Assembly (NCBI GenBank): GCA_029261035.1
Contig: JAJDCD010000025.1
Location: 130,926 to 194,925 of the forward strand
Origin: Candidatus Omnitrophota bacterium
GTDB lineage: Bacteria; Omnitrophota; Omnitrophia; Omnitrophales; JACROU01
Direction: 5' to 3'
Length of the DNA stretch: 64,000 nt
The translations under genes were made by a program, and so were the position numbers. Position 1 is the stretch's first letter, and every line of letters begins with the position of its first letter. Shown here in pieces: positions 1 to 64,000 of this stretch. Under the pieces are notes generated by a model that was not told the DNA's origin, searched no databases, and was given only the letters and a program-made list of their open reading frames with translations.

Positions 1-4
1 AAAA

Positions 5-36
5 CCCTGGATCCCCGATCAAGTCGGGGATGACAA
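5..36. repeat. R1 palindromic repeat copy 1 (ccctggATCCCCGA-loop-TCGGGGATgacaa)
   Basis: 8-bp stem atccccga/tcggggat with a 5-nt loop, followed by tgacaa. Near-identical copies at 78-115 and 1945-1979, and a degenerate copy at 1878-1913. Confidence 0.7.
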
Positions 37-77
37 TGGTAATGGGGACAGGCACTCCGTTCAGGATGACAAACAAA

Positions 78-115
78 CCCTGGATCCCCGACAAAAACAT
101 TCGGGGATGACAAAC
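78..115. repeat. R1 palindromic repeat copy 2
   Basis: ccctggatccccgacaaaaacattcggggatgacaaac, almost identical to the 1945-1979 copy. Loop is caaaaacat versus cacaaacat. Confidence 0.75.
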
Positions 116-126
116 TTTTAACCTTC

Positions 127-1779
127 TTACATATTTCCATACCGAGGCCCTCCTGATTCTGGAGTTTTCCACTGTATTATTTGATATGGATCTTTAACAG
201 CACATGTTTTACAGTGAACACAATTAGAAGGGTTTAATTTTATATCTCCATCCCCTTTTTCGTCCTCAATCCACTCAAATACATTAGCAGGACAAAAATG
301 AATGCACGGATTTCCATACTCGTGATGACATTCTGTTCGACATATGTCCCTATTGGTTATAACAATATGCGACGGTTGATCTTCCTCATGATAAACTCCA
401 GACAAATAGAGATCTGATGTTTTGTTAAATGTCAATTTTGAATCAAAGGAAACGATTTCGGGTTGCTGTTTTTTCTTATAATACTGATAATCCTTTTTAT
501 TTTTATAACGATTCAAAAAACCTCTTCCTCCTAAAAGCATTTGTGCAGATAAATGAAGCACCCCTTTGAATAATCCTTTCTGAAAAGCTTGTCTAAAATT
601 TCTAAACTTCCAAAGTTCTTCCTTAGCCCAACTCGACTCGAACTTCTGTTGATAGTGAGACAACATTTTCTCTGATGTGTCTGATTGAAGCAAAGACTCA
701 AAAATTGTTTCAGCTGCCATCATTCCAGATTTAATCGCCAAATGAATCCCTTTAAGTCGTCCTGAGTTTAAGAAACCTCCACTTTCTCCTATCAGCAAAA
801 AACCATCCCCATAAAGGCGTGGCATCGCATAATAACCTCCTTCAAAAATCGATTTTGCTCCATAACTCACCAATGTCGCATTCGACAACAACTCCTTTAT
901 ATATGGATGCGTTTTGTATTTCTGTAAAAGCTGATGCGCATCCAACTGAGGGTTGTCATAATCCAAACCTAAAACAAACCCTATAGAAATAAAATGATCT
1001 TCCATGTGATAAATCCACCCCCCTCCAAATTGGTTTGTTTTTAAGGGATAGCCTAAAGTGTGGACCACTTTACCGGACTGATGTTTCAAAGAAAAAACCT
1101 TCCAAATCTCTTTCACCCCCAAGGCATATTGAGCTTCATTCTTTCCTTTTCTAAGATCCAGTTTATTGATAACCGATTCTGAAAGATTTCCAAAAGCACC
1201 TTCTCCAAATACCGTTACTTTTGATTTAATTTTAAAACCTTCTTGAAAGTTAGATTTCTTCTCTCCAGTTCGTGAGAGGCCTTTTGCTGCCGTTTGTATT
1301 CCAATAACCTTATCCCCTTCAAATAAAACTTCTGCTCCCGGAGTATTCAGGAACAGGTCGACCCCTTGTTGTTGAACTTTATCGCCTAACCACTGAACAA
1401 GCCTTCCTAAAGATAAAATGGAATAGCCTCTATTTTCCAAAAAATATGGCGTCCAAGGAAAGCTCCAAGCCTTCTGTTTTGTAAGGTAGCAAAAATCGTT
1501 TTTTGTTACGGGGACTCCGGTCGGAGCTTGTTGCGTTTGAAAGTCTGGAATCAATTCTTTTAAAGCTTTAGGATCCATAACCGCGCCAGATAGAATGTGT
1601 CCTCCAAGATCTGCAGATTTTTCTAAAATTCCAATAGTTATGTTTTCTAAAGGTTGGGAAGAATTTAATGTATTGTAGTTTTGAATGAGTTTGGATAAAT
1701 GATAGGCGCTGGCAAGAGATGCCGGGCCTGCACCTACATAAAGAATGTCTAGCTCTAATGCTTCCATCGACTCAGACAT
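127..1779 (-). CDS. Electron-transfer flavoprotein-ubiquinone oxidoreductase (ETF-QO)
   Basis: 550 aa. N-terminal FAD fold GAGPASLASAY. C-terminal 4Fe-4S ferredoxin motif CIHFCPANVFEW...CVHCKTCAVKDP, typical of ETF dehydrogenase. Confidence 0.8.
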   Translation of the reverse strand: MSESMEALELDILYVGAGPASLASAYHLSKLIQNYNTLNSSQPLENITIGILEKSADLGGHILSGAVMDPKALKELIPDFQTQQAPTGVPVTKNDFCYLTKQKAWSFPWTPYFLENRGYSILSLGRLVQWLGDKVQQQGVDLFLNTPGAEVLFEGDKVIGIQTAAKGLSRTGEKKSNFQEGFKIKSKVTVFGEGAFGNLSESVINKLDLRKGKNEAQYALGVKEIWKVFSLKHQSGKVVHTLGYPLKTNQFGGGWIYHMEDHFISIGFVLGLDYDNPQLDAHQLLQKYKTHPYIKELLSNATLVSYGAKSIFEGGYYAMPRLYGDGFLLIGESGGFLNSGRLKGIHLAIKSGMMAAETIFESLLQSDTSEKMLSHYQQKFESSWAKEELWKFRNFRQAFQKGLFKGVLHLSAQMLLGGRGFLNRYKNKKDYQYYKKKQQPEIVSFDSKLTFNKTSDLYLSGVYHEEDQPSHIVITNRDICRTECHHEYGNPCIHFCPANVFEWIEDEKGDGDIKLNPSNCVHCKTCAVKDPYQIIQWKTPESGGPRYGNM

Positions 1780-1877
1780 AACATCACCTCAAAAGTCATT
1801 GCGAACGAAGTGAAGCAATCTCATGAGATCTCCATGCTCCTTATAGGAGCTCGCGATGACCATTGTCTTAGGCAAAG

Positions 1878-1913
1878 TGTCATTCCCGAAATCTTTAGTC
1901 GGGAATCCATAAC
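1878..1913. repeat. R1-like degenerate palindromic repeat
   Basis: tcATTCCCGAaatctttagTCGGGAATccataac. Same stem as R1 with one substitution. Confidence 0.5.
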
Positions 1914-1944
1914 ACTTATGTATTACCGCACCTTTTGCCAAAAA

Positions 1945-1979
1945 CCTGGATCCCCGACACAAACATTCGGGGATGACAA
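1945..1979. repeat. R1 palindromic repeat copy 3
   Basis: cctggatccccgacacaaacattcggggatgacaa, in direct orientation with copies 1 and 2 on the other side of the ETF-QO gene. Confidence 0.75.
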
Positions 1980-1997
1980 TAGGTCGGCCCTCCTACT

Positions 1998-2029
1998 CGC
2001 TTCACTCTTCACGACTCACGCTTCACGAG
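1998..2029. repeat. Tandem heptanucleotide repeats (CTTCACG-like x4)
   Basis: cgcttcact cttcacg actcacg cttcacg ag, in the spacer between the aminotransferase stop and the ETF-QO start. Confidence 0.5.
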
Positions 2030-2048
2030 ATATTCAGTCTTGAATATC

Positions 2049-3167
2049 TCACAATAAGTATAACAGTCGATCTATATCTTTCTCATTATTGTAAAAGTGT
2101 GGGGCTACGCGTAAACCACCGCCTCTTGGAATGGAAAATATTTTTTCTTTAAATAAAGTTATAGCAGCTTTTTCTGGGTCAGACACTTTAAGAATCACAA
2201 TACCTGAACGATACTCTGGTTCTATGGGTGACAAAGCAGGGATGTTCTTCTTTTGAGCTTGCTCAATGAGATAGTCGGTGAGAAAAAGAATGCGTTCTTG
2301 AATCTCTTTTTTTCCAATAGAATCAAAATAAGAACAGGCGGCACCTAAACTAAAATAGCTTGGAAATGAAGGGCCTCCATATTCAAATCGCGAACAATTA
2401 GGATTCAAAACCGTATTCTTATTATCATATCGATCCGGATCATCCACGCTACGCCATCCAGCAAAAGATGGTTTTTTGCTTTCCAAAAGTCCTTTTCGAA
2501 TATACAAAACACCCCCTCCATAACCAGCCATCATCCACTTATAACTATTCCCCGTCATGCAATCAACGCCCATTGCTTTAACATCGATTGGGAAAGCCCC
2601 TAAAGCTTGAGAGCAGTTAACCACAAAATGTGCTTCCCGTTCTTTGGCTATTTCTGAAAGAGCTTTTAGGTCTTGTCTAAAACCTGTAGCGTATTGAACA
2701 TAACTGGAAAGAATCGTTTTAATCGAAGAGCTCCACTTCTCTTTAAAAAGTTTAGGAAGCGTTTTATTGTCTTCAGAAGATAAAAAATGCACCTTTTCCG
2801 TTTGATGAAGCCAAGGCACTGTTGAAGCGGGAAATTCCATATCGCTCATCATAACTTCCCCATCACTTTTTAGAAGATCGACAATTAAATTCATCCCCTC
2901 AGAAGTACTATGCACAAAAGCAACTTCCTCAGGGTCTGCATTGATGAATTGAGCTACATTCCTTCGAGCTTCTTCTTTGCGCTCGAGCCACTCATCCCAA
3001 ACAAAATCTCCTTGATTCAAAGACTCCTGCCAATACCCAGAAGCCGCCTCAAAAGCAGGACGAGACACTAACCCTCCAGCAGCATGATCCAAATAAACAT
3101 AATCTTTCACACTAGGAAAATCCTCTTGTCTTAATTTACCCCAATCAATCATAATACCTCCCCTCAA
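2049..3167 (-). CDS. Class V aminotransferase / cysteine desulfurase-like PLP enzyme
   Basis: 372 aa with a PLP-fold region SSYVQYATGF...CSQALGAFPIDVKAMGVDCMTGNSYKWMMAGYGGGVLYIRKG. The track start at 3167 is TTG. An ATG at 3152 (MIDWGKL) preceded by gaggggagg is the more likely start. Confidence 0.7.
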   Translation of the reverse strand: MRGGIMIDWGKLRQEDFPSVKDYVYLDHAAGGLVSRPAFEAASGYWQESLNQGDFVWDEWLERKEEARRNVAQFINADPEEVAFVHSTSEGMNLIVDLLKSDGEVMMSDMEFPASTVPWLHQTEKVHFLSSEDNKTLPKLFKEKWSSSIKTILSSYVQYATGFRQDLKALSEIAKEREAHFVVNCSQALGAFPIDVKAMGVDCMTGNSYKWMMAGYGGGVLYIRKGLLESKKPSFAGWRSVDDPDRYDNKNTVLNPNCSRFEYGGPSFPSYFSLGAACSYFDSIGKKEIQERILFLTDYLIEQAQKKNIPALSPIEPEYRSGIVILKVSDPEKAAITLFKEKIFSIPRGGGLRVAPHFYNNEKDIDRLLYLL

Positions 3168-3192
3168 AAAGCATCGTCACACATGTGACGAT
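3163..3192 (-). terminator. Palindrome atcgtcacacatgtgacgat plus U-run (minus-strand terminator/attenuator-like)
   Basis: On the minus strand the 9-bp stem is followed by gcuuuuu. It lies directly 5' of the aminotransferase RBS and 3' of the SpoU gene. A paralogous palindrome sits at 62683-62704. Confidence 0.4.
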
Positions 3193-3204
3193 ACAATATA
3201 CCTA

Positions 3205-3237
3205 GGCAAAATAAGTGCTCGATGCACTTCTTTTGCC
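3205..3237. repeat. R2 hairpin repeat (ggcaaaatAAGTGCtcgatGCACTTcttttgcc)
   Basis: 14-bp stem with 1 mismatch and a 5-nt loop. The core aaaataagtgctcgatgcactt is also at 9189-9225 and 62823-62860, and degenerate at 27339-27368. Confidence 0.75.
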
Positions 3238-3279
3238 AACCTCTCAACACTCACACTAATTTTATACCTCACAGAAAAA

Positions 3280-3352
3280 GATTGTTTTCCCGCCGCGAGT
3301 TCACAAAAATCGTATTGTATTTTTGTGCTGTCTGAGCGCCGGGAATACAATC
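3280..3352. repeat. R3 structured repeat (outer stem + GCGAGTTcacaaaa-loop-ttttgtgcTGTCTGAGC)
   Basis: gattgttttcccgccGCGAGTTcacaaaa atcgtattgtattt ttttgtgcTGTCTGAGCgccgggaatacaatc. Paralogues at 9258-9336, 27421-27492 and 62899-63000 have different loops and compensatory outer stems. Confidence 0.75.
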
Positions 3353-3375
3353 TTTTCCGACCCACCTACCTAAAA

Positions 3376-3903
3376 TTACCCTCTCCCACCCCACTGTCTC
3401 AACAACTCATAAACAATAATCGAAGTAGCCGTAGAAACATTCAAAGAATTCTTCTCACCCCGCATAGGAATCTCAATCGCCCGATCCGCATACTTCATCA
3501 ATCTCTCATCAACCCCATTCACCTCATTCCCAACAACTAAACAAAGAGGATAAGGGTATTCCACATCCCAATACACTTGAGATTCTTCAATGTGCTCTAA
3601 CACCACTATGTGATATCCCGATCGAGTTAACGATTCTAACGCACGGGAGGCATCTACATGATACTCCCAAGGAACCGTCTTCTCCGCACCCAAAGCCGTT
3701 TTACCTACTTTAGGGTTATCCGGAGTGGAAGTAATTCCCGCTAAAATAATTTTTTCCAATCCAGCACCATCCGCAAGACGAAACAAACTTCCCACGTTGT
3801 AAGAACTTCTAATATTATCTAGAAGTAAACAGACAGGCAAACACTCTAATTCCGAATTATTTTTCCTTAATTCTAATATTTCTTGATGACTCAACTTTTT
3901 CAT
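3376..3903 (-). CDS. SpoU/TrmH-family RNA 2'-O-methyltransferase
   Basis: 175 aa carrying SpoU motifs LCLVVGNEVNGVDERL and IPMRGEKNSLNVSTATSIIVYEL. Confidence 0.7.
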   Translation of the reverse strand: MKKLSHQEILELRKNNSELECLPVCLLLDNIRSSYNVGSLFRLADGAGLEKIILAGITSTPDNPKVGKTALGAEKTVPWEYHVDASRALESLTRSGYHIVVLEHIEESQVYWDVEYPYPLCLVVGNEVNGVDERLMKYADRAIEIPMRGEKNSLNVSTATSIIVYELLRQWGGRG

Positions 3904-3910
3904 CGTTATA

Positions 3911-4360
3911 ATGGCACCTTACTTCATTAGGAGAGCAATTAATATGTTTAAAAACCCAACAATGCATTCTAAACCAGATTTCTGGCTTAACTTACCCGGA
4001 ATTGTAACAAAACTGGCTATTCTGCCCTTATCTATTTTTTTAGGCCTAATTCCCTCTATTATCTCCGGAGTACTTACAGCGTGCATTATATGTCTTTTTA
4101 GGCATATCTCTTACAAAGAATCTTTTTACAAGATTCTCAAAGGAATTTCAGAACCTACATACTTTTTTATGCTATCAGGAATTTTATGTATTTATTTCTA
4201 TATGAATACAAATTGGCAGGGGTTAATACTTATAGTAACAAACTTATTTATAGGAGAGCAGCTTTGGAATAAATTGCCTTTATGGCTTGAAAACTACTAT
4301 TGTGAGAAGGTAAATAAAACATCAAGTGTCGATCACATAAACCAAAAAATCAAAAGTTAA
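3911..4360 (+). CDS. Hypothetical membrane protein
   Basis: 149 aa with 3-4 predicted hydrophobic helices. No recognisable family. Confidence 0.3.
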   Translation: MAPYFIRRAINMFKNPTMHSKPDFWLNLPGIVTKLAILPLSIFLGLIPSIISGVLTACIICLFRHISYKESFYKILKGISEPTYFFMLSGILCIYFYMNTNWQGLILIVTNLFIGEQLWNKLPLWLENYYCEKVNKTSSVDHINQKIKS

Positions 4361-4842
4361 AAATCTTCATCATCCTCAAAACGTCCAGACAGTGTCGCCC
4401 CCCAAGTTCTACGGCCTCCATCAACAAGGTTGGGGTCCTCTTTGGTTGTTCCCCAATTAGAATTATCAACAGTTTCTGTTGTAGAGTAATCTTCCTTCTT
4501 ACGTCTTCCTGGTTTTTTGAAATCTCTTTCTGTCATTTTTTCTTCTAAAAGTTTCTCATCCACCTGCAAAGGTTGATCTACATTTCTCTTACGTCCTCTA
4601 GTTTTCTTTTCTGTAACTTCCTTTACCTTCACTTTATTAACAGATACAGTTTTCTTAACCCCTTTCGAAGAAGTTTTCTTCTTAGACAGAGAGGTCTTCT
4701 TTTCAACCTTTTTCTTAGCAATTTTTTTCTTGGAAGCCTTGGGTTTAACGACAGATCTCTTCTTAGAAGCCTTTTTCTTAACAGCTTTTTTCTTTCTTAC
4801 AGGGGAAGACTTTGCTTTTTTTTTCTTAGCCATAAAGATCAC
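4357..4842 (-). CDS. Lysine-rich basic (histone H1-like) protein with an acidic C-terminal tail
   Basis: 161 aa. The N-terminal ~70 aa are K-rich (KKKASKKRSVVKPKASKKKIAKKK). The C-terminus ends ...GRFEDDEDF. Confidence 0.5.
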   Translation of the reverse strand: MIFMAKKKKAKSSPVRKKKAVKKKASKKRSVVKPKASKKKIAKKKVEKKTSLSKKKTSSKGVKKTVSVNKVKVKEVTEKKTRGRKRNVDQPLQVDEKLLEEKMTERDFKKPGRRKKEDYSTTETVDNSNWGTTKEDPNLVDGGRRTWGATLSGRFEDDEDF

Positions 4843-4878
4843 CTCTTATGCGGATATCTCAATATAAGTATAAATAGA

Positions 4879-4914
4879 AAAGGATATGGAGCCTTTAAAA
4901 ACCCCATATCCTTT
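4879..4914 (-). terminator. Rho-independent terminator of the Hc2-like gene
   Basis: Perfect 11-bp stem aaaggatatgg/ccatatccttt followed on the minus strand by a U-rich tract (ucuauuuauacuua). It lies 3' of the stop at 4963. Confidence 0.5.
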
Positions 4915-4962
4915 ATAAAAAACCCAACAAGCGATTGATTTATTAATAAGCAAATCCGTTTA

Positions 4963-5184
4963 TTATTTTCTTTTCTTTTTTGTAGCTTTTTTCTTTGCTT
5001 TTTTCTTAGCTGGCTTTTTCTTAGCAGCTTTTTTCTTTGCTTTCTTTTTTGCTTTTTTCTTAGCAGCCTTTTTCTTAGCAGCCTTTTTCTTTGCTTTTTT
5101 CTTAGCTGGTTTTCTTGCTACTTTTCTTTTCTTAGTAGCTTTTTTCTTACCAGCTTTTTTCTTTGCTTTTTTCTTTGCAGCCAT
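4963..5184 (-). CDS. Histone H1-like / Hc2-like lysine-alanine repeat DNA-binding protein
   Basis: 73 aa made almost entirely of AKKKA/KKAAK pentapeptide repeats. The DNA is a tandem ~15-nt repeat (gcttttttcttagca). Composition matches chlamydial Hc2 / AlgP-type histone-like proteins. Confidence 0.7.
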   Translation of the reverse strand: MAAKKKAKKKAGKKKATKKRKVARKPAKKKAKKKAAKKKAAKKKAKKKAKKKAAKKKPAKKKAKKKATKKKRK

Positions 5185-5610
5185 TGTTAACTCCTTCCCT
5201 CATCCTGAGGTTAAGTTAATGAACCTACTATTAATGAATCATCGCTTTATTAGGTTTAGTTTTCAAAAAACATTTACTTTCGACTTTACTCTCAAAAATG
5301 CGAGATATTCTACTTCGAAAGTTTGTACTCTTATTAACGGAATAATATATCTATTCCTTTATAAAATATTTTACCACTTCATTCTAGTGAATTACAAGTA
5401 TTAATCGCATTTTTTTAAAAAAAGATTATTTATTTTTTTGCGAGAGAAATTATTTTTGTTTAAATTAAAAATATTTTTTTGAATTTTAGTTTTAAAATTT
5501 GTTTTTTCTCTTTTTTTTTCATAGCATTTTAAACTTTTGGTTTTAATTTTTATCAGCGTATTAAAAAATAAAACATTAGATTAACTCTCTCTACCCTATA
5601 ACAATGTGAG
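5185..5610. promoter_or_regulatory. Very AT-rich 425-bp divergent intergenic region
   Basis: Long A/T tracts lie between the Hc2-like gene on the minus strand and the lipoprotein gene on the plus strand. This is probably promoter DNA. Confidence 0.35.
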
Positions 5611-6135
5611 ATGAACCTTTTGCTGCTATTATCAATAGTGAAAGGCAGGCAAAATATGAAGTATCTTTGTTCTATTTTTACCCTTATTTTCTTATTGTCT
5701 GGATGTATGAGCGCAGAAGAGCGCTTCCCTCCTGGGGCACGTGTTGAAGTAACTCAATGGGAATTACTCCAATCTTCCGATGGGACTCAAACCTTAAGAG
5801 GAATAGTAACAAACCATAGTCATTACTTGATTTACGACCTGGTTTTAGTGACCCAACTTATAAAAGAAGAAGAATTTAAAGCAGAATTAAAAACGGAGTT
5901 AAAACCTTTATTCCCTAATACTCAAACCCCTTTTGAACTTATCTTAAGCCCTGAGATAGAAGGCGTCGTTCCACAGTTTTTTTACCAATTTCAATACACA
6001 CGAGAAGAAGAGTTTTGGGACTATCGATACAATAAAAAATTTGGTGGACGTTCTTCTTATTTTAACCCCTCTTTTCGAGCTGGTTATTACCGACACCCCA
6101 CCAGAGATTACATCGATAGCAAAAATCTAAAATAA
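5611..6135 (+). CDS. Putative lipoprotein
   Basis: Signal peptide with lipobox LLSGC. The internal start MKYLC at ~5656 is more likely. No family recognised. Confidence 0.45.
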   Translation: MNLLLLLSIVKGRQNMKYLCSIFTLIFLLSGCMSAEERFPPGARVEVTQWELLQSSDGTQTLRGIVTNHSHYLIYDLVLVTQLIKEEEFKAELKTELKPLFPNTQTPFELILSPEIEGVVPQFFYQFQYTREEEFWDYRYNKKFGGRSSYFNPSFRAGYYRHPTRDYIDSKNLK

Positions 6136-6136
6136 C

Positions 6137-7435
6137 TCACCTCCCTGACCCAAATAAATTAATAACATCACTCCGAATCTTTTTATCCTTATCAAAGTCC
6201 AATAATGCTAATTTTACTGTAAACTCTCCAAACTGATCATTGATGAGATCCATTGCTTTTCTCAACCTTAACTGCTTTTCTGATTCTTTAAGAAACCAAA
6301 GATCCTCCCCCTTACAGGACAAATCGGAAACACTCACCCCTATCAAACGAATTCCTCTCTTAATAAAAGAATGCTCCTTCGTCTTTTTAGAAAAACCCAT
6401 AAATATCTCTAAAGACTCTTTATATATATCTTGTCCATCGTCCATAGCATAGTGACACTTCTTTTGCTTCCCCAAGCTCTTCTTATCACTAAATCGTATT
6501 TTTAAATGGATGGTTCTTCCTTGTAAATTTTGTTTCCGTAAACGTCTGCCTACTCTTTCTGAGAGCCAAAGCAAATACTTTCTAAACTCTCGATAATCAT
6601 AAGTATCTTCTAATAAAGTATACGAGTGTCCTACAGATTTAACTCTATCCTTTGCATCAGCCAAAGCCACAGGAGAATGATCTACCCCCATCCCCATACG
6701 TTTTAATACTGGTCCAATAATACCAAATCTCTCAAAGAGAATATCTTCCGGAAATTGAGCCAATTGACCGCAGGTACGAACACCTAACAAATGAAGCTTA
6801 TCTGTCATATTGGGACCAATACCACACAAGGCATTAATAGGCCTATCTTTTAAAAACCCTTCAACTTTAGGAGAATCAATACGCAAGAGTCCATTAGGCT
6901 TACAATGATCACTGACAAGCTTAGCTAAAAGTTTATTAGGAGCTATTCCAACAGACATCGTAATACCAAAACGCTTCTGAACCCAAGACCTCAAACTGTT
7001 ACCCAAATCTTCCACACAAGGAAAGAAAAACTTGTACGTATCTGTGACATCCATAAAAGCTTCATCAATCGAAAATATCTCTACCTGAGGGGTAAACTCA
7101 GACAACTTCTGAAAAATAATCTGTGAGGTCTCTACATATTTTTGACTATTCGCCGGAACCACAATAGCATGAGGGCATAGTTTTCTTGCCTGAACCAAGC
7201 TCATTCCAGACCCAACCCCATAAGGGCGCGCTTCATAACTCGCAGCACAAACAACCCCTCGAGTCATCGAATGCCCTCCTACCAAAACAGGTTTTCCTCT
7301 ATAATTTGGGTTGGCACTCTGTTCTACAGAAGCAAAAAAAGCATCCATATCGACATGAAATATGATTCTTTCTCTATTGGATATATTTGTTGTTGGAAGT
7401 TGATTGGTAAGATGAACAGATTTACGAGTAAGCAT
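6137..7435 (-). CDS. dinB: DNA polymerase IV (Y-family, DinB)
   Basis: IIFHVDMDAFFASVEQ...KPVLVGG, then the Y-family palm and little-finger pattern. It sits immediately downstream of lexA. Confidence 0.85.
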   Translation of the reverse strand: MLTRKSVHLTNQLPTTNISNRERIIFHVDMDAFFASVEQSANPNYRGKPVLVGGHSMTRGVVCAASYEARPYGVGSGMSLVQARKLCPHAIVVPANSQKYVETSQIIFQKLSEFTPQVEIFSIDEAFMDVTDTYKFFFPCVEDLGNSLRSWVQKRFGITMSVGIAPNKLLAKLVSDHCKPNGLLRIDSPKVEGFLKDRPINALCGIGPNMTDKLHLLGVRTCGQLAQFPEDILFERFGIIGPVLKRMGMGVDHSPVALADAKDRVKSVGHSYTLLEDTYDYREFRKYLLWLSERVGRRLRKQNLQGRTIHLKIRFSDKKSLGKQKKCHYAMDDGQDIYKESLEIFMGFSKKTKEHSFIKRGIRLIGVSVSDLSCKGEDLWFLKESEKQLRLRKAMDLINDQFGEFTVKLALLDFDKDKKIRSDVINLFGSGR

Positions 7436-7445
7436 TGAAACGTTA

Positions 7446-7530
7446 GAAGTCGGAAGTCAGAAGTCGGAAGTCAGAAAAGTTCTGATGTCCGCCTTCTGTC
7501 GTCTGACCTCTGCTTTCTGACCTCAGAGGA
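7446..7530. repeat. Heptad tandem/inverted repeat array (GAAGTCN x4 then TTCTGAC-like units)
   Basis: agaagtcggaagtcagaagtcggaagtcagaa | aag | ttctgatgtccgccttctgtcgtctgacctctgctttctgacc forms an imperfect long hairpin centred on cagaa-aag-ttctg. It lies in the 5' leader of dinB inside the lexA operon. Confidence 0.6.
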
Positions 7531-7536
7531 CAAGGG

Positions 7537-7806
7537 TTATGCAGAATAAGCCATTTGAAATTCTTCGTCATGAGCTTTCTCCAAAGACCAACCTAATGTC
7601 CTGGAGTTAAGACTGACTTCAAACACTCCAGAATCAGCAACGATCTGAAAGAAATAGTGAAGCGACTCCCCTTTCATTTCATGCCACTGGTAAGTTACGG
7701 ACTTCACATGATACTTACGACTCTTCCATATAAACCACACAGGTTGAGTAAGTCCTCTTCTAAAGATAGCTCCAACTTCTATTTTCTCTGCAATTTCTGT
7801 AATCAT
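7537..7806 (-). CDS. Hypothetical 89-aa protein in the lexA-dinB operon
   Basis: Good RBS (ggagagatt-ATG), co-directional with and between lexA and dinB. No recognisable domain. Confidence 0.45.
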   Translation of the reverse strand: MITEIAEKIEVGAIFRRGLTQPVWFIWKSRKYHVKSVTYQWHEMKGESLHYFFQIVADSGVFEVSLNSRTLGWSLEKAHDEEFQMAYSA

Positions 7807-7865
7807 AATCTCTCCATTTGTTTTCCGTTATTGGCTAAGAACCAAAAACATTATTTGTTAATTTT

Positions 7866-8459
7866 TTAGTATTTTCTAAACAAGCTTACGAGCTTACCTA
7901 AAACCTGAACATCCTTCACCTTGATATCTTCATACTTAAGATTTGCTGGTCTTAAAATAATATGGTTTTTCTTTTTATAAAATTGTTTGAGGGTCACCTC
8001 ATCCTCTATGAGAGCAGCCACAATATCTCCATCTTGAGCTGTTTTCTGTTCATGCATTACCACATAATCCCCATCGTGAATTCCTTTCTCAATCATACTG
8101 TCTCCCTGGACCTTAATAATATAGTTACCCGCTTGAGCAAATTCTTTAGGCAAAGGAATACTCTCTTTAATATCTTCAACAGCCAACATGGGACGCCCAG
8201 CTGCAATTTGTCCAAGCAAAGGAATTTCTATCACTTCCGGCTTTTCAGAAGTAAATCGAATAGAACGAGATTGGCGCGGTTCATGAGTAAAAACACCTCG
8301 GGTTCTTAAATGAGACAGGTGCTCATGAACCGTGCTGGCTGCAAGACCCAAAGCTTTGGCTATATCTCGAACCGAAGGAGAGTATCCTTGTTCGGAGATA
8401 AAGCCTTGAACATATTCAATAATGCGTTGTTGTGTAATTCCAGTATTTGCCTTTGTCAT
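7866..8459 (-). CDS. lexA: LexA repressor (S24 peptidase)
   Basis: N-terminal wHTH and a C-terminal S24 domain with AAG cleavage site, GDSM serine and LKQF lysine. The start is chosen at MTKANTG (8459), because the longer ORF start at 8483 falls inside the LexA box. Confidence 0.85.
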   Translation of the reverse strand: MTKANTGITQQRIIEYVQGFISEQGYSPSVRDIAKALGLAASTVHEHLSHLRTRGVFTHEPRQSRSIRFTSEKPEVIEIPLLGQIAAGRPMLAVEDIKESIPLPKEFAQAGNYIIKVQGDSMIEKGIHDGDYVVMHEQKTAQDGDIVAALIEDEVTLKQFYKKKNHIILRPANLKYEDIKVKDVQVLGKLVSLFRKY

Positions 8460-8476
8460 AACAGTTCGAAGTATAC

Positions 8477-8490
8477 CGAACATATGTTCG
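8477..8490. promoter_or_regulatory. LexA operator (Cheo-box type CGAACATATGTTCG)
   Basis: Perfect palindrome cgaacatatgttcg about 18 nt upstream of the lexA start. It matches the GAAC-N4-GTTC consensus used by Gram-positive-type LexA. Confidence 0.7.
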
Positions 8491-8671
8491 GTTTACAAGT
8501 ATTATTTTATCTTTTTTTTATAGCATCTTAAGTTGTTTCTATTAAATAAGTTACAGTTGTAGTAATTATAAGCAAATAAACAATTGAATTGTCGAAGTGT
8601 AGGAAGAAACAATAAAAGACAAAGATAATCATGACTATCTGTCCGCTGTCTTCTGATATAATGCCTCTCCT

Positions 8672-9175
8672 ATGAAACATTTAATACTCTCTTTTTTAAT
8701 TCTATGTTCGCTCGTCTTAGGAATCCCTTCTCTTCATTCCGAGGTTCCTCTTACCGTCAAATCCAAGAGCCCTGCTCCCCCATCCGAGTTTGTTGTTGAA
8801 GCCATTATTGACGTGAATATTTTAAAAAGCGCTGCAGGCCCTTCCATTCGAATGCTGGGAGTTGAAGCCACTCGCAATATTGAAGCTAAAAGAAAGGGGA
8901 TGGAATATTTAGAAACAAATATAAAGGGGAAAACATTCACATTAGAATATGACAAAAAAACGAAAGACCCTATGGGAAGGTTTTTAGCTTACGTCTATTT
9001 CGAAGATGGAAACATGCTAAACGAAGAAGTTCTCTGGAGAGGTTACGGATACGCTTCCAAAAAGTATCCCTGCAAATACATCTACAAATTCCGCCGCTAC
9101 GAAAACGACGCCAAAAGAAAAAACCACGGCCTCTGGAAAAAACTAACCAAACCAGGTGAGACAAAAGACAAATAA
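8672..9175 (+). CDS. Secreted thermonuclease (SNase-like) family protein
   Basis: Signal peptide, then SNase-fold motifs ...IRMLGVEA...GRFLAYVYFEDGNMLNEEVLWRGYGYA. Confidence 0.65.
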   Translation: MKHLILSFLILCSLVLGIPSLHSEVPLTVKSKSPAPPSEFVVEAIIDVNILKSAAGPSIRMLGVEATRNIEAKRKGMEYLETNIKGKTFTLEYDKKTKDPMGRFLAYVYFEDGNMLNEEVLWRGYGYASKKYPCKYIYKFRRYENDAKRKNHGLWKKLTKPGETKDK

Positions 9176-9188
9176 CACGTCTTTACCC

Positions 9189-9225
9189 ATAATAAAATAA
9201 GTGCTCGATGCACTTCTTTTATTAT
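9189..9225. repeat. R2 hairpin repeat copy
   Basis: ataataaaatAAGTGCtcgatGCACTTcttttattat. Same core as 3205-3237 with a different, compensating outer stem. Confidence 0.7.
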
Positions 9226-9257
9226 CTCCCTTCTCCCCACCCAAGTCTACACAAACA

Positions 9258-9336
9258 AGAAAAAGGGAATGCCTCCACTGCGAGTTGCGGAGGCCTTTGG
9301 CCGAGCATGTCTGAGCAGTGGAGGCATTCCCTTTTT
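9258..9336. terminator. R3 repeat copy acting as a bidirectional intrinsic terminator
   Basis: Perfect 22-bp outer stem gaaaaagggaatgcctccactg/cagtggaggcattccctttttc encloses GCGAGTT...TGTCTGAGC. T-runs flank it on both strands, between convergent genes 8672-9175 (+) and 9375-10559 (-). Confidence 0.65.
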
Positions 9337-9374
9337 CGCCACAACTTATAATCTTTTCTACTCACCTTAACAAA

Positions 9375-10559
9375 CTACTTCTTAACCACCTCAACCGTAC
9401 TCCTAGAAGTAAACTGATACTCAATCCCTCTCCAAGTCATCTTTCGAGCAAAAGCAGGAATAATAAAACTTCCAATCGCAAGCACTTGAGTCGCCAAAGC
9501 CAAAACAGGATACCAAATTGTAATCTCACCTATCGTAGGAACTTCCTCTTTAAGACCATCATCAATCGCTTTCTTCAATAAAAGTGTGTTCACAACAGAC
9601 ATATAAACAGGAGACAAAAATAACCAATGCCTCCAATCTAAAGTACCTTGCTGAGCAGCCATAACAAATACGACAGGACTCACCAACATAAACACAATTC
9701 GAGCAATAAACATCAAAGAAACCCCAGTCCACTTCTCTGGGAAATAAACGCGAGAAAGCAAAGACTGCCGATTGGCCCATTTAATAAAATCAATAAAACG
9801 AGTCCCCTCGTAGATAGGTACGATGTTCTGAGGAACAAAGTAATTCTCAAGCCCTGTTGGTTTTAATGCCATACTCAATGTTAAATCATCCGTAAGCGCT
9901 GTCTTCCATATCTCTCTTACATTAAACTCTTCAAAGTGTTTCTTACAGACAGCCATAGCACCCCCATAACACCCTCTAAAACGCTTTACTGTCACAAAGG
10001 CACCTAACCCTGACATCCAGGTAGACTTCACCAAAGACCAGAAAGTCTTCTTTAAAGGAACGTAAACAGGAATACCCGTCGTTATTCCAACATGATCATA
10101 TTGAAGAGGAGCAATTAGGCTTTTAATCCATAAAGGTTGAGGAGATGTATCCGAATCCATAAAAACTAAAACCTCAGACTTATCTCGAACAACTTCCGTC
10201 GCACGAACCAAATTATTAAGTTTCCCAGTATTTGTTACAGGATGTCCCGCAACCACAATTTGAGTCGGTATATCCAAATGAGCACTTGTTAATTCTTGAA
10301 GACGCTCATACGCAGGATCTTCTACTGTTGCTACAGCAAAAACAATTTCATAATCAGGATAATCCTGATTCAATATCGATTTGATGCTCTTATCAAAATT
10401 AGGATCTATCCCCTTGCAAGGAATAATAACGGAAAGAGGAGGGAAATAATCAGGGTGTTTAATTTTAAGTCTTTTTTCCGTCACCCAAAAAAAGTTGAAA
10501 ATAAAAAAGAATTGAAACAAAGTTAAAGTAACACAAACCACGGTTAGTATTTCAAACAT
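9375..10559 (-). CDS. Membrane glycosyltransferase, GT2/GT21 (ceramide-glucosyltransferase-like) family
   Basis: N-terminal TM, then VIIPCKGIDPNFDKSI...MDSDTSPQP (DxD) and C-terminal TM helices. Confidence 0.55.
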   Translation of the reverse strand: MFEILTVVCVTLTLFQFFFIFNFFWVTEKRLKIKHPDYFPPLSVIIPCKGIDPNFDKSIKSILNQDYPDYEIVFAVATVEDPAYERLQELTSAHLDIPTQIVVAGHPVTNTGKLNNLVRATEVVRDKSEVLVFMDSDTSPQPLWIKSLIAPLQYDHVGITTGIPVYVPLKKTFWSLVKSTWMSGLGAFVTVKRFRGCYGGAMAVCKKHFEEFNVREIWKTALTDDLTLSMALKPTGLENYFVPQNIVPIYEGTRFIDFIKWANRQSLLSRVYFPEKWTGVSLMFIARIVFMLVSPVVFVMAAQQGTLDWRHWLFLSPVYMSVVNTLLLKKAIDDGLKEEVPTIGEITIWYPVLALATQVLAIGSFIIPAFARKMTWRGIEYQFTSRSTVEVVKK

Positions 10560-10567
10560 AAGTAATT

Positions 10568-11101
10568 CTATCCCCTTTTATTTGGTATTTTCTTGCCGTA
10601 AGCGTCTTTACGGCTGAGTGGATGAAATAAATGCCACAAAAAATCCCCCGCCGACTCAACAGCCCCCGGCTCTTTATAAGGAGGCGGTGGTACATTGGGA
10701 GCAGGATATTTTTTAGCATTCTGAGTTACAGCTGTACTTGCACTGGATTGTTGTAACGGAGAGGCTGCATTTGGATCCACCTTTTGTGCCATAACTTGAA
10801 TTCCATTTACAGGAACTTGAAGATCTTCATCCGACACAGGTTCTGTTTCCTGCGAAGTAGTCACATCCTCTTCTGCAGTAACCGGAACAGTTCCTTGACT
10901 CTGAACCACACCTTCTGGAAGTTTTTGAGGAGGAATAGGTTCTTCTGTCTGAGGAACCACCTCATCCACTGTTTCTACTTCAGTAATCACAGCATCATTC
11001 TCTAACTCAACAAAGATATCCTTTCGCTCTTTCTTTCCACAAGCCGAAAAAGACATCATCACAATAAGCATAAAAATAATAAAAAACCCAAATCGTCTCA
11101 T
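10568..11101 (-). CDS. Putative proline-rich lipoprotein
   Basis: Signal peptide with lipobox FSACG, acidic and Pro-rich. No family. Confidence 0.4.
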   Translation of the reverse strand: MRRFGFFIIFMLIVMMSFSACGKKERKDIFVELENDAVITEVETVDEVVPQTEEPIPPQKLPEGVVQSQGTVPVTAEEDVTTSQETEPVSDEDLQVPVNGIQVMAQKVDPNAASPLQQSSASTAVTQNAKKYPAPNVPPPPYKEPGAVESAGDFLWHLFHPLSRKDAYGKKIPNKRG

Positions 11102-11208
11102 ACTCTCACTACCTCTCTATATCAATTCTAACGCCTACTTAAGACGAACCATTATAACAGGATATTCACAACACAAAAGGACGGATTTAAAAGATGCTAG
11201 AAGTGATT

Positions 11209-12627
11209 TTAAAAGAAAACAGCAATGGATTGCTTTGTTAGAGACATAAATAAATGAGGAAAAAACCCTGTTACAACCAGAACCGCAATAGATAAGTAGC
11301 AATAGATCTGATAAGCAGGTTTTAAACGAATCGGCTCCAAACCTCCCGCTTCTATCCCTTCGTCTGAATAAGCATCCTTAACAACCATCAAGTAGTAGTA
11401 AAGAGAAATAATACTGTTAAAAATGGCCACTAAAGCTAAAACGTTATAACCCGAATTAACTGCTGCGGAAAATATAAACCACTTCCCTGTAAAACCTGCA
11501 AGAGGCGGAATTCCTGCTAAAGCAAAAAAACTAATAAGCAAAGTCAAAGCCAGCAAAGGAGATCGTTTAAACAAACCCTTTACAGCTGAAGTCGGTACAT
11601 TATTTCCATTTTTAGACAATTGAGAAATAATAAAAAAAGCCGTTAAATTCATAACCAAGTAAGCAGCCGCATAATAAATAGCTCCGCTAATTCCTTTCTC
11701 GCTAATACACAAAACTCCCACCAATAAATAACCCGCCTGAGCAATACTAGAATAAGCCAAAAGACGTTTTAAATCTTTTTGAATAAGCGCGGATAAATTA
11801 CCAATAGTCATTGTGGCTATGGCAATAGCAACCCAAACATCATCTAATACATGTGCAGTCTCTCCTGCAAGCAACATAAATCGAATCAATACAGAAAGAC
11901 CTGCTATCTTAGATACGGTAGAAATAAATCCAATGACCTGCGTATTTCCAGCCTCATAGACATCGGGTGTCCAAGCATGAAATGGAAAAAAAGATAACTT
12001 AAAGAAAAAACCCGCTAAGGAAAAAAAGAAAGCAACCCAGAAAATGGGCATCTGATACAAAAGAGGTAACTGCGCAGCAATTTCATTTAAATATGTGGTT
12101 TGAGTTAACCCAAAAAGCAAACTGAATCCATACACCATAATCCCAGAAGCAGCAATCCCTATCAATATATACTTAATACTAGCCTCTGCACTCCCTTTTC
12201 CATTAGAACGCATAGGAATGAGCAAATACAACGAATATGAGGCTAATTCTAAGGCCGTATAAAGCGTAATCAAATCTTTAGCACTCACGAGCACAACCAT
12301 CCCTAAAGTAGATGTAGTCAAAAATAAATAAAACTCAGGTTGATGCTTCCCATCTACATCCTTAACTTCTTGAGCTAAAAATAAAGTAATAAAATAACCT
12401 AAAACCAAAATCACCTTCATCAACTGAGAAAAACCATCCATAACATAGACTTCTTGAAAAAACACTCCTCTAAAATCAAACGAAAATAAGGCTGAAAGAA
12501 GAACAAGAAAGCCAGCCCACCCTACAAGCTTATGGAACAAAGTCAAATGGACTTCTTTTCTTAAGCTCCAAGAAAAGAAAAACAATGAAGCCAGAACTAA
12601 AAATGTTTCGACACTATAAAACCACAT
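11209..12627 (-). CDS. nuoN: NADH-quinone oxidoreductase subunit N
   Basis: 472-aa polytopic antiporter-like subunit, last gene of the nuo operon. Confidence 0.8.
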   Translation of the reverse strand: MWFYSVETFLVLASLFFFSWSLRKEVHLTLFHKLVGWAGFLVLLSALFSFDFRGVFFQEVYVMDGFSQLMKVILVLGYFITLFLAQEVKDVDGKHQPEFYLFLTTSTLGMVVLVSAKDLITLYTALELASYSLYLLIPMRSNGKGSAEASIKYILIGIAASGIMVYGFSLLFGLTQTTYLNEIAAQLPLLYQMPIFWVAFFFSLAGFFFKLSFFPFHAWTPDVYEAGNTQVIGFISTVSKIAGLSVLIRFMLLAGETAHVLDDVWVAIAIATMTIGNLSALIQKDLKRLLAYSSIAQAGYLLVGVLCISEKGISGAIYYAAAYLVMNLTAFFIISQLSKNGNNVPTSAVKGLFKRSPLLALTLLISFFALAGIPPLAGFTGKWFIFSAAVNSGYNVLALVAIFNSIISLYYYLMVVKDAYSDEGIEAGGLEPIRLKPAYQIYCYLSIAVLVVTGFFPHLFMSLTKQSIAVFF

Positions 12628-12629
12628 AA

Positions 12630-14096
12630 TTAATATCCTCTAAGCAGCACTATGCTGGTCTGTGAAATAAACTGGATCAAGATCATGGGACAAATTCCCA
12701 AAAGAAGCAAAAATGAAAACAAAATGTATTGAGGGAGTGCTGTTTTCCAATTGTGATCCACCCCAACAGGTGCTGTGGATTTATCTGAAGGAACACCCCA
12801 AAAAGAACTCTTTAAAATGCGTAAGATATAAATCGCGGATAGCACTAACCCAAGCAAAGCTAAAGAACCGAACACATAAGAAACTGAGAACGTTGCATAG
12901 ATCACAAGAAATTCAGCGACAAACCCACTCAACCCTGGCAACCCTAAACAAGTTAACCCTGCCAAAATAAAAAAGGTGGAAGCTTTTGGCATTTCTTTAA
13001 ACAACCCTTTCAGGTCATCCAAGTTTCTCGTTTTCTTAGCTTCATAAATATAACCCACACTTGCAAATAAAAGAGCCGTCATAATTCCGTGGGAAAACAT
13101 CTGAAACATCGCTCCATTCAAACCTGCCTGAGTCAATGTTCCAATACCCAACATCACAATACCCATATGAGATACACAGGAGTAACCAACAATGTACTTC
13201 AAATCTTTTTGTACAATCACACACAATGCTGCATAAAGAATATTAATAACACCAAAAGACAACATCAACCACTGCCAATAATGCGCTCCTTCAGGAAAAA
13301 GAGCAACAGCAACTCTTAAAATACCGTAAGCACCTAATGTCTTAAGAACAGCAGCATGTAACATACTGGCTGCTGTAGGAGCTGACGCATACCCATCGGG
13401 TGACCATGTATGAAAAGGCCAAGTTGCAGACAAAGTCCCGAAGCCAATGAGAAATAAAATAAATAACCCTTTTTGCATTCCAGGGCTAAATGAAGCCAAC
13501 TCAAGCATATCTTTTAAATTAAATGTATTTAATCCAGAAACAAAATAAAGAATAAAAAATCCAAACAGAACTAAACCGGAACCTGCCAAAAGATATAAGG
13601 TCAATTTATTCGCAGCATAGGTCTTGTTCCCTGTTCCCCATATATTAACAAGCAAGAACATAGGAATAACCGCTAATTCATAAAAAAGAAAGAAGAAAAA
13701 GAGATCTAAAACTAAAAGAACCCCATAAGCCCCTGCCACCAAAAGCAATAAAAGAGCAAAAAACTCTTTAACTCTAAACTTCAAGTTCTGAGAAACAAGC
13801 ACTCCTGAAAAAATAATAATCGAAGTCAACAAAACCAAAGGAATACTTAAACCATCCACTCCCAGAATAAACTGGATACCCCACCCCGGAACCTCAAACC
13901 ACTGCTCAACCCACCTAAATTCCGCAGAGTGATAATCATAGGCTAACACCAAATAAATCGACCCTAAAAAGGAAATACCACTCCCTATCAAGGCAATTGA
14001 TTTGATTAAACGCGAATTCTCTTCTTTTACAAACAAAATCAAAGCCATCGCAAGAAGAGGCGCTAATAAGATAATACTTAAAATAGGTAAATTCAT
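12630..14096 (-). CDS. nuoM: NADH-quinone oxidoreductase subunit M
   Basis: 488-aa antiporter-like subunit containing WPFHTWSPDGYASAPTAASMLHAAVLK. Confidence 0.85.
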   Translation of the reverse strand: MNLPILSIILLAPLLAMALILFVKEENSRLIKSIALIGSGISFLGSIYLVLAYDYHSAEFRWVEQWFEVPGWGIQFILGVDGLSIPLVLLTSIIIFSGVLVSQNLKFRVKEFFALLLLLVAGAYGVLLVLDLFFFFLFYELAVIPMFLLVNIWGTGNKTYAANKLTLYLLAGSGLVLFGFFILYFVSGLNTFNLKDMLELASFSPGMQKGLFILFLIGFGTLSATWPFHTWSPDGYASAPTAASMLHAAVLKTLGAYGILRVAVALFPEGAHYWQWLMLSFGVINILYAALCVIVQKDLKYIVGYSCVSHMGIVMLGIGTLTQAGLNGAMFQMFSHGIMTALLFASVGYIYEAKKTRNLDDLKGLFKEMPKASTFFILAGLTCLGLPGLSGFVAEFLVIYATFSVSYVFGSLALLGLVLSAIYILRILKSSFWGVPSDKSTAPVGVDHNWKTALPQYILFSFLLLLGICPMILIQFISQTSIVLLRGY

Positions 14097-14098
14097 TT

Positions 14099-15949
14099 CT
14101 ATTTCCCAAAAATTAAATAAATAACAACAAACAAAGATACAACCACTGCCGTAATAATATATTGTTGAACCTGTCCCATTTGTAATGCCGCTGCTTTTTT
14201 ACCACAACGAATGGCCGTCAAACCCACCTGATCCACAATCACATTAATAATATGAACATCCGTCCAAAAACTCATTCTTGAAAATCTGTAAACCCCCTTG
14301 TCTACAACCCATTTCCAAAAATGATCCACAAAGAACTTGTTCTCAATCAAACCAGAAAGGCCTGGAATAAAGGAGACCCACCCCTTTTCACTTGTAGCTT
14401 GCTTACGCCCAAAGTAAAAATAAGAAACTCCAATAGCAAGAACAACACCTATAGTGGTAATAAAAAAGTTCACCCATTGCTCAGCATGCCACTCAGAATG
14501 TAAATGAAAGAACTCTGTAAGCGCTGGTAAGAAAATCCAAAACCCTATCAGAGTCATCAATCCTAAAAACGAAACCGAAATTTTCATATACAGTGGCAAA
14601 GAGTTTTCTTGAGCATCTACCACTTCCCCATTTCTGGAAACAATAAAAGCCATTCGAGTGGTATAGTAAGCCGTTAAAAAACTAATCAGTAAAGCAACCC
14701 CATAAACACCGTAATGATGGCCTTCCATCAGAGAACCAAAGATCGTCTCTTTACTCAAGAATCCTGACAATGGAAACAACCCACACAACGCTAGAGAGCC
14801 AACCCACAATAAAGCGACCATGAGTTTTGACTTTGTACCGTAGGACACCTTAGCCATAGAAAAAATATCATTCGAGTGGTGGGCCATATGAATAAAATAT
14901 CCTGCCAAAAGAAACAACATTGATTTAAAGAAAGCATGTGTCAGGAGATGAAAGAAGCCTCCCTGCCAAGCTCCAGCCCCTATAGCCATAACCATAAAAC
15001 CCAACTGACTAACAGTGGAGTAAGCCAAGATACGCTTCATATCTTTTTCTGTTAGAGCCATCACAGCAGCAATCAAAGATGTTAATGCTCCAATACATAA
15101 GATATAAGTCATCGCAGATTCTGAAAAAGCAATTAAAGGAAAGAGACGAACCAAAAGGTAAACTCCTGCCGCCACCATGGTCGCAGAGTGAATCAAAGCA
15201 CTTACGGGTGTCGGTCCTTCCATCGCGTCTGGCAACCAAGAATGCAAAGGAAATTGAGCCGACTTACCCATCACACCCAAAAATAATAAAACAACAATCC
15301 AAAACACTTCTTGAGGAGATAACAGAGTTCCAGCAGCAGTGATCAATACTGGAATTGCTACTGTTTTCAATTTTACTAGAAGAAGAATAACAGCCGCCAA
15401 GAGACCCAAATCACCAAATCGAGTCATAATAAATGCTTTTATCGCAGCACGTCGCGGCTCGGGTTTTTCATGCCAAAAACCAATCAGCAAGTAAGAGGCC
15501 AATCCCAAAAGTTCCCAAAAAATATAACTTCCAAAAAGGTCTATCGAAACAACAAAGAAAATCATGGCCCAACTAAAAAAAGTAATGGTTCCATAATATC
15601 TACGAATACCCGCATCGTCTTTCATATACCAAAAAGAATACATCTGAACCATAAAACTAATCACACAGACTGTCGTTAGCATCATCAAAGAAACTTTATC
15701 CAGGTAATACCCAATCAAAAGTTCTCCTGTATTCCATTTCAGCCATGTTACTGAAGCAGTAAGAGCAATATCTAAATGAAAACGCTGAAAGAGTAAAACA
15801 CAAGATACCAATGCACCCAAACCAGACAAAGTAATCGCCACTTTTGCCGCTAAAAAACGCTGTTCCTTCTTTTTAAGGAAAAACGTAATCAACAGAAATG
15901 CAACAAAGTTTGAAAAAACTGAAATATTTAATAAAGCTAAATGACTCAT
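14099..15949 (-). CDS. nuoL: NADH-quinone oxidoreductase subunit L
   Basis: 616 aa containing FPLHSWLPDAMEGPTPVSALIHSATMVAAGVYL and a long C-terminal extension. Confidence 0.85.
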   Translation of the reverse strand: MSHLALLNISVFSNFVAFLLITFFLKKKEQRFLAAKVAITLSGLGALVSCVLLFQRFHLDIALTASVTWLKWNTGELLIGYYLDKVSLMMLTTVCVISFMVQMYSFWYMKDDAGIRRYYGTITFFSWAMIFFVVSIDLFGSYIFWELLGLASYLLIGFWHEKPEPRRAAIKAFIMTRFGDLGLLAAVILLLVKLKTVAIPVLITAAGTLLSPQEVFWIVVLLFLGVMGKSAQFPLHSWLPDAMEGPTPVSALIHSATMVAAGVYLLVRLFPLIAFSESAMTYILCIGALTSLIAAVMALTEKDMKRILAYSTVSQLGFMVMAIGAGAWQGGFFHLLTHAFFKSMLFLLAGYFIHMAHHSNDIFSMAKVSYGTKSKLMVALLWVGSLALCGLFPLSGFLSKETIFGSLMEGHHYGVYGVALLISFLTAYYTTRMAFIVSRNGEVVDAQENSLPLYMKISVSFLGLMTLIGFWIFLPALTEFFHLHSEWHAEQWVNFFITTIGVVLAIGVSYFYFGRKQATSEKGWVSFIPGLSGLIENKFFVDHFWKWVVDKGVYRFSRMSFWTDVHIINVIVDQVGLTAIRCGKKAAALQMGQVQQYIITAVVVSLFVVIYLIFGK

Positions 15950-15977
15950 ATTTTTAACTGTAATCCTAAGAGTTACA

Positions 15978-16289
15978 TCACCCTTTCAGGTGATCCATTT
16001 TTTCCACATTAATCGTATTAAAATTTCGGTACACAACGAGCACGATACTTAAACCCACAGCCACTTCAGCTGCTGCAAGCGCAATCACAAAGAGCGTAAA
16101 AATCTGCCCTACAGCCTTATCCACATCCATAAACCGAGAAAAGGTCAAAAAGTTAATATTAGCTGCATTCAAAATAAGCTCAGTAGCAATCAAAATACCA
16201 ATCAAAGAACGTCTAGCAAGCAAGCCATACAACCCAATACAAAATAAGGCTGCTGACAATATTAAATAAGGAGTGATGTCATTAATCAT
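15978..16289 (-). CDS. nuoK: NADH-quinone oxidoreductase subunit K
   Basis: ~103 aa from the internal Met (MINDITPYL...). The track ORF extends to 16331 and overlaps nuoJ. Confidence 0.75.
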   Translation of the reverse strand: MINDITPYLILSAALFCIGLYGLLARRSLIGILIATELILNAANINFLTFSRFMDVDKAVGQIFTLFVIALAAAEVAVGLSIVLVVYRNFNTINVEKMDHLKG

Positions 16290-16812
16290 TTGGAGAATCC
16301 TGTATTGTTGTTTTTTTATCTTTTTGAGCAATCACCAAAGAGCCTAAAATAGAAACTAAAAGCACAACCGAAATAAGCTCAAAAGCAAAGGCATAGCGTT
16401 GAATAATAACTTCCCCTATATGTTTTACCGAGTTATCCCCTACCATCTCGGGAAGCACCACCCAAGGCGTATGAATAAAAATATACGAAAGCGCCACAAA
16501 TACTAAAAGACTTACAGAAAGAGAAATTAATATTTTAGTTACGCTTCTTTTTGACGGCTTCAACGAAAGTGATGGTGAAAGCATAATTGCAAAAATAATC
16601 GCAATCGAAATTGCTCCAGCATAGATTAAAATTTGTATCAAAGCCACAAATTCACTTCGAAGAAAAATAAAAATCCCAGCGGTTCCAAAAAGGGTCAAAG
16701 CCAAACTCAATGCGTTATGAAAAATATTCTTAAGACCCACAGCCATTACAGCACCGCCTAAGGTCACCACAACAAAAAACAAGAATGTAAGATCAGTTAT
16801 TAGCGACAACAT
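16282..16812 (-). CDS. nuoJ: NADH-quinone oxidoreductase subunit J
   Basis: 176-aa membrane subunit, in operon order between nuoI and nuoK. Confidence 0.7.
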   Translation of the reverse strand: MLSLITDLTFLFFVVVTLGGAVMAVGLKNIFHNALSLALTLFGTAGIFIFLRSEFVALIQILIYAGAISIAIIFAIMLSPSLSLKPSKRSVTKILISLSVSLLVFVALSYIFIHTPWVVLPEMVGDNSVKHIGEVIIQRYAFAFELISVVLLVSILGSLVIAQKDKKTTIQDSPND

Positions 16813-17263
16813 CCACTGGAACCTTTCTTTGTTCTACATCTTTTAGAAAATCGTAAATAAAGGTGTCTTTCTTATCATCCGCTAAATTAAATTCCGGAGA
16901 ATGCTCCAAAGTCTTTGTAGGACATACTTCAATACACAAACTACAAAGAGAACACGTGGAAAAATTATAAACAAACTCTGTCGGTCTCTTACGACCCCCT
17001 TCTGGAGGCTTTTCGCCTGCTAACTCCAGAAAACATTTTGAAGGGCAAATATTTTTACATTTCAAACAGGCAATACAATCATGATTTTGTGTTTCAGGAA
17101 AAACTACAAATCGAATTCTTCCCTTATGTACATTTGAAGGTTGAGACGGCTGTAATGGATATTGTAATGTAACAGGGCGTTTAAACATAAACTTCAAGGT
17201 CACACCCATACCCTCAACCAAACTCCACGCACCCAACCCAATTTCTTTAACTGTGTTTAACAT
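16793..17263 (-). CDS. nuoI: NADH-quinone oxidoreductase subunit I (2x[4Fe-4S])
   Basis: Two ferredoxin motifs, CIACLKCKNICPSKC and CSLCSLCIEVCP. Confidence 0.85.
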   Translation of the reverse strand: MLNTVKEIGLGAWSLVEGMGVTLKFMFKRPVTLQYPLQPSQPSNVHKGRIRFVVFPETQNHDCIACLKCKNICPSKCFLELAGEKPPEGGRKRPTEFVYNFSTCSLCSLCIEVCPTKTLEHSPEFNLADDKKDTFIYDFLKDVEQRKVPVDVVANN

Positions 17264-17406
17264 CTTCTTTTATCCCTTGCCCTATCGGGCTATCAGCAAT
17301 CAGCCTTCAGCGAAAATCAACTCATTGTCATTCTGATCCGCCTTTGGCGGAGAAGAATCTAAAACCATCTCTCTCAAGAGATCCTTCGTATGCACTCAGG
17401 ATGACA

Positions 17407-18366
17407 TTACAACTTCAGCACTACCGCAGTGATTAATAAATTAAGAATAGCTATAGGCGTTAGTATCTTCCAACAAAAATTCATTAATTGATCCGGTCTC
17501 AATCGAGGAAAAGTCCATCGAATCCAAATAATCACAAAAACAAGAAAATAAACTTTAAGCAAAAACCAATGAATCCCATCCACGAAAGGCCCTTGCCACC
17601 CACCTAAAAACAAGGCTGTTGTCACGCAAGAAAGCAAAAACACATTAGTGTACTCTGCTAAGAAAAATAAGGCATAACGCATACCCGAATACTCTGTGAG
17701 AAAACCCGCGACCAACTCGGACTCTGCTTCAGGCAAATCAAAAGGGGCTCGATTCGTCTCTGCAAGACCCGAAATCATAAAAATAATAAATGCTATTGGC
17801 TGCATCAACACAACCCAAAATTGATCTTGATACGCAACCAACTCCGTCATCTTTAATGAACCTACCATAAACACCACACTCAAAGCTGATAATAAAAGAG
17901 GGACTTCATAAGCGATAACCTGCGCTACAGATCTCATGGCACCCAGCAAAGAGTATTTATTATTCGAAGCCCACCCCGCCATAAAGATAGCAATCACTTC
18001 GATACTGGCAAATGAAAACAAATATAAAAGACCCACGTTCAAGTCTTTAATAATTAAATTTTCCCCAAAAGGCATAACAATAAATAAAAGCAGCGCAGGA
18101 AAAAAGGCTAATAAAGGAGCTTGAATAAAAAGAAATTTATTCACGTTCTTAGGAATAATCTGCTCTTTCCCTAATAACTTAATTGCATCGGCTATGGTCT
18201 GAAAAATACCATGGGGTCCTACATGCATCGGCCCTAATCGTCTTTGAATATGAGCACTTACCTTTCTCTCTGCATAAACCAACACCAAGGCATTGATGCT
18301 CACAAACCCAAACACAACAACAGCTGTAACCGCAATATTCATTCCTTCAAATAATAATTCGTTCAT
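17407..18366 (-). CDS. nuoH: NADH-quinone oxidoreductase subunit H
   Basis: 319-aa NuoH/ND1-like membrane subunit. Confidence 0.85.
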   Translation of the reverse strand: MNELLFEGMNIAVTAVVVFGFVSINALVLVYAERKVSAHIQRRLGPMHVGPHGIFQTIADAIKLLGKEQIIPKNVNKFLFIQAPLLAFFPALLLFIVMPFGENLIIKDLNVGLLYLFSFASIEVIAIFMAGWASNNKYSLLGAMRSVAQVIAYEVPLLLSALSVVFMVGSLKMTELVAYQDQFWVVLMQPIAFIIFMISGLAETNRAPFDLPEAESELVAGFLTEYSGMRYALFFLAEYTNVFLLSCVTTALFLGGWQGPFVDGIHWFLLKVYFLVFVIIWIRWTFPRLRPDQLMNFCWKILTPIAILNLLITAVVLKL

Positions 18367-18390
18367 TAATTATCCTTTTTCAGCTCAACC

Positions 18391-18494
18391 AGCGGATAGC
18401 GCATAGCGTTTAGCGTATAGAAAAACAAAAAAACGCTTCATCTGTCTTTTTGACAAATGTCCCTATACGCTCCACGCTAAACGCTCTACGCTAT
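18391..18494. repeat. Inverted heptad array (AGCGNNT x4 / NNACGCT x4) forming a long hairpin in the nuoCD-nuoH spacer
   Basis: agcggatagcgcatagcgtttagcgtatag ...40-nt loop... ctatacgctccacgctaaacgctctacgctatcg. A related direct copy tagcgtttagcgtagagcgtatag is at 62637-62662. Confidence 0.6.
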
Positions 18495-20104
18495 CGATCT
18501 ATATCCGGTACAACGATATCTAAACTTCCTAAAACACAAACGGCATCCGCCAACAAGTTTCCTCGGACAACCTCTTTCATAACATTCATATTTGAATAAC
18601 AAGGAGTTCTCATCTTAATTCGATATGGATTTTCAGTACCATCGCTAATCAGATAGATTCCCATCTGACCTCTTGGAGACTCTACAGAAAAATAATACTC
18701 TCCTGCCTCCGGTTTAAATCGTTTTGGAGCATCCGGGTTGTTATAAGGGCCTTCCGGAATCTTAGCTAAGGCCTGTTCCAAGATACTTAAGCTTTGCCAC
18801 ATCTCTTCAACACGAACTTCATAACGACTATAAGCATCGCCGGCTGTGGCTGTAGGGATATCAAATTTAAATTGATTATAAATCCCGTACGGTTCGTTTT
18901 TACGAACATCGTATTCCACACCACAAGCTCTAAGAGGAGCTCCTGTAACTCCATAAGAAATTGCCTGTTCTTTGGTAATCACACCCACACCCTGAGTTCG
19001 TTTCTGAAATATAATATTTTTAGTTATCAGTGTTTCATAATCCTTAAGATTAGCCCTTAACATAGGAATAAATTTGCGAGCACGCTCTATGAATTCTGGA
19101 GACAAATCTCTTTCTTGTCCCCCAAACCGAAAGTAGTTGTAGGTTAAACGACTTCCGTCACACATCTCAAACATCGTTAAAATTTCTTCTCGGTCCTGAA
19201 AACAATAAAGAAATGGAGTAAAACTACCCAAGTCCATTAAAAAAGCTCCGTACCATAGCAGGTGACTTGCAAGACGTTGTAATTCAGAAACAATAATACG
19301 AATGTATTCCGCTCTTTCCGTAATCGTAATACCTAAAGCCCGTTCAACCGTTCCCACATAACCCCAGTTATAAATCATACCCGCCAAATAATCGACACGA
19401 CTTGGATATGGGGTCCATTGCAAATAATTTCCATTTTCAGCCATCTTCTCATCTGCTCGATGAGCATAACCTACAACTGGCTCCAAATCTAAAATAGTCT
19501 CCCCATCCATCTTAAGCAACAACCTCAGCACCCCATGCGTACTTGGATGTTGAGGCCCCAAATTAACAAAATATTCTTGTTCGTCCGAAACCAAGCTCTT
19601 ATCACTTACTTGTTGGTTTGCGTTAGATTCTAATTCCCAAGCCCTATTTACATCTTCAATAGAATCACCCTCAAATTTAAAACCTTTCCTAAGAGGATGA
19701 AAGTCCGAATATTCAGGAAGCAATAAACGTTTTAAGTTAGGATGATTCTTAAACTTAATTCCATACATATCATAAGCTTCTCTTTCATACCAATTCGCAC
19801 CCCGATAAACTTGTGAAATACTAGGAACCTCTTCGGTCCATTCTTGCTTTAATCGAACAACCACACGAAGAAGACCTTCGAAACGGTTAAACTGATACGC
19901 TAACAAAAAGTTTTCGCCAAAATCTGCAGCTGTAATGTTTTCTAGAAAAAAGTCTGCTTTCAGCATCACTTGAGCAACAGCAATCAATTTGTCTTGAGTG
20001 GTTTCAACTTCAAAATGAAATCCTGTTTTACTATAATCACTCACAACAGAAGTTTCTGGATTTACTAAACTAGTGAGTTGTGATTTGATTTCCTCGACTG
20101 TCAT
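18491..20104 (-). CDS. nuoCD: NADH-quinone oxidoreductase fused subunit C/D
   Basis: 537 aa. The N-terminal 30-kDa NuoC part is fused to the 49-kDa NuoD part (…HPSTHGVLRL…). It is followed directly by nuoH, with no nuoE/F/G between. Confidence 0.85.
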   Translation of the reverse strand: MTVEEIKSQLTSLVNPETSVVSDYSKTGFHFEVETTQDKLIAVAQVMLKADFFLENITAADFGENFLLAYQFNRFEGLLRVVVRLKQEWTEEVPSISQVYRGANWYEREAYDMYGIKFKNHPNLKRLLLPEYSDFHPLRKGFKFEGDSIEDVNRAWELESNANQQVSDKSLVSDEQEYFVNLGPQHPSTHGVLRLLLKMDGETILDLEPVVGYAHRADEKMAENGNYLQWTPYPSRVDYLAGMIYNWGYVGTVERALGITITERAEYIRIIVSELQRLASHLLWYGAFLMDLGSFTPFLYCFQDREEILTMFEMCDGSRLTYNYFRFGGQERDLSPEFIERARKFIPMLRANLKDYETLITKNIIFQKRTQGVGVITKEQAISYGVTGAPLRACGVEYDVRKNEPYGIYNQFKFDIPTATAGDAYSRYEVRVEEMWQSLSILEQALAKIPEGPYNNPDAPKRFKPEAGEYYFSVESPRGQMGIYLISDGTENPYRIKMRTPCYSNMNVMKEVVRGNLLADAVCVLGSLDIVVPDIDR

Positions 20105-20763
20105 TATTTATCTTCTTCCTTCTTTTCTTCCGTTTTTTCATCAAGCGTATCCAACGAAGAGTCCTTAACTGTTTCTATTTTTTGATCCGGACGAGGCCCA
20201 GCAGGCTTTTCTTCTCCTGGAGGCGTTGGCGACGGAGTTCCCGTTTCCGGTACCGCCAACACAACATCTTCTTGCCCTGCAACACCCGCAATAATTTTTC
20301 TTTGTAAAAGAAGTAAACCTTCGATAAGACCCTCAGGTCTTGGAGGACAGCCTGGGACATGCACATCCACAGGAATAATACGATCCACACCTTCAACAAT
20401 TGCGTATTGTCCTTCATACTGAAAAGGGCCTCCCCACATGGCACAGCCCCCCATAGCAATTACATACTTAGGAGAAGGCATTTGATCATAAAGCATTTTG
20501 ATTTTAGGAGCCATTTTTCTAGAAACAGTTCCTGCAACAATCATCAAATCCGACTGTCTTGGAGAAGCACGAAAAACACCAGCGCCAAAACGATCCAAGT
20601 CATATTTAGATGCACTTGCTGCCATCATTTCAATCGCACAACAATGAAGACCAAATGTGAGTGGCCACAATGAGTTTGCACGTGCAATATTTAATAACTT
20701 ATCGAGTTTAAAAAAACTAAACCCAGGGGAACCTGATTTTTGAGATGCTTCTACTGACGCCAT
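20104..20763 (-). CDS. nuoB: NADH-quinone oxidoreductase subunit B
   Basis: [16 protein letters not shown]...GGCA, plus a ~50-aa Pro/Glu/Lys-rich C-terminal extension. Confidence 0.85.
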
Positions 20764-21113
20764 TGAAAAACTCCCTTACGCATCGCATAAATTAAAGCCA
20801 ATGTTAAAATAGCAACAAAAACAATCACTTCTAATAAAACTCCCATTCCCTCAATACTTCTAAAGGCCAAAGCAACAGGAAACAAAAAAACGACTTCCAC
20901 ATCAAAAACTAAAAAAATAAGCGCATATAAATAATAAAGGACATTAAAACGAATCCATGCAGAACCAATGGTGGGAACACCACTTTCATAAGTTGTTGTT
21001 TTGTCTTTCCCGATTCCCTTAGGGGCAATCAGATAAGGAACAACCGTGGCCATGAAAGCAAAGAATAAGCCAATTAGAATAAAAGAAAATACCCAGAAAT
21101 AGTCTTGTAACAT
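20751..21113 (-). CDS. nuoA: NADH-quinone oxidoreductase subunit A
   Basis: 120-aa 3-TM protein at the head of the operon. Confidence 0.8.
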
Positions 21114-21246
21114 CTTAAGACCTTCTACTTTATTTAAACAGTTAAAGAAAGCAATGCGAAGTAGCTCCTTAAAAGGAGCGACATAAAGACGAGAATTATA
21201 GCAAAAATACTCCGGGTATTAAAGGGGGGAAAAATAAAAAATGGGA

Positions 21247-22746
21247 CTATTCTGAAGGTGGGTGTTTCTTCCTGGAGAATTGGTCTTTGAGAATATCAAT
21301 TAAATGGCTCCAAAGCCCTGTTTCTTTGTTTAAATGGACTAAAAATGGCAAAAAAAGCACACAAAACAAGCCAAACTGTGAAGCGTTCTTCAAAAGAGGA
21401 GTCCCCTCTCCTTTTGGAAAGAAATGTTCAATAGCCAGCATGGAGGCCACAAAAAAAACAAAAACACCAAAAACACGCATAAACAATCTAAAAGCTTCTT
21501 TTGAATCCATCACCAAACGCACCCCTAAAAGAAAGTGGACTGCATAATACAGAAAGTAAGTCGCCGTCATCATCATAGCTACCCCTGGAAGACCATAACC
21601 CGCTTTTATAACTGCGATCGAAAGAGTTGCTCCTAGTATAATCAAAGCTATCATTGCAGGAATTAAAGATAAATGTTTTTTCGCTGTAATTAATAGAGTT
21701 GCAAATTGTTGATTAAGCGAAAGAAAAAACAAACCCGGTAGAAGAATTTTTAATGGAAACAGCCCTGGCTTAAATTGAGGAAGAATCAAAAACACTAAAG
21801 ACTCCGAAAAGAACCAAACAGCAGCGAGTAATATCGGAAGAATGTAAGCTAAAGCTAATGTACTTTGATAAACAAAATTTTTCAAATCCTTAACATTGTC
21901 TCTCTCACTAAATCTATCTTGATAATGTGGAAACAAAACCACACGTAACATATTTGGGAAACTCGTTAAGTATCCCATTGCCATTAAAGACAACGAATAG
22001 TAACCCATATACTCAAAACCTAAATACCTTGGAATAATAATCCGGTCTAAACACCGAAACACTACGTCCATCGCTCCAATAATCATAATTGGAAATCCAA
22101 AAGTAATTAATGGTTTTAATCGTTCCCAAGAAAAATAAAAAGGGAATTTTTGTCCTGAACGAATAAACACGTAAAGGATGTTAACAAGAAAAATAAACGT
22201 AGTCGCAATATAAAACCCATAGATCTGATAATGCCATGTCATCCACAACAAAGGTAATGCACCAAAGGCACTTGAGAAAACAAGAGCCTGACTGGCCATC
22301 GTAAATTTTTTATATGCCCTAAGAACAACCATCTGATAATAATAAATACGCTGCAATACGAGCAAAACAGAAATCGTAATCAACCCCCAAAAGACAGGCT
22401 CCGAAATTCCTGGCCTCATCCCAAGAGCAACTAAAGCAATTCCACCTCCAAGCAAACACGAGTTCATAAAAATAAACCAAAACACCGTATTTTTTATCTC
22501 TTCCGCTTTTTCAGGCTCTTTCTTACCTAAGCTATAGGGAATTTCTCGAGTAACAGCCTCAAAAGACCCCAAATTAGCAAATTTAGCATACATCAGGATA
22601 ACTTGAAGACTAGCCCAAACCCCACTAAAAACAGGCCCTAAAAAACGTTTCATCAGGATAGAAATGATAAAATCAATTCCATGCGTCAAATAGACCCCAG
22701 AAGCGTAGAGACTAATATCTTTAATGATTTCTTTTTTCTTAGTCAT
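21247..22746 (-). CDS. Polysaccharide biosynthesis / oligosaccharide flippase (MOP-superfamily, Wzx/MurJ-like)
   Basis: ~500-aa polytopic membrane protein. The start is taken at MTKKKEII. The track ORF extends to 22809. Confidence 0.5.
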   Translation of the reverse strand: MTKKKEIIKDISLYASGVYLTHGIDFIISILMKRFLGPVFSGVWASLQVILMYAKFANLGSFEAVTREIPYSLGKKEPEKAEEIKNTVFWFIFMNSCLLGGGIALVALGMRPGISEPVFWGLITISVLLVLQRIYYYQMVVLRAYKKFTMASQALVFSSAFGALPLLWMTWHYQIYGFYIATTFIFLVNILYVFIRSGQKFPFYFSWERLKPLITFGFPIMIIGAMDVVFRCLDRIIIPRYLGFEYMGYYSLSLMAMGYLTSFPNMLRVVLFPHYQDRFSERDNVKDLKNFVYQSTLALAYILPILLAAVWFFSESLVFLILPQFKPGLFPLKILLPGLFFLSLNQQFATLLITAKKHLSLIPAMIALIILGATLSIAVIKAGYGLPGVAMMMTATYFLYYAVHFLLGVRLVMDSKEAFRLFMRVFGVFVFFVASMLAIEHFFPKGEGTPLLKNASQFGLFCVLFLPFLVHLNKETGLWSHLIDILKDQFSRKKHPPSE

Positions 22747-22774
22747 AAGTAAATTTCGATTTATATAAAGTAGG

Positions 22775-23977
22775 TTAGTAGAACAGAGCAATACTTGCTG
22801 TAAATCCATGTAAAAAATTCTTATCCCCTATCGGGCCTATTTCTCCGGCACAAAAAAAACCTGAAATTGGAAAATCTCCAAGCTGCTCATGAAGTAATGT
22901 TACATCATGGTTCTTCTCGTCAAACATATGTTTTCCCCGGCCATTACAATTAAAAATAAGTCCTGCTTTAGGAGGCGTGAATTTACTAGAGTTCACTTCT
23001 TCTTTTTTTTGGTCCAGACATAAAGTTTCCAGGTCTTCATGAGCCGATTGGGAGTCTCGCACATGAAACTGTACTGTATTTCCAATATTTACATAGTCAG
23101 AAACAGATAACGCTCCTGAATTACGATCTAACCCAACAACATTACGAATCACAAAGTCCCCTGTTTCTGGGTTTTGCTTTAACTCATCAACAAGAGAACC
23201 AATAAAAAGCGCTTGTCTTGCTAAAACCTGATCTCTCGCAGAAGCTTTTCTATAATTCTCCTCCAAAAATTGAAGAGCTGTCTTCCCTGCCAAATTATGA
23301 ATAACATTTTCCTGGCACTCCGTAATAACAGCAGGCTCACCAAAAGGTCTACACCCTTGAGACACCAATGGTTTCACTTTAACATTACCAGACAAAACAA
23401 CGCCAACAGCACCTTCACTGCAGATGCCTTCAGACCAAAACAACACATTCTCACCCGGTTCTGTCGCAGCACTTGCCATCCCACCCACCATAGGGGCTCC
23501 CGGAAAGGCATGTTCAATGGATTCAATGAATAAGTTCATATTAAAACTAAATGGGTCAGGCAAAATGAAAAAAGTAGGATTCTCCTCAGAAGAAACCCCA
23601 AAAAATGCTTGGCACTTTTCTTTATCTTTCATTTGCTCTAGGTCAGAAGGTTTAATCCAAAAAGGAATTTTTTTAACATCTGGAAGTTTTGCTAAAAATA
23701 ACGAAATTGCAGAATCAGAGTCTAGCTCTTCATTAGTACCGATGACGTTCAAAGCACTACAGCCCATCAGAACATCAATATCAATTTCTTTTCGAAGTAA
23801 ATCCACTACTTCAAAATACTGGTCTTTAAATGCGGAAGTTACAAAAAGACAGGCTAAGTCTACCTTGTTGTCTGAAAAGCTCCTTAAAGCTTCTTGAGTA
23901 ACCTGTTTAATAAGTTCTGGAAGCTGCTCCCCTTTAGCTACAGCGGAACCAAATTGAGACTGATTATGCTGTTCCAT
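22775..23977 (-). CDS. FIST-domain sensory protein
   Basis: 400 aa. The C-terminus GFFCAGEIGPIG is the FIST_C signature. The N-terminal half fits FIST_N. Confidence 0.55.
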   Translation of the reverse strand: MEQHNQSQFGSAVAKGEQLPELIKQVTQEALRSFSDNKVDLACLFVTSAFKDQYFEVVDLLRKEIDIDVLMGCSALNVIGTNEELDSDSAISLFLAKLPDVKKIPFWIKPSDLEQMKDKEKCQAFFGVSSEENPTFFILPDPFSFNMNLFIESIEHAFPGAPMVGGMASAATEPGENVLFWSEGICSEGAVGVVLSGNVKVKPLVSQGCRPFGEPAVITECQENVIHNLAGKTALQFLEENYRKASARDQVLARQALFIGSLVDELKQNPETGDFVIRNVVGLDRNSGALSVSDYVNIGNTVQFHVRDSQSAHEDLETLCLDQKKEEVNSSKFTPPKAGLIFNCNGRGKHMFDEKNHDVTLLHEQLGDFPISGFFCAGEIGPIGDKNFLHGFTASIALFY

Positions 23978-23998
23978 ATTAAAGACACCTTTACTCGA

Positions 23999-24562
23999 TT
24001 ATTCGTTAACCTGAACCACTTCTTTAATTTCAGGAATCAATTCTTTCAACCGACGTTCTACCCCCATTTTCAATGTCATAATAGAACTTGGACAAGAGCT
24101 ACAAGCCCCTCTAAGGTGAAGCGTCACAACACCCTCTTCATATCCGCAAAAAACAATATCTCCTCCATCCATAGCAACAGCAGGTCGGATTTCTCTGTCT
24201 AAAATTTCAACAATTTGTTGCTCCACACTCCCCTGAACCGACTGGGTATTAACTTGAATTTTTGTAGAAATAATTTCTTTTTCAGAAGTTAAAATTTCTT
24301 TAAGCTTGTCTGCAACAACAGACAGCAAATCTCCCCACTCTGCCTCTTCAAGCTTTGTAACCGTAATAAAATTAGTCCCTATCATTACGCCAGACACATT
24401 CTTAATCTCAAACAAAGTTTCTGGAAGTAAAGACCCTTGAGCAACTTCTTTCGTAGGAAAATCAGCAACCCCATTTTCAAGCACAGGTTGATTGACATTG
24501 AATTTAATGGTATTTGGATTCGGTGTAATTTCAGCAGTCAACACGACTTCTTTAGAACTCAT
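23999..24562 (-). CDS. NFU-type Fe-S cluster assembly protein (Nfu_N + NifU C-domain)
   Basis: C-terminal NifU motif LRGACSSCPSSIMTLKMGVE with CxxC. Confidence 0.7.
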   Translation of the reverse strand: MSSKEVVLTAEITPNPNTIKFNVNQPVLENGVADFPTKEVAQGSLLPETLFEIKNVSGVMIGTNFITVTKLEEAEWGDLLSVVADKLKEILTSEKEIISTKIQVNTQSVQGSVEQQIVEILDREIRPAVAMDGGDIVFCGYEEGVVTLHLRGACSSCPSSIMTLKMGVERRLKELIPEIKEVVQVNE

Positions 24563-24641
24563 ATTCTTCTCCTTTTTAAACTAAGCCTATATAACAAGAC
24601 TACCACAGGTAGGGTATTTTTAAGAGGTTCACAAAAGCTAT

Positions 24642-25952
24642 TTAAATCAAAAGATTTCGGAATAAAACAGCAAAACCAAGGAAAGCGAAAAATCCCATAA
24701 CATCCGTAATGGTCGTTAGTATGATATTAGAACATTGCGCAGGGTCTAGGCCAAGCCCTTTCATACTTAACGGAATTGCAGCTCCGGCTAAACCTGCTAC
24801 CACCAAATTAACAATCATAGCCAGACCAATCACCATTCCAAAGAAAGGATTTCCTACCCAAACCCAGGCGACACCCGCAGTCACCAAACCAATAATCAAA
24901 CCATTAACAGCCCCTATCCAAGCTTCTTTAAGAATCAAAGCTAAAGCACGGTTCGATGGAATCTCTCGCATTACAAGTCCTCGCATTACCACAGCTAAAG
25001 ACTGAGCCCCTGCATTCCCACCTTGCCCCGCAACAACAGGAAGAAATACAGCTAAAACAGTAATTTGCGCAATAATACCTTCGAACAAAGCTACGACGGA
25101 TGCAGCAAGAAACGCGGACAACAAATTTAAATGAAGCCAAGGCAATCTTTTCTTCAGCGAAAACCCCACAGTAGAAAAAGCACGTTCGTCACCACCCGCA
25201 CCAAACATCTTTTGAATATCTTCCGTTGCCTCTTCTTGTACATCTCCAATTAATTGTTCAGCCTTAACAACCCCAAGTAAATGATTTTCATTATCAATAA
25301 CGGGAGCCGCAAAGAAACGGCGTTTAGATAACTCTTCAGCCACTTGCTCTCTATCCATAAATGAGTTAACAGAAAAAATATCTTTACGCGTAATCTCAAC
25401 TAGCTTCGCTTCTCCAGAAGCCAACATCAAATCTCTCATATTCATCACACCAACAAGATGGTTCTCTTCGTCAACCACATAAGCATAAGATGCAGGAGCT
25501 TTTCTACGCGCCAAAACTCTAATTTTTCTAATCACATCCTTAACCCGAGTTTCAGAATAGAAAGCCAAAAAGTCCGTAGTCATAATTCGACCCGCACTGT
25601 CCTCTGGATAAGTTAAATATTCTCTAATTCTATTTTTTAATCTCTCAGGCAAAATAGCTAAAAAACTCTCTCTTTTTTCATTAGGTAAATCAAGAAAGAT
25701 AGCAGCACCTTTTTGAGGGTCTAAATGATCTAAAATATGGGCAAACAACTCCGGAGAAACATCTTCTAATAAACTGGCAACCAAGTTAACCTGCATATGC
25801 GCCAAAGCTTGGGAAGTTAAGTGAGGAGGTAAACCTTTAATAACAGTGACAGCATCATCTTCGGGCAACGTTTCCAAAACATGGACAGCCGACATCAAAT
25901 CTTCTTCAAAATATTTTTCAACTAAGGGCATTAAGGATGCTGGTGTCGACAT
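24642..25952 (-). CDS. mgtE: Magnesium transporter MgtE
   Basis: MgtE_N, then a CBS pair, then the C-terminal 5-TM MgtE domain. Confidence 0.85.
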   Translation of the reverse strand: MSTPASLMPLVEKYFEEDLMSAVHVLETLPEDDAVTVIKGLPPHLTSQALAHMQVNLVASLLEDVSPELFAHILDHLDPQKGAAIFLDLPNEKRESFLAILPERLKNRIREYLTYPEDSAGRIMTTDFLAFYSETRVKDVIRKIRVLARRKAPASYAYVVDEENHLVGVMNMRDLMLASGEAKLVEITRKDIFSVNSFMDREQVAEELSKRRFFAAPVIDNENHLLGVVKAEQLIGDVQEEATEDIQKMFGAGGDERAFSTVGFSLKKRLPWLHLNLLSAFLAASVVALFEGIIAQITVLAVFLPVVAGQGGNAGAQSLAVVMRGLVMREIPSNRALALILKEAWIGAVNGLIIGLVTAGVAWVWVGNPFFGMVIGLAMIVNLVVAGLAGAAIPLSMKGLGLDPAQCSNIILTTITDVMGFFAFLGFAVLFRNLLI

Positions 25953-25972
25953 AACTACTCATTCCTATAAAT

Positions 25973-27154
25973 TTATTCTTCTTTGATATCTATTTCAACA
26001 TTAATTCTTCTAGGCTCCACGTTTTCCAAAACAACTTTTTTGTTCGAAAAAGTAACGTCTGAATTTGAAATAAACACACTTTGTTTTTCTTTTCTTACGT
26101 CTAATGTTCTTAGAATTAGGTGGATCGTATTCGCATTAGCAAAATAAAACGACCTTCTAGGTCCGGAAAAGCTAACCTCTACGACTTCAGGGTCTGTTTT
26201 TACCTCAGTAACACTTTTAGGTAATTTAGCGTATTCTACAGGAATTTCGTAGGTTTTATAAACTAATTTAGACCCATCTACTAAAACAAACCATAAAGCT
26301 AAGGACATAACTAATGCAATGACCTTTTCTCTATAGTTTTTCTTAAAGAAATGCTGCCATGGCTTCTTTTCTTCTTCTGGAGCAATCACCTTGTAGAATT
26401 TCTCTAGAAGACGGCTTAAAGCATTCGCATCTTCTATTTCCTTAATCTCCGCTTTATTAGCATAGGATATACTCCCTCTCTCTTCCGAAACGATCAAACA
26501 CAAAGCATCTGAGAGCTCTGACAAACCTAAAGCAGCAGCATGTCGTGTTCCTGACTGGCCCAATTTCTTCATATTCTTAGACAAAGGCAAATGAGACCCA
26601 ATTTGAGAAATTCGATTCTTTTCAACAATCACAGCACCATCATGTCCTGCAGAATGCGGATCGAAAATACTCTTTAAAATAGGCTCACTCAACTTCCCAT
26701 CAAGCTCAACACCACCTTCTAAATGTCTCAAGATTAAATCTTTGCCTCGGATAACAATTAAAGCCCCAATACTCTCACGAGACAAATCCATAATTGTCCT
26801 CACAAGAACTTCTGTTTCAGGTCTTGTAATTCGCTCCCGCCCTCTTATCTTGAGCCTTCGCTTCAATCCAAAAAGTGCAATCTGTTCAAAGAAATGCCTT
26901 AACTCTTCCTGAAAAATAACCACAAGTGCTATTAAAAAAACAGCAAAAAAACCTTCAAAAATAGTAGATGTGAGATACAGATTAAACTGTCTGGACAATA
27001 AATAAATGAGAGCAACAATAAATATCCCCGTCAACACAAACGCTGCTTTAGTCTTCTTAAACCACACAAGAATACTATAAACAACCAGCGTCATAAAAAG
27101 AATATCAATCAACCCCGACACACCCATTTCCTTCAAAAAACTCAACACACCCAT
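25973..27154 (-). CDS. cdaA: Diadenylate cyclase CdaA with a C-terminal TM + YbbR-like extension
   Basis: 3 N-terminal TM helices. DAC motifs GALIVI, DGAVIV and GTRHAAALGLSELSDALCLIVSEERGSISYA. An extra ~125 aa follows (TM VIALVMSLALWFVLV plus a beta-rich YbbR-like region). Confidence 0.8.
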   Translation of the reverse strand: MGVLSFLKEMGVSGLIDILFMTLVVYSILVWFKKTKAAFVLTGIFIVALIYLLSRQFNLYLTSTIFEGFFAVFLIALVVIFQEELRHFFEQIALFGLKRRLKIRGRERITRPETEVLVRTIMDLSRESIGALIVIRGKDLILRHLEGGVELDGKLSEPILKSIFDPHSAGHDGAVIVEKNRISQIGSHLPLSKNMKKLGQSGTRHAAALGLSELSDALCLIVSEERGSISYANKAEIKEIEDANALSRLLEKFYKVIAPEEEKKPWQHFFKKNYREKVIALVMSLALWFVLVDGSKLVYKTYEIPVEYAKLPKSVTEVKTDPEVVEVSFSGPRRSFYFANANTIHLILRTLDVRKEKQSVFISNSDVTFSNKKVVLENVEPRRINVEIDIKEE

Positions 27155-27304
27155 AACACACCCTCAATCTATAGCCATTAGCCATTAACTTCAACCGCCA
27201 GAAGCGGTCCGCTATCTTTACAGCGGATTCTAAATCCTAAACAAACACATCACCATAAACAACGCCTTCATCCCCAACCTAATCAAACCGCTAACAACAA
27301 AACG

Positions 27305-27333
27305 CGTTTCGTTATGAATACCATAACGAAACA
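27305..27333. repeat. R5 hairpin repeat (gtttcgttatN-loop-NataacgaaaC)
   Basis: Perfect 11-bp stem gtttcgttatg/cataacgaaac. A paralogue with the same stem and a different loop is at 62787-62814. Confidence 0.65.
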
Positions 27334-27338
27334 CCTTA

Positions 27339-27368
27339 AACCCCAGAAACAATATGGGCTCGATGCCA
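27339..27368. repeat. Degenerate R2 copy
   Basis: aaatatgggctcgatgccatcttgttt versus R2 core aaataagtgctcgatgcacttctttt. Confidence 0.45.
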
Positions 27369-27420
27369 TCTTGTTTCAACCCCTAACACACTATCAAGCG
27401 TTCAGAACTTAAAGGAAAAT

Positions 27421-27492
27421 AAAATGTTCCCGCCGCGAGTTCACAAAAATCGTTCCTCAATTTTTGTGCTGTCTGAGCGCCGGGAACATTTT
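27421..27492. repeat. R3 structured repeat copy
   Basis: aaaatgttcccgccGCGAGTTcacaaaa atcgttcctcaattt ttgtgcTGTCTGAGCgccgggaacatttt. Perfect 12-bp outer stem with compensatory changes relative to copy 3280-3352. Confidence 0.75.
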
Positions 27493-27524
27493 ATTTTCCT
27501 CTCACCCACATCCACGCTCCAAAC

Positions 27525-28589
27525 CTAACCCCTAAACGGATAAACCCACTTTACCTTCAAAGGAATCCTAACCCTCCTCATAAACCTCTGCACCAACTCT
27601 TTCTCCACCTTAATCCAAAATGCCTCATCCCTATTCTTCCCAATCTTAAAACTCCCCCCTCCAATACTCCCATGCCCCCCCGCATCTCCTCGATCATCAA
27701 AAATATCTCTCAACACTTCACCTGCTTGAGCATTAGGAGTTGAAGTTCTCAACGAAACATGAAGTTTCCCATTATATCTTCCCGTAGTTAAAGACCAACG
27801 GATTCCTTTGTACGTAAGCAGAAAATCAGCAATTTGAGAAACAAGATCTGGATTCTTAACGTCACCCAAATGAGAAAAAATAAGGCTTCGACATTTTACA
27901 GCTGTCTGAATTCCTTTTCCCAAACTAACAAAAAAACTGCGTGAAAGAGCCGATGGATTTTGAATACGTGCCAAAGCCCTCAAATCGCAATAAGGAAGTA
28001 TGTCTAAATAAACACGAATTACTTTCGGATGTTTTGCTCGATATAAATTTAATGTATCCGAAATAATCCCATATGCAAGAGCCGTTGCAATCCGCACTGG
28101 AATTTCTTTACCTAAGATTAATAACGCTTGCGCCAATATAACCGATGTCGCTCCACAGTCAGGATCCACAATGCTCAAATCAGCATTTGGCTTCTCTTCC
28201 GAAGGGTGTTGATCTAGAACTATTCTAGAACGTCTGCTTTTGGGAAATGGATTGTTTTTAAAATTAGGCTGGGTATCTACGAGGGCCACATTAGAATATT
28301 TCTTAAAATCATTTTTCCTTAACTTGTGTACTGGAATTTTAAGCGTATGGACTAATTCTTTATTTTCAACTCTCCCTATAATGCCTCCATAAACCATTTT
28401 AGACGGAACCCCATAATTACTCTCTACAATATGTTGCAAAGCAAAAGCACTCGCAATGGCATCTGGATCTGGAAAATCGTGCATCAAAATTAAAAGCGGA
28501 TTGATATCCTCTTTTTTTTCTTTTAAAAAAGACAATAGCTTCTCTGCATTTAGCTGAATATGATCTGGTTTTATTTTCATCTTCTTCAT
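27525..28589 (-). CDS. DHH-family phosphoesterase (NrnA-like; possible pApA/c-di-AMP phosphodiesterase)
   Basis: N-terminal DHH region LILMHDFPDPDAIASAFAL and a DHHA1-like GGHGSIGGGS. It lies immediately upstream of cdaA. Confidence 0.6.
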   Translation of the reverse strand: MKKMKIKPDHIQLNAEKLLSFLKEKKEDINPLLILMHDFPDPDAIASAFALQHIVESNYGVPSKMVYGGIIGRVENKELVHTLKIPVHKLRKNDFKKYSNVALVDTQPNFKNNPFPKSRRSRIVLDQHPSEEKPNADLSIVDPDCGATSVILAQALLILGKEIPVRIATALAYGIISDTLNLYRAKHPKVIRVYLDILPYCDLRALARIQNPSALSRSFFVSLGKGIQTAVKCRSLIFSHLGDVKNPDLVSQIADFLLTYKGIRWSLTTGRYNGKLHVSLRTSTPNAQAGEVLRDIFDDRGDAGGHGSIGGGSFKIGKNRDEAFWIKVEKELVQRFMRRVRIPLKVKWVYPFRG

Positions 28590-28725
28590 ACACCCCCCAA
28601 TAAACAGACAATACTTTTATATATCGATCTTTTCAGGAACTTTCTGAACGAAAATAACCCTCAGGAAGAAGGTTTCAAGTCGTGAATAAAGGCAAGAGGT
28701 CTTCCAGGACTGTCTTAGGCTAGTT

Positions 28726-30060
28726 TCAACGTAAATTCTCTTCAACTAGCAACTTTTCTAAATACTCTCTAAGCTTCGCGCTATCATGTCGAACAAGATC
28801 CGTTTCATGGCCAATATCAGAAACAATTACTTTAGCTTTTGTAACTTTTTGAATTTTTTCCTTATCTTTACCATTAATAAGATTTTGGCCTTTTTTGGCA
28901 TATTCCTGAATCGCTTTTCCAGAGACCTTGCTATTAGACAAAATTACATAATCCAAACAGTCAGCCTGAAGATATTTAATTATTTCTGCAATATGATCCG
29001 AGGCATCAAAGTTGGTTGTTTCACCAGGCTTTGTCATTAAATTACAAACATAAATTTTCTTTGCCTTAGATTGTTGAATCGCTTCCTTAACACCCCCAAC
29101 CGTTAAATTAGAAATAACGCTCGTAAACAAATCTCCAGGGCCCACAACGAGCAAGTCCGCATTGATAATTGATGAATAAACATCCATGGTACAATTTACT
29201 TTTGGCTCATGCCACGTATCTGCGATCTTTAAATTAGGATCCCTTCCATTCAGAATATCAATGTTCGTCTCCCCTTTAATGACAGAACCATCCTCAAAAC
29301 GAGCTGTTAAATCCGTTAATTGATCCGTAACAGGAAGTACGATCCCTTGAATATTCAGGATATCTCCCAACATCTTCACCGCACTTACCATCGATCCCGT
29401 AATATCGTTAAGTGCCGCTAAAAACAAATTACCAAAGCTATGTTCTGCTAAATCTCCACCTTTATTAAATCGATACTGAATAATTTGATTCATCACTTCT
29501 GGGGCATTTGATAAAGCAACTAAACTTCGTCGAATATCTCCCGGAGGTAAAATCCCCATAGACTCTCTTAATCTGCCAGAAGACCCCCCACTATCACTCA
29601 TAGTAACAATAGAAGTTAAAAGAACATTTGGAATTTTTTTAATCCCAATCAGCAGATTAAACAATCCTGTACCACCTCCAATACATGTGATTCGAGTCTT
29701 GCGGTTTATGACCGAACTTACATAAGCAATAAATTCTCTATGGTTAAAAGGTCGTTGGATAATATGACTACATCCTAACTCTTTAACTGTTAATATGTTT
29801 TCTACAGAAATACCAGAAGCCACAAATAAATATTGGCTCTTTGAACCAGCAATCTGTTTAATTAGCTCTGTTTTCTCTGTTAAATTCTCAATATTTTCCG
29901 CATCCCCATCAATGACAATGCAGTCCATACTTTGCTGTCTGATAAGCAATTCTATTTCATTAATCGTATTAGCCCAAAATATATTCACGTCCAATGGACT
30001 TAAAATATCATGAACTTCTTTTACAAATAAATTCTCTCCAAAAATGAGTATCTTTTTCAT
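28726..30060 (-). CDS. Receiver-domain fused to a YvcK/UPF0052 (CofD-like, GlmR-type) protein
   Basis: The first ~115 aa are a CheY-like receiver fold. The remainder has YvcK signatures CIGGGTGLFNLL and VTMSDSGGSSGRLR. Confidence 0.7.
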   Translation of the reverse strand: MKKILIFGENLFVKEVHDILSPLDVNIFWANTINEIELLIRQQSMDCIVIDGDAENIENLTEKTELIKQIAGSKSQYLFVASGISVENILTVKELGCSHIIQRPFNHREFIAYVSSVINRKTRITCIGGGTGLFNLLIGIKKIPNVLLTSIVTMSDSGGSSGRLRESMGILPPGDIRRSLVALSNAPEVMNQIIQYRFNKGGDLAEHSFGNLFLAALNDITGSMVSAVKMLGDILNIQGIVLPVTDQLTDLTARFEDGSVIKGETNIDILNGRDPNLKIADTWHEPKVNCTMDVYSSIINADLLVVGPGDLFTSVISNLTVGGVKEAIQQSKAKKIYVCNLMTKPGETTNFDASDHIAEIIKYLQADCLDYVILSNSKVSGKAIQEYAKKGQNLINGKDKEKIQKVTKAKVIVSDIGHETDLVRHDSAKLREYLEKLLVEENLR

Positions 30061-30105
30061 TTTATTAAATTCCTCAAACGAGTCACTTCTGATAATAAAT
30101 TCATC

Positions 30106-31224
30106 TTAAACAATTTGCTTACTTAAAAACTGAATAATTCTCTTTGAAGCTTTTCCATCCCCATACGGGTTAGGTTTTCCCTGAAGTTTTTTTGTTAACT
30201 CTGGATTATCCAAACATCTCTTAGTCTCTTTAAAAATACGTTCAGGCTCTTGCCCCACAATACGACTAAATCCTGCTTTCACACCCTCAGGTCGTTCTGT
30301 TACATTTCTAAGAACAAGAATGGGTTTATAAAATGACGGAGCTTCCTCTTGAATCCCACCAGAATCCGTTAAAATCAAATCGGAGTGTTGCATCATATAA
30401 ACCAAAGAATCATAAGCTACAGGCTCAATTAAATGGATATTAGGGGTATTCTTTAACATAACTTTAACTACTTTTTGAACGTTAGGGTTTAAATGGACTG
30501 GGTAATAAATGTCTATGTCTGGATAGAAACGTGCCACTTTTTGAATTCCTTGACACAGCTTCTTGAAAGGAGCACCAAAACTTTCTCTTCGATGCGCTGT
30601 CAGCAATATGTTTCTCTTATTTAAATCTAAATGAATGGGTGGTTTTTTTCTCTTCTTGAGAATTCTTTTCATTTCTATTAAAGCGTCAATTCCCGTATTT
30701 CCTGTCTTAACAATATTCTTTTTAGGCACACCCTCTTTAACAAGCCTCGAAAAAGCCAAAGAAGTAGGTGCAAAATGAAAATCAGCAACTTGGGTTATTA
30801 ACCGACGATTAATTTCTTCTGGAAAAGGCTCATATTTATCATCACTACGCAACCCGGCCTCGACATGTCCCACAGGAATTTTTAAATAAAAAGCAGATAA
30901 AGCGACCAAAAAAGCCGTTGAAGTGTCCCCTTGAACCAAAACACAATCTGGTTTTATTTTCTTTAACATGCGTTCCATGTTTTTTAAAATACGCTCACTT
31001 AAAGAAGATAGGGATTGGTTATGTGTCATTAATTTCAAGTTGTAATCCGCTTTTAAATTAAAAAGCTTCATCACTTGATTTGCCATGTGAATATGCTGCC
31101 CGGTCAAAAGAACAATAGGTTGAAGCTGCTTACTCTTTTTCATTTCGATTGCTAAGGGTGCCATTTTCAAAGACTCGGGTCTAGTTCCCCAACATAAAAG
31201 TATTTTCTTTTTAGATTTAGCCAC
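30106..31224 (-). CDS. wecB: UDP-N-acetylglucosamine 2-epimerase (non-hydrolysing)
   Basis: ILLCWGTRPE...QPIVLLTGQH...VQGDTSTAF...GHVEAGLRS. Confidence 0.85.
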   Translation of the reverse strand: MAKSKKKILLCWGTRPESLKMAPLAIEMKKSKQLQPIVLLTGQHIHMANQVMKLFNLKADYNLKLMTHNQSLSSLSERILKNMERMLKKIKPDCVLVQGDTSTAFLVALSAFYLKIPVGHVEAGLRSDDKYEPFPEEINRRLITQVADFHFAPTSLAFSRLVKEGVPKKNIVKTGNTGIDALIEMKRILKKRKKPPIHLDLNKRNILLTAHRRESFGAPFKKLCQGIQKVARFYPDIDIYYPVHLNPNVQKVVKVMLKNTPNIHLIEPVAYDSLVYMMQHSDLILTDSGGIQEEAPSFYKPILVLRNVTERPEGVKAGFSRIVGQEPERIFKETKRCLDNPELTKKLQGKPNPYGDGKASKRIIQFLSKQIV

Positions 31225-31327
31225 GAGACTCCTTGTCTTCTAAAGTTGAAATTGAAACTAAAAAGTAAAACACCCTATGTGCAAACTCTCAAAATTGCTC
31301 GTTTGTTTTCTTGAAAATTCTTAATTT

Positions 31328-33061
31328 CTAAAACCGATAACTAATGTAACTAGAAGCACTCGTTGCTTCAATGCTTGAATTATCTCGACTCCAAGATGTT
31401 CCAGCAACCAAATTCATTCGATCCATCAAACGATAACTCAAACTTCCATAGAGAGAAAGTGTATTACGACCTTCATCCGTCACATCATAAGAAGTCCCCG
31501 TCGTCATCGTTAGCTTCTTTGTTAAAGTCCAATATTTTTCCATGTTAAGCGTATTCGTAATCAAAGTTAAATTCCCATCTGTGTTTTCAATAGAAACAAA
31601 GAAGTCGCTCACATCGTTTATGATGTCATAAGTAAACCGGTAGGACATCAACAGGTTGTGTTGTTTTAAAAAAGCTCTAGAAATTCCAAACCCCAAAGTG
31701 TTAGAACGATTTCTACTCGGGTCCCAATAAGTTTGATGGTGATGTAGCAAACTTACTTCCCAACGATCTTTAGGGATCCATGTAATTGAATTTCTTAAAC
31801 CCCAACGCGGGTTATTTCTCAAATTTTTAGTTTCCCATTTCAAATCAATACGATGAACCACTTTTTCAAATAGCTTGGACTGCAAACCTACTCCATAGGT
31901 GAATGAAGTTGTTTTGTGTGTATCATCATGCCGAGAAGATGCAGAAACAAAAGCTTTAAATGCTGCTGTAATAGGATGTGCATACTCTAAAGTATTGTAA
32001 ACAGATTCAGAACGAATTCGATTGGGAACACCTCTATCAGCCCCTTGTCGATTTCTTTCTTGATAAAAAAGAAAAGAATGCGCTAATGTGGGAGCTAAAG
32101 CTAAATTAATCTGTGAGAAACGAGAACTAATACGGCGAGAAGCATCCGGATTTGAATCCGACAATTGAGAATAGACTTTCTCTGCAGCCCCATATTTCTG
32201 ATTATAAAAATAGGTGTTTCCTAATTCTTCCAGAACCTCCGTATCATTAGGAGAACTTGCTAATAGCTTTTCGTAAGCTTCAGAAGCTTTGGTCCAAGAT
32301 TGTAATTCAGAATAAATTTGCGCTAATTCTTTAAGAGCCCTTGAATTCGTTGGGTCTTTAATAACCACTTGTTCATAAACAACTATGGCGTCCTTAGTTT
32401 TCCCAGCCCAATTTAACACCTGAGCTTTCTTCAGTAGGGCATCAACATCATCTGGATCTTCAGCTAAAACCTGATCATAAACAGCCACGGAAGCATCCCA
32501 CTGTTGTTGCCAATTCAAAAAATCCCCCATCTCTTTTTTAGCGGCTAAAAATTCAGGATCTTCTTCAATTATTTTATTCAATTCTTTAACTGCCTTCTCC
32601 CGATAACCATAGTTCTCTAGAGCTCGAGGCCAAGCAAGGCGCATATTGTTATCGTAAGGTCTTAAAAAAGCTGCTTTTGCAAAATATTTCTCAGCTCGAT
32701 ACAAGTCTCCAACAGCAACATAAACTTCGGCTGCCTCATTCAAAATAAATGGGTTATCCGGGTGACGGCGCATCAAAACATCATATTTTTCTTTCGCAGA
32801 TCCTTTAGCACGAAGGTAAGAATAAGAACGTGCTTCACGAAGAAGCTTTTTTGAATCTTTTCCAAGAGTGGATGTATCCCAATCCTCCTTTCCATCTGAG
32901 GTTTGAGCATTTGCTTGAGGTGAAAAAAATCCTTTTAAGAATTTTTTTACTGAAAACTGAGTTTTATCCTCAGGTTGCCCAGCGTAACAAGTTCCAATAG
33001 AAAAAGTAATTAAAAGAAAAACTACAAAAAATTGCCGTGCTGAAAAAATTTTTCTACTCAT
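31328..33061 (-). CDS. TPR-repeat protein with a C-terminal beta-barrel-like domain (BcsC/PgaA-like exopolysaccharide exporter candidate)
   Basis: Signal peptide, then several TPR-like repeats in the N-terminal half. A beta-rich C-terminal half ends in the aromatic residues ...ISYRF. Confidence 0.45.
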   Translation of the reverse strand: MSRKIFSARQFFVVFLLITFSIGTCYAGQPEDKTQFSVKKFLKGFFSPQANAQTSDGKEDWDTSTLGKDSKKLLREARSYSYLRAKGSAKEKYDVLMRRHPDNPFILNEAAEVYVAVGDLYRAEKYFAKAAFLRPYDNNMRLAWPRALENYGYREKAVKELNKIIEEDPEFLAAKKEMGDFLNWQQQWDASVAVYDQVLAEDPDDVDALLKKAQVLNWAGKTKDAIVVYEQVVIKDPTNSRALKELAQIYSELQSWTKASEAYEKLLASSPNDTEVLEELGNTYFYNQKYGAAEKVYSQLSDSNPDASRRISSRFSQINLALAPTLAHSFLFYQERNRQGADRGVPNRIRSESVYNTLEYAHPITAAFKAFVSASSRHDDTHKTTSFTYGVGLQSKLFEKVVHRIDLKWETKNLRNNPRWGLRNSITWIPKDRWEVSLLHHHQTYWDPSRNRSNTLGFGISRAFLKQHNLLMSYRFTYDIINDVSDFFVSIENTDGNLTLITNTLNMEKYWTLTKKLTMTTGTSYDVTDEGRNTLSLYGSLSYRLMDRMNLVAGTSWSRDNSSIEATSASSYISYRF

Positions 33062-35226
33062 TAAGAATCCTTAAAAGGGTCTCTAAACCCATATTTTCTT
33101 CTTCTGTAAATAAATGCGCCTAAAACACTTGAAATTAATAATAGAACGCCCAACCACATAAAAAATGATTTATCTGTTTTTGATTTCTTTTTACCTTTAC
33201 GTTTACTTTCACCTGGCCCATAGGAATACCATTGATCTTTTTCATTAATCAACACGACATCCCCATCCCACTGAGAGGAGATTTCTCGGTTCAAAAGATT
33301 CATGGTAGCCAACTCTACAAGCTCATCGGTCTTAGCCGAAACGACCATAATATTCCGATTCTTATTCCAAGGAGAAGTTAAAAGCTCTAACAAAGCTACA
33401 TTTTGCAGGAATTGAGGCAAAATTTCAATCCTTGTTCTTTTTGGCTGGTCCGTCTGAACATCGATTGGAAGTGGCAGCTTTTTATTAACCTCTTCTATCA
33501 ACGGATGTCTAGACAAACTCCCAATCAGAATAAAATCAAACTCTTTCTTCATCTCATCTGTAACTTCCGATGTTCTCAAAATATTAAATTTAGGTGTTTC
33601 GTTATAAGGCATCAAGGACGCTAGCATATATACCGAATTATAAGCAGCCTCAAACTCTTTAGTTGTAGCATCCTCTGGAATAACTATTTGAATAGGGTTC
33701 AATCCACGTTCCCCGTAAAAAGACGCTGGGAAATTTTGAAACCCTCTCTCTTCTGTAAGGAAATGAGGTACATGAAAATAAGAATTATCATGAATAATAA
33801 GCCATGCTCTATCATAATAACGACTTTCACAGTCATTTTGACCCACATCCAAATAAACACGGATGCGCACCAACAAATCTTCATCCTCTAAAACCTCTTC
33901 TGGAAGATTGAATTTCCAACGAGTACGGCCACCTCCCCCTGCAAGTTTAAATGTTTCTAAGGGTTTATCATTAACCAAAACCGTAAGAATAGACTTATCT
34001 GGATCTAATAGTGGAGAATAACTCGCATCTAGAAAAAGCGATGTGCCTGGTAAGAGTTCCCAATGAGGGGGAACATCATAATAAAACTCCACAGAACTCT
34101 CAAATGTTCCTGCAATTTTAGAAGTCACATAACCCAAATCTCTAAACGTAGGACTAGCCACATCGGCAATAATTTTTTTCTCTGGTAAATCCTCGGAAGT
34201 TTCGATAACAGCAAAGTTTCCTATCATTTTCTCCACTAAATCAGGAAAAGTTAACGCCTCCGCTGTTTTTTCAAGGGTGCTCTGATTCGCCCCTGAAATG
34301 ATAGTAATCACTCTTTTCTGCTCAACAGGAGATCGAAGCATCACAACAACACCTTTATTCTCGTTTAATTGACCTAGAGCACCTGGGGGGATTGTCCGGT
34401 TAAATTCTTGTTGAAAGACATTCCTATCCAACGTTCCAATGGAAATAAGACTCGATCTTTCTAAATCATTTTTAGGGGGTTTTTTTCCTATAAAAACTTT
34501 TACTCTTGGATACAAAAAGGGCTCCGAAAATCCAAAATATTGAATTAAAACCGCTGCTGATCTCCTCTCCTCAATAGTAGGATCCTCTGGAAGAACAATT
34601 AAAAGAGGCGTTCTCCCTTTTTCAAATTTTTCTACTTTTAAGTAAGGGTCTGGGAACAATTCAATATTATCTACAGACTTTGTTTGATAAGTCATCTGCA
34701 GTTCACTTTGCTTATGCACCACTACCCAGTTTGCAGGATTCTCTAAATCATGACAAGGTCTTGTAATGTTTTGAATCGTATAAAAACGAAACTGAATTGA
34801 GTTATACCCCGACTTTAAAAGAGATTGAGGAATCGATAGTTCGTGAGGTTGAATTTCAGAATTTTCAGGCAATAAATTCATACTATGGATAGGCTGTTCA
34901 TTTACAAGTACGGTTACCGTAGAGGTCGGTGCTAATATATTTGAGTGACTCATTAAATAGATAAGCCGAAGGTTTTGAGTTATTTCCACATTTCTAGGAA
35001 CAAGAAACCAGGCTGTAAATTGATTGAACAGTCCCGTCCCAACATAATCCTTACCTTCTAGGATCTTAAGATTAATGTCTCTGGGAATATCTGCTGTCTG
35101 CAGCAAAACTTTACTTCCCTCAACAACTCCCTTAACAGGCCCTTCATTTTTCTTTGCCTGAACTTCCATAGGCAAAAGGATTGTGCTTACAAAAAAAATT
35201 AAAACAAAAGTTGATAATTTTCTCAC
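33061..35226 (-). CDS. BcsB-like periplasmic synthase co-subunit (signal peptide, large periplasmic region, C-terminal TM anchor)
   Basis: 721 aa whose architecture and position immediately downstream of the GT2 synthase mimic BcsB. Sequence similarity is not verified. Confidence 0.35.
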   Translation of the reverse strand: MRKLSTFVLIFFVSTILLPMEVQAKKNEGPVKGVVEGSKVLLQTADIPRDINLKILEGKDYVGTGLFNQFTAWFLVPRNVEITQNLRLIYLMSHSNILAPTSTVTVLVNEQPIHSMNLLPENSEIQPHELSIPQSLLKSGYNSIQFRFYTIQNITRPCHDLENPANWVVVHKQSELQMTYQTKSVDNIELFPDPYLKVEKFEKGRTPLLIVLPEDPTIEERRSAAVLIQYFGFSEPFLYPRVKVFIGKKPPKNDLERSSLISIGTLDRNVFQQEFNRTIPPGALGQLNENKGVVVMLRSPVEQKRVITIISGANQSTLEKTAEALTFPDLVEKMIGNFAVIETSEDLPEKKIIADVASPTFRDLGYVTSKIAGTFESSVEFYYDVPPHWELLPGTSLFLDASYSPLLDPDKSILTVLVNDKPLETFKLAGGGGRTRWKFNLPEEVLEDEDLLVRIRVYLDVGQNDCESRYYDRAWLIIHDNSYFHVPHFLTEERGFQNFPASFYGERGLNPIQIVIPEDATTKEFEAAYNSVYMLASLMPYNETPKFNILRTSEVTDEMKKEFDFILIGSLSRHPLIEEVNKKLPLPIDVQTDQPKRTRIEILPQFLQNVALLELLTSPWNKNRNIMVVSAKTDELVELATMNLLNREISSQWDGDVVLINEKDQWYSYGPGESKRKGKKKSKTDKSFFMWLGVLLLISSVLGAFIYRRRKYGFRDPFKDS

Positions 35227-36539
35227 AACATCCTCAATTTAACTCTAGGTGTTTTATCCCAAAAAGGTTGCTTCCCTTTTTGCTCTGTTTTCTCAAAAAA
35301 ACTTTTAATATTTAAAAAAATCCAAGCTTGCGAATAAGTGAAATACATGAGAATCGCAAGCCCTATATTTTTAAGGGTATTTTCTGAAGTCTCTTCAAAA
35401 CTCATTGTCACAGCAATAGATACAACAAATAAAGTCAGAGCCATAAACCACGTTAAAAACAAGGGGCCCGACACAGATACATGAGCAATATTAATCACAC
35501 CCAAAACGAATACGATATCAGAAACCACAATGGTAAACAAGAGAATTCCATAGACTGAAGCCATGTAAAAAATTTGTTTAATATTTTTAAAACTAAAATG
35601 CTCTCTGCTCAAATATTTCTTAACAATATATTGATTCCCCTTCAACCACCGCATTCGTTGTTTTTGCCAAACCTTCCATGATTCCGGCTCCTGTTCCCAA
35701 GTAATAGCAAATGGATTGAAAGCAACATAATAACCCATATCTAAAATACGTAACGTTAGTTCCGTGTCTTCTGTTAAGGCTGATTCATCCCACCCTCCCA
35801 ATTTCTCCAGTATTTCTCGCTTAAAAACAAAATTCGTGCCGGGAATCATGGCTACCTTATCTTTATACCACCTTCCCGCCTGAACCATCCATTGATGAGA
35901 AATGAATTCCAAATTAATAAATTTGGTTAACAGGTTCTTTTTTCTATTTTGAGTTCTTACCTTTCCACACACAACCGCATTTTTAGGATCGGAAAGCATT
36001 TCAGCCATAAGGTACTTTAGCGTCGTTGGCTCTGGATTATTATCTGCGTCATAAATGCAAATATAATCTCCTTTAGCTACTGCCATCGCTTGATTCAACG
36101 CAAAAGATTTTCCTTTCCTCCCCTTTCCTTTAGGTACATGAATCGGCTTAATTATTTTGAAACTTTTAGCATAACTATCTAAAAGTTGTTTGGTATTATC
36201 CGTAGATTCATCATTGATAATCAAAACTTCATACCGGTCTGAAGGGTAATCAAGCTCAATCATCGAATCCATGGTTGATTCAATCACATTTTCTTCATTA
36301 CTTGCTGGAATCATAATACTAACGAACGGAGGGTCCTTAAAATTGGATAAATTCTCTTCTAACCTTTGGCGTCCTGACATAAAAAATCGATAAGCCATAA
36401 TTACAAGAGAAGAATGATAAAGCAGAACGATCCAAGTAATTATTAGGCAAACAAGAAAAACAATATCAATAAAAGCATTTTGAAACATAGAGGCCTGCCT
36501 ACTCTTTATCTTTATGTTTTTTTCTAAAGTGACTTTCAT
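35223..36539 (-). CDS. Processive family-2 glycosyltransferase (PgaC/cellulose-synthase-like exopolysaccharide synthase)
   Basis: N- and C-terminal TM helices. Motifs D, DAD, TED and QRMRW (QxxRW). Confidence 0.75.
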   Translation of the reverse strand: MKVTLEKNIKIKSRQASMFQNAFIDIVFLVCLIITWIVLLYHSSLVIMAYRFFMSGRQRLEENLSNFKDPPFVSIMIPASNEENVIESTMDSMIELDYPSDRYEVLIINDESTDNTKQLLDSYAKSFKIIKPIHVPKGKGRKGKSFALNQAMAVAKGDYICIYDADNNPEPTTLKYLMAEMLSDPKNAVVCGKVRTQNRKKNLLTKFINLEFISHQWMVQAGRWYKDKVAMIPGTNFVFKREILEKLGGWDESALTEDTELTLRILDMGYYVAFNPFAITWEQEPESWKVWQKQRMRWLKGNQYIVKKYLSREHFSFKNIKQIFYMASVYGILLFTIVVSDIVFVLGVINIAHVSVSGPLFLTWFMALTLFVVSIAVTMSFEETSENTLKNIGLAILMYFTYSQAWIFLNIKSFFEKTEQKGKQPFWDKTPRVKLRML

Positions 36540-38394
36540 GATAAGAAGTTCTAGAAATAAAAATCTTTAAAATAATTCCAACAAAAACAATAGTTAAGCC
36601 AAAAAAGAACCACACAACCCAACGTTGAACTGTTTCTACTTGATTAGAGGTGTCTCCAATAATAAATCCATGCACTTTCCCCATAAAACGTCTAATCGGA
36701 GAGGGTCTCTTCTTTGAGGTTTCAACCACAAACATACTATTCTCTCTATCAGGCACCAAAACCAAAGCTTGTCCATCTGGAGCTAATTTCCACCTTTCAT
36801 CCAAAGGTTCATAGTTCTCATTTAATAAAAAGGATCTTAACCATTCATTTTTCATTTTAACCTTCAACATTCGAGCGTTCCCATCCAGGGTCACCATTTT
36901 CTCGGTAGGTTTAAAAATTTCATACTGATCTAGCCCTGTAAATACTGTATGTTCATCTCCCAACACAACTCCGGGAACTTGCCTCAAATCAAAGGGGGAA
37001 TACCCTAAATCCTTAAGCCCTTTAATCACCTGCATCAGGTATTTAGGTTTAAAATAAGGATGATAAAAAAACCCAACCAAACTATCTCTAACGATACTAT
37101 AAGGTTTAGCATTTTGTATTTTCTTATCAGGATCTTCACCTTGCTCTAAACTCACGTAACCCAAATTTTCTGTGAGCAACGTAAAACCATAAATGTCTTT
37201 TGTCAGATAAGGAACCGATTGCGTTATTGTATAGGACTCATTCGAAACTTGTCGCTGCTCTACTGCTATGGAAAAATACTGGGATATAATTGAAAGAGAT
37301 CGCTCGCCTGCTGCATAGTGAGGCGTTTCCCAAGCAACAGGATACAACCCAAGACTGGCTAATTCCCTAATTCCTTTTCTCATTTTTTCATGAATTATTT
37401 GTTCGGTGTATTCTTCTATAGGTCGATCATTGGGGACATCCCAAAACTCATAACCTTCCCCCGACTCATTTTTCCATTGATGTGTATATCCATGTAAAAG
37501 AATAGCCCCTCCCATCGAAGCACAATCTTTAAGTACTTTCACTAAGTGAGGCCGTTCTTTCATATAAACAATTTTTTTTCCAGGTTGCTTGTAAACCGGA
37601 GTTACTGCCATCATAAATGGAACAGACTCCTCATAAAGTTCTTCACAAATATTTCTAAGCCTTGAGGGCTCTCGCATGGGATGAATATCCTCTAGACGAA
37701 CAAAGAAATGAGAGGAAATTTTATGGGGTTGCTGAAAAATTTCATGAAGAATATCAGCAAAGACAAGATTGGAAACACCGTAATAAATAGAATCTGACAC
37801 AAACCACAAGTTTCTAGCATGAATTGCAAAAGGAGCAAAACCAGAATCACTCAAAAATATTCCGTAAGTCTTTATATTTTTTCGATCCAATATTTCGGCC
37901 ACAAGAACCTGCTCATTATCTACTCTAGAGTACACTTGCTTATTATACGTAATGCTATTAAAACCTCCCGATTGGGAAAGAATTCGGAATTTAAAAGCTT
38001 CAGGATGCCTTTCTAGTAATTGTTGAATATTCCATCTCAGCCAAACAACACTCGTGGTAGGATATTTAGGAATATCATCAAGAAAAGCCTCTGGAATTTT
38101 ATTTTCCTTAAGGTTTCCAATATAGAAGACAACATCATAACGTTTAAGGAGTCCTGGAACATATTTATCTATAGGCACTCGCGCAATTTTGGGGTTAAAG
38201 TGACCAATCAAATTGGTGAGCATGATCGGCTCGACTGGAATTTTTAGTACGTTTTGATCAAACTGTTTAATGGGAGTGTCATGATACAGAATCAAAACAC
38301 GTGGAGCAGGCTCTTCTGTATGACCCACCATTGGAAAAAGAAAAGCACTAAGAAGAACAGAACCCGCTATAGCCCAAATACTAATCCGCATCAT
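36499..38394 (-). CDS. Periplasmic polysaccharide-deacetylase-like (DUF2334-type) protein with C-terminal TM
   Basis: Signal peptide. Region HFFVRLEDIHP...LLHGYTHQ resembles the deacetylase/DUF2334 fold. C-terminal membrane anchor. Confidence 0.35.
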   Translation of the reverse strand: MMRISIWAIAGSVLLSAFLFPMVGHTEEPAPRVLILYHDTPIKQFDQNVLKIPVEPIMLTNLIGHFNPKIARVPIDKYVPGLLKRYDVVFYIGNLKENKIPEAFLDDIPKYPTTSVVWLRWNIQQLLERHPEAFKFRILSQSGGFNSITYNKQVYSRVDNEQVLVAEILDRKNIKTYGIFLSDSGFAPFAIHARNLWFVSDSIYYGVSNLVFADILHEIFQQPHKISSHFFVRLEDIHPMREPSRLRNICEELYEESVPFMMAVTPVYKQPGKKIVYMKERPHLVKVLKDCASMGGAILLHGYTHQWKNESGEGYEFWDVPNDRPIEEYTEQIIHEKMRKGIRELASLGLYPVAWETPHYAAGERSLSIISQYFSIAVEQRQVSNESYTITQSVPYLTKDIYGFTLLTENLGYVSLEQGEDPDKKIQNAKPYSIVRDSLVGFFYHPYFKPKYLMQVIKGLKDLGYSPFDLRQVPGVVLGDEHTVFTGLDQYEIFKPTEKMVTLDGNARMLKVKMKNEWLRSFLLNENYEPLDERWKLAPDGQALVLVPDRENSMFVVETSKKRPSPIRRFMGKVHGFIIGDTSNQVETVQRWVVWFFFGLTIVFVGIILKIFISRTSYHESHFRKKHKDKE

Positions 38395-38412
38395 TATCCA
38401 AAGCTCCTTCTT

Positions 38413-39369
38413 CTAAGCATCAAGCTTATTTACGCCCAATTGTCCTCCTGATTTTAGGAGTCCTATGGTCTTCTTAATCTCTTTTTCACTTTCTTTAACT
38501 ATTTTTTGATGTCCCTTACCCAAGCTTTCTAAATCCTTAATAACGGCCTCCATCAACTTTTCAGGCAATCTACCTGTTTCAGGGTAATTAGCGACCCCTG
38601 CAATCAAATCAATATCCGCTCTTAATTTACGACCTCGATAATCGATTTGAACTTTTAATAGATTTTTTCTAATCCTCTCTAAGACAACGTCTGTTTCTGC
38701 GCGAGAAGTATCCGGCAAAATAAGCCCATAAAGTGAAACGCCTAATTTTGCTTTCTTATCTATATCCCGAGTACTTCGGCAAATAGATTCCGATAATTTT
38801 TTAGAAGCTTCAATGGATGCATCAATCCCCATGAGCCGCTGAAGATTATCTAAATTTCCAATTTGTAATAAGAGCAAAGTAAAATTTGCTAAAGAACGTT
38901 TAGACCGAGAACACTCCTCTTTTAAATCTTCCTGAAAAGTAACCTCATTCCCAACCATTCCCAATTGTCCAGATCGAAGCAATGATTCTAGTTGCCTAGA
39001 ATATTTTTTGAATAATTTCTCAACAAAAATAACACCATCACCCAGATACCCTCCTACGATAGCGCCTATTGGTATTAAAAAAAGCCAAACCATATCTTTT
39101 GTGGTTAAACCAAAACGAAGCTCAAGAACATAAGCCTGGAAGAAGTAATTACCTCCGTAAACGATCACACCCACTAATGAAGCAATGAGACCAAGGGTAA
39201 TTCCAAAGAAAACGGAAGCGATGATAACCGCGTATAGAATAAATACACACAAATAATCATCTGATGTCACTCTATTAGATAAAAGAACAAACTGCGTAAC
39301 CAACATAGAAAACAGCATCAACCCTGACACTACATATTTAATTTTTCTCGCATTAGATTGAATCATAAA
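38413..39369 (-). CDS. Membrane protein with degenerate GGDEF domain retaining the I-site (PelD-like c-di-GMP receptor candidate)
   Basis: 4 N-terminal TM helices, then a C-terminal GGDEF fold with RDID-KKAKL-GVSLY in place of RxxD-x5-GGDEF. The start is taken at MIQSNARK. The track ORF extends to 39459 and overlaps the upstream gene. Confidence 0.55.
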   Translation of the reverse strand, partial: FMIQSNARKIKYVVSGLMLFSMLVTQFVLLSNRVTSDDYLCVFILYAVIIASVFFGITLGLIASLVGVIVYGGNYFFQAYVLELRFGLTTKDMVWLFLIPIGAIVGGYLGDGVIFVEKLFKKYSRQLESLLRSGQLGMVGNEVTFQEDLKEECSRSKRSLANFTLLLLQIGNLDNLQRLMGIDASIEASKKLSESICRSTRDIDKKAKLGVSLYGLILPDTSRAETDVVLERIRKNLLKVQIDYRGRKLRADIDLIAGVANYPETGRLPEKLMEAVIKDLESLGKGHQKIVKESEKEIKKTIGLLKSGGQLGVNKLDA

Positions 39370-40487
39370 TTCTTCAATTTCCTCTCTAAAACATAGGTTA
39401 AAAGTACCTGCAAATGATCGAAAGAATGTCCACCCAACCCCACATAAGAACCTTCCCACAAAGATCCATTTTGAGTTTGAGATAGTATATTTACTCTATC
39501 TATAACAATATCATACAATTCTGACTCTTGCACCAGCACACATAAACGTCCTATAAGCGCGTAAACGACAATGCTTTCATAAGAGACCAACGCCTCTCCT
39601 GTAGAAGGCTCATACATCCCAAAGATCTTACCATCCTGAGCCCATTTTGACTTAATCACCTGTATAAAATTATTTACCGAAAAACCTTTTTCAGCCAAAT
39701 GAATAGCACAAATAACCTGATTAATAAAGTTCTTCTCAAAATCAAAATAAGTTTCTGTTTTCGTATTATAGCGATCATAAAAAAACCCAGATTTATGGGT
39801 TCCTTTAAGAAGAACTTCTAAAGATTTTTCGTAAATAGCTTTCCAATCGGAATCAATTTTAGACAATAAAAACATGCTTTCTAAATCCAAATAAGACAAA
39901 TCAATAACTAGCTCTCCGCTCTCATCTCCATCGTACATGGGTTGATGGAGCAAATATCCTTTATATTGAGCCTCATTTTTCATCGAATCAGCAAGTCTCA
40001 TTGCAGTTTCTCTATATTGTTTTTTACTCCACTTATCTTCCGCTTCTAGCAACGCTCGTACTGTTCTTAAATCATCAATGGTTGCTCCATAAGGATGAGG
40101 GATGGCTTCACCCTTCTCATCGATCTCAATCCTCCATGACAAGGAGTCATTTTTTAATAAAAAGTACTGCTGAATAATTTCTAATTGCTCATCAAATTCT
40201 TTTTCTAAATTTAATAATTCTAAAATCCAAAGCCACATACTTACTGTTTCGGACAAAGACTCACGAACATAATCTTCACGATAAGGAATTTTATCTGCTT
40301 TTATGGGATAAGTTTCTATCAGTCCAATCTCATTCGTGAGTTGAGTTCGAACATAATCCAAAGCTTCTTGAACCCCTCTATCCTCCGGATAACTTTTTAT
40401 AGATCCCTTAAATACGAAATAAGAAACTGCTATAACGAATAATGAAATACATAAAACCTTTATAGAAATAACGGCTTTTTTAGCCAT
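39363..40487 (-). CDS. Membrane-anchored glycoside hydrolase family 8-like (BcsZ-like endoglucanase candidate)
   Basis: N-terminal TM. LSETVSMWLWIL and ATIDDLRTVRALLEA resemble the GH8 catalytic Glu and Asp regions. Confidence 0.45.
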   Translation of the reverse strand: MAKKAVISIKVLCISLFVIAVSYFVFKGSIKSYPEDRGVQEALDYVRTQLTNEIGLIETYPIKADKIPYREDYVRESLSETVSMWLWILELLNLEKEFDEQLEIIQQYFLLKNDSLSWRIEIDEKGEAIPHPYGATIDDLRTVRALLEAEDKWSKKQYRETAMRLADSMKNEAQYKGYLLHQPMYDGDESGELVIDLSYLDLESMFLLSKIDSDWKAIYEKSLEVLLKGTHKSGFFYDRYNTKTETYFDFEKNFINQVICAIHLAEKGFSVNNFIQVIKSKWAQDGKIFGMYEPSTGEALVSYESIVVYALIGRLCVLVQESELYDIVIDRVNILSQTQNGSLWEGSYVGLGGHSFDHLQVLLTYVLERKLKNL

Positions 40488-40644
40488 AAACCAACCCTTT
40501 TATACAAAATTAGACATACTCTTAATTATTACGTATCGACATAAAGAAGGGTTATCTAAAGCCTAAGAAAAAGAACAGAAAAGCACCTTCTGTCTTCATT
40601 CAAATTAAGGTACAATTAGTACATAGACTACAAGGAGATCTATT

Positions 40645-42198
40645 ATGGCAGAACCCTTTGATCCAGACAAAATGCAAAAAGAGCTTATGGAGCAACTTAA
40701 GAAAATGATGGAGCAACAAGATCCTCCCCTTAAACCAGAAGAAGAAAAAGAACGTGAAAAAACAGACGAAGATGGAAAGGACTCCAAAAGACAAAAAGTT
40801 TTGGAATTTAACTTAAAACCCAAAGATGTAAAAAAACACCTCGATCGTTTTGTCATTAAACAAGACGAAGCAAAAAAAGTATTAGCAACTGCTGTCTGCG
40901 ATCACTATAACCACGTCAAACTCCTGGCTCAAGGAGAAACAGACAGAAACTACATGAAACAAAATATTATTATATTAGGCCCTACCGGCGTTGGAAAAAC
41001 TTATCTTATTAAACATTTAGCAGATCTTATTGGTGTCCCCTTTATTAAAGCAGATGCAACGAAATTCAGCGAAACGGGTTATGTCGGCGGCGATGTCGAA
41101 GACCTTGTCAGAGACCTAGTACAAAAAGCAGAAGGTGACATGGAACTTGCTCAGTACGGCATGATCTATTTAGATGAAGTAGACAAAATAGCTACACCAA
41201 CTAGCACAACAGGCCGAGATGTTAGTGGCAGCGGCGTCCAAAGAGGTCTTTTAAAAATCATGGAAGACACCGATGTTCCTCTAAGAAGTTCTATGGACAT
41301 CCAATCTCAAATTCAAGGAATGATGGAGTTTCAAAAAAAAGGAAAAGTAACTAAACCTACTATCAATACTAAGAATATCTTATTTATCGTGAGTGGTGCT
41401 TTTAGTGAGTTAACTCCTATTATTCAGAAACGATTAAAACAGTCTCAAATCGGATTCAAAATAGATACTGATCACTCAGATATAAAAGAAAAAGAAATCT
41501 TCAACCAAGCTGAAACCAAAGATTTTATCGACTTTGGATTTGAACCTGAATTTATTGGAAGACTCCCTGTCAGAGTTATCTGTGACTCCCTCACAGAAGA
41601 AGACTTATACACAATTCTTAACTCTTCTGAAGAATCTATACTCAAACAATATATAAGTGCCTTTAAAGCATATAACATTAAAATGAAAGTTAAAGACGAA
41701 GCTCTATGGGAAATCGCAAAAGTTGCTGCAAAAGAAAAAACAGGTGCCCGAGGTCTTTTTACTGTATTTGAAAAGACGTTTCGTCATTTAAAATACGAAC
41801 TTCCGTCAACACATATTAAGGAGTTTCAATTTACTCCTCAAATGGTACTAACTCCTAGCGAAGAGACAAAAGAATTACTAAAAGAAGAAAGAAAACAAAA
41901 ATTAAAAGAAATAGAAAAAGAAGTTTGCCAATTTGAAGAAGCTTTTGAAGAAAAAAATTCTATTCAAATCCAATTTGATTCTAAAGCATTGAAATGCTTA
42001 CAAGAAAAAATTATAGAGCAAGACGAAGATACTCTTTCTTACTTAGAAAAACTTCTTTCCAACTACGCTTACGGATTAAGTCTCATCCAACAAAAAAAAG
42101 GCACTAAAAAATTCACAATCACTAAAGATATAATCAACAAGCCCAATGTTGTTTTAGATCAATGGATCAAAGAAACATTCAAATCAGATAAAAAGTAA
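40645..42198 (+). CDS. ClpX-like AAA+ unfoldase lacking the N-terminal zinc-binding domain
   Basis: Walker A GPTGVGKT, GYVG pore loop, IGF loop and RDVSGSGVQRGLLKIMEDT align closely to ClpX. An acidic ~55-aa N-terminus replaces the C4 zinc finger. ~120-aa C-terminal extension. Confidence 0.75.
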   Translation: MAEPFDPDKMQKELMEQLKKMMEQQDPPLKPEEEKEREKTDEDGKDSKRQKVLEFNLKPKDVKKHLDRFVIKQDEAKKVLATAVCDHYNHVKLLAQGETDRNYMKQNIIILGPTGVGKTYLIKHLADLIGVPFIKADATKFSETGYVGGDVEDLVRDLVQKAEGDMELAQYGMIYLDEVDKIATPTSTTGRDVSGSGVQRGLLKIMEDTDVPLRSSMDIQSQIQGMMEFQKKGKVTKPTINTKNILFIVSGAFSELTPIIQKRLKQSQIGFKIDTDHSDIKEKEIFNQAETKDFIDFGFEPEFIGRLPVRVICDSLTEEDLYTILNSSEESILKQYISAFKAYNIKMKVKDEALWEIAKVAAKEKTGARGLFTVFEKTFRHLKYELPSTHIKEFQFTPQMVLTPSEETKELLKEERKQKLKEIEKEVCQFEEAFEEKNSIQIQFDSKALKCLQEKIIEQDEDTLSYLEKLLSNYAYGLSLIQQKKGTKKFTITKDIINKPNVVLDQWIKETFKSDKK

Positions 42199-42303
42199 CT
42201 GCCCATATTCTCGTTCAATAAGCACTGATTTTGACCCATCTTTAGAAGAATAGTACAAAATACATGTTTGTTTCATAAGGCTTTCTCTTGCATAAATCTT
42301 AAA

Positions 42304-42720
42304 TTACTGGCCAATGATTTTTACTAGCACTCTTTTTTTTCTTTGCCCATCAAACTCCGCATAAAAAATCTGTTCCCAAGGACCAAAGTCTAGCTCCCCT
42401 TTGGTAATAGCCACAACTACTTCTCTTCCAAATAACTGCCTTTTTATATGCGCATCTCCATTATCTTCACCTGTCTGATGATGTTGATATTTATCAATAT
42501 CATAAGGAGCTATATTTTCTAAAAATTCATCAAAGTCTTTAATTAATCCAGACTCATCGTCATTAATATACACACTCGCTGTAATATGCATTGCATTAAC
42601 AAGACACAATCCTTCTTGAACACCACTTTCATGAACCAAAGATTCAACTTCATGAGTTATATTAATATAATCTCTTTTTTTCTTAATATTGAACCATAAA
42701 TGCTTCGTTAATACCTTCAT
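42304..42720 (-). CDS. YjbQ/UPF0047 family protein
   Basis: 138 aa containing ...[22 protein letters not shown]...[16 protein letters not shown]. Confidence 0.65.
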
Positions 42721-42813
42721 TAAATACTCCTATAATTAAGGGTGAGGAATAAAAAAAGAGGACATTCTAATGAAATAGAACATCCTCTTTTGATTAAATA
42801 ACAAAGAACGAAA

Positions 42814-43935
42814 TTAGGATACAGCTTCTGCTGTTTTTTGCGTTTCTTGACTTATAAAGTCGAGAGTCATTTGATAGGCTTGATCATCTGTAAATTGCTT
42901 GGGAGGGTGTTTCTTAAAATAAGCAGATGGGCCGTAAAGAATCCCTCCTTCACCTCTATCTAAAGCTAATTTACAGCATCGAATAGAATCAATAGCAACT
43001 CCAGCAGAGTTAGGAGAATCTTCTACAGAAAGGCGTAATTCAATATTCATAGGCACGTTACCAAATAGCTTACCTTCCATTCTTAAAAAACAAACCTTAT
43101 TGTCTTTTTGCCAAGGAACATAATCGCTAGGGCCAATATGAATATTTTTGCTTTCTAAACGCTCAGCACTCACAGATTGAACAGCTTCGGTTTTAGAGAT
43201 TTTTTTAGAATGGAGGCGCTTACGATTAAGCATATTCAAGAAATCGGTATTTCCACCTGTATTAATTTGATAGGTACGTTCTAATTTAACTCCTCTTTTC
43301 TTAAAGAAGTCTGTTAACAAACGATGTGTTAACGTCGCCCCAAATTGAGCTTTGATATCGTCGCCAATAATAGGAAGGTTTTTCAATCTAAATTTTTCAG
43401 CCCACTCAGGATTACTTGCAATAAAAACGGGTATGCAGTTAATCAAAGCTACTCCTGCTTCCAAAGCACATTCCGCATAAAACTCCGTTGCTTGCTGAGA
43501 TCCTACAGGAAGGTAATTAATTAAAACTTCTGCCCCTGTTTCCTTTAAGATTTTAACAACATCTTCTTTTTCTAACTCAAGCTCTTCTGAAAGAAGAAAT
43601 GTCTCATCTTCTTCATAATCTTTCATGTGTTTCGAAAAACCATCCAGAACCTTACCCATGGCCACTGTAACACCGCTCTCAGGAAGATCGTCACAAAAGA
43701 CGGTTGTACAATTAGGCTTTTCAAAAATTGCTTGATTTAACTCTTTCCCCACTTTTCTTTGGTCTATATCAAATGCAGCTACAACTTCTATATCAAAAGG
43801 TTTATAACCATTGATATCCCAATGCAAAAGACCAATTGCTTCTTCCTCGGTTTTGCTTTGATAATAATAAATTCCTTGAATTAGAGAACTAGCACAATTA
43901 CCAACACCTACTATAGCGATTTTTATTTTTCCCAT
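42814..43935 (-). CDS. Inositol-3-phosphate synthase (myo-inositol-1-phosphate synthase)
   Basis: NAD-binding N-terminus KIAIVGVGNCASSLIQG. Catalytic region NTGGNTDFLNM...HSKKISKTEAVQS matches the MIPS signature (NHLGNNDG...SKEISKS). Confidence 0.75.
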   Translation of the reverse strand: MGKIKIAIVGVGNCASSLIQGIYYYQSKTEEEAIGLLHWDINGYKPFDIEVVAAFDIDQRKVGKELNQAIFEKPNCTTVFCDDLPESGVTVAMGKVLDGFSKHMKDYEEDETFLLSEELELEKEDVVKILKETGAEVLINYLPVGSQQATEFYAECALEAGVALINCIPVFIASNPEWAEKFRLKNLPIIGDDIKAQFGATLTHRLLTDFFKKRGVKLERTYQINTGGNTDFLNMLNRKRLHSKKISKTEAVQSVSAERLESKNIHIGPSDYVPWQKDNKVCFLRMEGKLFGNVPMNIELRLSVEDSPNSAGVAIDSIRCCKLALDRGEGGILYGPSAYFKKHPPKQFTDDQAYQMTLDFISQETQKTAEAVS

Positions 43936-44215
43936 TTAAATAAAGCTCCTTAATCCATGAAAAATTTTGTGCCCCCAAACCTAAAAAAAATGAGATAAGA
44001 AAGCGAAGAATTGCTCCCCTACTGTAAAAGGTGCCCTAGTTTACATCATGTCTGTGGATAAATAAACAAGAAAATCCTGTTGTTTTTCAAAGCATAATTT
44101 TTGAGATATAAATTATTAAAAAAATGTAACTATATTAAAATAAACAAGTTACGATAGTAGTAATAATTAAAAAATCACTTAAATTAATCCAACCACACAG
44201 TTCCACAACATCGAT

Positions 44216-44722
44216 CTAAAGCTTGTTTCCAAAAAGAATCTCTAGATAAGATCTGTCCTCAATATCAGTCTCTTTTAACGACAGTTTTTTAAACCACTGA
44301 CGTATCGCGCTTTTACTTCCTTCTATCTCCAAAAACCAGCCTATTTTTTTAAGATAATCTAAAGTAATAAAGGCACCTTTTACTTTGTACTCTTCTCTAT
44401 GTTTAGAGTAGGAAAATCTCTTTGAATACCCTAATGTCCGCATCAACTCTTTAGCAAATCCATAGTCTATCTCCGTCTCAACTTCAAAACGTTTAACGGG
44501 TCTTTTAGTTAACCGACGTCCCTTAAGAGTTAACCAAGACTTATCCCCACATCGTCTTAAACGTAAAGCTATTTTTTTGTTTTTTAATTTATTCGAAAAA
44601 TCATAAAATTCATTATGCTCTTCTCCCGATCGAATTTTTTTTGCTTTAAACTCCTTCATTTTTTTCCTTATTAAAGTGGGGGAGCTAACTTTACACTTAA
44701 TCTCAATTTCATATTGCTTCAT
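44216..44722 (-). CDS. CYTH-domain protein (CyaB/thiamine-triphosphatase family)
   Basis: EIEIKCKV start, LRLRRCG, LTLKG, FEVETEI and WFLEIE motifs of the CYTH fold. Confidence 0.6.
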   Translation of the reverse strand: MKQYEIEIKCKVSSPTLIRKKMKEFKAKKIRSGEEHNEFYDFSNKLKNKKIALRLRRCGDKSWLTLKGRRLTKRPVKRFEVETEIDYGFAKELMRTLGYSKRFSYSKHREEYKVKGAFITLDYLKKIGWFLEIEGSKSAIRQWFKKLSLKETDIEDRSYLEILFGNKL

Positions 44723-45423
44723 ATCTCACCTCTTAAATATTTCATTCTCTTCTTTTCCGAAAAGCGTTCGATAGCATAACGCAACATCGTTCTAGGCATC
44801 TGCCTATAGTGTTTTTTTAAAAATATTTCTTCTTTATTTTGATCCTTCTTTCCAACCTCTCTCAACATCCAACCTACAGCTTTGTGAATTAAATCATGTT
44901 CATCTTTCAATAAAATTTTTGCAATACGTAATGTTTCTTGATAACGATTCTTTTGAATAAAATAGTAAGAAGCAACGATAGCCACCCTCTTTTTCCACAA
45001 ATCATCTGAAAGAGCCAACTTTGTCAAAATAGCTGTATCTTGATTAAAAAGATAAGCTCCAACAATTTTATGAGCTGTTAAATCCACCAAATCCCAATTG
45101 TTAATCCATCGCATTGATTTTAAATAGAATTCATATATTTTTTTCTTCTCTCCACAAGAACCTTCTTGGAATTGATTTACAAGGATTAGCAATGCCATCA
45201 ATCTTTCTTCATGAATTTTTGATTGCATCAATGAACTCAATTCTTTAAGACTTAAATAAGCAAAGCTCTTAGAGAGCTCCCTCACGTCTGGAACAGTCAC
45301 TCCAATAAACACGTCCCCTTCAGCGTATTCCCCAGGTCCCATTTTAAAAAAACGCATACTTTGCTTAGATCTTTTTAATGTTGCTCTTTTTCGAAGTTGT
45401 TTTTTAGCTAAACTTATAGACAT
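44719..45423 (-). CDS. DNA alkylation repair protein (AlkD/AlkC HEAT-like glycosylase family)
   Basis: FFKMGPGEYAEGDVFIGVTVPDVRELSK and a HEAT-like repeat architecture. Confidence 0.55.
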   Translation of the reverse strand: MSISLAKKQLRKRATLKRSKQSMRFFKMGPGEYAEGDVFIGVTVPDVRELSKSFAYLSLKELSSLMQSKIHEERLMALLILVNQFQEGSCGEKKKIYEFYLKSMRWINNWDLVDLTAHKIVGAYLFNQDTAILTKLALSDDLWKKRVAIVASYYFIQKNRYQETLRIAKILLKDEHDLIHKAVGWMLREVGKKDQNKEEIFLKKHYRQMPRTMLRYAIERFSEKKRMKYLRGEI

Positions 45424-45526
45424 TTATCTCTCCTTAAAAAGGATATATTAGCAATATTTTAGTTAAGATTTAATAAAAAATAATCGACAATAGATAATAG
45501 TATCTATTTAACAATGGAGGAACAGT

Positions 45527-45979
45527 ATGTTTAAAGCCATTATGAAAACAAATGATAATGATTTTACGAGTTTAATTTTACGTCTCTCCCTTGGGGTCGT
45601 TATGTTCCCACACGGGGCTCAAAAAGCTGTTGGTTGGTATGGTGGAAACGGTTTCGAAGCAACGATGAATTTTTTCACAACACAACTCAGCATCCCTCCT
45701 TATTTAGCAGTTCTTGTTATAGCAGCTGAGTTTCTCGGAGCACTAGGATTAATTGTAGGCTTCTTATCTCGAATTGCCGCCTTAGGTATAGGAATAACGA
45801 TGACTGTAGCAGCTCTCATGTTTCATGCTCAACATGGCTTTTTTATGAATTGGTTTGGAAATCAAAAAGGCGAAGGAATTGAATATCATATCTTAGCCGC
45901 TGCTATATCTTTAGCCATCGTTATTCGTGGGTCTGGTTTTGGATCTTTAGACTCTATATTTTCTAAAAACAATCGTTAA
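45527..45979 (+). CDS. DoxX-family membrane protein
   Basis: 150 aa with 4 TM helices. The MFPHGAQKAVGWYG pattern fits DoxX. Confidence 0.55.
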   Translation: MFKAIMKTNDNDFTSLILRLSLGVVMFPHGAQKAVGWYGGNGFEATMNFFTTQLSIPPYLAVLVIAAEFLGALGLIVGFLSRIAALGIGITMTVAALMFHAQHGFFMNWFGNQKGEGIEYHILAAAISLAIVIRGSGFGSLDSIFSKNNR

Positions 45980-45999
45980 TTGCTTCCAGGGAGTTGATA

Positions 46000-47256
46000 T
46001 TACTCAACTCCCTTACTTTTTAATCGATTCCGAACTCCTTGAGCGACTAAATAACCACTAGACCAAGCCCACTGAAAGTTAAAACCTCCAATCCTTCCAT
46101 CAACATCTAAAATTTCCCCTGAAAAAAAGAGCCCTTCTTGCCGAAAGGATTCTAATAACTTAGCGTTTACCTCATCTAAACAAACTCCCCCAGCCGTAAC
46201 TTCGGCCTTAGAGTAACCAACAACACCCTCAGGCCGAAACTCATACGCAAAGAGTCCTTGAATTAAATTATTCTTGTTCTGCTTCGATAATTGATTGAGT
46301 ATCTTATTTTTTTCCAAACTGATTTTTTTCAATAAAACATCCACGAATCGTTCCGGAAATATCTCAGACAGAAATCGTCTCACATTCTTTTTTGGAAATT
46401 TTAAAATTGCTTTTTCCAACCTCTGTTTCCATTCTTCAGAATTGTGATCTGGCAAAAAATTAGCCAATATCTTCACCTTTCCAATCTTCCTCAACCTTTC
46501 CCAATCTCTACTTATATTTAACACGGTCGGACCACTCAACCCTGTGTGGGTAAATAAAAACCCATCCTTAAAGCTCTTCTTTTTTTTACCATCAACCCAC
46601 AAAGTTAATTCACAAGTAAAAGATATACCCGACAAAGAATTCCAATCAGAGTCCTTTAAGTTCAATGGAGTCAATGCCGGTGAAGTCTCCACTAAATTGT
46701 GCCCAAAAGACTGTGCCAACTGATACCCGCTCCCATCACTTCCCGTAGTAGGATGAGAAAGTCCTCCCGTTGAGAGAACTACCGTTTTTGCATAGAGAGA
46801 AAAACCCTCCCCCTTTACCAAAAAAAGATTATTTAAAAAACACAAACTATTCACTTTATGGTTATTTTTAATAGGAATTTTCTTTTTAGAACATTCTTGA
46901 ACGAGTGCATTTAAAACGGTTCTTGCAGAATGAGTCGAAGGAAAGAGTTTTCCTGTATCCTCCACAACCAGATTAACTCCAATATCCTGAAAGAAATCTT
47001 TGGTTTTCTCTTGAGAATAGTTCTTTAGAACATTACGAACAAAACGAGGATGGGATGTTCCGTAATCCTTTTCTGTAACAACAACATGTGTCACATTACA
47101 ACGGTTCCCTCCAGACATTAAAATTTTTGCTCCAATTTTATTTTTACTGTCCAAAAGAACTACGTTTACAGAATGGTTAGCACATTGAATTGCTGTCATC
47201 AGACCTGCTGCACCGGCACCAACAACAATACAATCATAGATAGGTTCTTGTTTCAT
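46000..47256 (-). CDS. HI0933/BaiN-like NAD(FAD)-utilising flavoprotein
   Basis: YDCIVVGAGAAGLMTAI...GGNRCNVTH, then the HI0933 fold. Confidence 0.7.
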   Translation of the reverse strand: MKQEPIYDCIVVGAGAAGLMTAIQCANHSVNVVLLDSKNKIGAKILMSGGNRCNVTHVVVTEKDYGTSHPRFVRNVLKNYSQEKTKDFFQDIGVNLVVEDTGKLFPSTHSARTVLNALVQECSKKKIPIKNNHKVNSLCFLNNLFLVKGEGFSLYAKTVVLSTGGLSHPTTGSDGSGYQLAQSFGHNLVETSPALTPLNLKDSDWNSLSGISFTCELTLWVDGKKKKSFKDGFLFTHTGLSGPTVLNISRDWERLRKIGKVKILANFLPDHNSEEWKQRLEKAILKFPKKNVRRFLSEIFPERFVDVLLKKISLEKNKILNQLSKQNKNNLIQGLFAYEFRPEGVVGYSKAEVTAGGVCLDEVNAKLLESFRQEGLFFSGEILDVDGRIGGFNFQWAWSSGYLVAQGVRNRLKSKGVE

Positions 47257-47285
47257 AAAGGATCATTAGAAGCTAAGATTAGCTA

Positions 47286-47642
47286 CTACGCCCCTATTTC
47301 CTGGAAAGTTTTATGAAGTTGTTCTAAATCTAGAGGTTTAATCAAGTATTGTTCCACACCCAAACTCATTGCTTGCTGCAACATATCTTCATTGTCTACA
47401 GCTGACAACATAATTACTTTAACATCTCGCCATTTTTGTTTAACTTCTCTTAAAAGTTCAATTCCATTCATTCCGGGCATTTTAATATCAAAAACACATA
47501 AGTCAGGTTGCTTCTTGTCTAAAAAGACCAGCGCCTCTTCAGCCGAGAGAACAAAATCAACTTGATAATTTCTTTCTTCCAAAAACCCTTTAAGAAAATC
47601 ACAAATTTCTTCTTCGTCATCAACTAGCAATACATGTTTCAT
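47286..47642 (-). CDS. Stand-alone CheY-like response-regulator receiver
   Basis: 118 aa with LLVDDEEE, D in DIKMPGMNG and IKP. No output domain. Confidence 0.8.
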   Translation of the reverse strand: MKHVLLVDDEEEICDFLKGFLEERNYQVDFVLSAEEALVFLDKKQPDLCVFDIKMPGMNGIELLREVKQKWRDVKVIMLSAVDNEDMLQQAMSLGVEQYLIKPLDLEQLHKTFQEIGA

Positions 47643-48061
47643 AAATCTCCTTCAAATGTTTTTTTTCGATTAAGAACCAAAATCGTATCATAATCTCTAA
47701 GCAAATAAAGCGTTAAACAAGCTGCCAACATCGGAAATGCAGTAAAAAACAAAAGATGAATCTCAACATAAGGGGTTAAATATTGTTTAAATGTGGAAAT
47801 TGTAGATATGAAGTGCAACAACAAGACTAATCCATAAGAGTATTTCTTAGCTATTCCAAAAAGAAAAAGAAAGCAAAGCATCAATTCCAAAGCCCCCACG
47901 ACATACACCAAATTCAAGGCTAAATTAGGAAGTGAATAAAATGTCTTAAATACGGCTGCAGCATGATCAGGACGGAAAAACTTATCTAAACTCCACAATA
48001 AAAAAACAATAAAAACAGTCATCCGAATACTAAATAAAGCTACAGATAGTTTTTTATTCAA
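47639..48061 (-). CDS. Small membrane protein (4 TM)
   Basis: 140 aa, hydrophobic. Overlaps the receiver gene by 4 nt. Confidence 0.35.
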   Translation of the reverse strand: MNKKLSVALFSIRMTVFIVFLLWSLDKFFRPDHAAAVFKTFYSLPNLALNLVYVVGALELMLCFLFLFGIAKKYSYGLVLLLHFISTISTFKQYLTPYVEIHLLFFTAFPMLAACLTLYLLRDYDTILVLNRKKTFEGDL

Positions 48062-48076
48062 AAAAAATTCCTTCCT

Positions 48077-50317
48077 CTATTCTAAACCTTTGTTTTTTCT
48101 AATAAACCAATCTAATGTTAATAAAAATAAAATCAATCCTAAAATCCACCATTGATTCCAAAAAGGTTTTGAAGCTTCTCTTAAATGAACTAATCTTAAT
48201 TGGCTTAGAGCTTGTTCAAATCGACTCATCTCTGAAAAATCAAGGTATTGTCCCTCTGTAGTTTTAGCCAAAGACTTCAGTAAAACCTCATCTTTTTCCA
48301 TATGTAAAATTTCTAAGCGCGAAGCCTGCACAGAAAAGTGTTTTTCAATAATCTGCGGAACTGAATTTGGTTTTAAATAATGAACTCGAAACAAATAATC
48401 CCCTTCAGACAACCCATCAAATTGTTGCTTAATTTCCTGATCTACTTCTAGCACGCTATATTCTTTAATGCTTAAACGTTCTTCTCCTTTAAATAGTTCT
48501 AAATGTAAACGTGTATTATCCGACCTACCTTCATTTTCGGGCAAAATCAGGGAAACATTTAAATCTCTCGACTCCTCAACAAAAGCAGGGAATAATTGTA
48601 TTTGGATAGGATTTATTTTTTTCTTAAGTCTATTTTCCGTCAACCATTTAGTCGTATTAATCCAGAACTCAGAGAACAACCATTCTTCTTGATTACCTTG
48701 CCAATCTTGAAACCACTGCCCCCAGTTGTAAGTAACATCTGAAGTAAATGCTAATACTTTTCCATTTCCATAGTTTTGTGAAGCTAAAATAACTCTAGGC
48801 CCAAAGGTACTTAAGTCCTCTGGATGTTTTAAAATAGAGGTTGCAGCTGGTTTTAGGCGTCCCACATAGTTATAACCACCTAAATCAGGAACGCTCCCCC
48901 ACAAAGCTTCATTCTCACTCTCATTATCTACTAATTGAAGAATCGGATGATCATAAGCACCTTCAGAAATGACCGGTTTAAATTTATTCTCCACTGTACC
49001 TTGAGCTCTCAAAAAGATATCTTTTTTATATTCTTCACTAATTTCAACAGGTAGCATTTTTTCAATTTCTGTACCCAAATAACCACCATCTCCAAATGAG
49101 TCAACGCCTCCGATCATCACCAAAGCCCCTCCCTCATTTTTAACCAAAGCCTCAATCCATTGAATTTGCTCATCTGTTAACAAACTACGTTTAACATCAC
49201 TTAAAATCACAACATCATATTGAAATAATTCCTGTTTTGATTTTGGAAAACCATATAAAGGATCTTTGATAAATGGAACAGCTTCTTGCTTAGCAAAACC
49301 CTGCAAACTAGAAGCAAAAGTCACTTGAATATTAGGATCCTTCTCTAGGGCTATTTTAAATTTATTTTCATCTTTATAAAAAGATTCTATGTAGAAAACA
49401 TTTATCAACCTTTTACGCGCCTCTAACCAAACCCTCATATTATTATCTTCGTCGGTCGCCTCACCCTCTAAAGAAATTAGTTTTAAATCAATGTAATGGA
49501 CTCCAGGGTCTAAGATCGACAAATCAAGCTCCTTTGATTCAGAACTTAAATCAACTTCTTGCTCCAACTTCAAACTGCCATCAACATATAATTCTAAACG
49601 AGTTGCATTAGCGGATGGAGACACCGAAGACCAAAGTGTTTTTACTGGAAATATTTCGTCAATAAAAACAAAGTCAGGAACCACAACCTCTTGTATCGAA
49701 GTATTAGAAACAGCCTCTTTATCCCCCATGCCAATAGCAACCCAAGGAAAAGATAATTCAGAAAAAATAGTTTCTTTGTCTTTAAATAAATCTGTTGCAT
49801 TCCCATCACTAAACAAAACCCATCCTAATAATTCAGAGTCATCTGAGTACAAACGATCTATTTGTTTTAAAGCAGAAATAAGATTAGACTCACTGCCCTG
49901 AACACCCAACAAAGTCAAGTTATCCTGTTTTTTAGTTTTAATATCAAAAGAGTAAAGAGCAGTCTCTTCTTTATTAAGCATTTTCCGCCAATAATCATCT
50001 TCTTGAAAATAGTTCCTAAGCAAACCAACTCGAGACGTCCCCTCTCCCTTATCTACCACACCCATACTAGAGGAAGTATCCACCAATACTCCAACCCACT
50101 CTTTATCTCTTTCCTGATTCCAGTAAGGATCTAAAATCAGAAACACAATGAGAGCCAAAACAGATACTCTCAAAAAACCTAGAAAAATACGTGTACTTAG
50201 ACTCACAGGGACTGAAAAGCGTAAATACGCAAAAAACAACACCACACATAAGCCCAAAATAAGCAAAGTTAAAGTTACGGGTGGTAACATATTTATATAT
50301 TTAAAATCTTCTATCAT
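48077..50317 (-). CDS. Membrane vWA-domain protein with GATase1-like (DUF1355-type) domain, BatA/B-like
   Basis: 2 N-terminal TM helices, MIDAS motif VLVDTSSSMG, later GGALVMIGGVDSFGDGGY and a C-terminal TM. Confidence 0.5.
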   Translation of the reverse strand: MIEDFKYINMLPPVTLTLLILGLCVVLFFAYLRFSVPVSLSTRIFLGFLRVSVLALIVFLILDPYWNQERDKEWVGVLVDTSSSMGVVDKGEGTSRVGLLRNYFQEDDYWRKMLNKEETALYSFDIKTKKQDNLTLLGVQGSESNLISALKQIDRLYSDDSELLGWVLFSDGNATDLFKDKETIFSELSFPWVAIGMGDKEAVSNTSIQEVVVPDFVFIDEIFPVKTLWSSVSPSANATRLELYVDGSLKLEQEVDLSSESKELDLSILDPGVHYIDLKLISLEGEATDEDNNMRVWLEARKRLINVFYIESFYKDENKFKIALEKDPNIQVTFASSLQGFAKQEAVPFIKDPLYGFPKSKQELFQYDVVILSDVKRSLLTDEQIQWIEALVKNEGGALVMIGGVDSFGDGGYLGTEIEKMLPVEISEEYKKDIFLRAQGTVENKFKPVISEGAYDHPILQLVDNESENEALWGSVPDLGGYNYVGRLKPAATSILKHPEDLSTFGPRVILASQNYGNGKVLAFTSDVTYNWGQWFQDWQGNQEEWLFSEFWINTTKWLTENRLKKKINPIQIQLFPAFVEESRDLNVSLILPENEGRSDNTRLHLELFKGEERLSIKEYSVLEVDQEIKQQFDGLSEGDYLFRVHYLKPNSVPQIIEKHFSVQASRLEILHMEKDEVLLKSLAKTTEGQYLDFSEMSRFEQALSQLRLVHLREASKPFWNQWWILGLILFLLTLDWFIRKNKGLE

Positions 50318-50326
50318 AATTCTATT

Positions 50327-52318
50327 TTAACTTTCTGATAATAGTTGAAAATACTTAGAAACAGCAGAACGATAAACCGTTGGAATGTTCTGATCTTCGC
50401 CCGCTCGATAAATTGAAACTTGTTTTTCTATTAAATCAATTTGAGGCTCCACGCTTTCAAGCTCATTTAAAAGTTCTTCGTACGTCACAGAAGCAGACTC
50501 GTAATCTGTGTACTCTCCTAAATTCAAGACGTCTAAAAGTCGGGTTGCTAATTCGGATAACTTTCTCAACTCCATCACAAACTGATCTTGAGTATTCAAA
50601 ACACCTATCTGTCTTTTGATTTCTTCAAGCTGAAATATAAACTGTTTTTGTTTTAAAATAAAATACTCTACTGTTGGATTTGGGTTTTCGAATTGACGTA
50701 AAGGTTTGAATTTTTTAACCTCATTAATAAACATCTTTTCTTGTAACATCCATTCTCTCAAATCACTTAAACTCTCTTCCAATTCTAATTCCATCTTCAC
50801 ATCTCTTTGATTATCTTCATTTGGAAGAGTTTGTTCTTCAAGCTGTTGAGAACTCCCCTGCACGCCCCCTTCTAGTTCTTTGACTACTCCCATAACTTGA
50901 CTAGAACCAGCAGAGCCTCCCAAAGAACCTTCCAAATCTGATGCAGACGCCTTTCCCTGTGAGTCAGAAGATCCCTCACTTCCTTGCCCTAAAGACTCGG
51001 ACACAGAGTCTCCAGATCCAGAATCGTCTCCTCGCCCATCTCCTAAATCAGCCCCCAGCTCCTTAGCTTTTTGTTCTGATTTTTCTGCCAACTCGGATAA
51101 ATCTTTACTATCTCCCCCCTCACCACCAGGAGACACTCCTCCTTGAACTAAAATATTGTCATCATCCCCAGAATCTGCCGCATCACTTCCTTGTTGTCCC
51201 ATTTCTGAAATACTATTTTCTTCAGAACCTTCCTCACCTTCCCCTCCAGATTTCGATTGAGCCTCACCTTTCCCCTGAATCCCTTCCGCCCCGCTACCTT
51301 CACCCATTCCTCCATCGCCATCGAGACCTTCATCCTGTCCTTCAGGCGCTTGAGCTTCTTCTGAAACAGCTAACTCAACACCCTCACCTTCACCTTGAGC
51401 CAGATCCTTTTCTTTCCCATCAGATGAACCAGCTTCTCCTCCGGTAGCTCCTGAGGCTGCATCTTCTGCATCCACAGCTTCTTCAACATCCGCTCCACCT
51501 TCACCTTGAACCGATTCTGAAGCTACTTCGTCCGAAGATCCCTCTCTGTTTTTTGAATCCAACTGCTCTAAAGACTGCCCCTCTTCTTCTTGATCTGTTG
51601 CTTTTTTATCTTCACCTTCTGCTTCAAGCTCAATTTCAGCATCTTCTGCTTTAGAAGCCTTTTCTTCAAGATCTTCCTGCTCCTCTAAATCAGATGAACC
51701 TTCATTCAAATCCATAGGCAAATCTTCTTCTGCTGACTTGGCAGGATCTCCTTCGGTCATAGGAAAATCCGCCCCCAACTCATCTTGAGTTTTAGATTCA
51801 AAAAGAGCAACCTCATCTCCCACAGCCTTTTCTTCTTTAGGAAATTTTCCTGGCGCTGTTTTCTTATCAAAATAAGAGCCAATCAAAGCACTTTCTCTTG
51901 GAACTGCTTTTTCATCCCAAAAATGTATTTCGCCGGTCAATGTTAAAGACATTCCTGAAAAGAAAGCCGCCTGTTCTTGGAAAGATTTAGACAAATCTTT
52001 CTCTTCCAAAAATTGCAAAGAAAAAGAAAGCTTTTCTCTATATGACTGAATCTGCTCAAAAGCCTCTGGCTCGTCCTCTATCAAATCTTGCCTTTCTTCC
52101 TGGATGTATTCAATTATCTTATCCACCTTTTCCAAAACCCTTTTTTGTTCTAATTTCAACTTATTCACCTGCCCCGCAGACTCCAACACCTCAAAGGAAT
52201 CTTCTAAAAACGTTGGGAGCACTGCTTCTTCAGCAAATAACGTTCCAAGAAAACCCGTAGCTGTAACGACTGCAGTAAGTATGAATAATTGTTTAAAATA
52301 CTTCATTGCTATAAACAC
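50327..52318 (-). CDS. Secreted coiled-coil protein with ~300-aa highly acidic, Gly/Ser/Glu/Asp-rich disordered region
   Basis: 663 aa. Signal peptide, N- and C-terminal coiled-coil segments and a central low-complexity acidic tract (EGEGEEGSEENS...). No family. Confidence 0.4.
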   Translation of the reverse strand: MFIAMKYFKQLFILTAVVTATGFLGTLFAEEAVLPTFLEDSFEVLESAGQVNKLKLEQKRVLEKVDKIIEYIQEERQDLIEDEPEAFEQIQSYREKLSFSLQFLEEKDLSKSFQEQAAFFSGMSLTLTGEIHFWDEKAVPRESALIGSYFDKKTAPGKFPKEEKAVGDEVALFESKTQDELGADFPMTEGDPAKSAEEDLPMDLNEGSSDLEEQEDLEEKASKAEDAEIELEAEGEDKKATDQEEEGQSLEQLDSKNREGSSDEVASESVQGEGGADVEEAVDAEDAASGATGGEAGSSDGKEKDLAQGEGEGVELAVSEEAQAPEGQDEGLDGDGGMGEGSGAEGIQGKGEAQSKSGGEGEEGSEENSISEMGQQGSDAADSGDDDNILVQGGVSPGGEGGDSKDLSELAEKSEQKAKELGADLGDGRGDDSGSGDSVSESLGQGSEGSSDSQGKASASDLEGSLGGSAGSSQVMGVVKELEGGVQGSSQQLEEQTLPNEDNQRDVKMELELEESLSDLREWMLQEKMFINEVKKFKPLRQFENPNPTVEYFILKQKQFIFQLEEIKRQIGVLNTQDQFVMELRKLSELATRLLDVLNLGEYTDYESASVTYEELLNELESVEPQIDLIEKQVSIYRAGEDQNIPTVYRSAVSKYFQLLSES

Positions 52319-52320
52319 CC

Positions 52321-54084
52321 TTAAGCCTTACTTGATTCAAATTGTTGTTTATTCCAAGCTTTTAATGTTTCAACCGGAACACTAGAAATATAATCCCAAG
52401 TGTCCTCTAGTAATTTCTCTTGATCCAACATTACATCTTCAAATAAAATTCTGTAAGTTGATTGCTTTAACTCTTTATCCGCTTCTCTATACTCTTCCTC
52501 AGTATTTCGTATTAAAAAACTAAAATAAGGAGATCTAACAATATTAGAAACTTGGTCAAAATACCGATCACGAACTTCAATATATACAAAAACCAAATCA
52601 CTTCCTGACAAACCCAAAGGTTCTATTTCTAATATTGGGTTAAGCGTAATCTCGGTAACCGTATCTCCTTTAGGAACAAGCCCTACACGTTGCTCTTTTC
52701 CTTTATACAAAATAACCATTTCCACAGAATCCACCCCGTAATCGTCACTAATAAAAATCTCAAAAGGAACGGAGTCGTCTGTGTTTACATAATTTTTTAA
52801 TTGAGGTTCCTTCACATCTAAAAATGGGGGTAAATCCGGTAAGGTTTGTATCCAAACCGATGAAACATCTAACAAAGGATTTCCATTCACATCTTGAATA
52901 TCCAAACTAATAAAAGCATCTCGCGTTGCAATGAATGAAGTTTCCAGAAACTGACTTATTTCGTTCAGCATCAAAGGAATCTGTCTTCCCGACTCAGACT
53001 TGACAAAAGCACTGCCTACTGGCTGGTTGAAATTAACAGAAAGAGTTATTTTAGTTCCTTTTGGAACTGTTAACTTATCCTTCCAACCTTCTTTAATTTG
53101 ATCAGATAAATTCGTATTTTTAGGATATTCCAGTTTCCAAAATACACGATTCATCGTTAAAGATTCATATAGCTCAATATTAAACTTTGCAGATGTTTGA
53201 TGATCCGCCTTTATGTAGTAGGTACTTTCGCGAGACACTCTAGACAATAAATAGACATACTGACCCTCCCCAACAGAACTCATTGGAACAACTCGCCATG
53301 CAGGATCATCCTTTTCACGGAAACAAAGCAGAACCTGCTCGGGCTTGTAATCTAATATGCGAGCCTTAATAAAAAGATTACTTTTTCTTGGAATCTCACA
53401 ATCACCTGGGTTTACTTGAATTTCAAAAGAGGGTAAGTTTTCTGCTGCCAACATGGCTTCATCAGAAACATTGGTTTTAATCACAAAAGACTCGCCTGTC
53501 AACCTTTCCCAACTCGTCTTAAAAAATGAAGGATCTACTTTCCAATGAACAAAACCTCCTACCCCTATAAAAAAAATAAATAAAAGCGGTAAAACAACTC
53601 GTCTGGGTGCAACTGCTTTAGAAAAATCAAAGCGGTCTAAGATACCAACCATCTTCCCCTGAAGACCTACAGCTAAGGCCTGACTAAAAGCATCTTTATT
53701 TAATTTTTTACGCTTCTTAGAAAACTCGAGTGCCGAGGTGAGCCGCCCTGCTAAACTCGGATAATTTTTTTCCAACGTCACCGCTAGACGCCCCGGATTC
53801 CTTCGATTAGTAACATAGCTTACAAAAGCAAAGAAAAGAGGAACCCCTATCAAAGAAGCAAGCAAAGCTTCTTTAGGAATGTAAACAGGTATTACATCTG
53901 GATAAAAATAGGTTGTAACCAATAACAAATACATACAAACAACCAAAAAAACCAGAGTGTAAAGACACACACAAAAGGCCTCAAAAAAAACGACCCCCCA
54001 AGTTCTTCTTTTTAAAATATTTTCAAACGAAGCTGAACTCATTTCATTAAACCCATGTTGTTTTATAAAGACGATTTGCCACAA
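52321..54084 (-). CDS. Hypothetical polytopic membrane protein of the Bat-like cluster
   Basis: 587 aa with N-terminal TM helices and a large soluble domain. No family recognised. Confidence 0.35.
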   Translation of the reverse strand: MWQIVFIKQHGFNEMSSASFENILKRRTWGVVFFEAFCVCLYTLVFLVVCMYLLLVTTYFYPDVIPVYIPKEALLASLIGVPLFFAFVSYVTNRRNPGRLAVTLEKNYPSLAGRLTSALEFSKKRKKLNKDAFSQALAVGLQGKMVGILDRFDFSKAVAPRRVVLPLLFIFFIGVGGFVHWKVDPSFFKTSWERLTGESFVIKTNVSDEAMLAAENLPSFEIQVNPGDCEIPRKSNLFIKARILDYKPEQVLLCFREKDDPAWRVVPMSSVGEGQYVYLLSRVSRESTYYIKADHQTSAKFNIELYESLTMNRVFWKLEYPKNTNLSDQIKEGWKDKLTVPKGTKITLSVNFNQPVGSAFVKSESGRQIPLMLNEISQFLETSFIATRDAFISLDIQDVNGNPLLDVSSVWIQTLPDLPPFLDVKEPQLKNYVNTDDSVPFEIFISDDYGVDSVEMVILYKGKEQRVGLVPKGDTVTEITLNPILEIEPLGLSGSDLVFVYIEVRDRYFDQVSNIVRSPYFSFLIRNTEEEYREADKELKQSTYRILFEDVMLDQEKLLEDTWDYISSVPVETLKAWNKQQFESSKA

Positions 54085-56170
54085 ATGCTTCTAGTAAGAA
54101 CAAAACTAAAAGAGTGTACAGCAAAGGTAAATAAACAAATTTACGGTGTTCTTTTAAATCCAAACTTTTTGTTCCTGTAGCTAAAACTTCCCGCTCTTCG
54201 TTAGAAGCTGCTAGCTGAATGTATCGAACTTGAGATTCTTTTGCATCGCTATTAATAGCAACCCTTCTTCTAACTTTGGTATTATCAGGTAAAATACCTG
54301 CCCACTCGTAGATACCTAATCCATTAGTTGAAAATGACGACGAACCTATCTGCCTATCATTATATAAAGTAATTTGCTCTCCATCAGGAGAACGAATTAA
54401 AATTCGATCAAAAACTTGATCTTTGGACTCTCCTTCAAAATGTATCAGATCTCCTACTTTCAAATTTGAGCCAACCCCTTTAATCGGTTGATTTACATAT
54501 TTAAATAACTCAAATAAAAAAGGAACGTATAAAGGATTTTTTGGAAAATCATTCCATTTCTGATTTAAGGTCGAACACCAAATAAAGACACGCCCTTTTT
54601 CCAATGTTCTTTCAACAAGCAATGGCCATTGATCATCTAACCACAATAAGATTTGATTGTTCTGATCGGGCAACTGTAAAAAAGGAGCTAATTTCCAAAA
54701 AGAGACCTGATTTAACTTCCCCTGCTCCCCTAATTGAAAAACACGGAACAAAGGGTGTTCATAATCTATACTTTGAATAGAAAACGCCTTTTCTTTTCCT
54801 TTTTCCTTTTCTTTCAACGAAGAAAAATACCCGCCTAAAAGCTCTGTTAAGTATGGATTTTTTGAAGTGTTTTCTAGGCGAACACGATCTCCTAAAGAGT
54901 AGATAACATTCCCCCCAGAACGAACATAATATTTGAGCTGCGTTACCTGCTTTGGAGTTAATTCAGCTGTATCGGCGATCATAACAACACCATAATCGCT
55001 CAATTGAAACTTATCCATATTTTCTAATTGAATGGAGTTCATATCTACCCAAGAAGCTTTATTGTCTTCTTTAAAACTCTGAAAGACTTTCGTTACATAA
55101 AAGTAAGGATTATCAAAAGGATAAACATAATTCTCATCCTGGACTAAAAGAATATTTAAACGTGGCTGAACCTTAGCTATTGCAAACCTCTTATTATCGA
55201 TACTTAAGTTATCCCCACTCACCTTTACATGGATCGGAAATTCTCCCTGTGCAGGAAATGAATGATTAAACACGACTGCATTTCTTCCAAAACGAGTCAG
55301 CTCTATTTCCTTAGAAGCAACCATCGTTTCATCTACCCAAAAACTAAAATCTAAACGCGTTCCCAAAGGTAACCCAGAATTACGATACACAACTTTAATA
55401 TCTTCTTTAATGTTTGGCAAGAAAGGTTTGACCGGAAAAATCACATCTTCAATAAACACATTTTGATACTCCGAAGGTCTGACTTGCATCAAATTAATTT
55501 TCAACCCATCGGATTTCATCTCGTCCTCAAAATTAAGATGAAGCTCTTCATCTAGAATAGAAAAATCGGACACTATATTAATCTCTGTCTTAGCCCATTC
55601 CTGTTGAGGAACCAAACTACTTACTTCTTGAGTCAACCGTTCAAAATTAGATGAAAAATCGGACAAAGAAATGTTTTCTAAAGCATAAAATAATTGATCT
55701 TTTTCATCTGTCTTTAAAATCTCAGAATATATATTTTGATTAAAAACATACAAAGAATACAAAGGACTTTTGACTTTATCTTGATTAATCTGCTTTACAA
55801 TCCTCTCCTTCGCCTTTTCAAAGAGAGACTGGCCATCTTCTGAATAGCCCATACTATAAGAGTCATCCAGTATAAAAATAGAGTGCTTATCAGATTTCGC
55901 CTGAAGCAAATCAGATCTTTGTATAATAAAAGGTAACGTGAAAACCAAAACCAGCAATGCCAAAATAAGCAAACGAAGAATCAGTAGAAATAATTTCTTC
56001 CACTCAATCGTATTATAAGAACGCTTAGATATTTCAGCAAGAAACTCCACAGAACTAAAACTTGTTGTCTTCAAAGTTTTTGCTTTCGTCAACAAAAGTA
56101 AAAATGGAATAATAAGGGCCAGTAAACCCCAAAAAAATATAGGTGTTACAAAATTTAAAAATTCCATCAA
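54047..56170 (-). CDS. BatA-N-terminal-domain / vWA membrane protein
   Basis: N-terminus MMEFLNFVTPIFFWGLLALIIPFLLL...TSFSSVEFL is typical of the aerotolerance-regulator N-domain. MIDAS FILDDSYSMG. C-terminal TM. Confidence 0.55.
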   Translation of the reverse strand: MMEFLNFVTPIFFWGLLALIIPFLLLLTKAKTLKTTSFSSVEFLAEISKRSYNTIEWKKLFLLILRLLILALLVLVFTLPFIIQRSDLLQAKSDKHSIFILDDSYSMGYSEDGQSLFEKAKERIVKQINQDKVKSPLYSLYVFNQNIYSEILKTDEKDQLFYALENISLSDFSSNFERLTQEVSSLVPQQEWAKTEINIVSDFSILDEELHLNFEDEMKSDGLKINLMQVRPSEYQNVFIEDVIFPVKPFLPNIKEDIKVVYRNSGLPLGTRLDFSFWVDETMVASKEIELTRFGRNAVVFNHSFPAQGEFPIHVKVSGDNLSIDNKRFAIAKVQPRLNILLVQDENYVYPFDNPYFYVTKVFQSFKEDNKASWVDMNSIQLENMDKFQLSDYGVVMIADTAELTPKQVTQLKYYVRSGGNVIYSLGDRVRLENTSKNPYLTELLGGYFSSLKEKEKGKEKAFSIQSIDYEHPLFRVFQLGEQGKLNQVSFWKLAPFLQLPDQNNQILLWLDDQWPLLVERTLEKGRVFIWCSTLNQKWNDFPKNPLYVPFLFELFKYVNQPIKGVGSNLKVGDLIHFEGESKDQVFDRILIRSPDGEQITLYNDRQIGSSSFSTNGLGIYEWAGILPDNTKVRRRVAINSDAKESQVRYIQLAASNEEREVLATGTKSLDLKEHRKFVYLPLLYTLLVLFLLEAFVANRLYKTTWV

Positions 56171-57075
56171 TTCATCTTCTCTCTCGTTTGAAGAAATACC
56201 CTTAACGCCTGATCAAAGGACGTTGTTGTTTCCAACATTTTATAAGTCACTTTCAATTTATGACATATTTGCTGAATCTGATCTAAGTATTTTTTCATCT
56301 GCTCAACATATTCTTCTTTGAAATAATTAGGTTGCATCAAAATGCGATCTTTTGTTTCTAAATCTTCAAAAAACCCAAACTTTTCAAATGGAAATTTAAG
56401 CTCTTCTTCACTCAACACTTGAAACACAATTAGCTCGTTCTTCTTATGCATGAAATGTTTTAACGTTTGCTCTATATGTTCAGGGTTCGCTAATAAGTCT
56501 GAAAAAAGAATAATAAGACTTCTTTTCTTGATTCGATTAGCTACTAATTTTGCAGAATCATTAAAGTGAGACTTACCACCTTCTTTTAAATGTTTAAACT
56601 CCTTTAGCAAACGACCCAATTGTTGATGAGAGGAGCTGGGATTAATTATTTTTCGAATCTTTCCGTCAAAAAGAATAACTCCAACCATATCTCTTTGCTT
56701 TAACAACATGTAAGATAATGCCGCTGCAATATAAGAAGCATACTCTCTTTTACTCATGGCTATCTTATCGCCGGAATAGCTCATAGACTTACTGATATCA
56801 ATAACAATCCAAGCTTGAAGGTTTGTTTCTTCTTCAAACTGTTTTACAAAATAACGATCTGTCTTTCCAAACAATTTCCAATCAACTAACTTTAAAGGAT
56901 CTCCAGGGTAATAATCACGGTGCTTACTGTAGTCTAGTGAAACGGTATGACGCGGCCCTTTATGAAATCCCATAAAAAACCCGTCTATAATCAACCGAGC
57001 CAATAATTTATAATCAGAAATTGCAGAAATTACTTTAGGATCAAGAAATTTCTTACTTTCTTTAAAAGAAACCAC
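56167..57075 (-). CDS. DUF58-family protein (MoxR partner)
   Basis: 302 aa containing ...DWKLFGKTDRYFVKQFEEETNLQAWIVIDIS.S... It lies immediately downstream of moxR. Confidence 0.7.
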   Translation of the reverse strand: MVSFKESKKFLDPKVISAISDYKLLARLIIDGFFMGFHKGPRHTVSLDYSKHRDYYPGDPLKLVDWKLFGKTDRYFVKQFEEETNLQAWIVIDISKSMSYSGDKIAMSKREYASYIAAALSYMLLKQRDMVGVILFDGKIRKIINPSSSHQQLGRLLKEFKHLKEGGKSHFNDSAKLVANRIKKRSLIILFSDLLANPEHIEQTLKHFMHKKNELIVFQVLSEEELKFPFEKFGFFEDLETKDRILMQPNYFKEEYVEQMKKYLDQIQQICHKLKVTYKMLETTTSFDQALRVFLQTREKMN

Positions 57076-57092
57076 TCTAGAAGCTCCAATAA

Positions 57093-58151
57093 TTACTTTT
57101 TATGCTCAGGAACAGCATCCAATATCTTCCGAACAATTTCCATGGATGTTATTCCTTCTGCATCAGCAGAAAAGTTAACCTTGATTCGGTGTCTAAGAAC
57201 AGAAGATGCAACAGCTCGTACATCTTCCGTTGAAACACAAAAATTTCCTTTAATTAATGCCCGTGCTTTTGCCGCTAACACCAAATTTAAAGAAGCTCTA
57301 GGACCCGCCCCCCACTCAACCCAATCATTAACAAAATCATACTTGTTTTCCTTAGAAGGACGTGTAGCAACAATAATATCAACAGCATAACGAAGCACAG
57401 AGTCAGAAATGAGCATTGCTCTTACCAGTTGCTGCAAATCAAGAATATCTTCTTTTGTAATAGTCTCTCTCACCTTACTCGTACTCGATTGAGTATACTT
57501 TTGAGTAATTTTCACTTCTTCATCATATTTTGGATAGTCAATAAACACATTAAACATAAAACGATCTAACTGAGCTTCAGGTAAAGAATAGACCCCTTCT
57601 TGATCAATTGGATTTTGTGTTGCCACTACAAAAAAAGGTTCTTCCAAAGAATAAGTTGTGTTTCCAACAGAAACTTCTTTATCTTGCATGGCTTGAAGAA
57701 GAGCTGATTGTGTCTTGGGAGAAGTTCTGTTAATTTCATCAGCCAAAAGAAAGTGACAAAAAATAGGCCCTTTTAAAAACTTCAAAATTCGTTGATTTGT
57801 CTCAGGATCTTCTTGAATAATTTCTGTTCCGATAATATCAGAGGGCATCAGGTCTGGGGTAAATTGAACCTGCTTAAAATTTAAGTTCATAATTCTAGAT
57901 AAGGTTCTGAAAATAAGGGTTTTTCCTAAACCTGGAACCCCCTCTAGAAGAACATTTCCTTTACATAAAATACAAATAATAATTAAATCGATAATTTCTT
58001 GTTGACCCACAATAACTCTGCCCATTTCCTGGCGAAGCTCATTATAAAATACTTTAATTTTATCGATGACTTCCTGGCCAGCTTCAGCAGAATCAGCTCC
58101 TTTAGAAAGTATAAATAATCTTTTTTTCTCTTCTTTGGAATCAGACATCAA
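57093..58151 (-). CDS. MoxR-family AAA+ ATPase
   Basis: Walker A GVPGLGKT, then FTPDLMPSDIIG, and ATQNP...QLDRF. Confidence 0.85.
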   Translation of the reverse strand: MMSDSKEEKKRLFILSKGADSAEAGQEVIDKIKVFYNELRQEMGRVIVGQQEIIDLIIICILCKGNVLLEGVPGLGKTLIFRTLSRIMNLNFKQVQFTPDLMPSDIIGTEIIQEDPETNQRILKFLKGPIFCHFLLADEINRTSPKTQSALLQAMQDKEVSVGNTTYSLEEPFFVVATQNPIDQEGVYSLPEAQLDRFMFNVFIDYPKYDEEVKITQKYTQSSTSKVRETITKEDILDLQQLVRAMLISDSVLRYAVDIIVATRPSKENKYDFVNDWVEWGAGPRASLNLVLAAKARALIKGNFCVSTEDVRAVASSVLRHRIKVNFSADAEGITSMEIVRKILDAVPEHKK

Positions 58152-58424
58152 AACACCCTCTTAAAATCGGTAACTTCAGTTATAAAAAATAGTTACACAG
58201 CATACTCAAACAGACGCATTTTACAGGTAAAAGCACCCTAACGCAACCAACAGTATATCTCAAAGAATAGCTTACTTCCTATAGAGGGGTATTTACTTGG
58301 CGCTCTTCGGTCACGTATCTAGTGTGCCGGGTCAAAAACCTGAGACACCATAGTCATAAATATAATATTTATTTATATTTTTATTAAATATTATTTAAAT
58401 ATTGGGGTGATTTAAAGTTTTTAC

Positions 58425-59171
58425 TCATTCACTTGAGGGGTCTTGAGGAACCAAAGGAACAAATCGTACAGGAAGGATTACTTTCTTTTTGACCTGATCT
58501 AGAGTCTTGGTCACTAAAATTAACTGCTGTCTCACATCCCCTACAGGAATAACCATCTTCCCACCCTTATCACTTAATTGCTCAATTAACGCCTCCGGAA
58601 TTTCTTCGGGTGCTGCCGTCACAATAATGGCATCAAATGGCTGCTCTTCAGGCCAGCCCTTATAACCATCACCTACTAAAATAGAAATATTTTTATATCC
58701 CATGGAGCTTAATAATGCTTCAGCATTTTTTGCTAATTCGGGAATAATCTCCATAGAATAAACGCGCTCAACAATCTCTGCAAGTACAGCCGCTTGATAA
58801 CCAGACCCCGTTCCAATTTCCAAAACTCTATCCGTGGGTTTCAGATCCAAAACTTGAGTCATCAGAGCAACAATATACGGCTGAGAAATCGTTTGTTCAT
58901 AACCTATCGAAAGAGGACCATCTATATAAGCCATTGATCTAAAAGATTCAGGAACAAACAAATGTCTCTGAACTACCTTCATCGCTTCCAAAACCCTTTC
59001 ATCACTTATGCCTCTTTCTTTTAAATGTTTCTTTAGCATGACTTTTCTCTCTTTATTTAACTGTTTACCCAAGTCAGGGTCGGCAGCAATAAAATCTTGC
59101 GTTTTAAAAGCAGCAAGGCCTGCAACAAAAATAAATACAACAATGACACCTAAAACTATTTTTTTCATCAC
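58425..59171 (-). CDS. pcm: Protein-L-isoaspartate O-methyltransferase with N-terminal signal/TM
   Basis: SIGYEQTISQPYIVALM...VLEIGTGSGYQAAVLA. The hydrophobic N-terminus is MMKKIVLGVIVVFIFVAGLAAF. Confidence 0.8.
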   Translation of the reverse strand: MMKKIVLGVIVVFIFVAGLAAFKTQDFIAADPDLGKQLNKERKVMLKKHLKERGISDERVLEAMKVVQRHLFVPESFRSMAYIDGPLSIGYEQTISQPYIVALMTQVLDLKPTDRVLEIGTGSGYQAAVLAEIVERVYSMEIIPELAKNAEALLSSMGYKNISILVGDGYKGWPEEQPFDAIIVTAAPEEIPEALIEQLSDKGGKMVIPVGDVRQQLILVTKTLDQVKKKVILPVRFVPLVPQDPSSE

Positions 59172-59189
59172 GATCCCTATCTCAAATCT

Positions 59190-60488
59190 TTAATGTTGCT
59201 TCACAAAGTAATAAACAGGAAGCCCTGTCAGCAACAAACATAACCCAATAAGCGACTCATATGGAAAAAAGAGCCACGTATTCAAAAACAAAGAGACACA
59301 CACCAACAAAAAAGCCAATGGAACCCAAGGGTACATTGGAACTCGGTATGGACGATCCATATCTGGGTATTTCTTCCTCAAACGAAAAAGCCCCCAAGTA
59401 ACTAAAATAAAACTTAGCCAAACAATCATCCCTGAAAAAAACAACAGCTTTTCAAAAGTTCCCAACACCACAAAAGTAATAGCCAGAACCATAATCATTC
59501 CAATAGACAAAGTTAATCTTTTTTTAGGGTACAAATTCTTTTGATGAATCCCGAAAACAGGATGATCCTCAACCAAAGCATAGGTGATTCTACCCCCTGT
59601 AATAATAGTACCATTCATCGTAGCTAAAGAGGCAATCAAAATAAACAGTTTTACAATAATTCCTCCTAGTTGTTTAAACACAATATTAACAACATCTTCG
59701 ATCACCAGAGGACTAGTAGCCATTTTATCAATCGGAATCAAATATAAATAAACCACATTCATGGCTAAGTACAAAAACGTTATAACACCTAAAGAAATCA
59801 TTAGAGCTTTAGGAATCAAAACAGAAGGGTTTCGGGTCTCTCCAGACAAAAAAGTATTTTCATGCCAACCACCAAAAGCCCACAGAATAGGAACGAGCGC
59901 CAGAAAAAAAGCTTGAAAAAAAGAAGTCTCTAAAACGTATGCTGTCGGGAGTAATCGAACCCAATCCCCTTTAGAAGAAAAACTACCCGCACCTATCAAA
60001 TAGAGCAATAATAAAACGGCACAAGTCACAACAACCCACTGAATCTTTTTGCCCATCGACAAACCAGATAGATTGAAAATACAAAGAAATGCAATAGAAC
60101 TGACTGCAATCCACTTCACAAAATAAGTATCTATGGAAAAAAGAGAACACGTTGCTTGTGCGGAAATAAAAGAAACGGCTGCAATGGATCCAGGTCGAAT
60201 AATCACCCACTCAACCCAACCATAAAGAAAGCTGACTAAAGGCCCAAAACTTTCCCTTAAATAAATATAATTTCCTCCAGACTTTGGAAAGGACGTAGCA
60301 AGCTCCGCATAACACAGGGCACCCAGAAAACAAATCCCCCCTCCCACGAGCCAAGCCAACAAAACCCAATGAGGTTGAGGTAAATAGTACGCCACCTGAG
60401 AAGGAACCTTAAAGATACCCACACCCACAACGATACCCACAACAATAATAACCGAATCCCAAAGCCCTAGAACTTTTTTATTTAGCAT
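59190..60488 (-). CDS. Amino acid permease (APC superfamily)
   Basis: 432 aa with 12 TM helices and an APC-type N-terminal pattern GGGICFLGALCYAELATSFPKSGG. Confidence 0.7.
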   Translation of the reverse strand: MLNKKVLGLWDSVIIVVGIVVGVGIFKVPSQVAYYLPQPHWVLLAWLVGGGICFLGALCYAELATSFPKSGGNYIYLRESFGPLVSFLYGWVEWVIIRPGSIAAVSFISAQATCSLFSIDTYFVKWIAVSSIAFLCIFNLSGLSMGKKIQWVVVTCAVLLLLYLIGAGSFSSKGDWVRLLPTAYVLETSFFQAFFLALVPILWAFGGWHENTFLSGETRNPSVLIPKALMISLGVITFLYLAMNVVYLYLIPIDKMATSPLVIEDVVNIVFKQLGGIIVKLFILIASLATMNGTIITGGRITYALVEDHPVFGIHQKNLYPKKRLTLSIGMIMVLAITFVVLGTFEKLLFFSGMIVWLSFILVTWGLFRLRKKYPDMDRPYRVPMYPWVPLAFLLVCVSLFLNTWLFFPYESLIGLCLLLTGLPVYYFVKQH

Positions 60489-60719
60489 TTACTTCAAACC
60501 TCCAAGAAAAAGCATTCTAACATTTTTTACTTTCAATAGGGAAAACTCCATGAAAGAAAAGTTCAAGCAGCTTAAAAAAAGATCTTAATAGATGAGACTC
60601 TCTAGTTTTTAAAATATGGGAAAATTTAATCGAATAAGAAGAAAAGATTTTATCTAACAGAAACTAACACTTCCATGTCATTAGCTTCTGCCAGACAAAA
60701 CCTAAAGGAAAGATAGAGC

Positions 60720-60995
60720 TTACTTATTAACTGCTTTTTTAAGATCAGATCCTGCAGAAAATGCTGGAACTTTTTTAGCAGCGATTTTGATACTTTGTCC
60801 TGTCTTAGGATTACGACCGGTGCGTGCTTTTCTTTTACGAACCAAAAAACTACCAAAACCAACTAATTGAACTCTGTTACCTTTTTTCAAAGATCCTTTA
60901 ATCGCATCAAAAGTAACATTCAGCGTTTCTAGAGCTTTAGCTTTAGAAATACCTGTTTTCTTAGCGATTTCTTGTGCAAGTTCTTGTTTATTCAT
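60720..60995 (-). CDS. hup: DNA-binding protein HU
   Basis: 91 aa: MNKQELAQEIAKKTGISKAKA...VQLVGFGSF...RNPKTGQSIKI. Confidence 0.85.
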   Translation of the reverse strand: MNKQELAQEIAKKTGISKAKALETLNVTFDAIKGSLKKGNRVQLVGFGSFLVRKRKARTGRNPKTGQSIKIAAKKVPAFSAGSDLKKAVNK

Positions 60996-61053
60996 TATAT
61001 TTCTCCTCCTTAGTTGTTGATATATTAACTAGGGCAAACGCCCTCAGTTAAAA

Positions 61054-62064
61054 TTAGCGATGAGCTTGAGTAACAATAAACTCCGGTCGTACTTTTCGAC
61101 TCATCAATGACTCTACGGCCTCTTCAGCCGACTTACCTTGAAACAGAACTTGGTAAATTTCTTGAGTAATTGGCATATCTACTTGATACTTCTTAGATAA
61201 CTCAATAGCAGCCTCCGTTGTTGGAACACCCTCGGCCACCATGTGCATCGACTCTAAAATCTCATCTAATGACTTTCCTTCCCCAATCAATGTACCTACT
61301 TTTAGATTTCTACCATAAGGAGAAAAACAAGTCGTAACTAAATCACCCATACCAGATAGCCCAAAAAAAGTATTCGCTTGAGCTCCCATACAAATCCCTA
61401 ACCGAGCAATCTCAATCATACCCCGAGTCATAACGGCTGCTTTAGCATTCTCACCCAGCTTCAAACCATTGATAATCCCAACAGCCAGCGCAATGACATT
61501 CTTAAAAGCACCTCCAAGCTCTACACCAATAACATCTTCAGACGTGTATATGCGGAAATGTTCATCAATAAAATTAGATTGTATAAATTGAGCGTACATC
61601 GGATTCGTACTTGCAGCAACTACGCATGTAGGTATTTTATGAGCCACTTCTTCTGCATGTGAAGGCCCTGAAAGAACAACAAGTTTTGCTTTTGGAAAAT
61701 GGGAAAGAATAATTTCGGAAGGACGAAAATTTGTTTTCTTCTCAATCCCTTTAGAAACACTGACAAGAGTTTTTTCATAAAACCACTCTTCATCACATTG
61801 ATATAGAACATTTCTTAAAAACTGAGTAGGAATTGCTGAAATAACAACATCCCCAAACTCAACAGCTTCTTTTAAATTAGATGAAATTTGAAGAGACTCT
61901 GGAAATGGAATGTTAGGGAGAAACTTTACGTTCTCTCTTTTCTTCTTTAATTCTTCTGCATACTCAGGAAAAGCACTCCAAATAAGCACTTCTTTTTTTT
62001 GACTTTCGAATAACAATGCGAGCGCTGTTCCCCAACCACCATCACCAAGAATTGTAACCTTCAA
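61054..62064 (-). CDS. gpsA: NAD(P)H-dependent glycerol-3-phosphate dehydrogenase
   Basis: MKVTILGDGGWGTALA... in a GpsA-length protein. Confidence 0.85.
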   Translation of the reverse strand: MKVTILGDGGWGTALALLFESQKKEVLIWSAFPEYAEELKKKRENVKFLPNIPFPESLQISSNLKEAVEFGDVVISAIPTQFLRNVLYQCDEEWFYEKTLVSVSKGIEKKTNFRPSEIILSHFPKAKLVVLSGPSHAEEVAHKIPTCVVAASTNPMYAQFIQSNFIDEHFRIYTSEDVIGVELGGAFKNVIALAVGIINGLKLGENAKAAVMTRGMIEIARLGICMGAQANTFFGLSGMGDLVTTCFSPYGRNLKVGTLIGEGKSLDEILESMHMVAEGVPTTEAAIELSKKYQVDMPITQEIYQVLFQGKSAEEAVESLMSRKVRPEFIVTQAHR

Positions 62065-62212
62065 TAGAAAACCCCAGTTTTATTAATCAGTTAACAACCA
62101 ATCGTTTGATAAGCCTTGTCCCACAAGGAATTACAAGAGGTCGTAGTATAACAAGCGCTCCAAGAAGGGTCAAAGGGTTTTTTGAGAAAAAACAAAAATA
62201 TTTTTAGAGCAT

Positions 62213-62620
62213 TTAATGACTCAAAATTTGACAAACTTCCTCAGGAATTCTCTTAGGTTTCATTTCTGAATTCACAAATACATGGCTCGAAGAACCTTCA
62301 GCGACTTTCCTCATCCCCTCCTTAAGAAACACCTCATAAGTGAATTTTAGAGAAGTTTTACCTATAAAATCAATAACAGTACGTATCACAATCAAATCAT
62401 CATAGCGTGTCGGAGCCAAATAGGTACAATCTACATTTACAACGGTCAAAAAATACCCCTGCTCTTCTAGTTCCGTATAAATAACTCCCTTGTCCCTAAA
62501 ATGCTCTGTCCTGGCAACTTCAAACCAAGTAAAATAATTCCCATAATAAGAAACCCCCATCTGATCCGTCTCAGCATACCGAACCCTAATCTCACAATCA
62601 AAAAATTCCTCCGCCATCAT
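62213..62620 (-). CDS. Acyl-CoA thioesterase, YbgC/4HBT family
   Basis: 135 aa hotdog fold: IRVRYAETDQMGVSYYGNYFTWFEVAR. Confidence 0.7.
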   Translation of the reverse strand: MMAEEFFDCEIRVRYAETDQMGVSYYGNYFTWFEVARTEHFRDKGVIYTELEEQGYFLTVVNVDCTYLAPTRYDDLIVIRTVIDFIGKTSLKFTYEVFLKEGMRKVAEGSSSHVFVNSEMKPKRIPEEVCQILSH

Positions 62621-62636
62621 TTTCTCCTTTCCTTAC

Positions 62637-62662
62637 TAGCGTTTAGCGTAGAGCGTATAGAC
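62637..62662. repeat. Heptad repeat tagcgttt-agcgtag-agcgtat (R4), paralogue of the nuoCD-nuoH spacer arms
   Basis: ctagcgtttagcgtagagcgtatag versus 18398-18420 gcatagcgtttagcgtatag. Confidence 0.55.
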
Positions 62663-62682
62663 TTCCTTTGTCTTATTAACCC

Positions 62683-62704
62683 GATCGTCACACACGTGAC
62701 GATA
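62683..62704. repeat. Palindrome atcgtcacacacgtgacgat (paralogue of 3173-3192)
   Basis: Same palindrome as 3173-3192 with one substitution. Confidence 0.55.
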
Positions 62705-62786
62705 CCACCTGAATCCTAAACCAACTTATCTGCACAATTAGGCATTTATCCCTGCAATTCTATAATCTTCCTGTAAACAATTAAAT

Positions 62787-62814
62787 GTTTCGTTATTTAG
62801 ACCAATAACGAAAC
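62787..62814. repeat. R5 hairpin repeat copy
   Basis: gtttcgttatt-tagacc-aataacgaaac, same stem as 27305-27333. Confidence 0.65.
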
Positions 62815-62822
62815 TCATTACA

Positions 62823-62860
62823 CCCAGGCAAAATAAGTGCTCGATGCACTTATTTTGGCA
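62823..62860. repeat. R2 hairpin repeat copy
   Basis: cccaggcaaaatAAGTGCtcgatGCACTTattttggcaaccc. Confidence 0.7.
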
Positions 62861-62898
62861 ACCCTCCACACCCCCCACTTGTATTAAAACACTTCAGG

Positions 62899-63000
62899 AG
62901 GAGGAAGGAATATTCCCCGCCGCGAGTTCACAAAAGGGACAGTCCCCAATGGGGACAATCCCTTTTGTGCTGTCTGAGCGCTGGGGAATATTCCTTCCGA
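62899..63000. repeat. R3 structured repeat copy with an inserted inner hairpin
   Basis: Perfect 16-bp outer stem ggaaggaatattcccc/ggggaatattccttcc encloses GCGAGTTcacaaaa, an inner hairpin gggacagtcccc-aat-ggggacaatccc, and ttttgtgcTGTCTGAGC. Confidence 0.75.
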
Positions 63001-63022
63001 CGACGAGCCCTTCACAACAACT

Positions 63023-63376
63023 CTAAACCTCTTTAAAGACCCGATATAACAACACTCCTGCAATAATCCCCAGACAATCAAACACCCCATCCCAAAAACT
63101 CATCATTCTTGTTGGGACAAAGTACTGATGAACCTCATCAGATACAGCATAAAGCACTGCCAAAACAATCCCTATAAAAATAAAGTCTGAAATCCAAGTT
63201 CTAAGAAAACGAAAAAATAAAATAGGCACAGGGATGTACAACAAAAAATGAAACAACTTGTCTATAAATGGAATAGGATTTTCAACAGGGGTAATAGGAA
63301 CACTAGAAAGGTAAAACAAAAAGGACAAATAGCCCAACAGAGGAATTACTGAGAAAAAGAGATAAGAAAGATTCAA
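63023..63376 (-). CDS. VanZ-like small membrane protein
   Basis: 117 aa with 4 TM helices. SDEVHQYFVPTR...D...G resembles the VanZ motif. Confidence 0.4.
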   Translation of the reverse strand: MNLSYLFFSVIPLLGYLSFLFYLSSVPITPVENPIPFIDKLFHFLLYIPVPILFFRFLRTWISDFIFIGIVLAVLYAVSDEVHQYFVPTRMMSFWDGVFDCLGIIAGVLLYRVFKEV

Positions 63377-63378
63377 GA

Positions 63379-63663
63379 TTAACTTTCTTGTTTTTTGGAA
63401 CTAGTCCCACACGCAGAAGCTGAAGGCTCTACTTTCTTGCTTTTCAAACCTTGATCTTCTTTAGCTTTCTTTTGATAATCTGAAGTTCTGTAATCTGTTT
63501 GGTAAAAACCTTTTCCTTTAAACAGAACTCCCCCACCCAAACTAATCAAACGCTTAACAGCGCCTTTACATTCCGAACATTCTGTAAGAGGTTCCGCAGT
63601 CATACTCTGGAATTGATCGAAACGAAAACCGCATTCTTGACACTCATATTCATATGTTGGCAA
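63379..63663 (-). CDS. FmdB-family zinc-ribbon protein
   Basis: MPTYEYECQECGFRF...CSECKG gives a CxxC...CxxC ribbon. Confidence 0.6.
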   Translation of the reverse strand: MPTYEYECQECGFRFDQFQSMTAEPLTECSECKGAVKRLISLGGGVLFKGKGFYQTDYRTSDYQKKAKEDQGLKSKKVEPSASACGTSSKKQES

Positions 63664-63683
63664 TTAAGTTCTCCTCAAATTCT

Positions 63684-64000
63684 TTACTTAAATGTATCTT
63701 TTAATTTATCCAAAAAGCCCTTAGAAACCTCTACATTTTCTTTTCTTTTTTGTGCTAATAAACAAATAATCTTTTTTTCTTCATCCGATAATTTTTTTGG
63801 AATTTCTATTTGGACACGAACCAACTCATCCCCACGACCTCCTCCATGCAAACGAGGTAAGCCCTTTTCTTTTAGACGAAAAATTTTAGCACTTTGTGTT
63901 CCTGAAGGAATCTTAAGTTTAACTTTCCCTTCCAAAGAAGGTACTTCAACAGAGCCTCCAACACAGGCTACCGTAAACGGAATTTCCACATCACACAAAA
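63684..64000 (-). CDS. DnaJ/CbpA-type co-chaperone, C-terminal domain (partial; N-terminus beyond window end)
   Basis: A reading frame is open to the window edge. The DnaJ C-domain pattern ...VPSLEGKVKLKIPSGTQSAKIFRLKEKGLPRLHGGGRGDELVRVQIEIP. Confidence 0.5.
   Translation of the reverse strand, partial: LCDVEIPFTVACVGGSVEVPSLEGKVKLKIPSGTQSAKIFRLKEKGLPRLHGGGRGDELVRVQIEIPKKLSDEEKKIICLLAQKRKENVEVSKGFLDKLKDTFK

Follow-up and report, generated by a model that had tools for sequence, protein, structure and literature searches.

The 64,000 nt window, the whole stretch of Candidatus Omnitrophota DNA analysed here, carries on its minus strand a six-gene conserved module whose overall best explanation, at a probability of roughly 0.6, is an envelope module in which a DUF4175-type protein has been split between two genes. 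The region is a member of the widespread 'MoxR-proper' cluster family, in a probable split-gene variant; this family combines a MoxR AAA+ ATPase and a DUF58 protein with a DUF4175-type protein and two membrane vWA proteins, one of the BatA/TIGR02226 type and one GATase1-like (PF07090). The original prediction described the function of such systems as uncharacterised, and the literature on MoxR/DUF58/BatA clusters still offers no mechanism.

Organization of the Locus

All nine co-directional ORFs reported earlier were found on the minus strand between 46000 and 58151, separated by gaps of at most 29 nt or overlapping, and the domain calls made for them were upheld by Pfam and NCBIfam searches.

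58152..58424, minus strand: intergenic region upstream of MoxR, 273 nt; candidate promoter region
48077-58151, minus strand: six-gene conserved module, same order in seven other full orthologous loci
57093..58151, minus strand: MoxR-type AAA+ ATPase, 352 aa, predicted cytoplasmic (AAA_3 194 bits, plus AAA_lid_2)
56167..57075, minus strand: DUF58 vWA-like protein, 302 aa, predicted cytoplasmic (DUF58 127 bits, VWA_2 45.6 bits)
54047..56170, minus strand: BatA-like protein, 707 aa (BatA/TIGR02226 48 bits)
52321..54084, minus strand: gene 4, likely DUF4175-type N-terminal half (DUF4175 19.9 bits, below the 27.3 cut-off)
50327..52306, minus strand: gene 5, 'acidic protein', 659 aa, likely DUF4175-type C-terminal half (orthologues in the matching position, 7 full and 5 partial loci)
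50765..51787, minus strand: polyanionic disordered linker of gene 5, 341 aa (28.7% Asp+Glu, net charge -78)
50330..50392, minus strand: C-terminal tail motif QNIPTVYRSAVSKYFQLLSES of gene 5 (consensus IPxxYRxxVxxYFxxL, then an acidic end)
48077..50317, minus strand: GATase1-like (PF07090) membrane protein, 746 aa (GATase1_like 48.5 bits)
47639..48061, minus strand: MauE/DoxX-like 4-TM protein, 140 aa, local passenger (MauE 27.9 bits; DoxX 18 bits, below cut-off)
47286..47642, minus strand: stand-alone receiver, 118 aa, local passenger (Response_reg 107.6 bits)
46000..47256, minus strand: HI0933/aminoacetone-oxidase-family flavoprotein, 418 aa, local passenger (HI0933_like/TIGR00275 424 bits)

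MoxR and DUF58 were separated by 17 nt, the DUF58 and BatA-like genes overlapped by 4 nt, and the BatA-like gene and gene 4 either overlapped by 38 nt (TTG start) or lay 4 nt apart (ATG start). The next gaps were 2-14 nt (gene 4 to gene 5), 9 nt (gene 5 to the GATase1-like gene), and 15 nt (to the DoxX-like gene), followed by a 4 nt overlap of the DoxX-like and receiver genes and 29 nt between the receiver and flavoprotein genes. The module promoter probably lies within the region upstream of MoxR, the sole long non-coding gap in the gene run; shuffled sequence gave promoter-like matches at least as often as this region did. A terminator-like hairpin was located at 45988-46013, at the flavoprotein stop codon, and none was found ahead of it within the nine-gene run.

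Synteny of the Six-Gene Core

The core genes (MoxR, DUF58, BatA-like 2TM/vWA, DUF4175-like membrane protein, low-complexity protein, and 2TM/vWA/GATase1-like) recurred in the same order and on the same strand in seven full loci (L003, L005, L008, L009, L013, L016, and L017) and five partial loci. The orthologous set thus comprised 12 loci, with two pairs each from one source. The named loci were Candidatus Omnitrophota MAGs; identity was 46-47% for L007 and L011, the two loci with phylum-level Omnitrophota names. In phmmer searches against the window proteins, the five folded core proteins gave E values of 1e-112 to 1e-224, and the C-domain of gene 5 gave 1e-35 to 1e-44. Flanking genes varied between orthologous loci of different sources. 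The recurrence of the six-gene order in seven full loci besides that of the window places the arrangement far beyond chance; this counters chance adjacency and bears out the predicted syntenic, envelope-directed MoxR/DUF58/vWA module. The six genes very probably form one functional unit. Orthologous clusters were equal in size or larger, so the cluster, first described as unusual for its size, is not. MoxR, DUF58, and GATase1-like genes occurred together in 38 non-redundant loci, 33 of which also had a DUF4175-like or tail-motif gene; gene order in these 33 took at least six forms, one with a BatA::GATase1-like fusion.

Likely Fission of a DUF4175-Type Gene

The gene 4 product comprises 587 aa from TTG or 573 aa from ATG at 54042, the latter being identical to the NCBI product P0001. 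It had been described as a 587-aa polytopic protein; it is a membrane protein, with only three TM helices, which are followed in an AF2 model (pLDDT 80) by three periplasmic beta-sandwich domains. Foldseek matched tandem Ig/FN3-like folds. A conserved cytoplasmic helical domain of ~70 aa and a helix at the end complete the protein. A gene 4 orthologue, P0085, carries PF13779, and neither the gene 4 nor the gene 5 protein matched TIGR02302.

The gene 5 protein consists of a Sec signal peptide, a helical N-domain, the polyanionic linker, and a helical C-domain, and it matched no Pfam or NCBIfam family. The signal peptide, N-domain, and C-domain were kept in 15 aligned sequences, confirming that the acidic ORF is a genuine conserved gene. 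The expected secretion and disordered acidic tract also stood, whereas the length is most likely 659 aa rather than 663 aa: an identical 659-aa product occurs in an independent Logan assembly, which makes the ATG at 52306 the most likely start. Among 1.84 billion representatives, only 18 clusters matched the C-domain. A regex for the tail motif, applied to six-frame ORFs of 94 loci, gave 44 matches within 20 aa of the C-terminus and one internal match in 1.03 M residues, and 44/44 C-terminal matches adjoined MoxR/DUF58/GATase1-like genes.

Genes 4 and 5 are likely to have arisen by fission of a DUF4175-type gene, since other lineages carry the N-module and the tail motif in one DUF4175-type polypeptide. 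Gene 4 aligned with P0003, a fused protein of 954 aa, over the N-terminal ~540 residues of the latter (BLASTP 7e-17, residues 73-560), and its N-module HMM matched the N-termini of tail-motif proteins (E 2e-5 to 2e-2). Bona fide DUF4175 proteins (L022, 57.9 bits against Pfam) end in the gene 5 tail motif, as do ~500-aa proteins beside MoxR, and fused tail-motif proteins contain Gly/Ser/acidic low-complexity stretches ahead of the tail. The split state was kept across the clade, with a signal peptide on every C-half; gene 5 would have acquired this signal peptide as its own. Comparison of gene 5 with the C-halves of fused proteins by hhalign gave probabilities of 14% or less beyond the last ~20 residues, so the case for fission rests on architecture, gene position, and tail motif; the gene 4 DUF4175 score, being under the Pfam threshold, is a caveat. 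The acidic protein, first presented as an extra novel component, would rather correspond to the C-terminal half, now detached, of the DUF4175-type protein, which is a regular member of this cluster family.

The acidic tract itself was confirmed; it contains 39% Gly+Ser+Ala in addition to its acidic residues, and the pI of the whole protein is 4.1. No DNA tandem repeat was found in the linker region. Local GC reached 45% at the linker. Orthologous linkers were 589-1136 aa long, contained 10-15% Asp+Glu, and were mostly dominated by Gly/Ser/Ala. The linker is therefore hypervariable (341-1136 aa, 10-29% Asp+Glu), the window version being the shortest and most acidic, and extreme acidity is not a conserved trait. 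These data bear on the proposal that the system exists to build from the acidic protein a periplasmic matrix that binds cations or metals, with MoxR and the vWA proteins loading or organizing it. MIDAS sites and MoxR systems often handle metal ions, as established for BchI/D, NorQ/D, and CoxD/E; together with a linker net charge that was negative in 8/8 proteins (window plus seven orthologues, -10 to -91), this would fit such a matrix. However, Asp+Glu content ranged from 10.5 to 28.7% with threefold length variation, most linkers were mainly Gly/Ser/Ala, no conserved metal-binding motif was present in the linker, and fused relatives have Gly/Gln-rich or coiled-coil regions in its place. The hypervariable composition weakens a matrix role, which we consider unlikely, and the conservation of the end domains and tail points to a tether and not to an ion exchanger.

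BatA-Like and GATase1-Like Proteins

The BatA-like protein has an N-terminal double-TM hairpin, a vWA domain (MIDAS DDSYS), a ThuA/GATase1-like region, and a C-terminal TM anchor, with TM segments at residues 8-26, 60-78, and 679-697. VWA_2 scored 26.2 bits, just below the 27-bit cut-off, and the ThuA-like match was also below cut-off. From the K/R-rich TM1-TM2 loop and the positive-inside rule, the vWA domain is expected to be periplasmic, in agreement with the experimentally determined periplasmic vWA domain of the BatA homologue BB0173 (PMC5700661). The MIDAS was kept in 5/8 loci (window plus seven orthologous) and lost in 3/8, which weakens a MIDAS-centred model for this protein.

The GATase1-like protein has a double-TM hairpin, a periplasmic vWA-like domain, a GATase1-like domain, and a C-terminal hydrophobic anchor. 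Its segment from TM2 to the MIDAS aligned with the BatA-like protein (E = 0.002). The predicted vWA domain was supported by a complete MIDAS (D80-x-S82-x-S84, D171, and T175, invariant in 24 sequences, the window plus 23 orthologues), a weak PDB VWA match, and PF00092 in remoter homologues. Enzyme maturation and cofactor loading are the classic MoxR role, and MoxR/DUF58 might activate or cofactor-load the GATase1-like proteins, which would then catalyse hydrolysis or transfer in the periplasm; conservation of the GATase1-like domain is high, with GGxDSFGDGGY, LGGYNYVGR, and H498 invariant. However, the sole Cys of the protein is residue 24, within TM1, so the domain is Cys-free and lacks a class-I amidotransferase nucleophile. 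Its PDB relatives (3SOZ, 2GK3, and 3RHT, ~1e-11) are uncharacterised structural-genomics proteins, and its predicted periplasmic location differs from the predicted cytoplasmic one of MoxR and DUF58. Enzyme maturation therefore appears quite unlikely.

Downstream Genes

It had been proposed that the nine genes form one machine in which the built-in receiver passes phosphorelay signals to the MoxR complex. The genes are co-directional and tightly spaced up to the hairpin at the flavoprotein stop codon, the receiver has every canonical phospho-acceptor residue (D8/D9/D52/S80/K102), and a two-component system controls transcription of a Bat operon in Riemerella (PMC11834572). However, that control acts via a DNA-binding regulator rather than a built-in receiver, no histidine kinase was found in the ten flanking window genes scanned, and no homologue of the DoxX/MauE-like protein, receiver, or flavoprotein occurred within 5 kb of the core in the 12 orthologous loci, except for generic receivers 3-6 kb off in other orientations. 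Downstream genes differed by source, and the conserved unit is six genes, not nine. Since no receiver adjoins the orthologous cores, its pairing with the module is at most a local accident of the window genome; of the two proteins first put forward for a check of co-occurrence with MoxR/DUF58, the acidic protein is conserved and the receiver is not. Synteny thus largely refutes the phosphorelay reading, which is now very improbable, and the three downstream genes, which are unrelated to the module, are probably co-transcribed with it in the window genome only.

MoxR and DUF58

In the window, MoxR has an intact Walker A (GVPGLGKT) and Walker B (LLADEINR), and each of four MoxR orthologues that were checked also had an intact Walker A. 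MoxR orthologues (E = 1e-152 to 1e-164) occupied the first position in the seven full loci. No hydrophobic or TM segment was found in the DUF58 protein, and its MIDAS (D-I-S-K-S) was kept in 8/8 loci (window plus seven orthologous). With its conserved MIDAS and no TM segment, DUF58 is predicted to be cytoplasmic, as is MoxR. Although MoxR also matches PF20030 bpMoxR (45.8 bits), a MoxR-vWA conflict or anti-phage system is disfavoured and hardly credible, because that match is a cross-hit next to AAA_3 at 194 bits, PADLOC gave among the core proteins only a marginal 17.8-bit match on DUF58, beta-propeller/effector domains are absent, and the cluster is stably syntenic amid housekeeping genes.

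Proposed Mechanism and Comparison with Known Systems

For the split DUF4175 module, we lean slightly towards a mechanism in which MoxR and DUF58 assemble or remodel an envelope scaffold, drawing on analogy and topology prediction. By analogy with the MoxR-vWA pairs RavA-ViaA, CbbQ-CbbO, NorQ-NorD, and BchI-BchD, DUF58 would serve as the MoxR adaptor in an ATP-driven chaperone/adaptor pair whose client may be the membrane complex. The likeliest contact would be the ~70-aa domain of the DUF4175 N-half, the only cytoplasmic part of any size that the membrane proteins offer. Sequence, hydropathy, and the AF2 model together predict a periplasmic side made up of the Ig-like stalk, the secreted half, and two vWA/GATase1-like proteins that are each doubly anchored; these parts may form the scaffold. 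The gene 5 tail might dock on a partner, and docking on a periplasmic MIDAS site is a doubtful, speculative option; the variable anionic linker could conceivably act as a flexible spacer or brush.

Deletion of the Leptospira biflexa Bat locus produced no phenotype (PMC3557215), and the role of the family may therefore be subtle or condition-specific. In Rhizobium, RL3499/RL3500 mutants were impaired on complex medium (PMC5118466), and Vanderlinde et al. (2011) connect RL3499-RL3502 in their title with cell morphology as well as with the integrity of the envelope. By analogy with Rhizobium leguminosarum RL3499-RL3502, the module would be expected to act in cell-envelope integrity or homeostasis, not in oxygen detoxification.

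Organization of the gene run

Nine head-to-tail ORFs were called on the minus strand of the window between positions 46000 and 58151, and each junction is either an overlap or a gap of no more than 29 nt. The first gene is preceded by a 273-nt gap (58152-58424), and a terminator-like hairpin (45988-46013) lies at the stop of the last gene; apart from this hairpin, promoter and terminator scans gave background levels. The features are listed below with their Pfam and NCBIfam matches.

Genes of the run and their family matches (genes numbered from the upstream end)
48077-58151 (-), genes 1 to 6: the six-gene core
Gene 1 (-): MoxR AAA+ ATPase; AAA_3, 194 bits (cut-off 27); AAA_lid_2, 60.9 bits
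Gene 2 (-): DUF58 protein; PF01882, 127 bits (cut-off 23.4)
Gene 3 (-): BatA-like protein, 707 aa; PF07584, 48.1 bits (cut-off 25.9); TIGR02226, 48.1 bits (cut-off 23.05)
Gene 4 (-): 587 aa from a TTG or 573 aa from an ATG start; DUF4175 (PF13779), 19.9 bits, under the gathering score of 27.3
Gene 5 (-): acidic protein, 659 or 663 aa; no family match in Pfam or NCBIfam
Gene 6 (-): GATase1-like protein, 746 aa; GATase1_like (PF07090), 48.5 bits (cut-off 27); orthologues also match PF07090
Gene 7, 47639-48061 (-): MauE/DoxX-like protein, 140 aa (Pfam/NCBIfam)
Gene 8 (-): receiver, 118 aa (Pfam/NCBIfam)
Gene 9 (-): flavoprotein, 418 aa; TIGR00275/HI0933

The nine-gene run and the domain calls of the original prediction were reproduced by these ORF calls and family searches, except for the strand and some details. 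MoxR carries the Walker A motif GVPGLGKT and the Walker B motif LLADEINR, and the DUF58 gene starts 17 nt downstream, a combination that identifies the ATPase as MoxR-proper (MRP). The BatA-like protein also gave weaker matches to VWA_2 (26.2 bits, slightly under the cut-off) and to ThuA/GATase1-like families. The 659-aa form of gene 5 matched a 2.9-kb Logan contig exactly, and was the only window protein found by exact-sequence look-up. Upstream of the module, at 58425-59171 (-), lies a gene for a protein-L-isoaspartate O-methyltransferase (PCMT), whose N-terminal hydrophobic segment KIVLGVIVVFIFVAGLAAF points to a repair methyltransferase that is exported or anchored in the membrane, which would be unusual for a PCMT.

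The conserved unit comprises six genes

Related loci were gathered from homologues of the 746-aa protein in genomes and metagenomes, and the ORFs called in 94 loci were searched with the window proteins. A contig profile scan with a gene-4 alignment returned nothing, and alignment A1 proved too divergent; the scan with the GATase1-like alignment succeeded. Word-indexed protein searching was lossy for gene 4, yielding 6 matches despite the existence of orthologues at 1e-127, and an ectodomain-only query added six. The order MoxR-DUF58-BatA-gene 4-gene 5-GATase1-like was identical in seven full loci (L003, which equals L007, and L005, L008, L009, L013, L016, and L017) and in five partial ones. 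Those orthologous loci that carry phylum-level names (L007 and L011) come from Candidatus Omnitrophota MAGs.

No homologue of the DoxX/MauE-like gene, the flavoprotein gene, or the upstream PCMT gene was detected within 5 kb of the core in any of the 12 full and partial orthologous loci. A receiver adjoined the core in 0/12, the only receivers lying 3-6 kb away in unrelated contexts. The genes downstream of the core varied with the source of the locus: L003 has a DLH hydrolase gene there, and L005 has one for a T2SSE ATPase. The window flanks consist of housekeeping genes, and no histidine kinase was found among the ten flanking genes scanned. Because the gene order is constant in the orthologous loci and the DoxX-like, receiver, and flavoprotein genes are missing beside the core, we conclude that the conserved unit, very probably also a functional one, consists of six genes and that the receiver lies outside it.

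The synteny of the six-gene core across orthologous loci supports the envelope module of the original prediction as real. The association of MoxR and DUF58 with the acidic protein gene held in the 12 full and partial loci; that of the receiver with these genes did not, and the idea of a built-in receiver providing phosphorelay input had to be abandoned, which removes a misleading lead. Large size cannot define the cluster either, as orthologous clusters are equally large or larger.

A clear DoxX gene at 45527-45979 (+) is convergent with the flavoprotein gene, the two sharing the hairpin at 45988-46013, and the MauE/DoxX-like gene at 47639-48061 (-) overlaps the receiver gene by 4 nt. Two DoxX-superfamily genes thus bracket the receiver and flavoprotein genes, and these four may make up a small redox-related unit of their own, separate from the MoxR module.

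Gene orders in the wider family

Among 38 non-redundant loci having MoxR, DUF58, and GATase1-like genes, 33 also contained a DUF4175-like or tail-motif gene, and at least six gene orders are represented among these clusters. Such shuffling without loss of any of the five protein types is strong evidence, on comparative grounds, that they work together. In seven loci the order was MoxR-tail protein-DUF58-GATase1-like, in some cases with a 1459-aa BatA::GATase1-like fusion, a Rosetta-stone type of hint at joint action of the two large vWA proteins. The fusion ORFs (L077:7766-12142, L078, and L090:7259-11635) belong to one lineage, in which the tail-motif gene lies between MoxR and DUF58.

A further family architecture, with a DUF4159 component, was observed at L002:3628-13770, where MoxR and DUF58 are followed by a 245-aa BatA, a 404-aa protein, a 731-aa protein (GATase1-like by phmmer), a fused 954-aa DUF4175-like protein, and DUF4159; on the other strand, this distant cluster adjoins a gene for a PAS hybrid histidine kinase. 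The window cluster is a member of the known MoxR-proper/DUF58/BatA family, which is itself uncharacterised. The split DUF4175-type gene and a narrowly distributed C-domain are clade-specific, and the unusually short, acidic linker and the three passenger genes are particular to the window genome. An anti-phage defence system was ruled out, as PADLOC gave no matches to the core proteins save a marginal one to DUF58 (17.8 bits).

The acidic protein encoded by gene 5

All gene-5 orthologues (909-1456 aa) have a signal peptide and a conserved helical N-domain of approximately 150 aa, and end in a C-domain of approximately 140 aa that is 32-42% identical to the window version. The window has the shortest linker between them, at 341 aa, and the longest reaches 1136 aa; Gly/Ser/Ala residues predominate, and the net charge is negative throughout, with 10.5-28.7% Asp+Glu. 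The window linker stands at the acidic end of this range (28.7% Asp+Glu, net charge -78), so that extreme acidity, noted as unusual in the original prediction, is not a defining feature, orthologous linkers going down to 10.5%. When 1.84 billion representative proteins were searched exhaustively with HMMER, the C-domain turned up in only 18 clusters, each time at the C-terminus. Its AlphaFold model was poor (pLDDT 53) and all-helical.

At the DNA level, the acidic tract of the window is free of tandem repeats. The 1371-aa orthologue at L005:5881-9996 contains many near-identical tandem repeats of approximately 50 aa (…GAGTQKSAKADGMTKSGDGAGAGGSGDGSGGSGNASGDSRGAAAGNSGSGNA…), indicating that the linker grows by repeat amplification in some lineages. 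In the MAG of L009 the low-complexity gene was read as two overlapping ORFs (5860-8919 and 8564-9985), probably because the repetitive linker contains a frameshift or was misassembled. At window positions 51000-51999 the GC content rises to 45% against a background of approximately 35%, and the GC skew drops to -0.42. Foreign DNA was ruled out as the source, the shift being the compositional footprint of the Gly/Ala/Glu/Asp-rich linker.

Genes 4 and 5 as a probable split DUF4175-type gene

Gene 4 aligned at 7e-17 with P0003, a fused DUF4175-like protein of 954 aa, over residues 1 to ~540 of the latter. It carries the N-terminal module of the tail-bearing proteins described below, including the helix LAVTLEKNYPSLAGRLTSALEF, and the N-module HMM matched the N-termini of those proteins with E values of 2e-5 to 2e-2. 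PF13779 itself was found in the gene-4 orthologue P0085 and, weakly, in the L005 orthologue; gene 5 gave no match to it. Neither gene 4 nor gene 5 matched TIGR02302 in NCBIfam (E up to 0.01). The complete DUF4175-type architecture (hairpin, cytoplasmic helix, TM3, low-complexity ectodomain, and YRxxVxxYFxxL tail) is reached only by genes 4 and 5 jointly. Since N-module and tail reside in one polypeptide in other lineages and in adjacent genes in the window and its orthologues, the two genes probably arose by a clade-specific fission of a DUF4175-type gene. When the N- and C-domains of gene 5 were compared with fused DUF4175-type proteins by hhalign, the terminal ~20 residues alone were aligned, with a probability of 2-14%, and no homology was detectable elsewhere.

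The C-terminal tail motif

The C-domain HMM gave weak matches (E 0.03-8), yet all of them lay within the final ~25 residues of proteins whose genes adjoin MoxR/DUF58 genes in distant loci. These residues were captured by the expression P-x6-[VIM]-x2-Y-[FY]-x2-[LI], which was run on 1.03 million ORF residues and gave 44 matches no more than 20 residues from a C-terminus versus a single internal one. All 44 C-terminal matches (44/44) lay on the same strand as, and no more than 1.2 kb from, cluster genes. The carriers are of two kinds. The first are bona fide DUF4175 proteins, such as that of L022 (57.9 bits in Pfam). The second, of approximately 490-650 aa and without a Pfam match, combine a TM hairpin with a conserved cytoplasmic helix (e.g. 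AARLADRGYGLQDRISTALEW), a third TM segment, and coiled-coil plus Gly/Ser/acidic low-complexity sequence, followed by the tail.

The tail, IPxxYRxxVxxYFxxL, is often followed by SEE, DEK, EPE, or DP, and marks the partner of MoxR/DUF58/BatA/GATase1-like clusters in many lineages. Approximately 35 sites were found in addition to the following.

Positions of the tail motif and tail-bearing ORFs
Window 50330-50392 (-): tail at the C-terminus of gene 5
L022:12418-15207: tail-bearing ORF
L039:5543-7015: tail-bearing ORF
L042:3570-5096: tail-bearing ORF
L054:6995-8530: tail-bearing ORF
L077:5412-6869: tail-bearing ORF
L085:6136-7659: tail-bearing ORF

We know of no earlier description of this strictly C-terminal motif, which may be a docking peptide.

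Predicted topology and metal sites

MoxR and DUF58 contain no TM segment by hydropathy analysis. From hydropathy and the positive-inside rule, the BatA-like and GATase1-like proteins are predicted to be N-out, each joining a double-TM hairpin to a large periplasmic body that ends in a C-terminal anchor. For gene 4 an N-in orientation is predicted, with a cytoplasmic domain of approximately 70 aa between TM2 and TM3 and a periplasmic body, and the gene 5 product is predicted to be Sec-exported. In the AlphaFold model of gene 4 (pLDDT 80), the three TM helices and the cytoplasmic domain, which is helical, were accompanied by three beta-sandwich domains plus a terminal helix, and a Foldseek search of the PDB returned only tandem Ig/FN3 folds of a generic kind. 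Searching PDB sequences by profile with the BatA-like protein and gene 4 was uninformative.

The vWA metal site (MIDAS, DxSxS) of DUF58, D-I-S-K-S, is kept in 8/8 loci (the window and seven orthologous loci), and that of the GATase1-like protein is invariant in 24/24 sequences, D171 and T175 included. In the BatA-like protein it is kept in five of the same eight loci. The three BatA-like proteins with no DxSxS at the expected position are encoded at L009:2008-4128, L013:1699-3819, and L017:2389-4506. The 707-aa and 746-aa vWA proteins can be aligned to one another over the segment from TM2 to the MIDAS. The sole cysteine of the 746-aa protein is residue 24, in TM1, and the invariant columns include no cysteine; because the GATase1-like domain thus has none, a class I glutamine amidotransferase with a Cys-His-Glu triad was ruled out.

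Proposed mechanism

Sequence analysis establishes which components make up the module and what topology is predicted for them, and shows that the tail is conserved, as are the ATPase and MIDAS motifs. By analogy with other MoxR-vWA systems, MoxR and DUF58 would form an ATP-driven chaperone/adaptor pair acting on the membrane complex, most plausibly via the cytoplasmic domain of the DUF4175-type N-half. On the periplasmic side, the vWA/GATase1-like proteins could join the Ig stalk and the exported half in an envelope scaffold, with the tail as a docking element and the anionic linker as a flexible spacer. A bolder reading, to which we give little credence, is that the tail is a new docking peptide that plugs DUF4175-type proteins into the periplasmic vWA/GATase1-like proteins, and that the module is an ATP-controlled, inner-membrane-anchored periplasmic "brush" or spacer, its length set by the fast-evolving anionic disordered linker. 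If true, the module would represent a new type of device for organising the envelope, common to Omnitrophota and to metagenomic lineages with other gene orders, and plausibly including the PVC and alphaproteobacterial clusters of the family.

To our knowledge, few bacterial gene clusters that lack a mechanism are as widespread as those of MoxR/DUF58/BatA. Their conserved component list is now defined, with five protein types retained together across at least six different gene orders. The low-complexity protein is no oddity and belongs to the module as an integral component, and the probable natural fission separates a membrane/Ig half from a linker/tail half. The most useful by-product is the short, strictly C-terminal motif, which offers a handle for interaction mapping and mutagenesis in tractable relatives, for example Rhizobium, Caulobacter, and Planctomycetes.

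Comparison with known systems

RavA-ViaA, CbbQ-CbbO, NorQ-NorD, and BchI-BchD are MoxR-vWA chaperone pairs. Like them, the present cluster has an AAA+ MoxR gene beside the gene of a MIDAS-bearing vWA partner, which supports joint action of an ATPase and a vWA adaptor on a client; here, in contrast, the putative client appears to be a set of membrane/periplasmic structural proteins rather than an enzyme. The central domain of the 746-aa protein matches the structural-genomics proteins of PF07090 (PDB 3SOZ STM1381, 2GK3, and 3RHT) at ~1e-11. Those proteins are soluble, of approximately 250 aa, and uncharacterised, whereas here a doubly anchored membrane protein holds the domain, flanked by a vWA domain and a C-terminal anchor.

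BatI of Bacteroides and the spirochaete bat loci likewise have MoxR and DUF58 followed by membrane proteins with a BatA N-terminal and vWA domain, the vWA domain of the Borrelia BatA homologue BB0173 being periplasmic (PMC5700661). TPR (BatC/BatE), BatD, and SH3 domains were not found in the nine window proteins (E up to 10 for the four large proteins, up to 0.01 for the others), which rules out a canonical BatI operon such as B. fragilis batA-E. A BatB-type second short vWA protein was not detected either, and DUF4175-type and GATase1-like components are present instead. The "aerotolerance" label of such loci is weak or disputed, since bat deletion in Leptospira gave no oxidative phenotype (PMC3557215). 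In Riemerella, moxR and batA mutants showed mixed stress phenotypes, and PhoPR controls the operon transcriptionally (PMC11834572).

DUF4175/TIGR02302 proteins share with genes 4 and 5 an N-terminal TM hairpin, a cytoplasmic helix, a third TM segment, a long coiled-coil/low-complexity extracytoplasmic region, and the same tail. They differ in that here the architecture is divided between two adjacent genes, the second half having its own signal peptide, the C-domain is confined to the 18 clusters, and the linker is unusually acidic in the window genome. The sole substantive matches in a full-text literature search on DUF4175 concerned Acinetobacter AdvA, which is unrelated, and in the literature covered, DUF4175, DUF4159, TIGR02226, and TIGR02302 received incidental mentions only.

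In RL3499-RL3502 of Rhizobium leguminosarum, as in the window cluster, MoxR-proper and DUF58 lead, followed by large membrane proteins anchored through an N-terminal double-TM segment and by a low-complexity protein of the DUF4175/TIGR02302 type. The title of a 2011 study by Vanderlinde and co-workers (J Bacteriol 193:2684) ties these genes to morphology and envelope integrity. By analogy with this and with the growth defect of RL3499 and RL3500, loss of the present module would be expected to cause envelope fragility. Growth was impaired on complex medium for both genes in Tn-seq (PMC5118466). The two systems differ in host, which is alphaproteobacterial there and of another lineage here, and in that gene 4 and gene 5 fall under the TIGR02302 and DUF4175 cut-offs; the window cluster, unlike its rhizobial counterpart, has six genes, an extra PF07090 GATase1-like vWA protein, and a split DUF4175-type gene.
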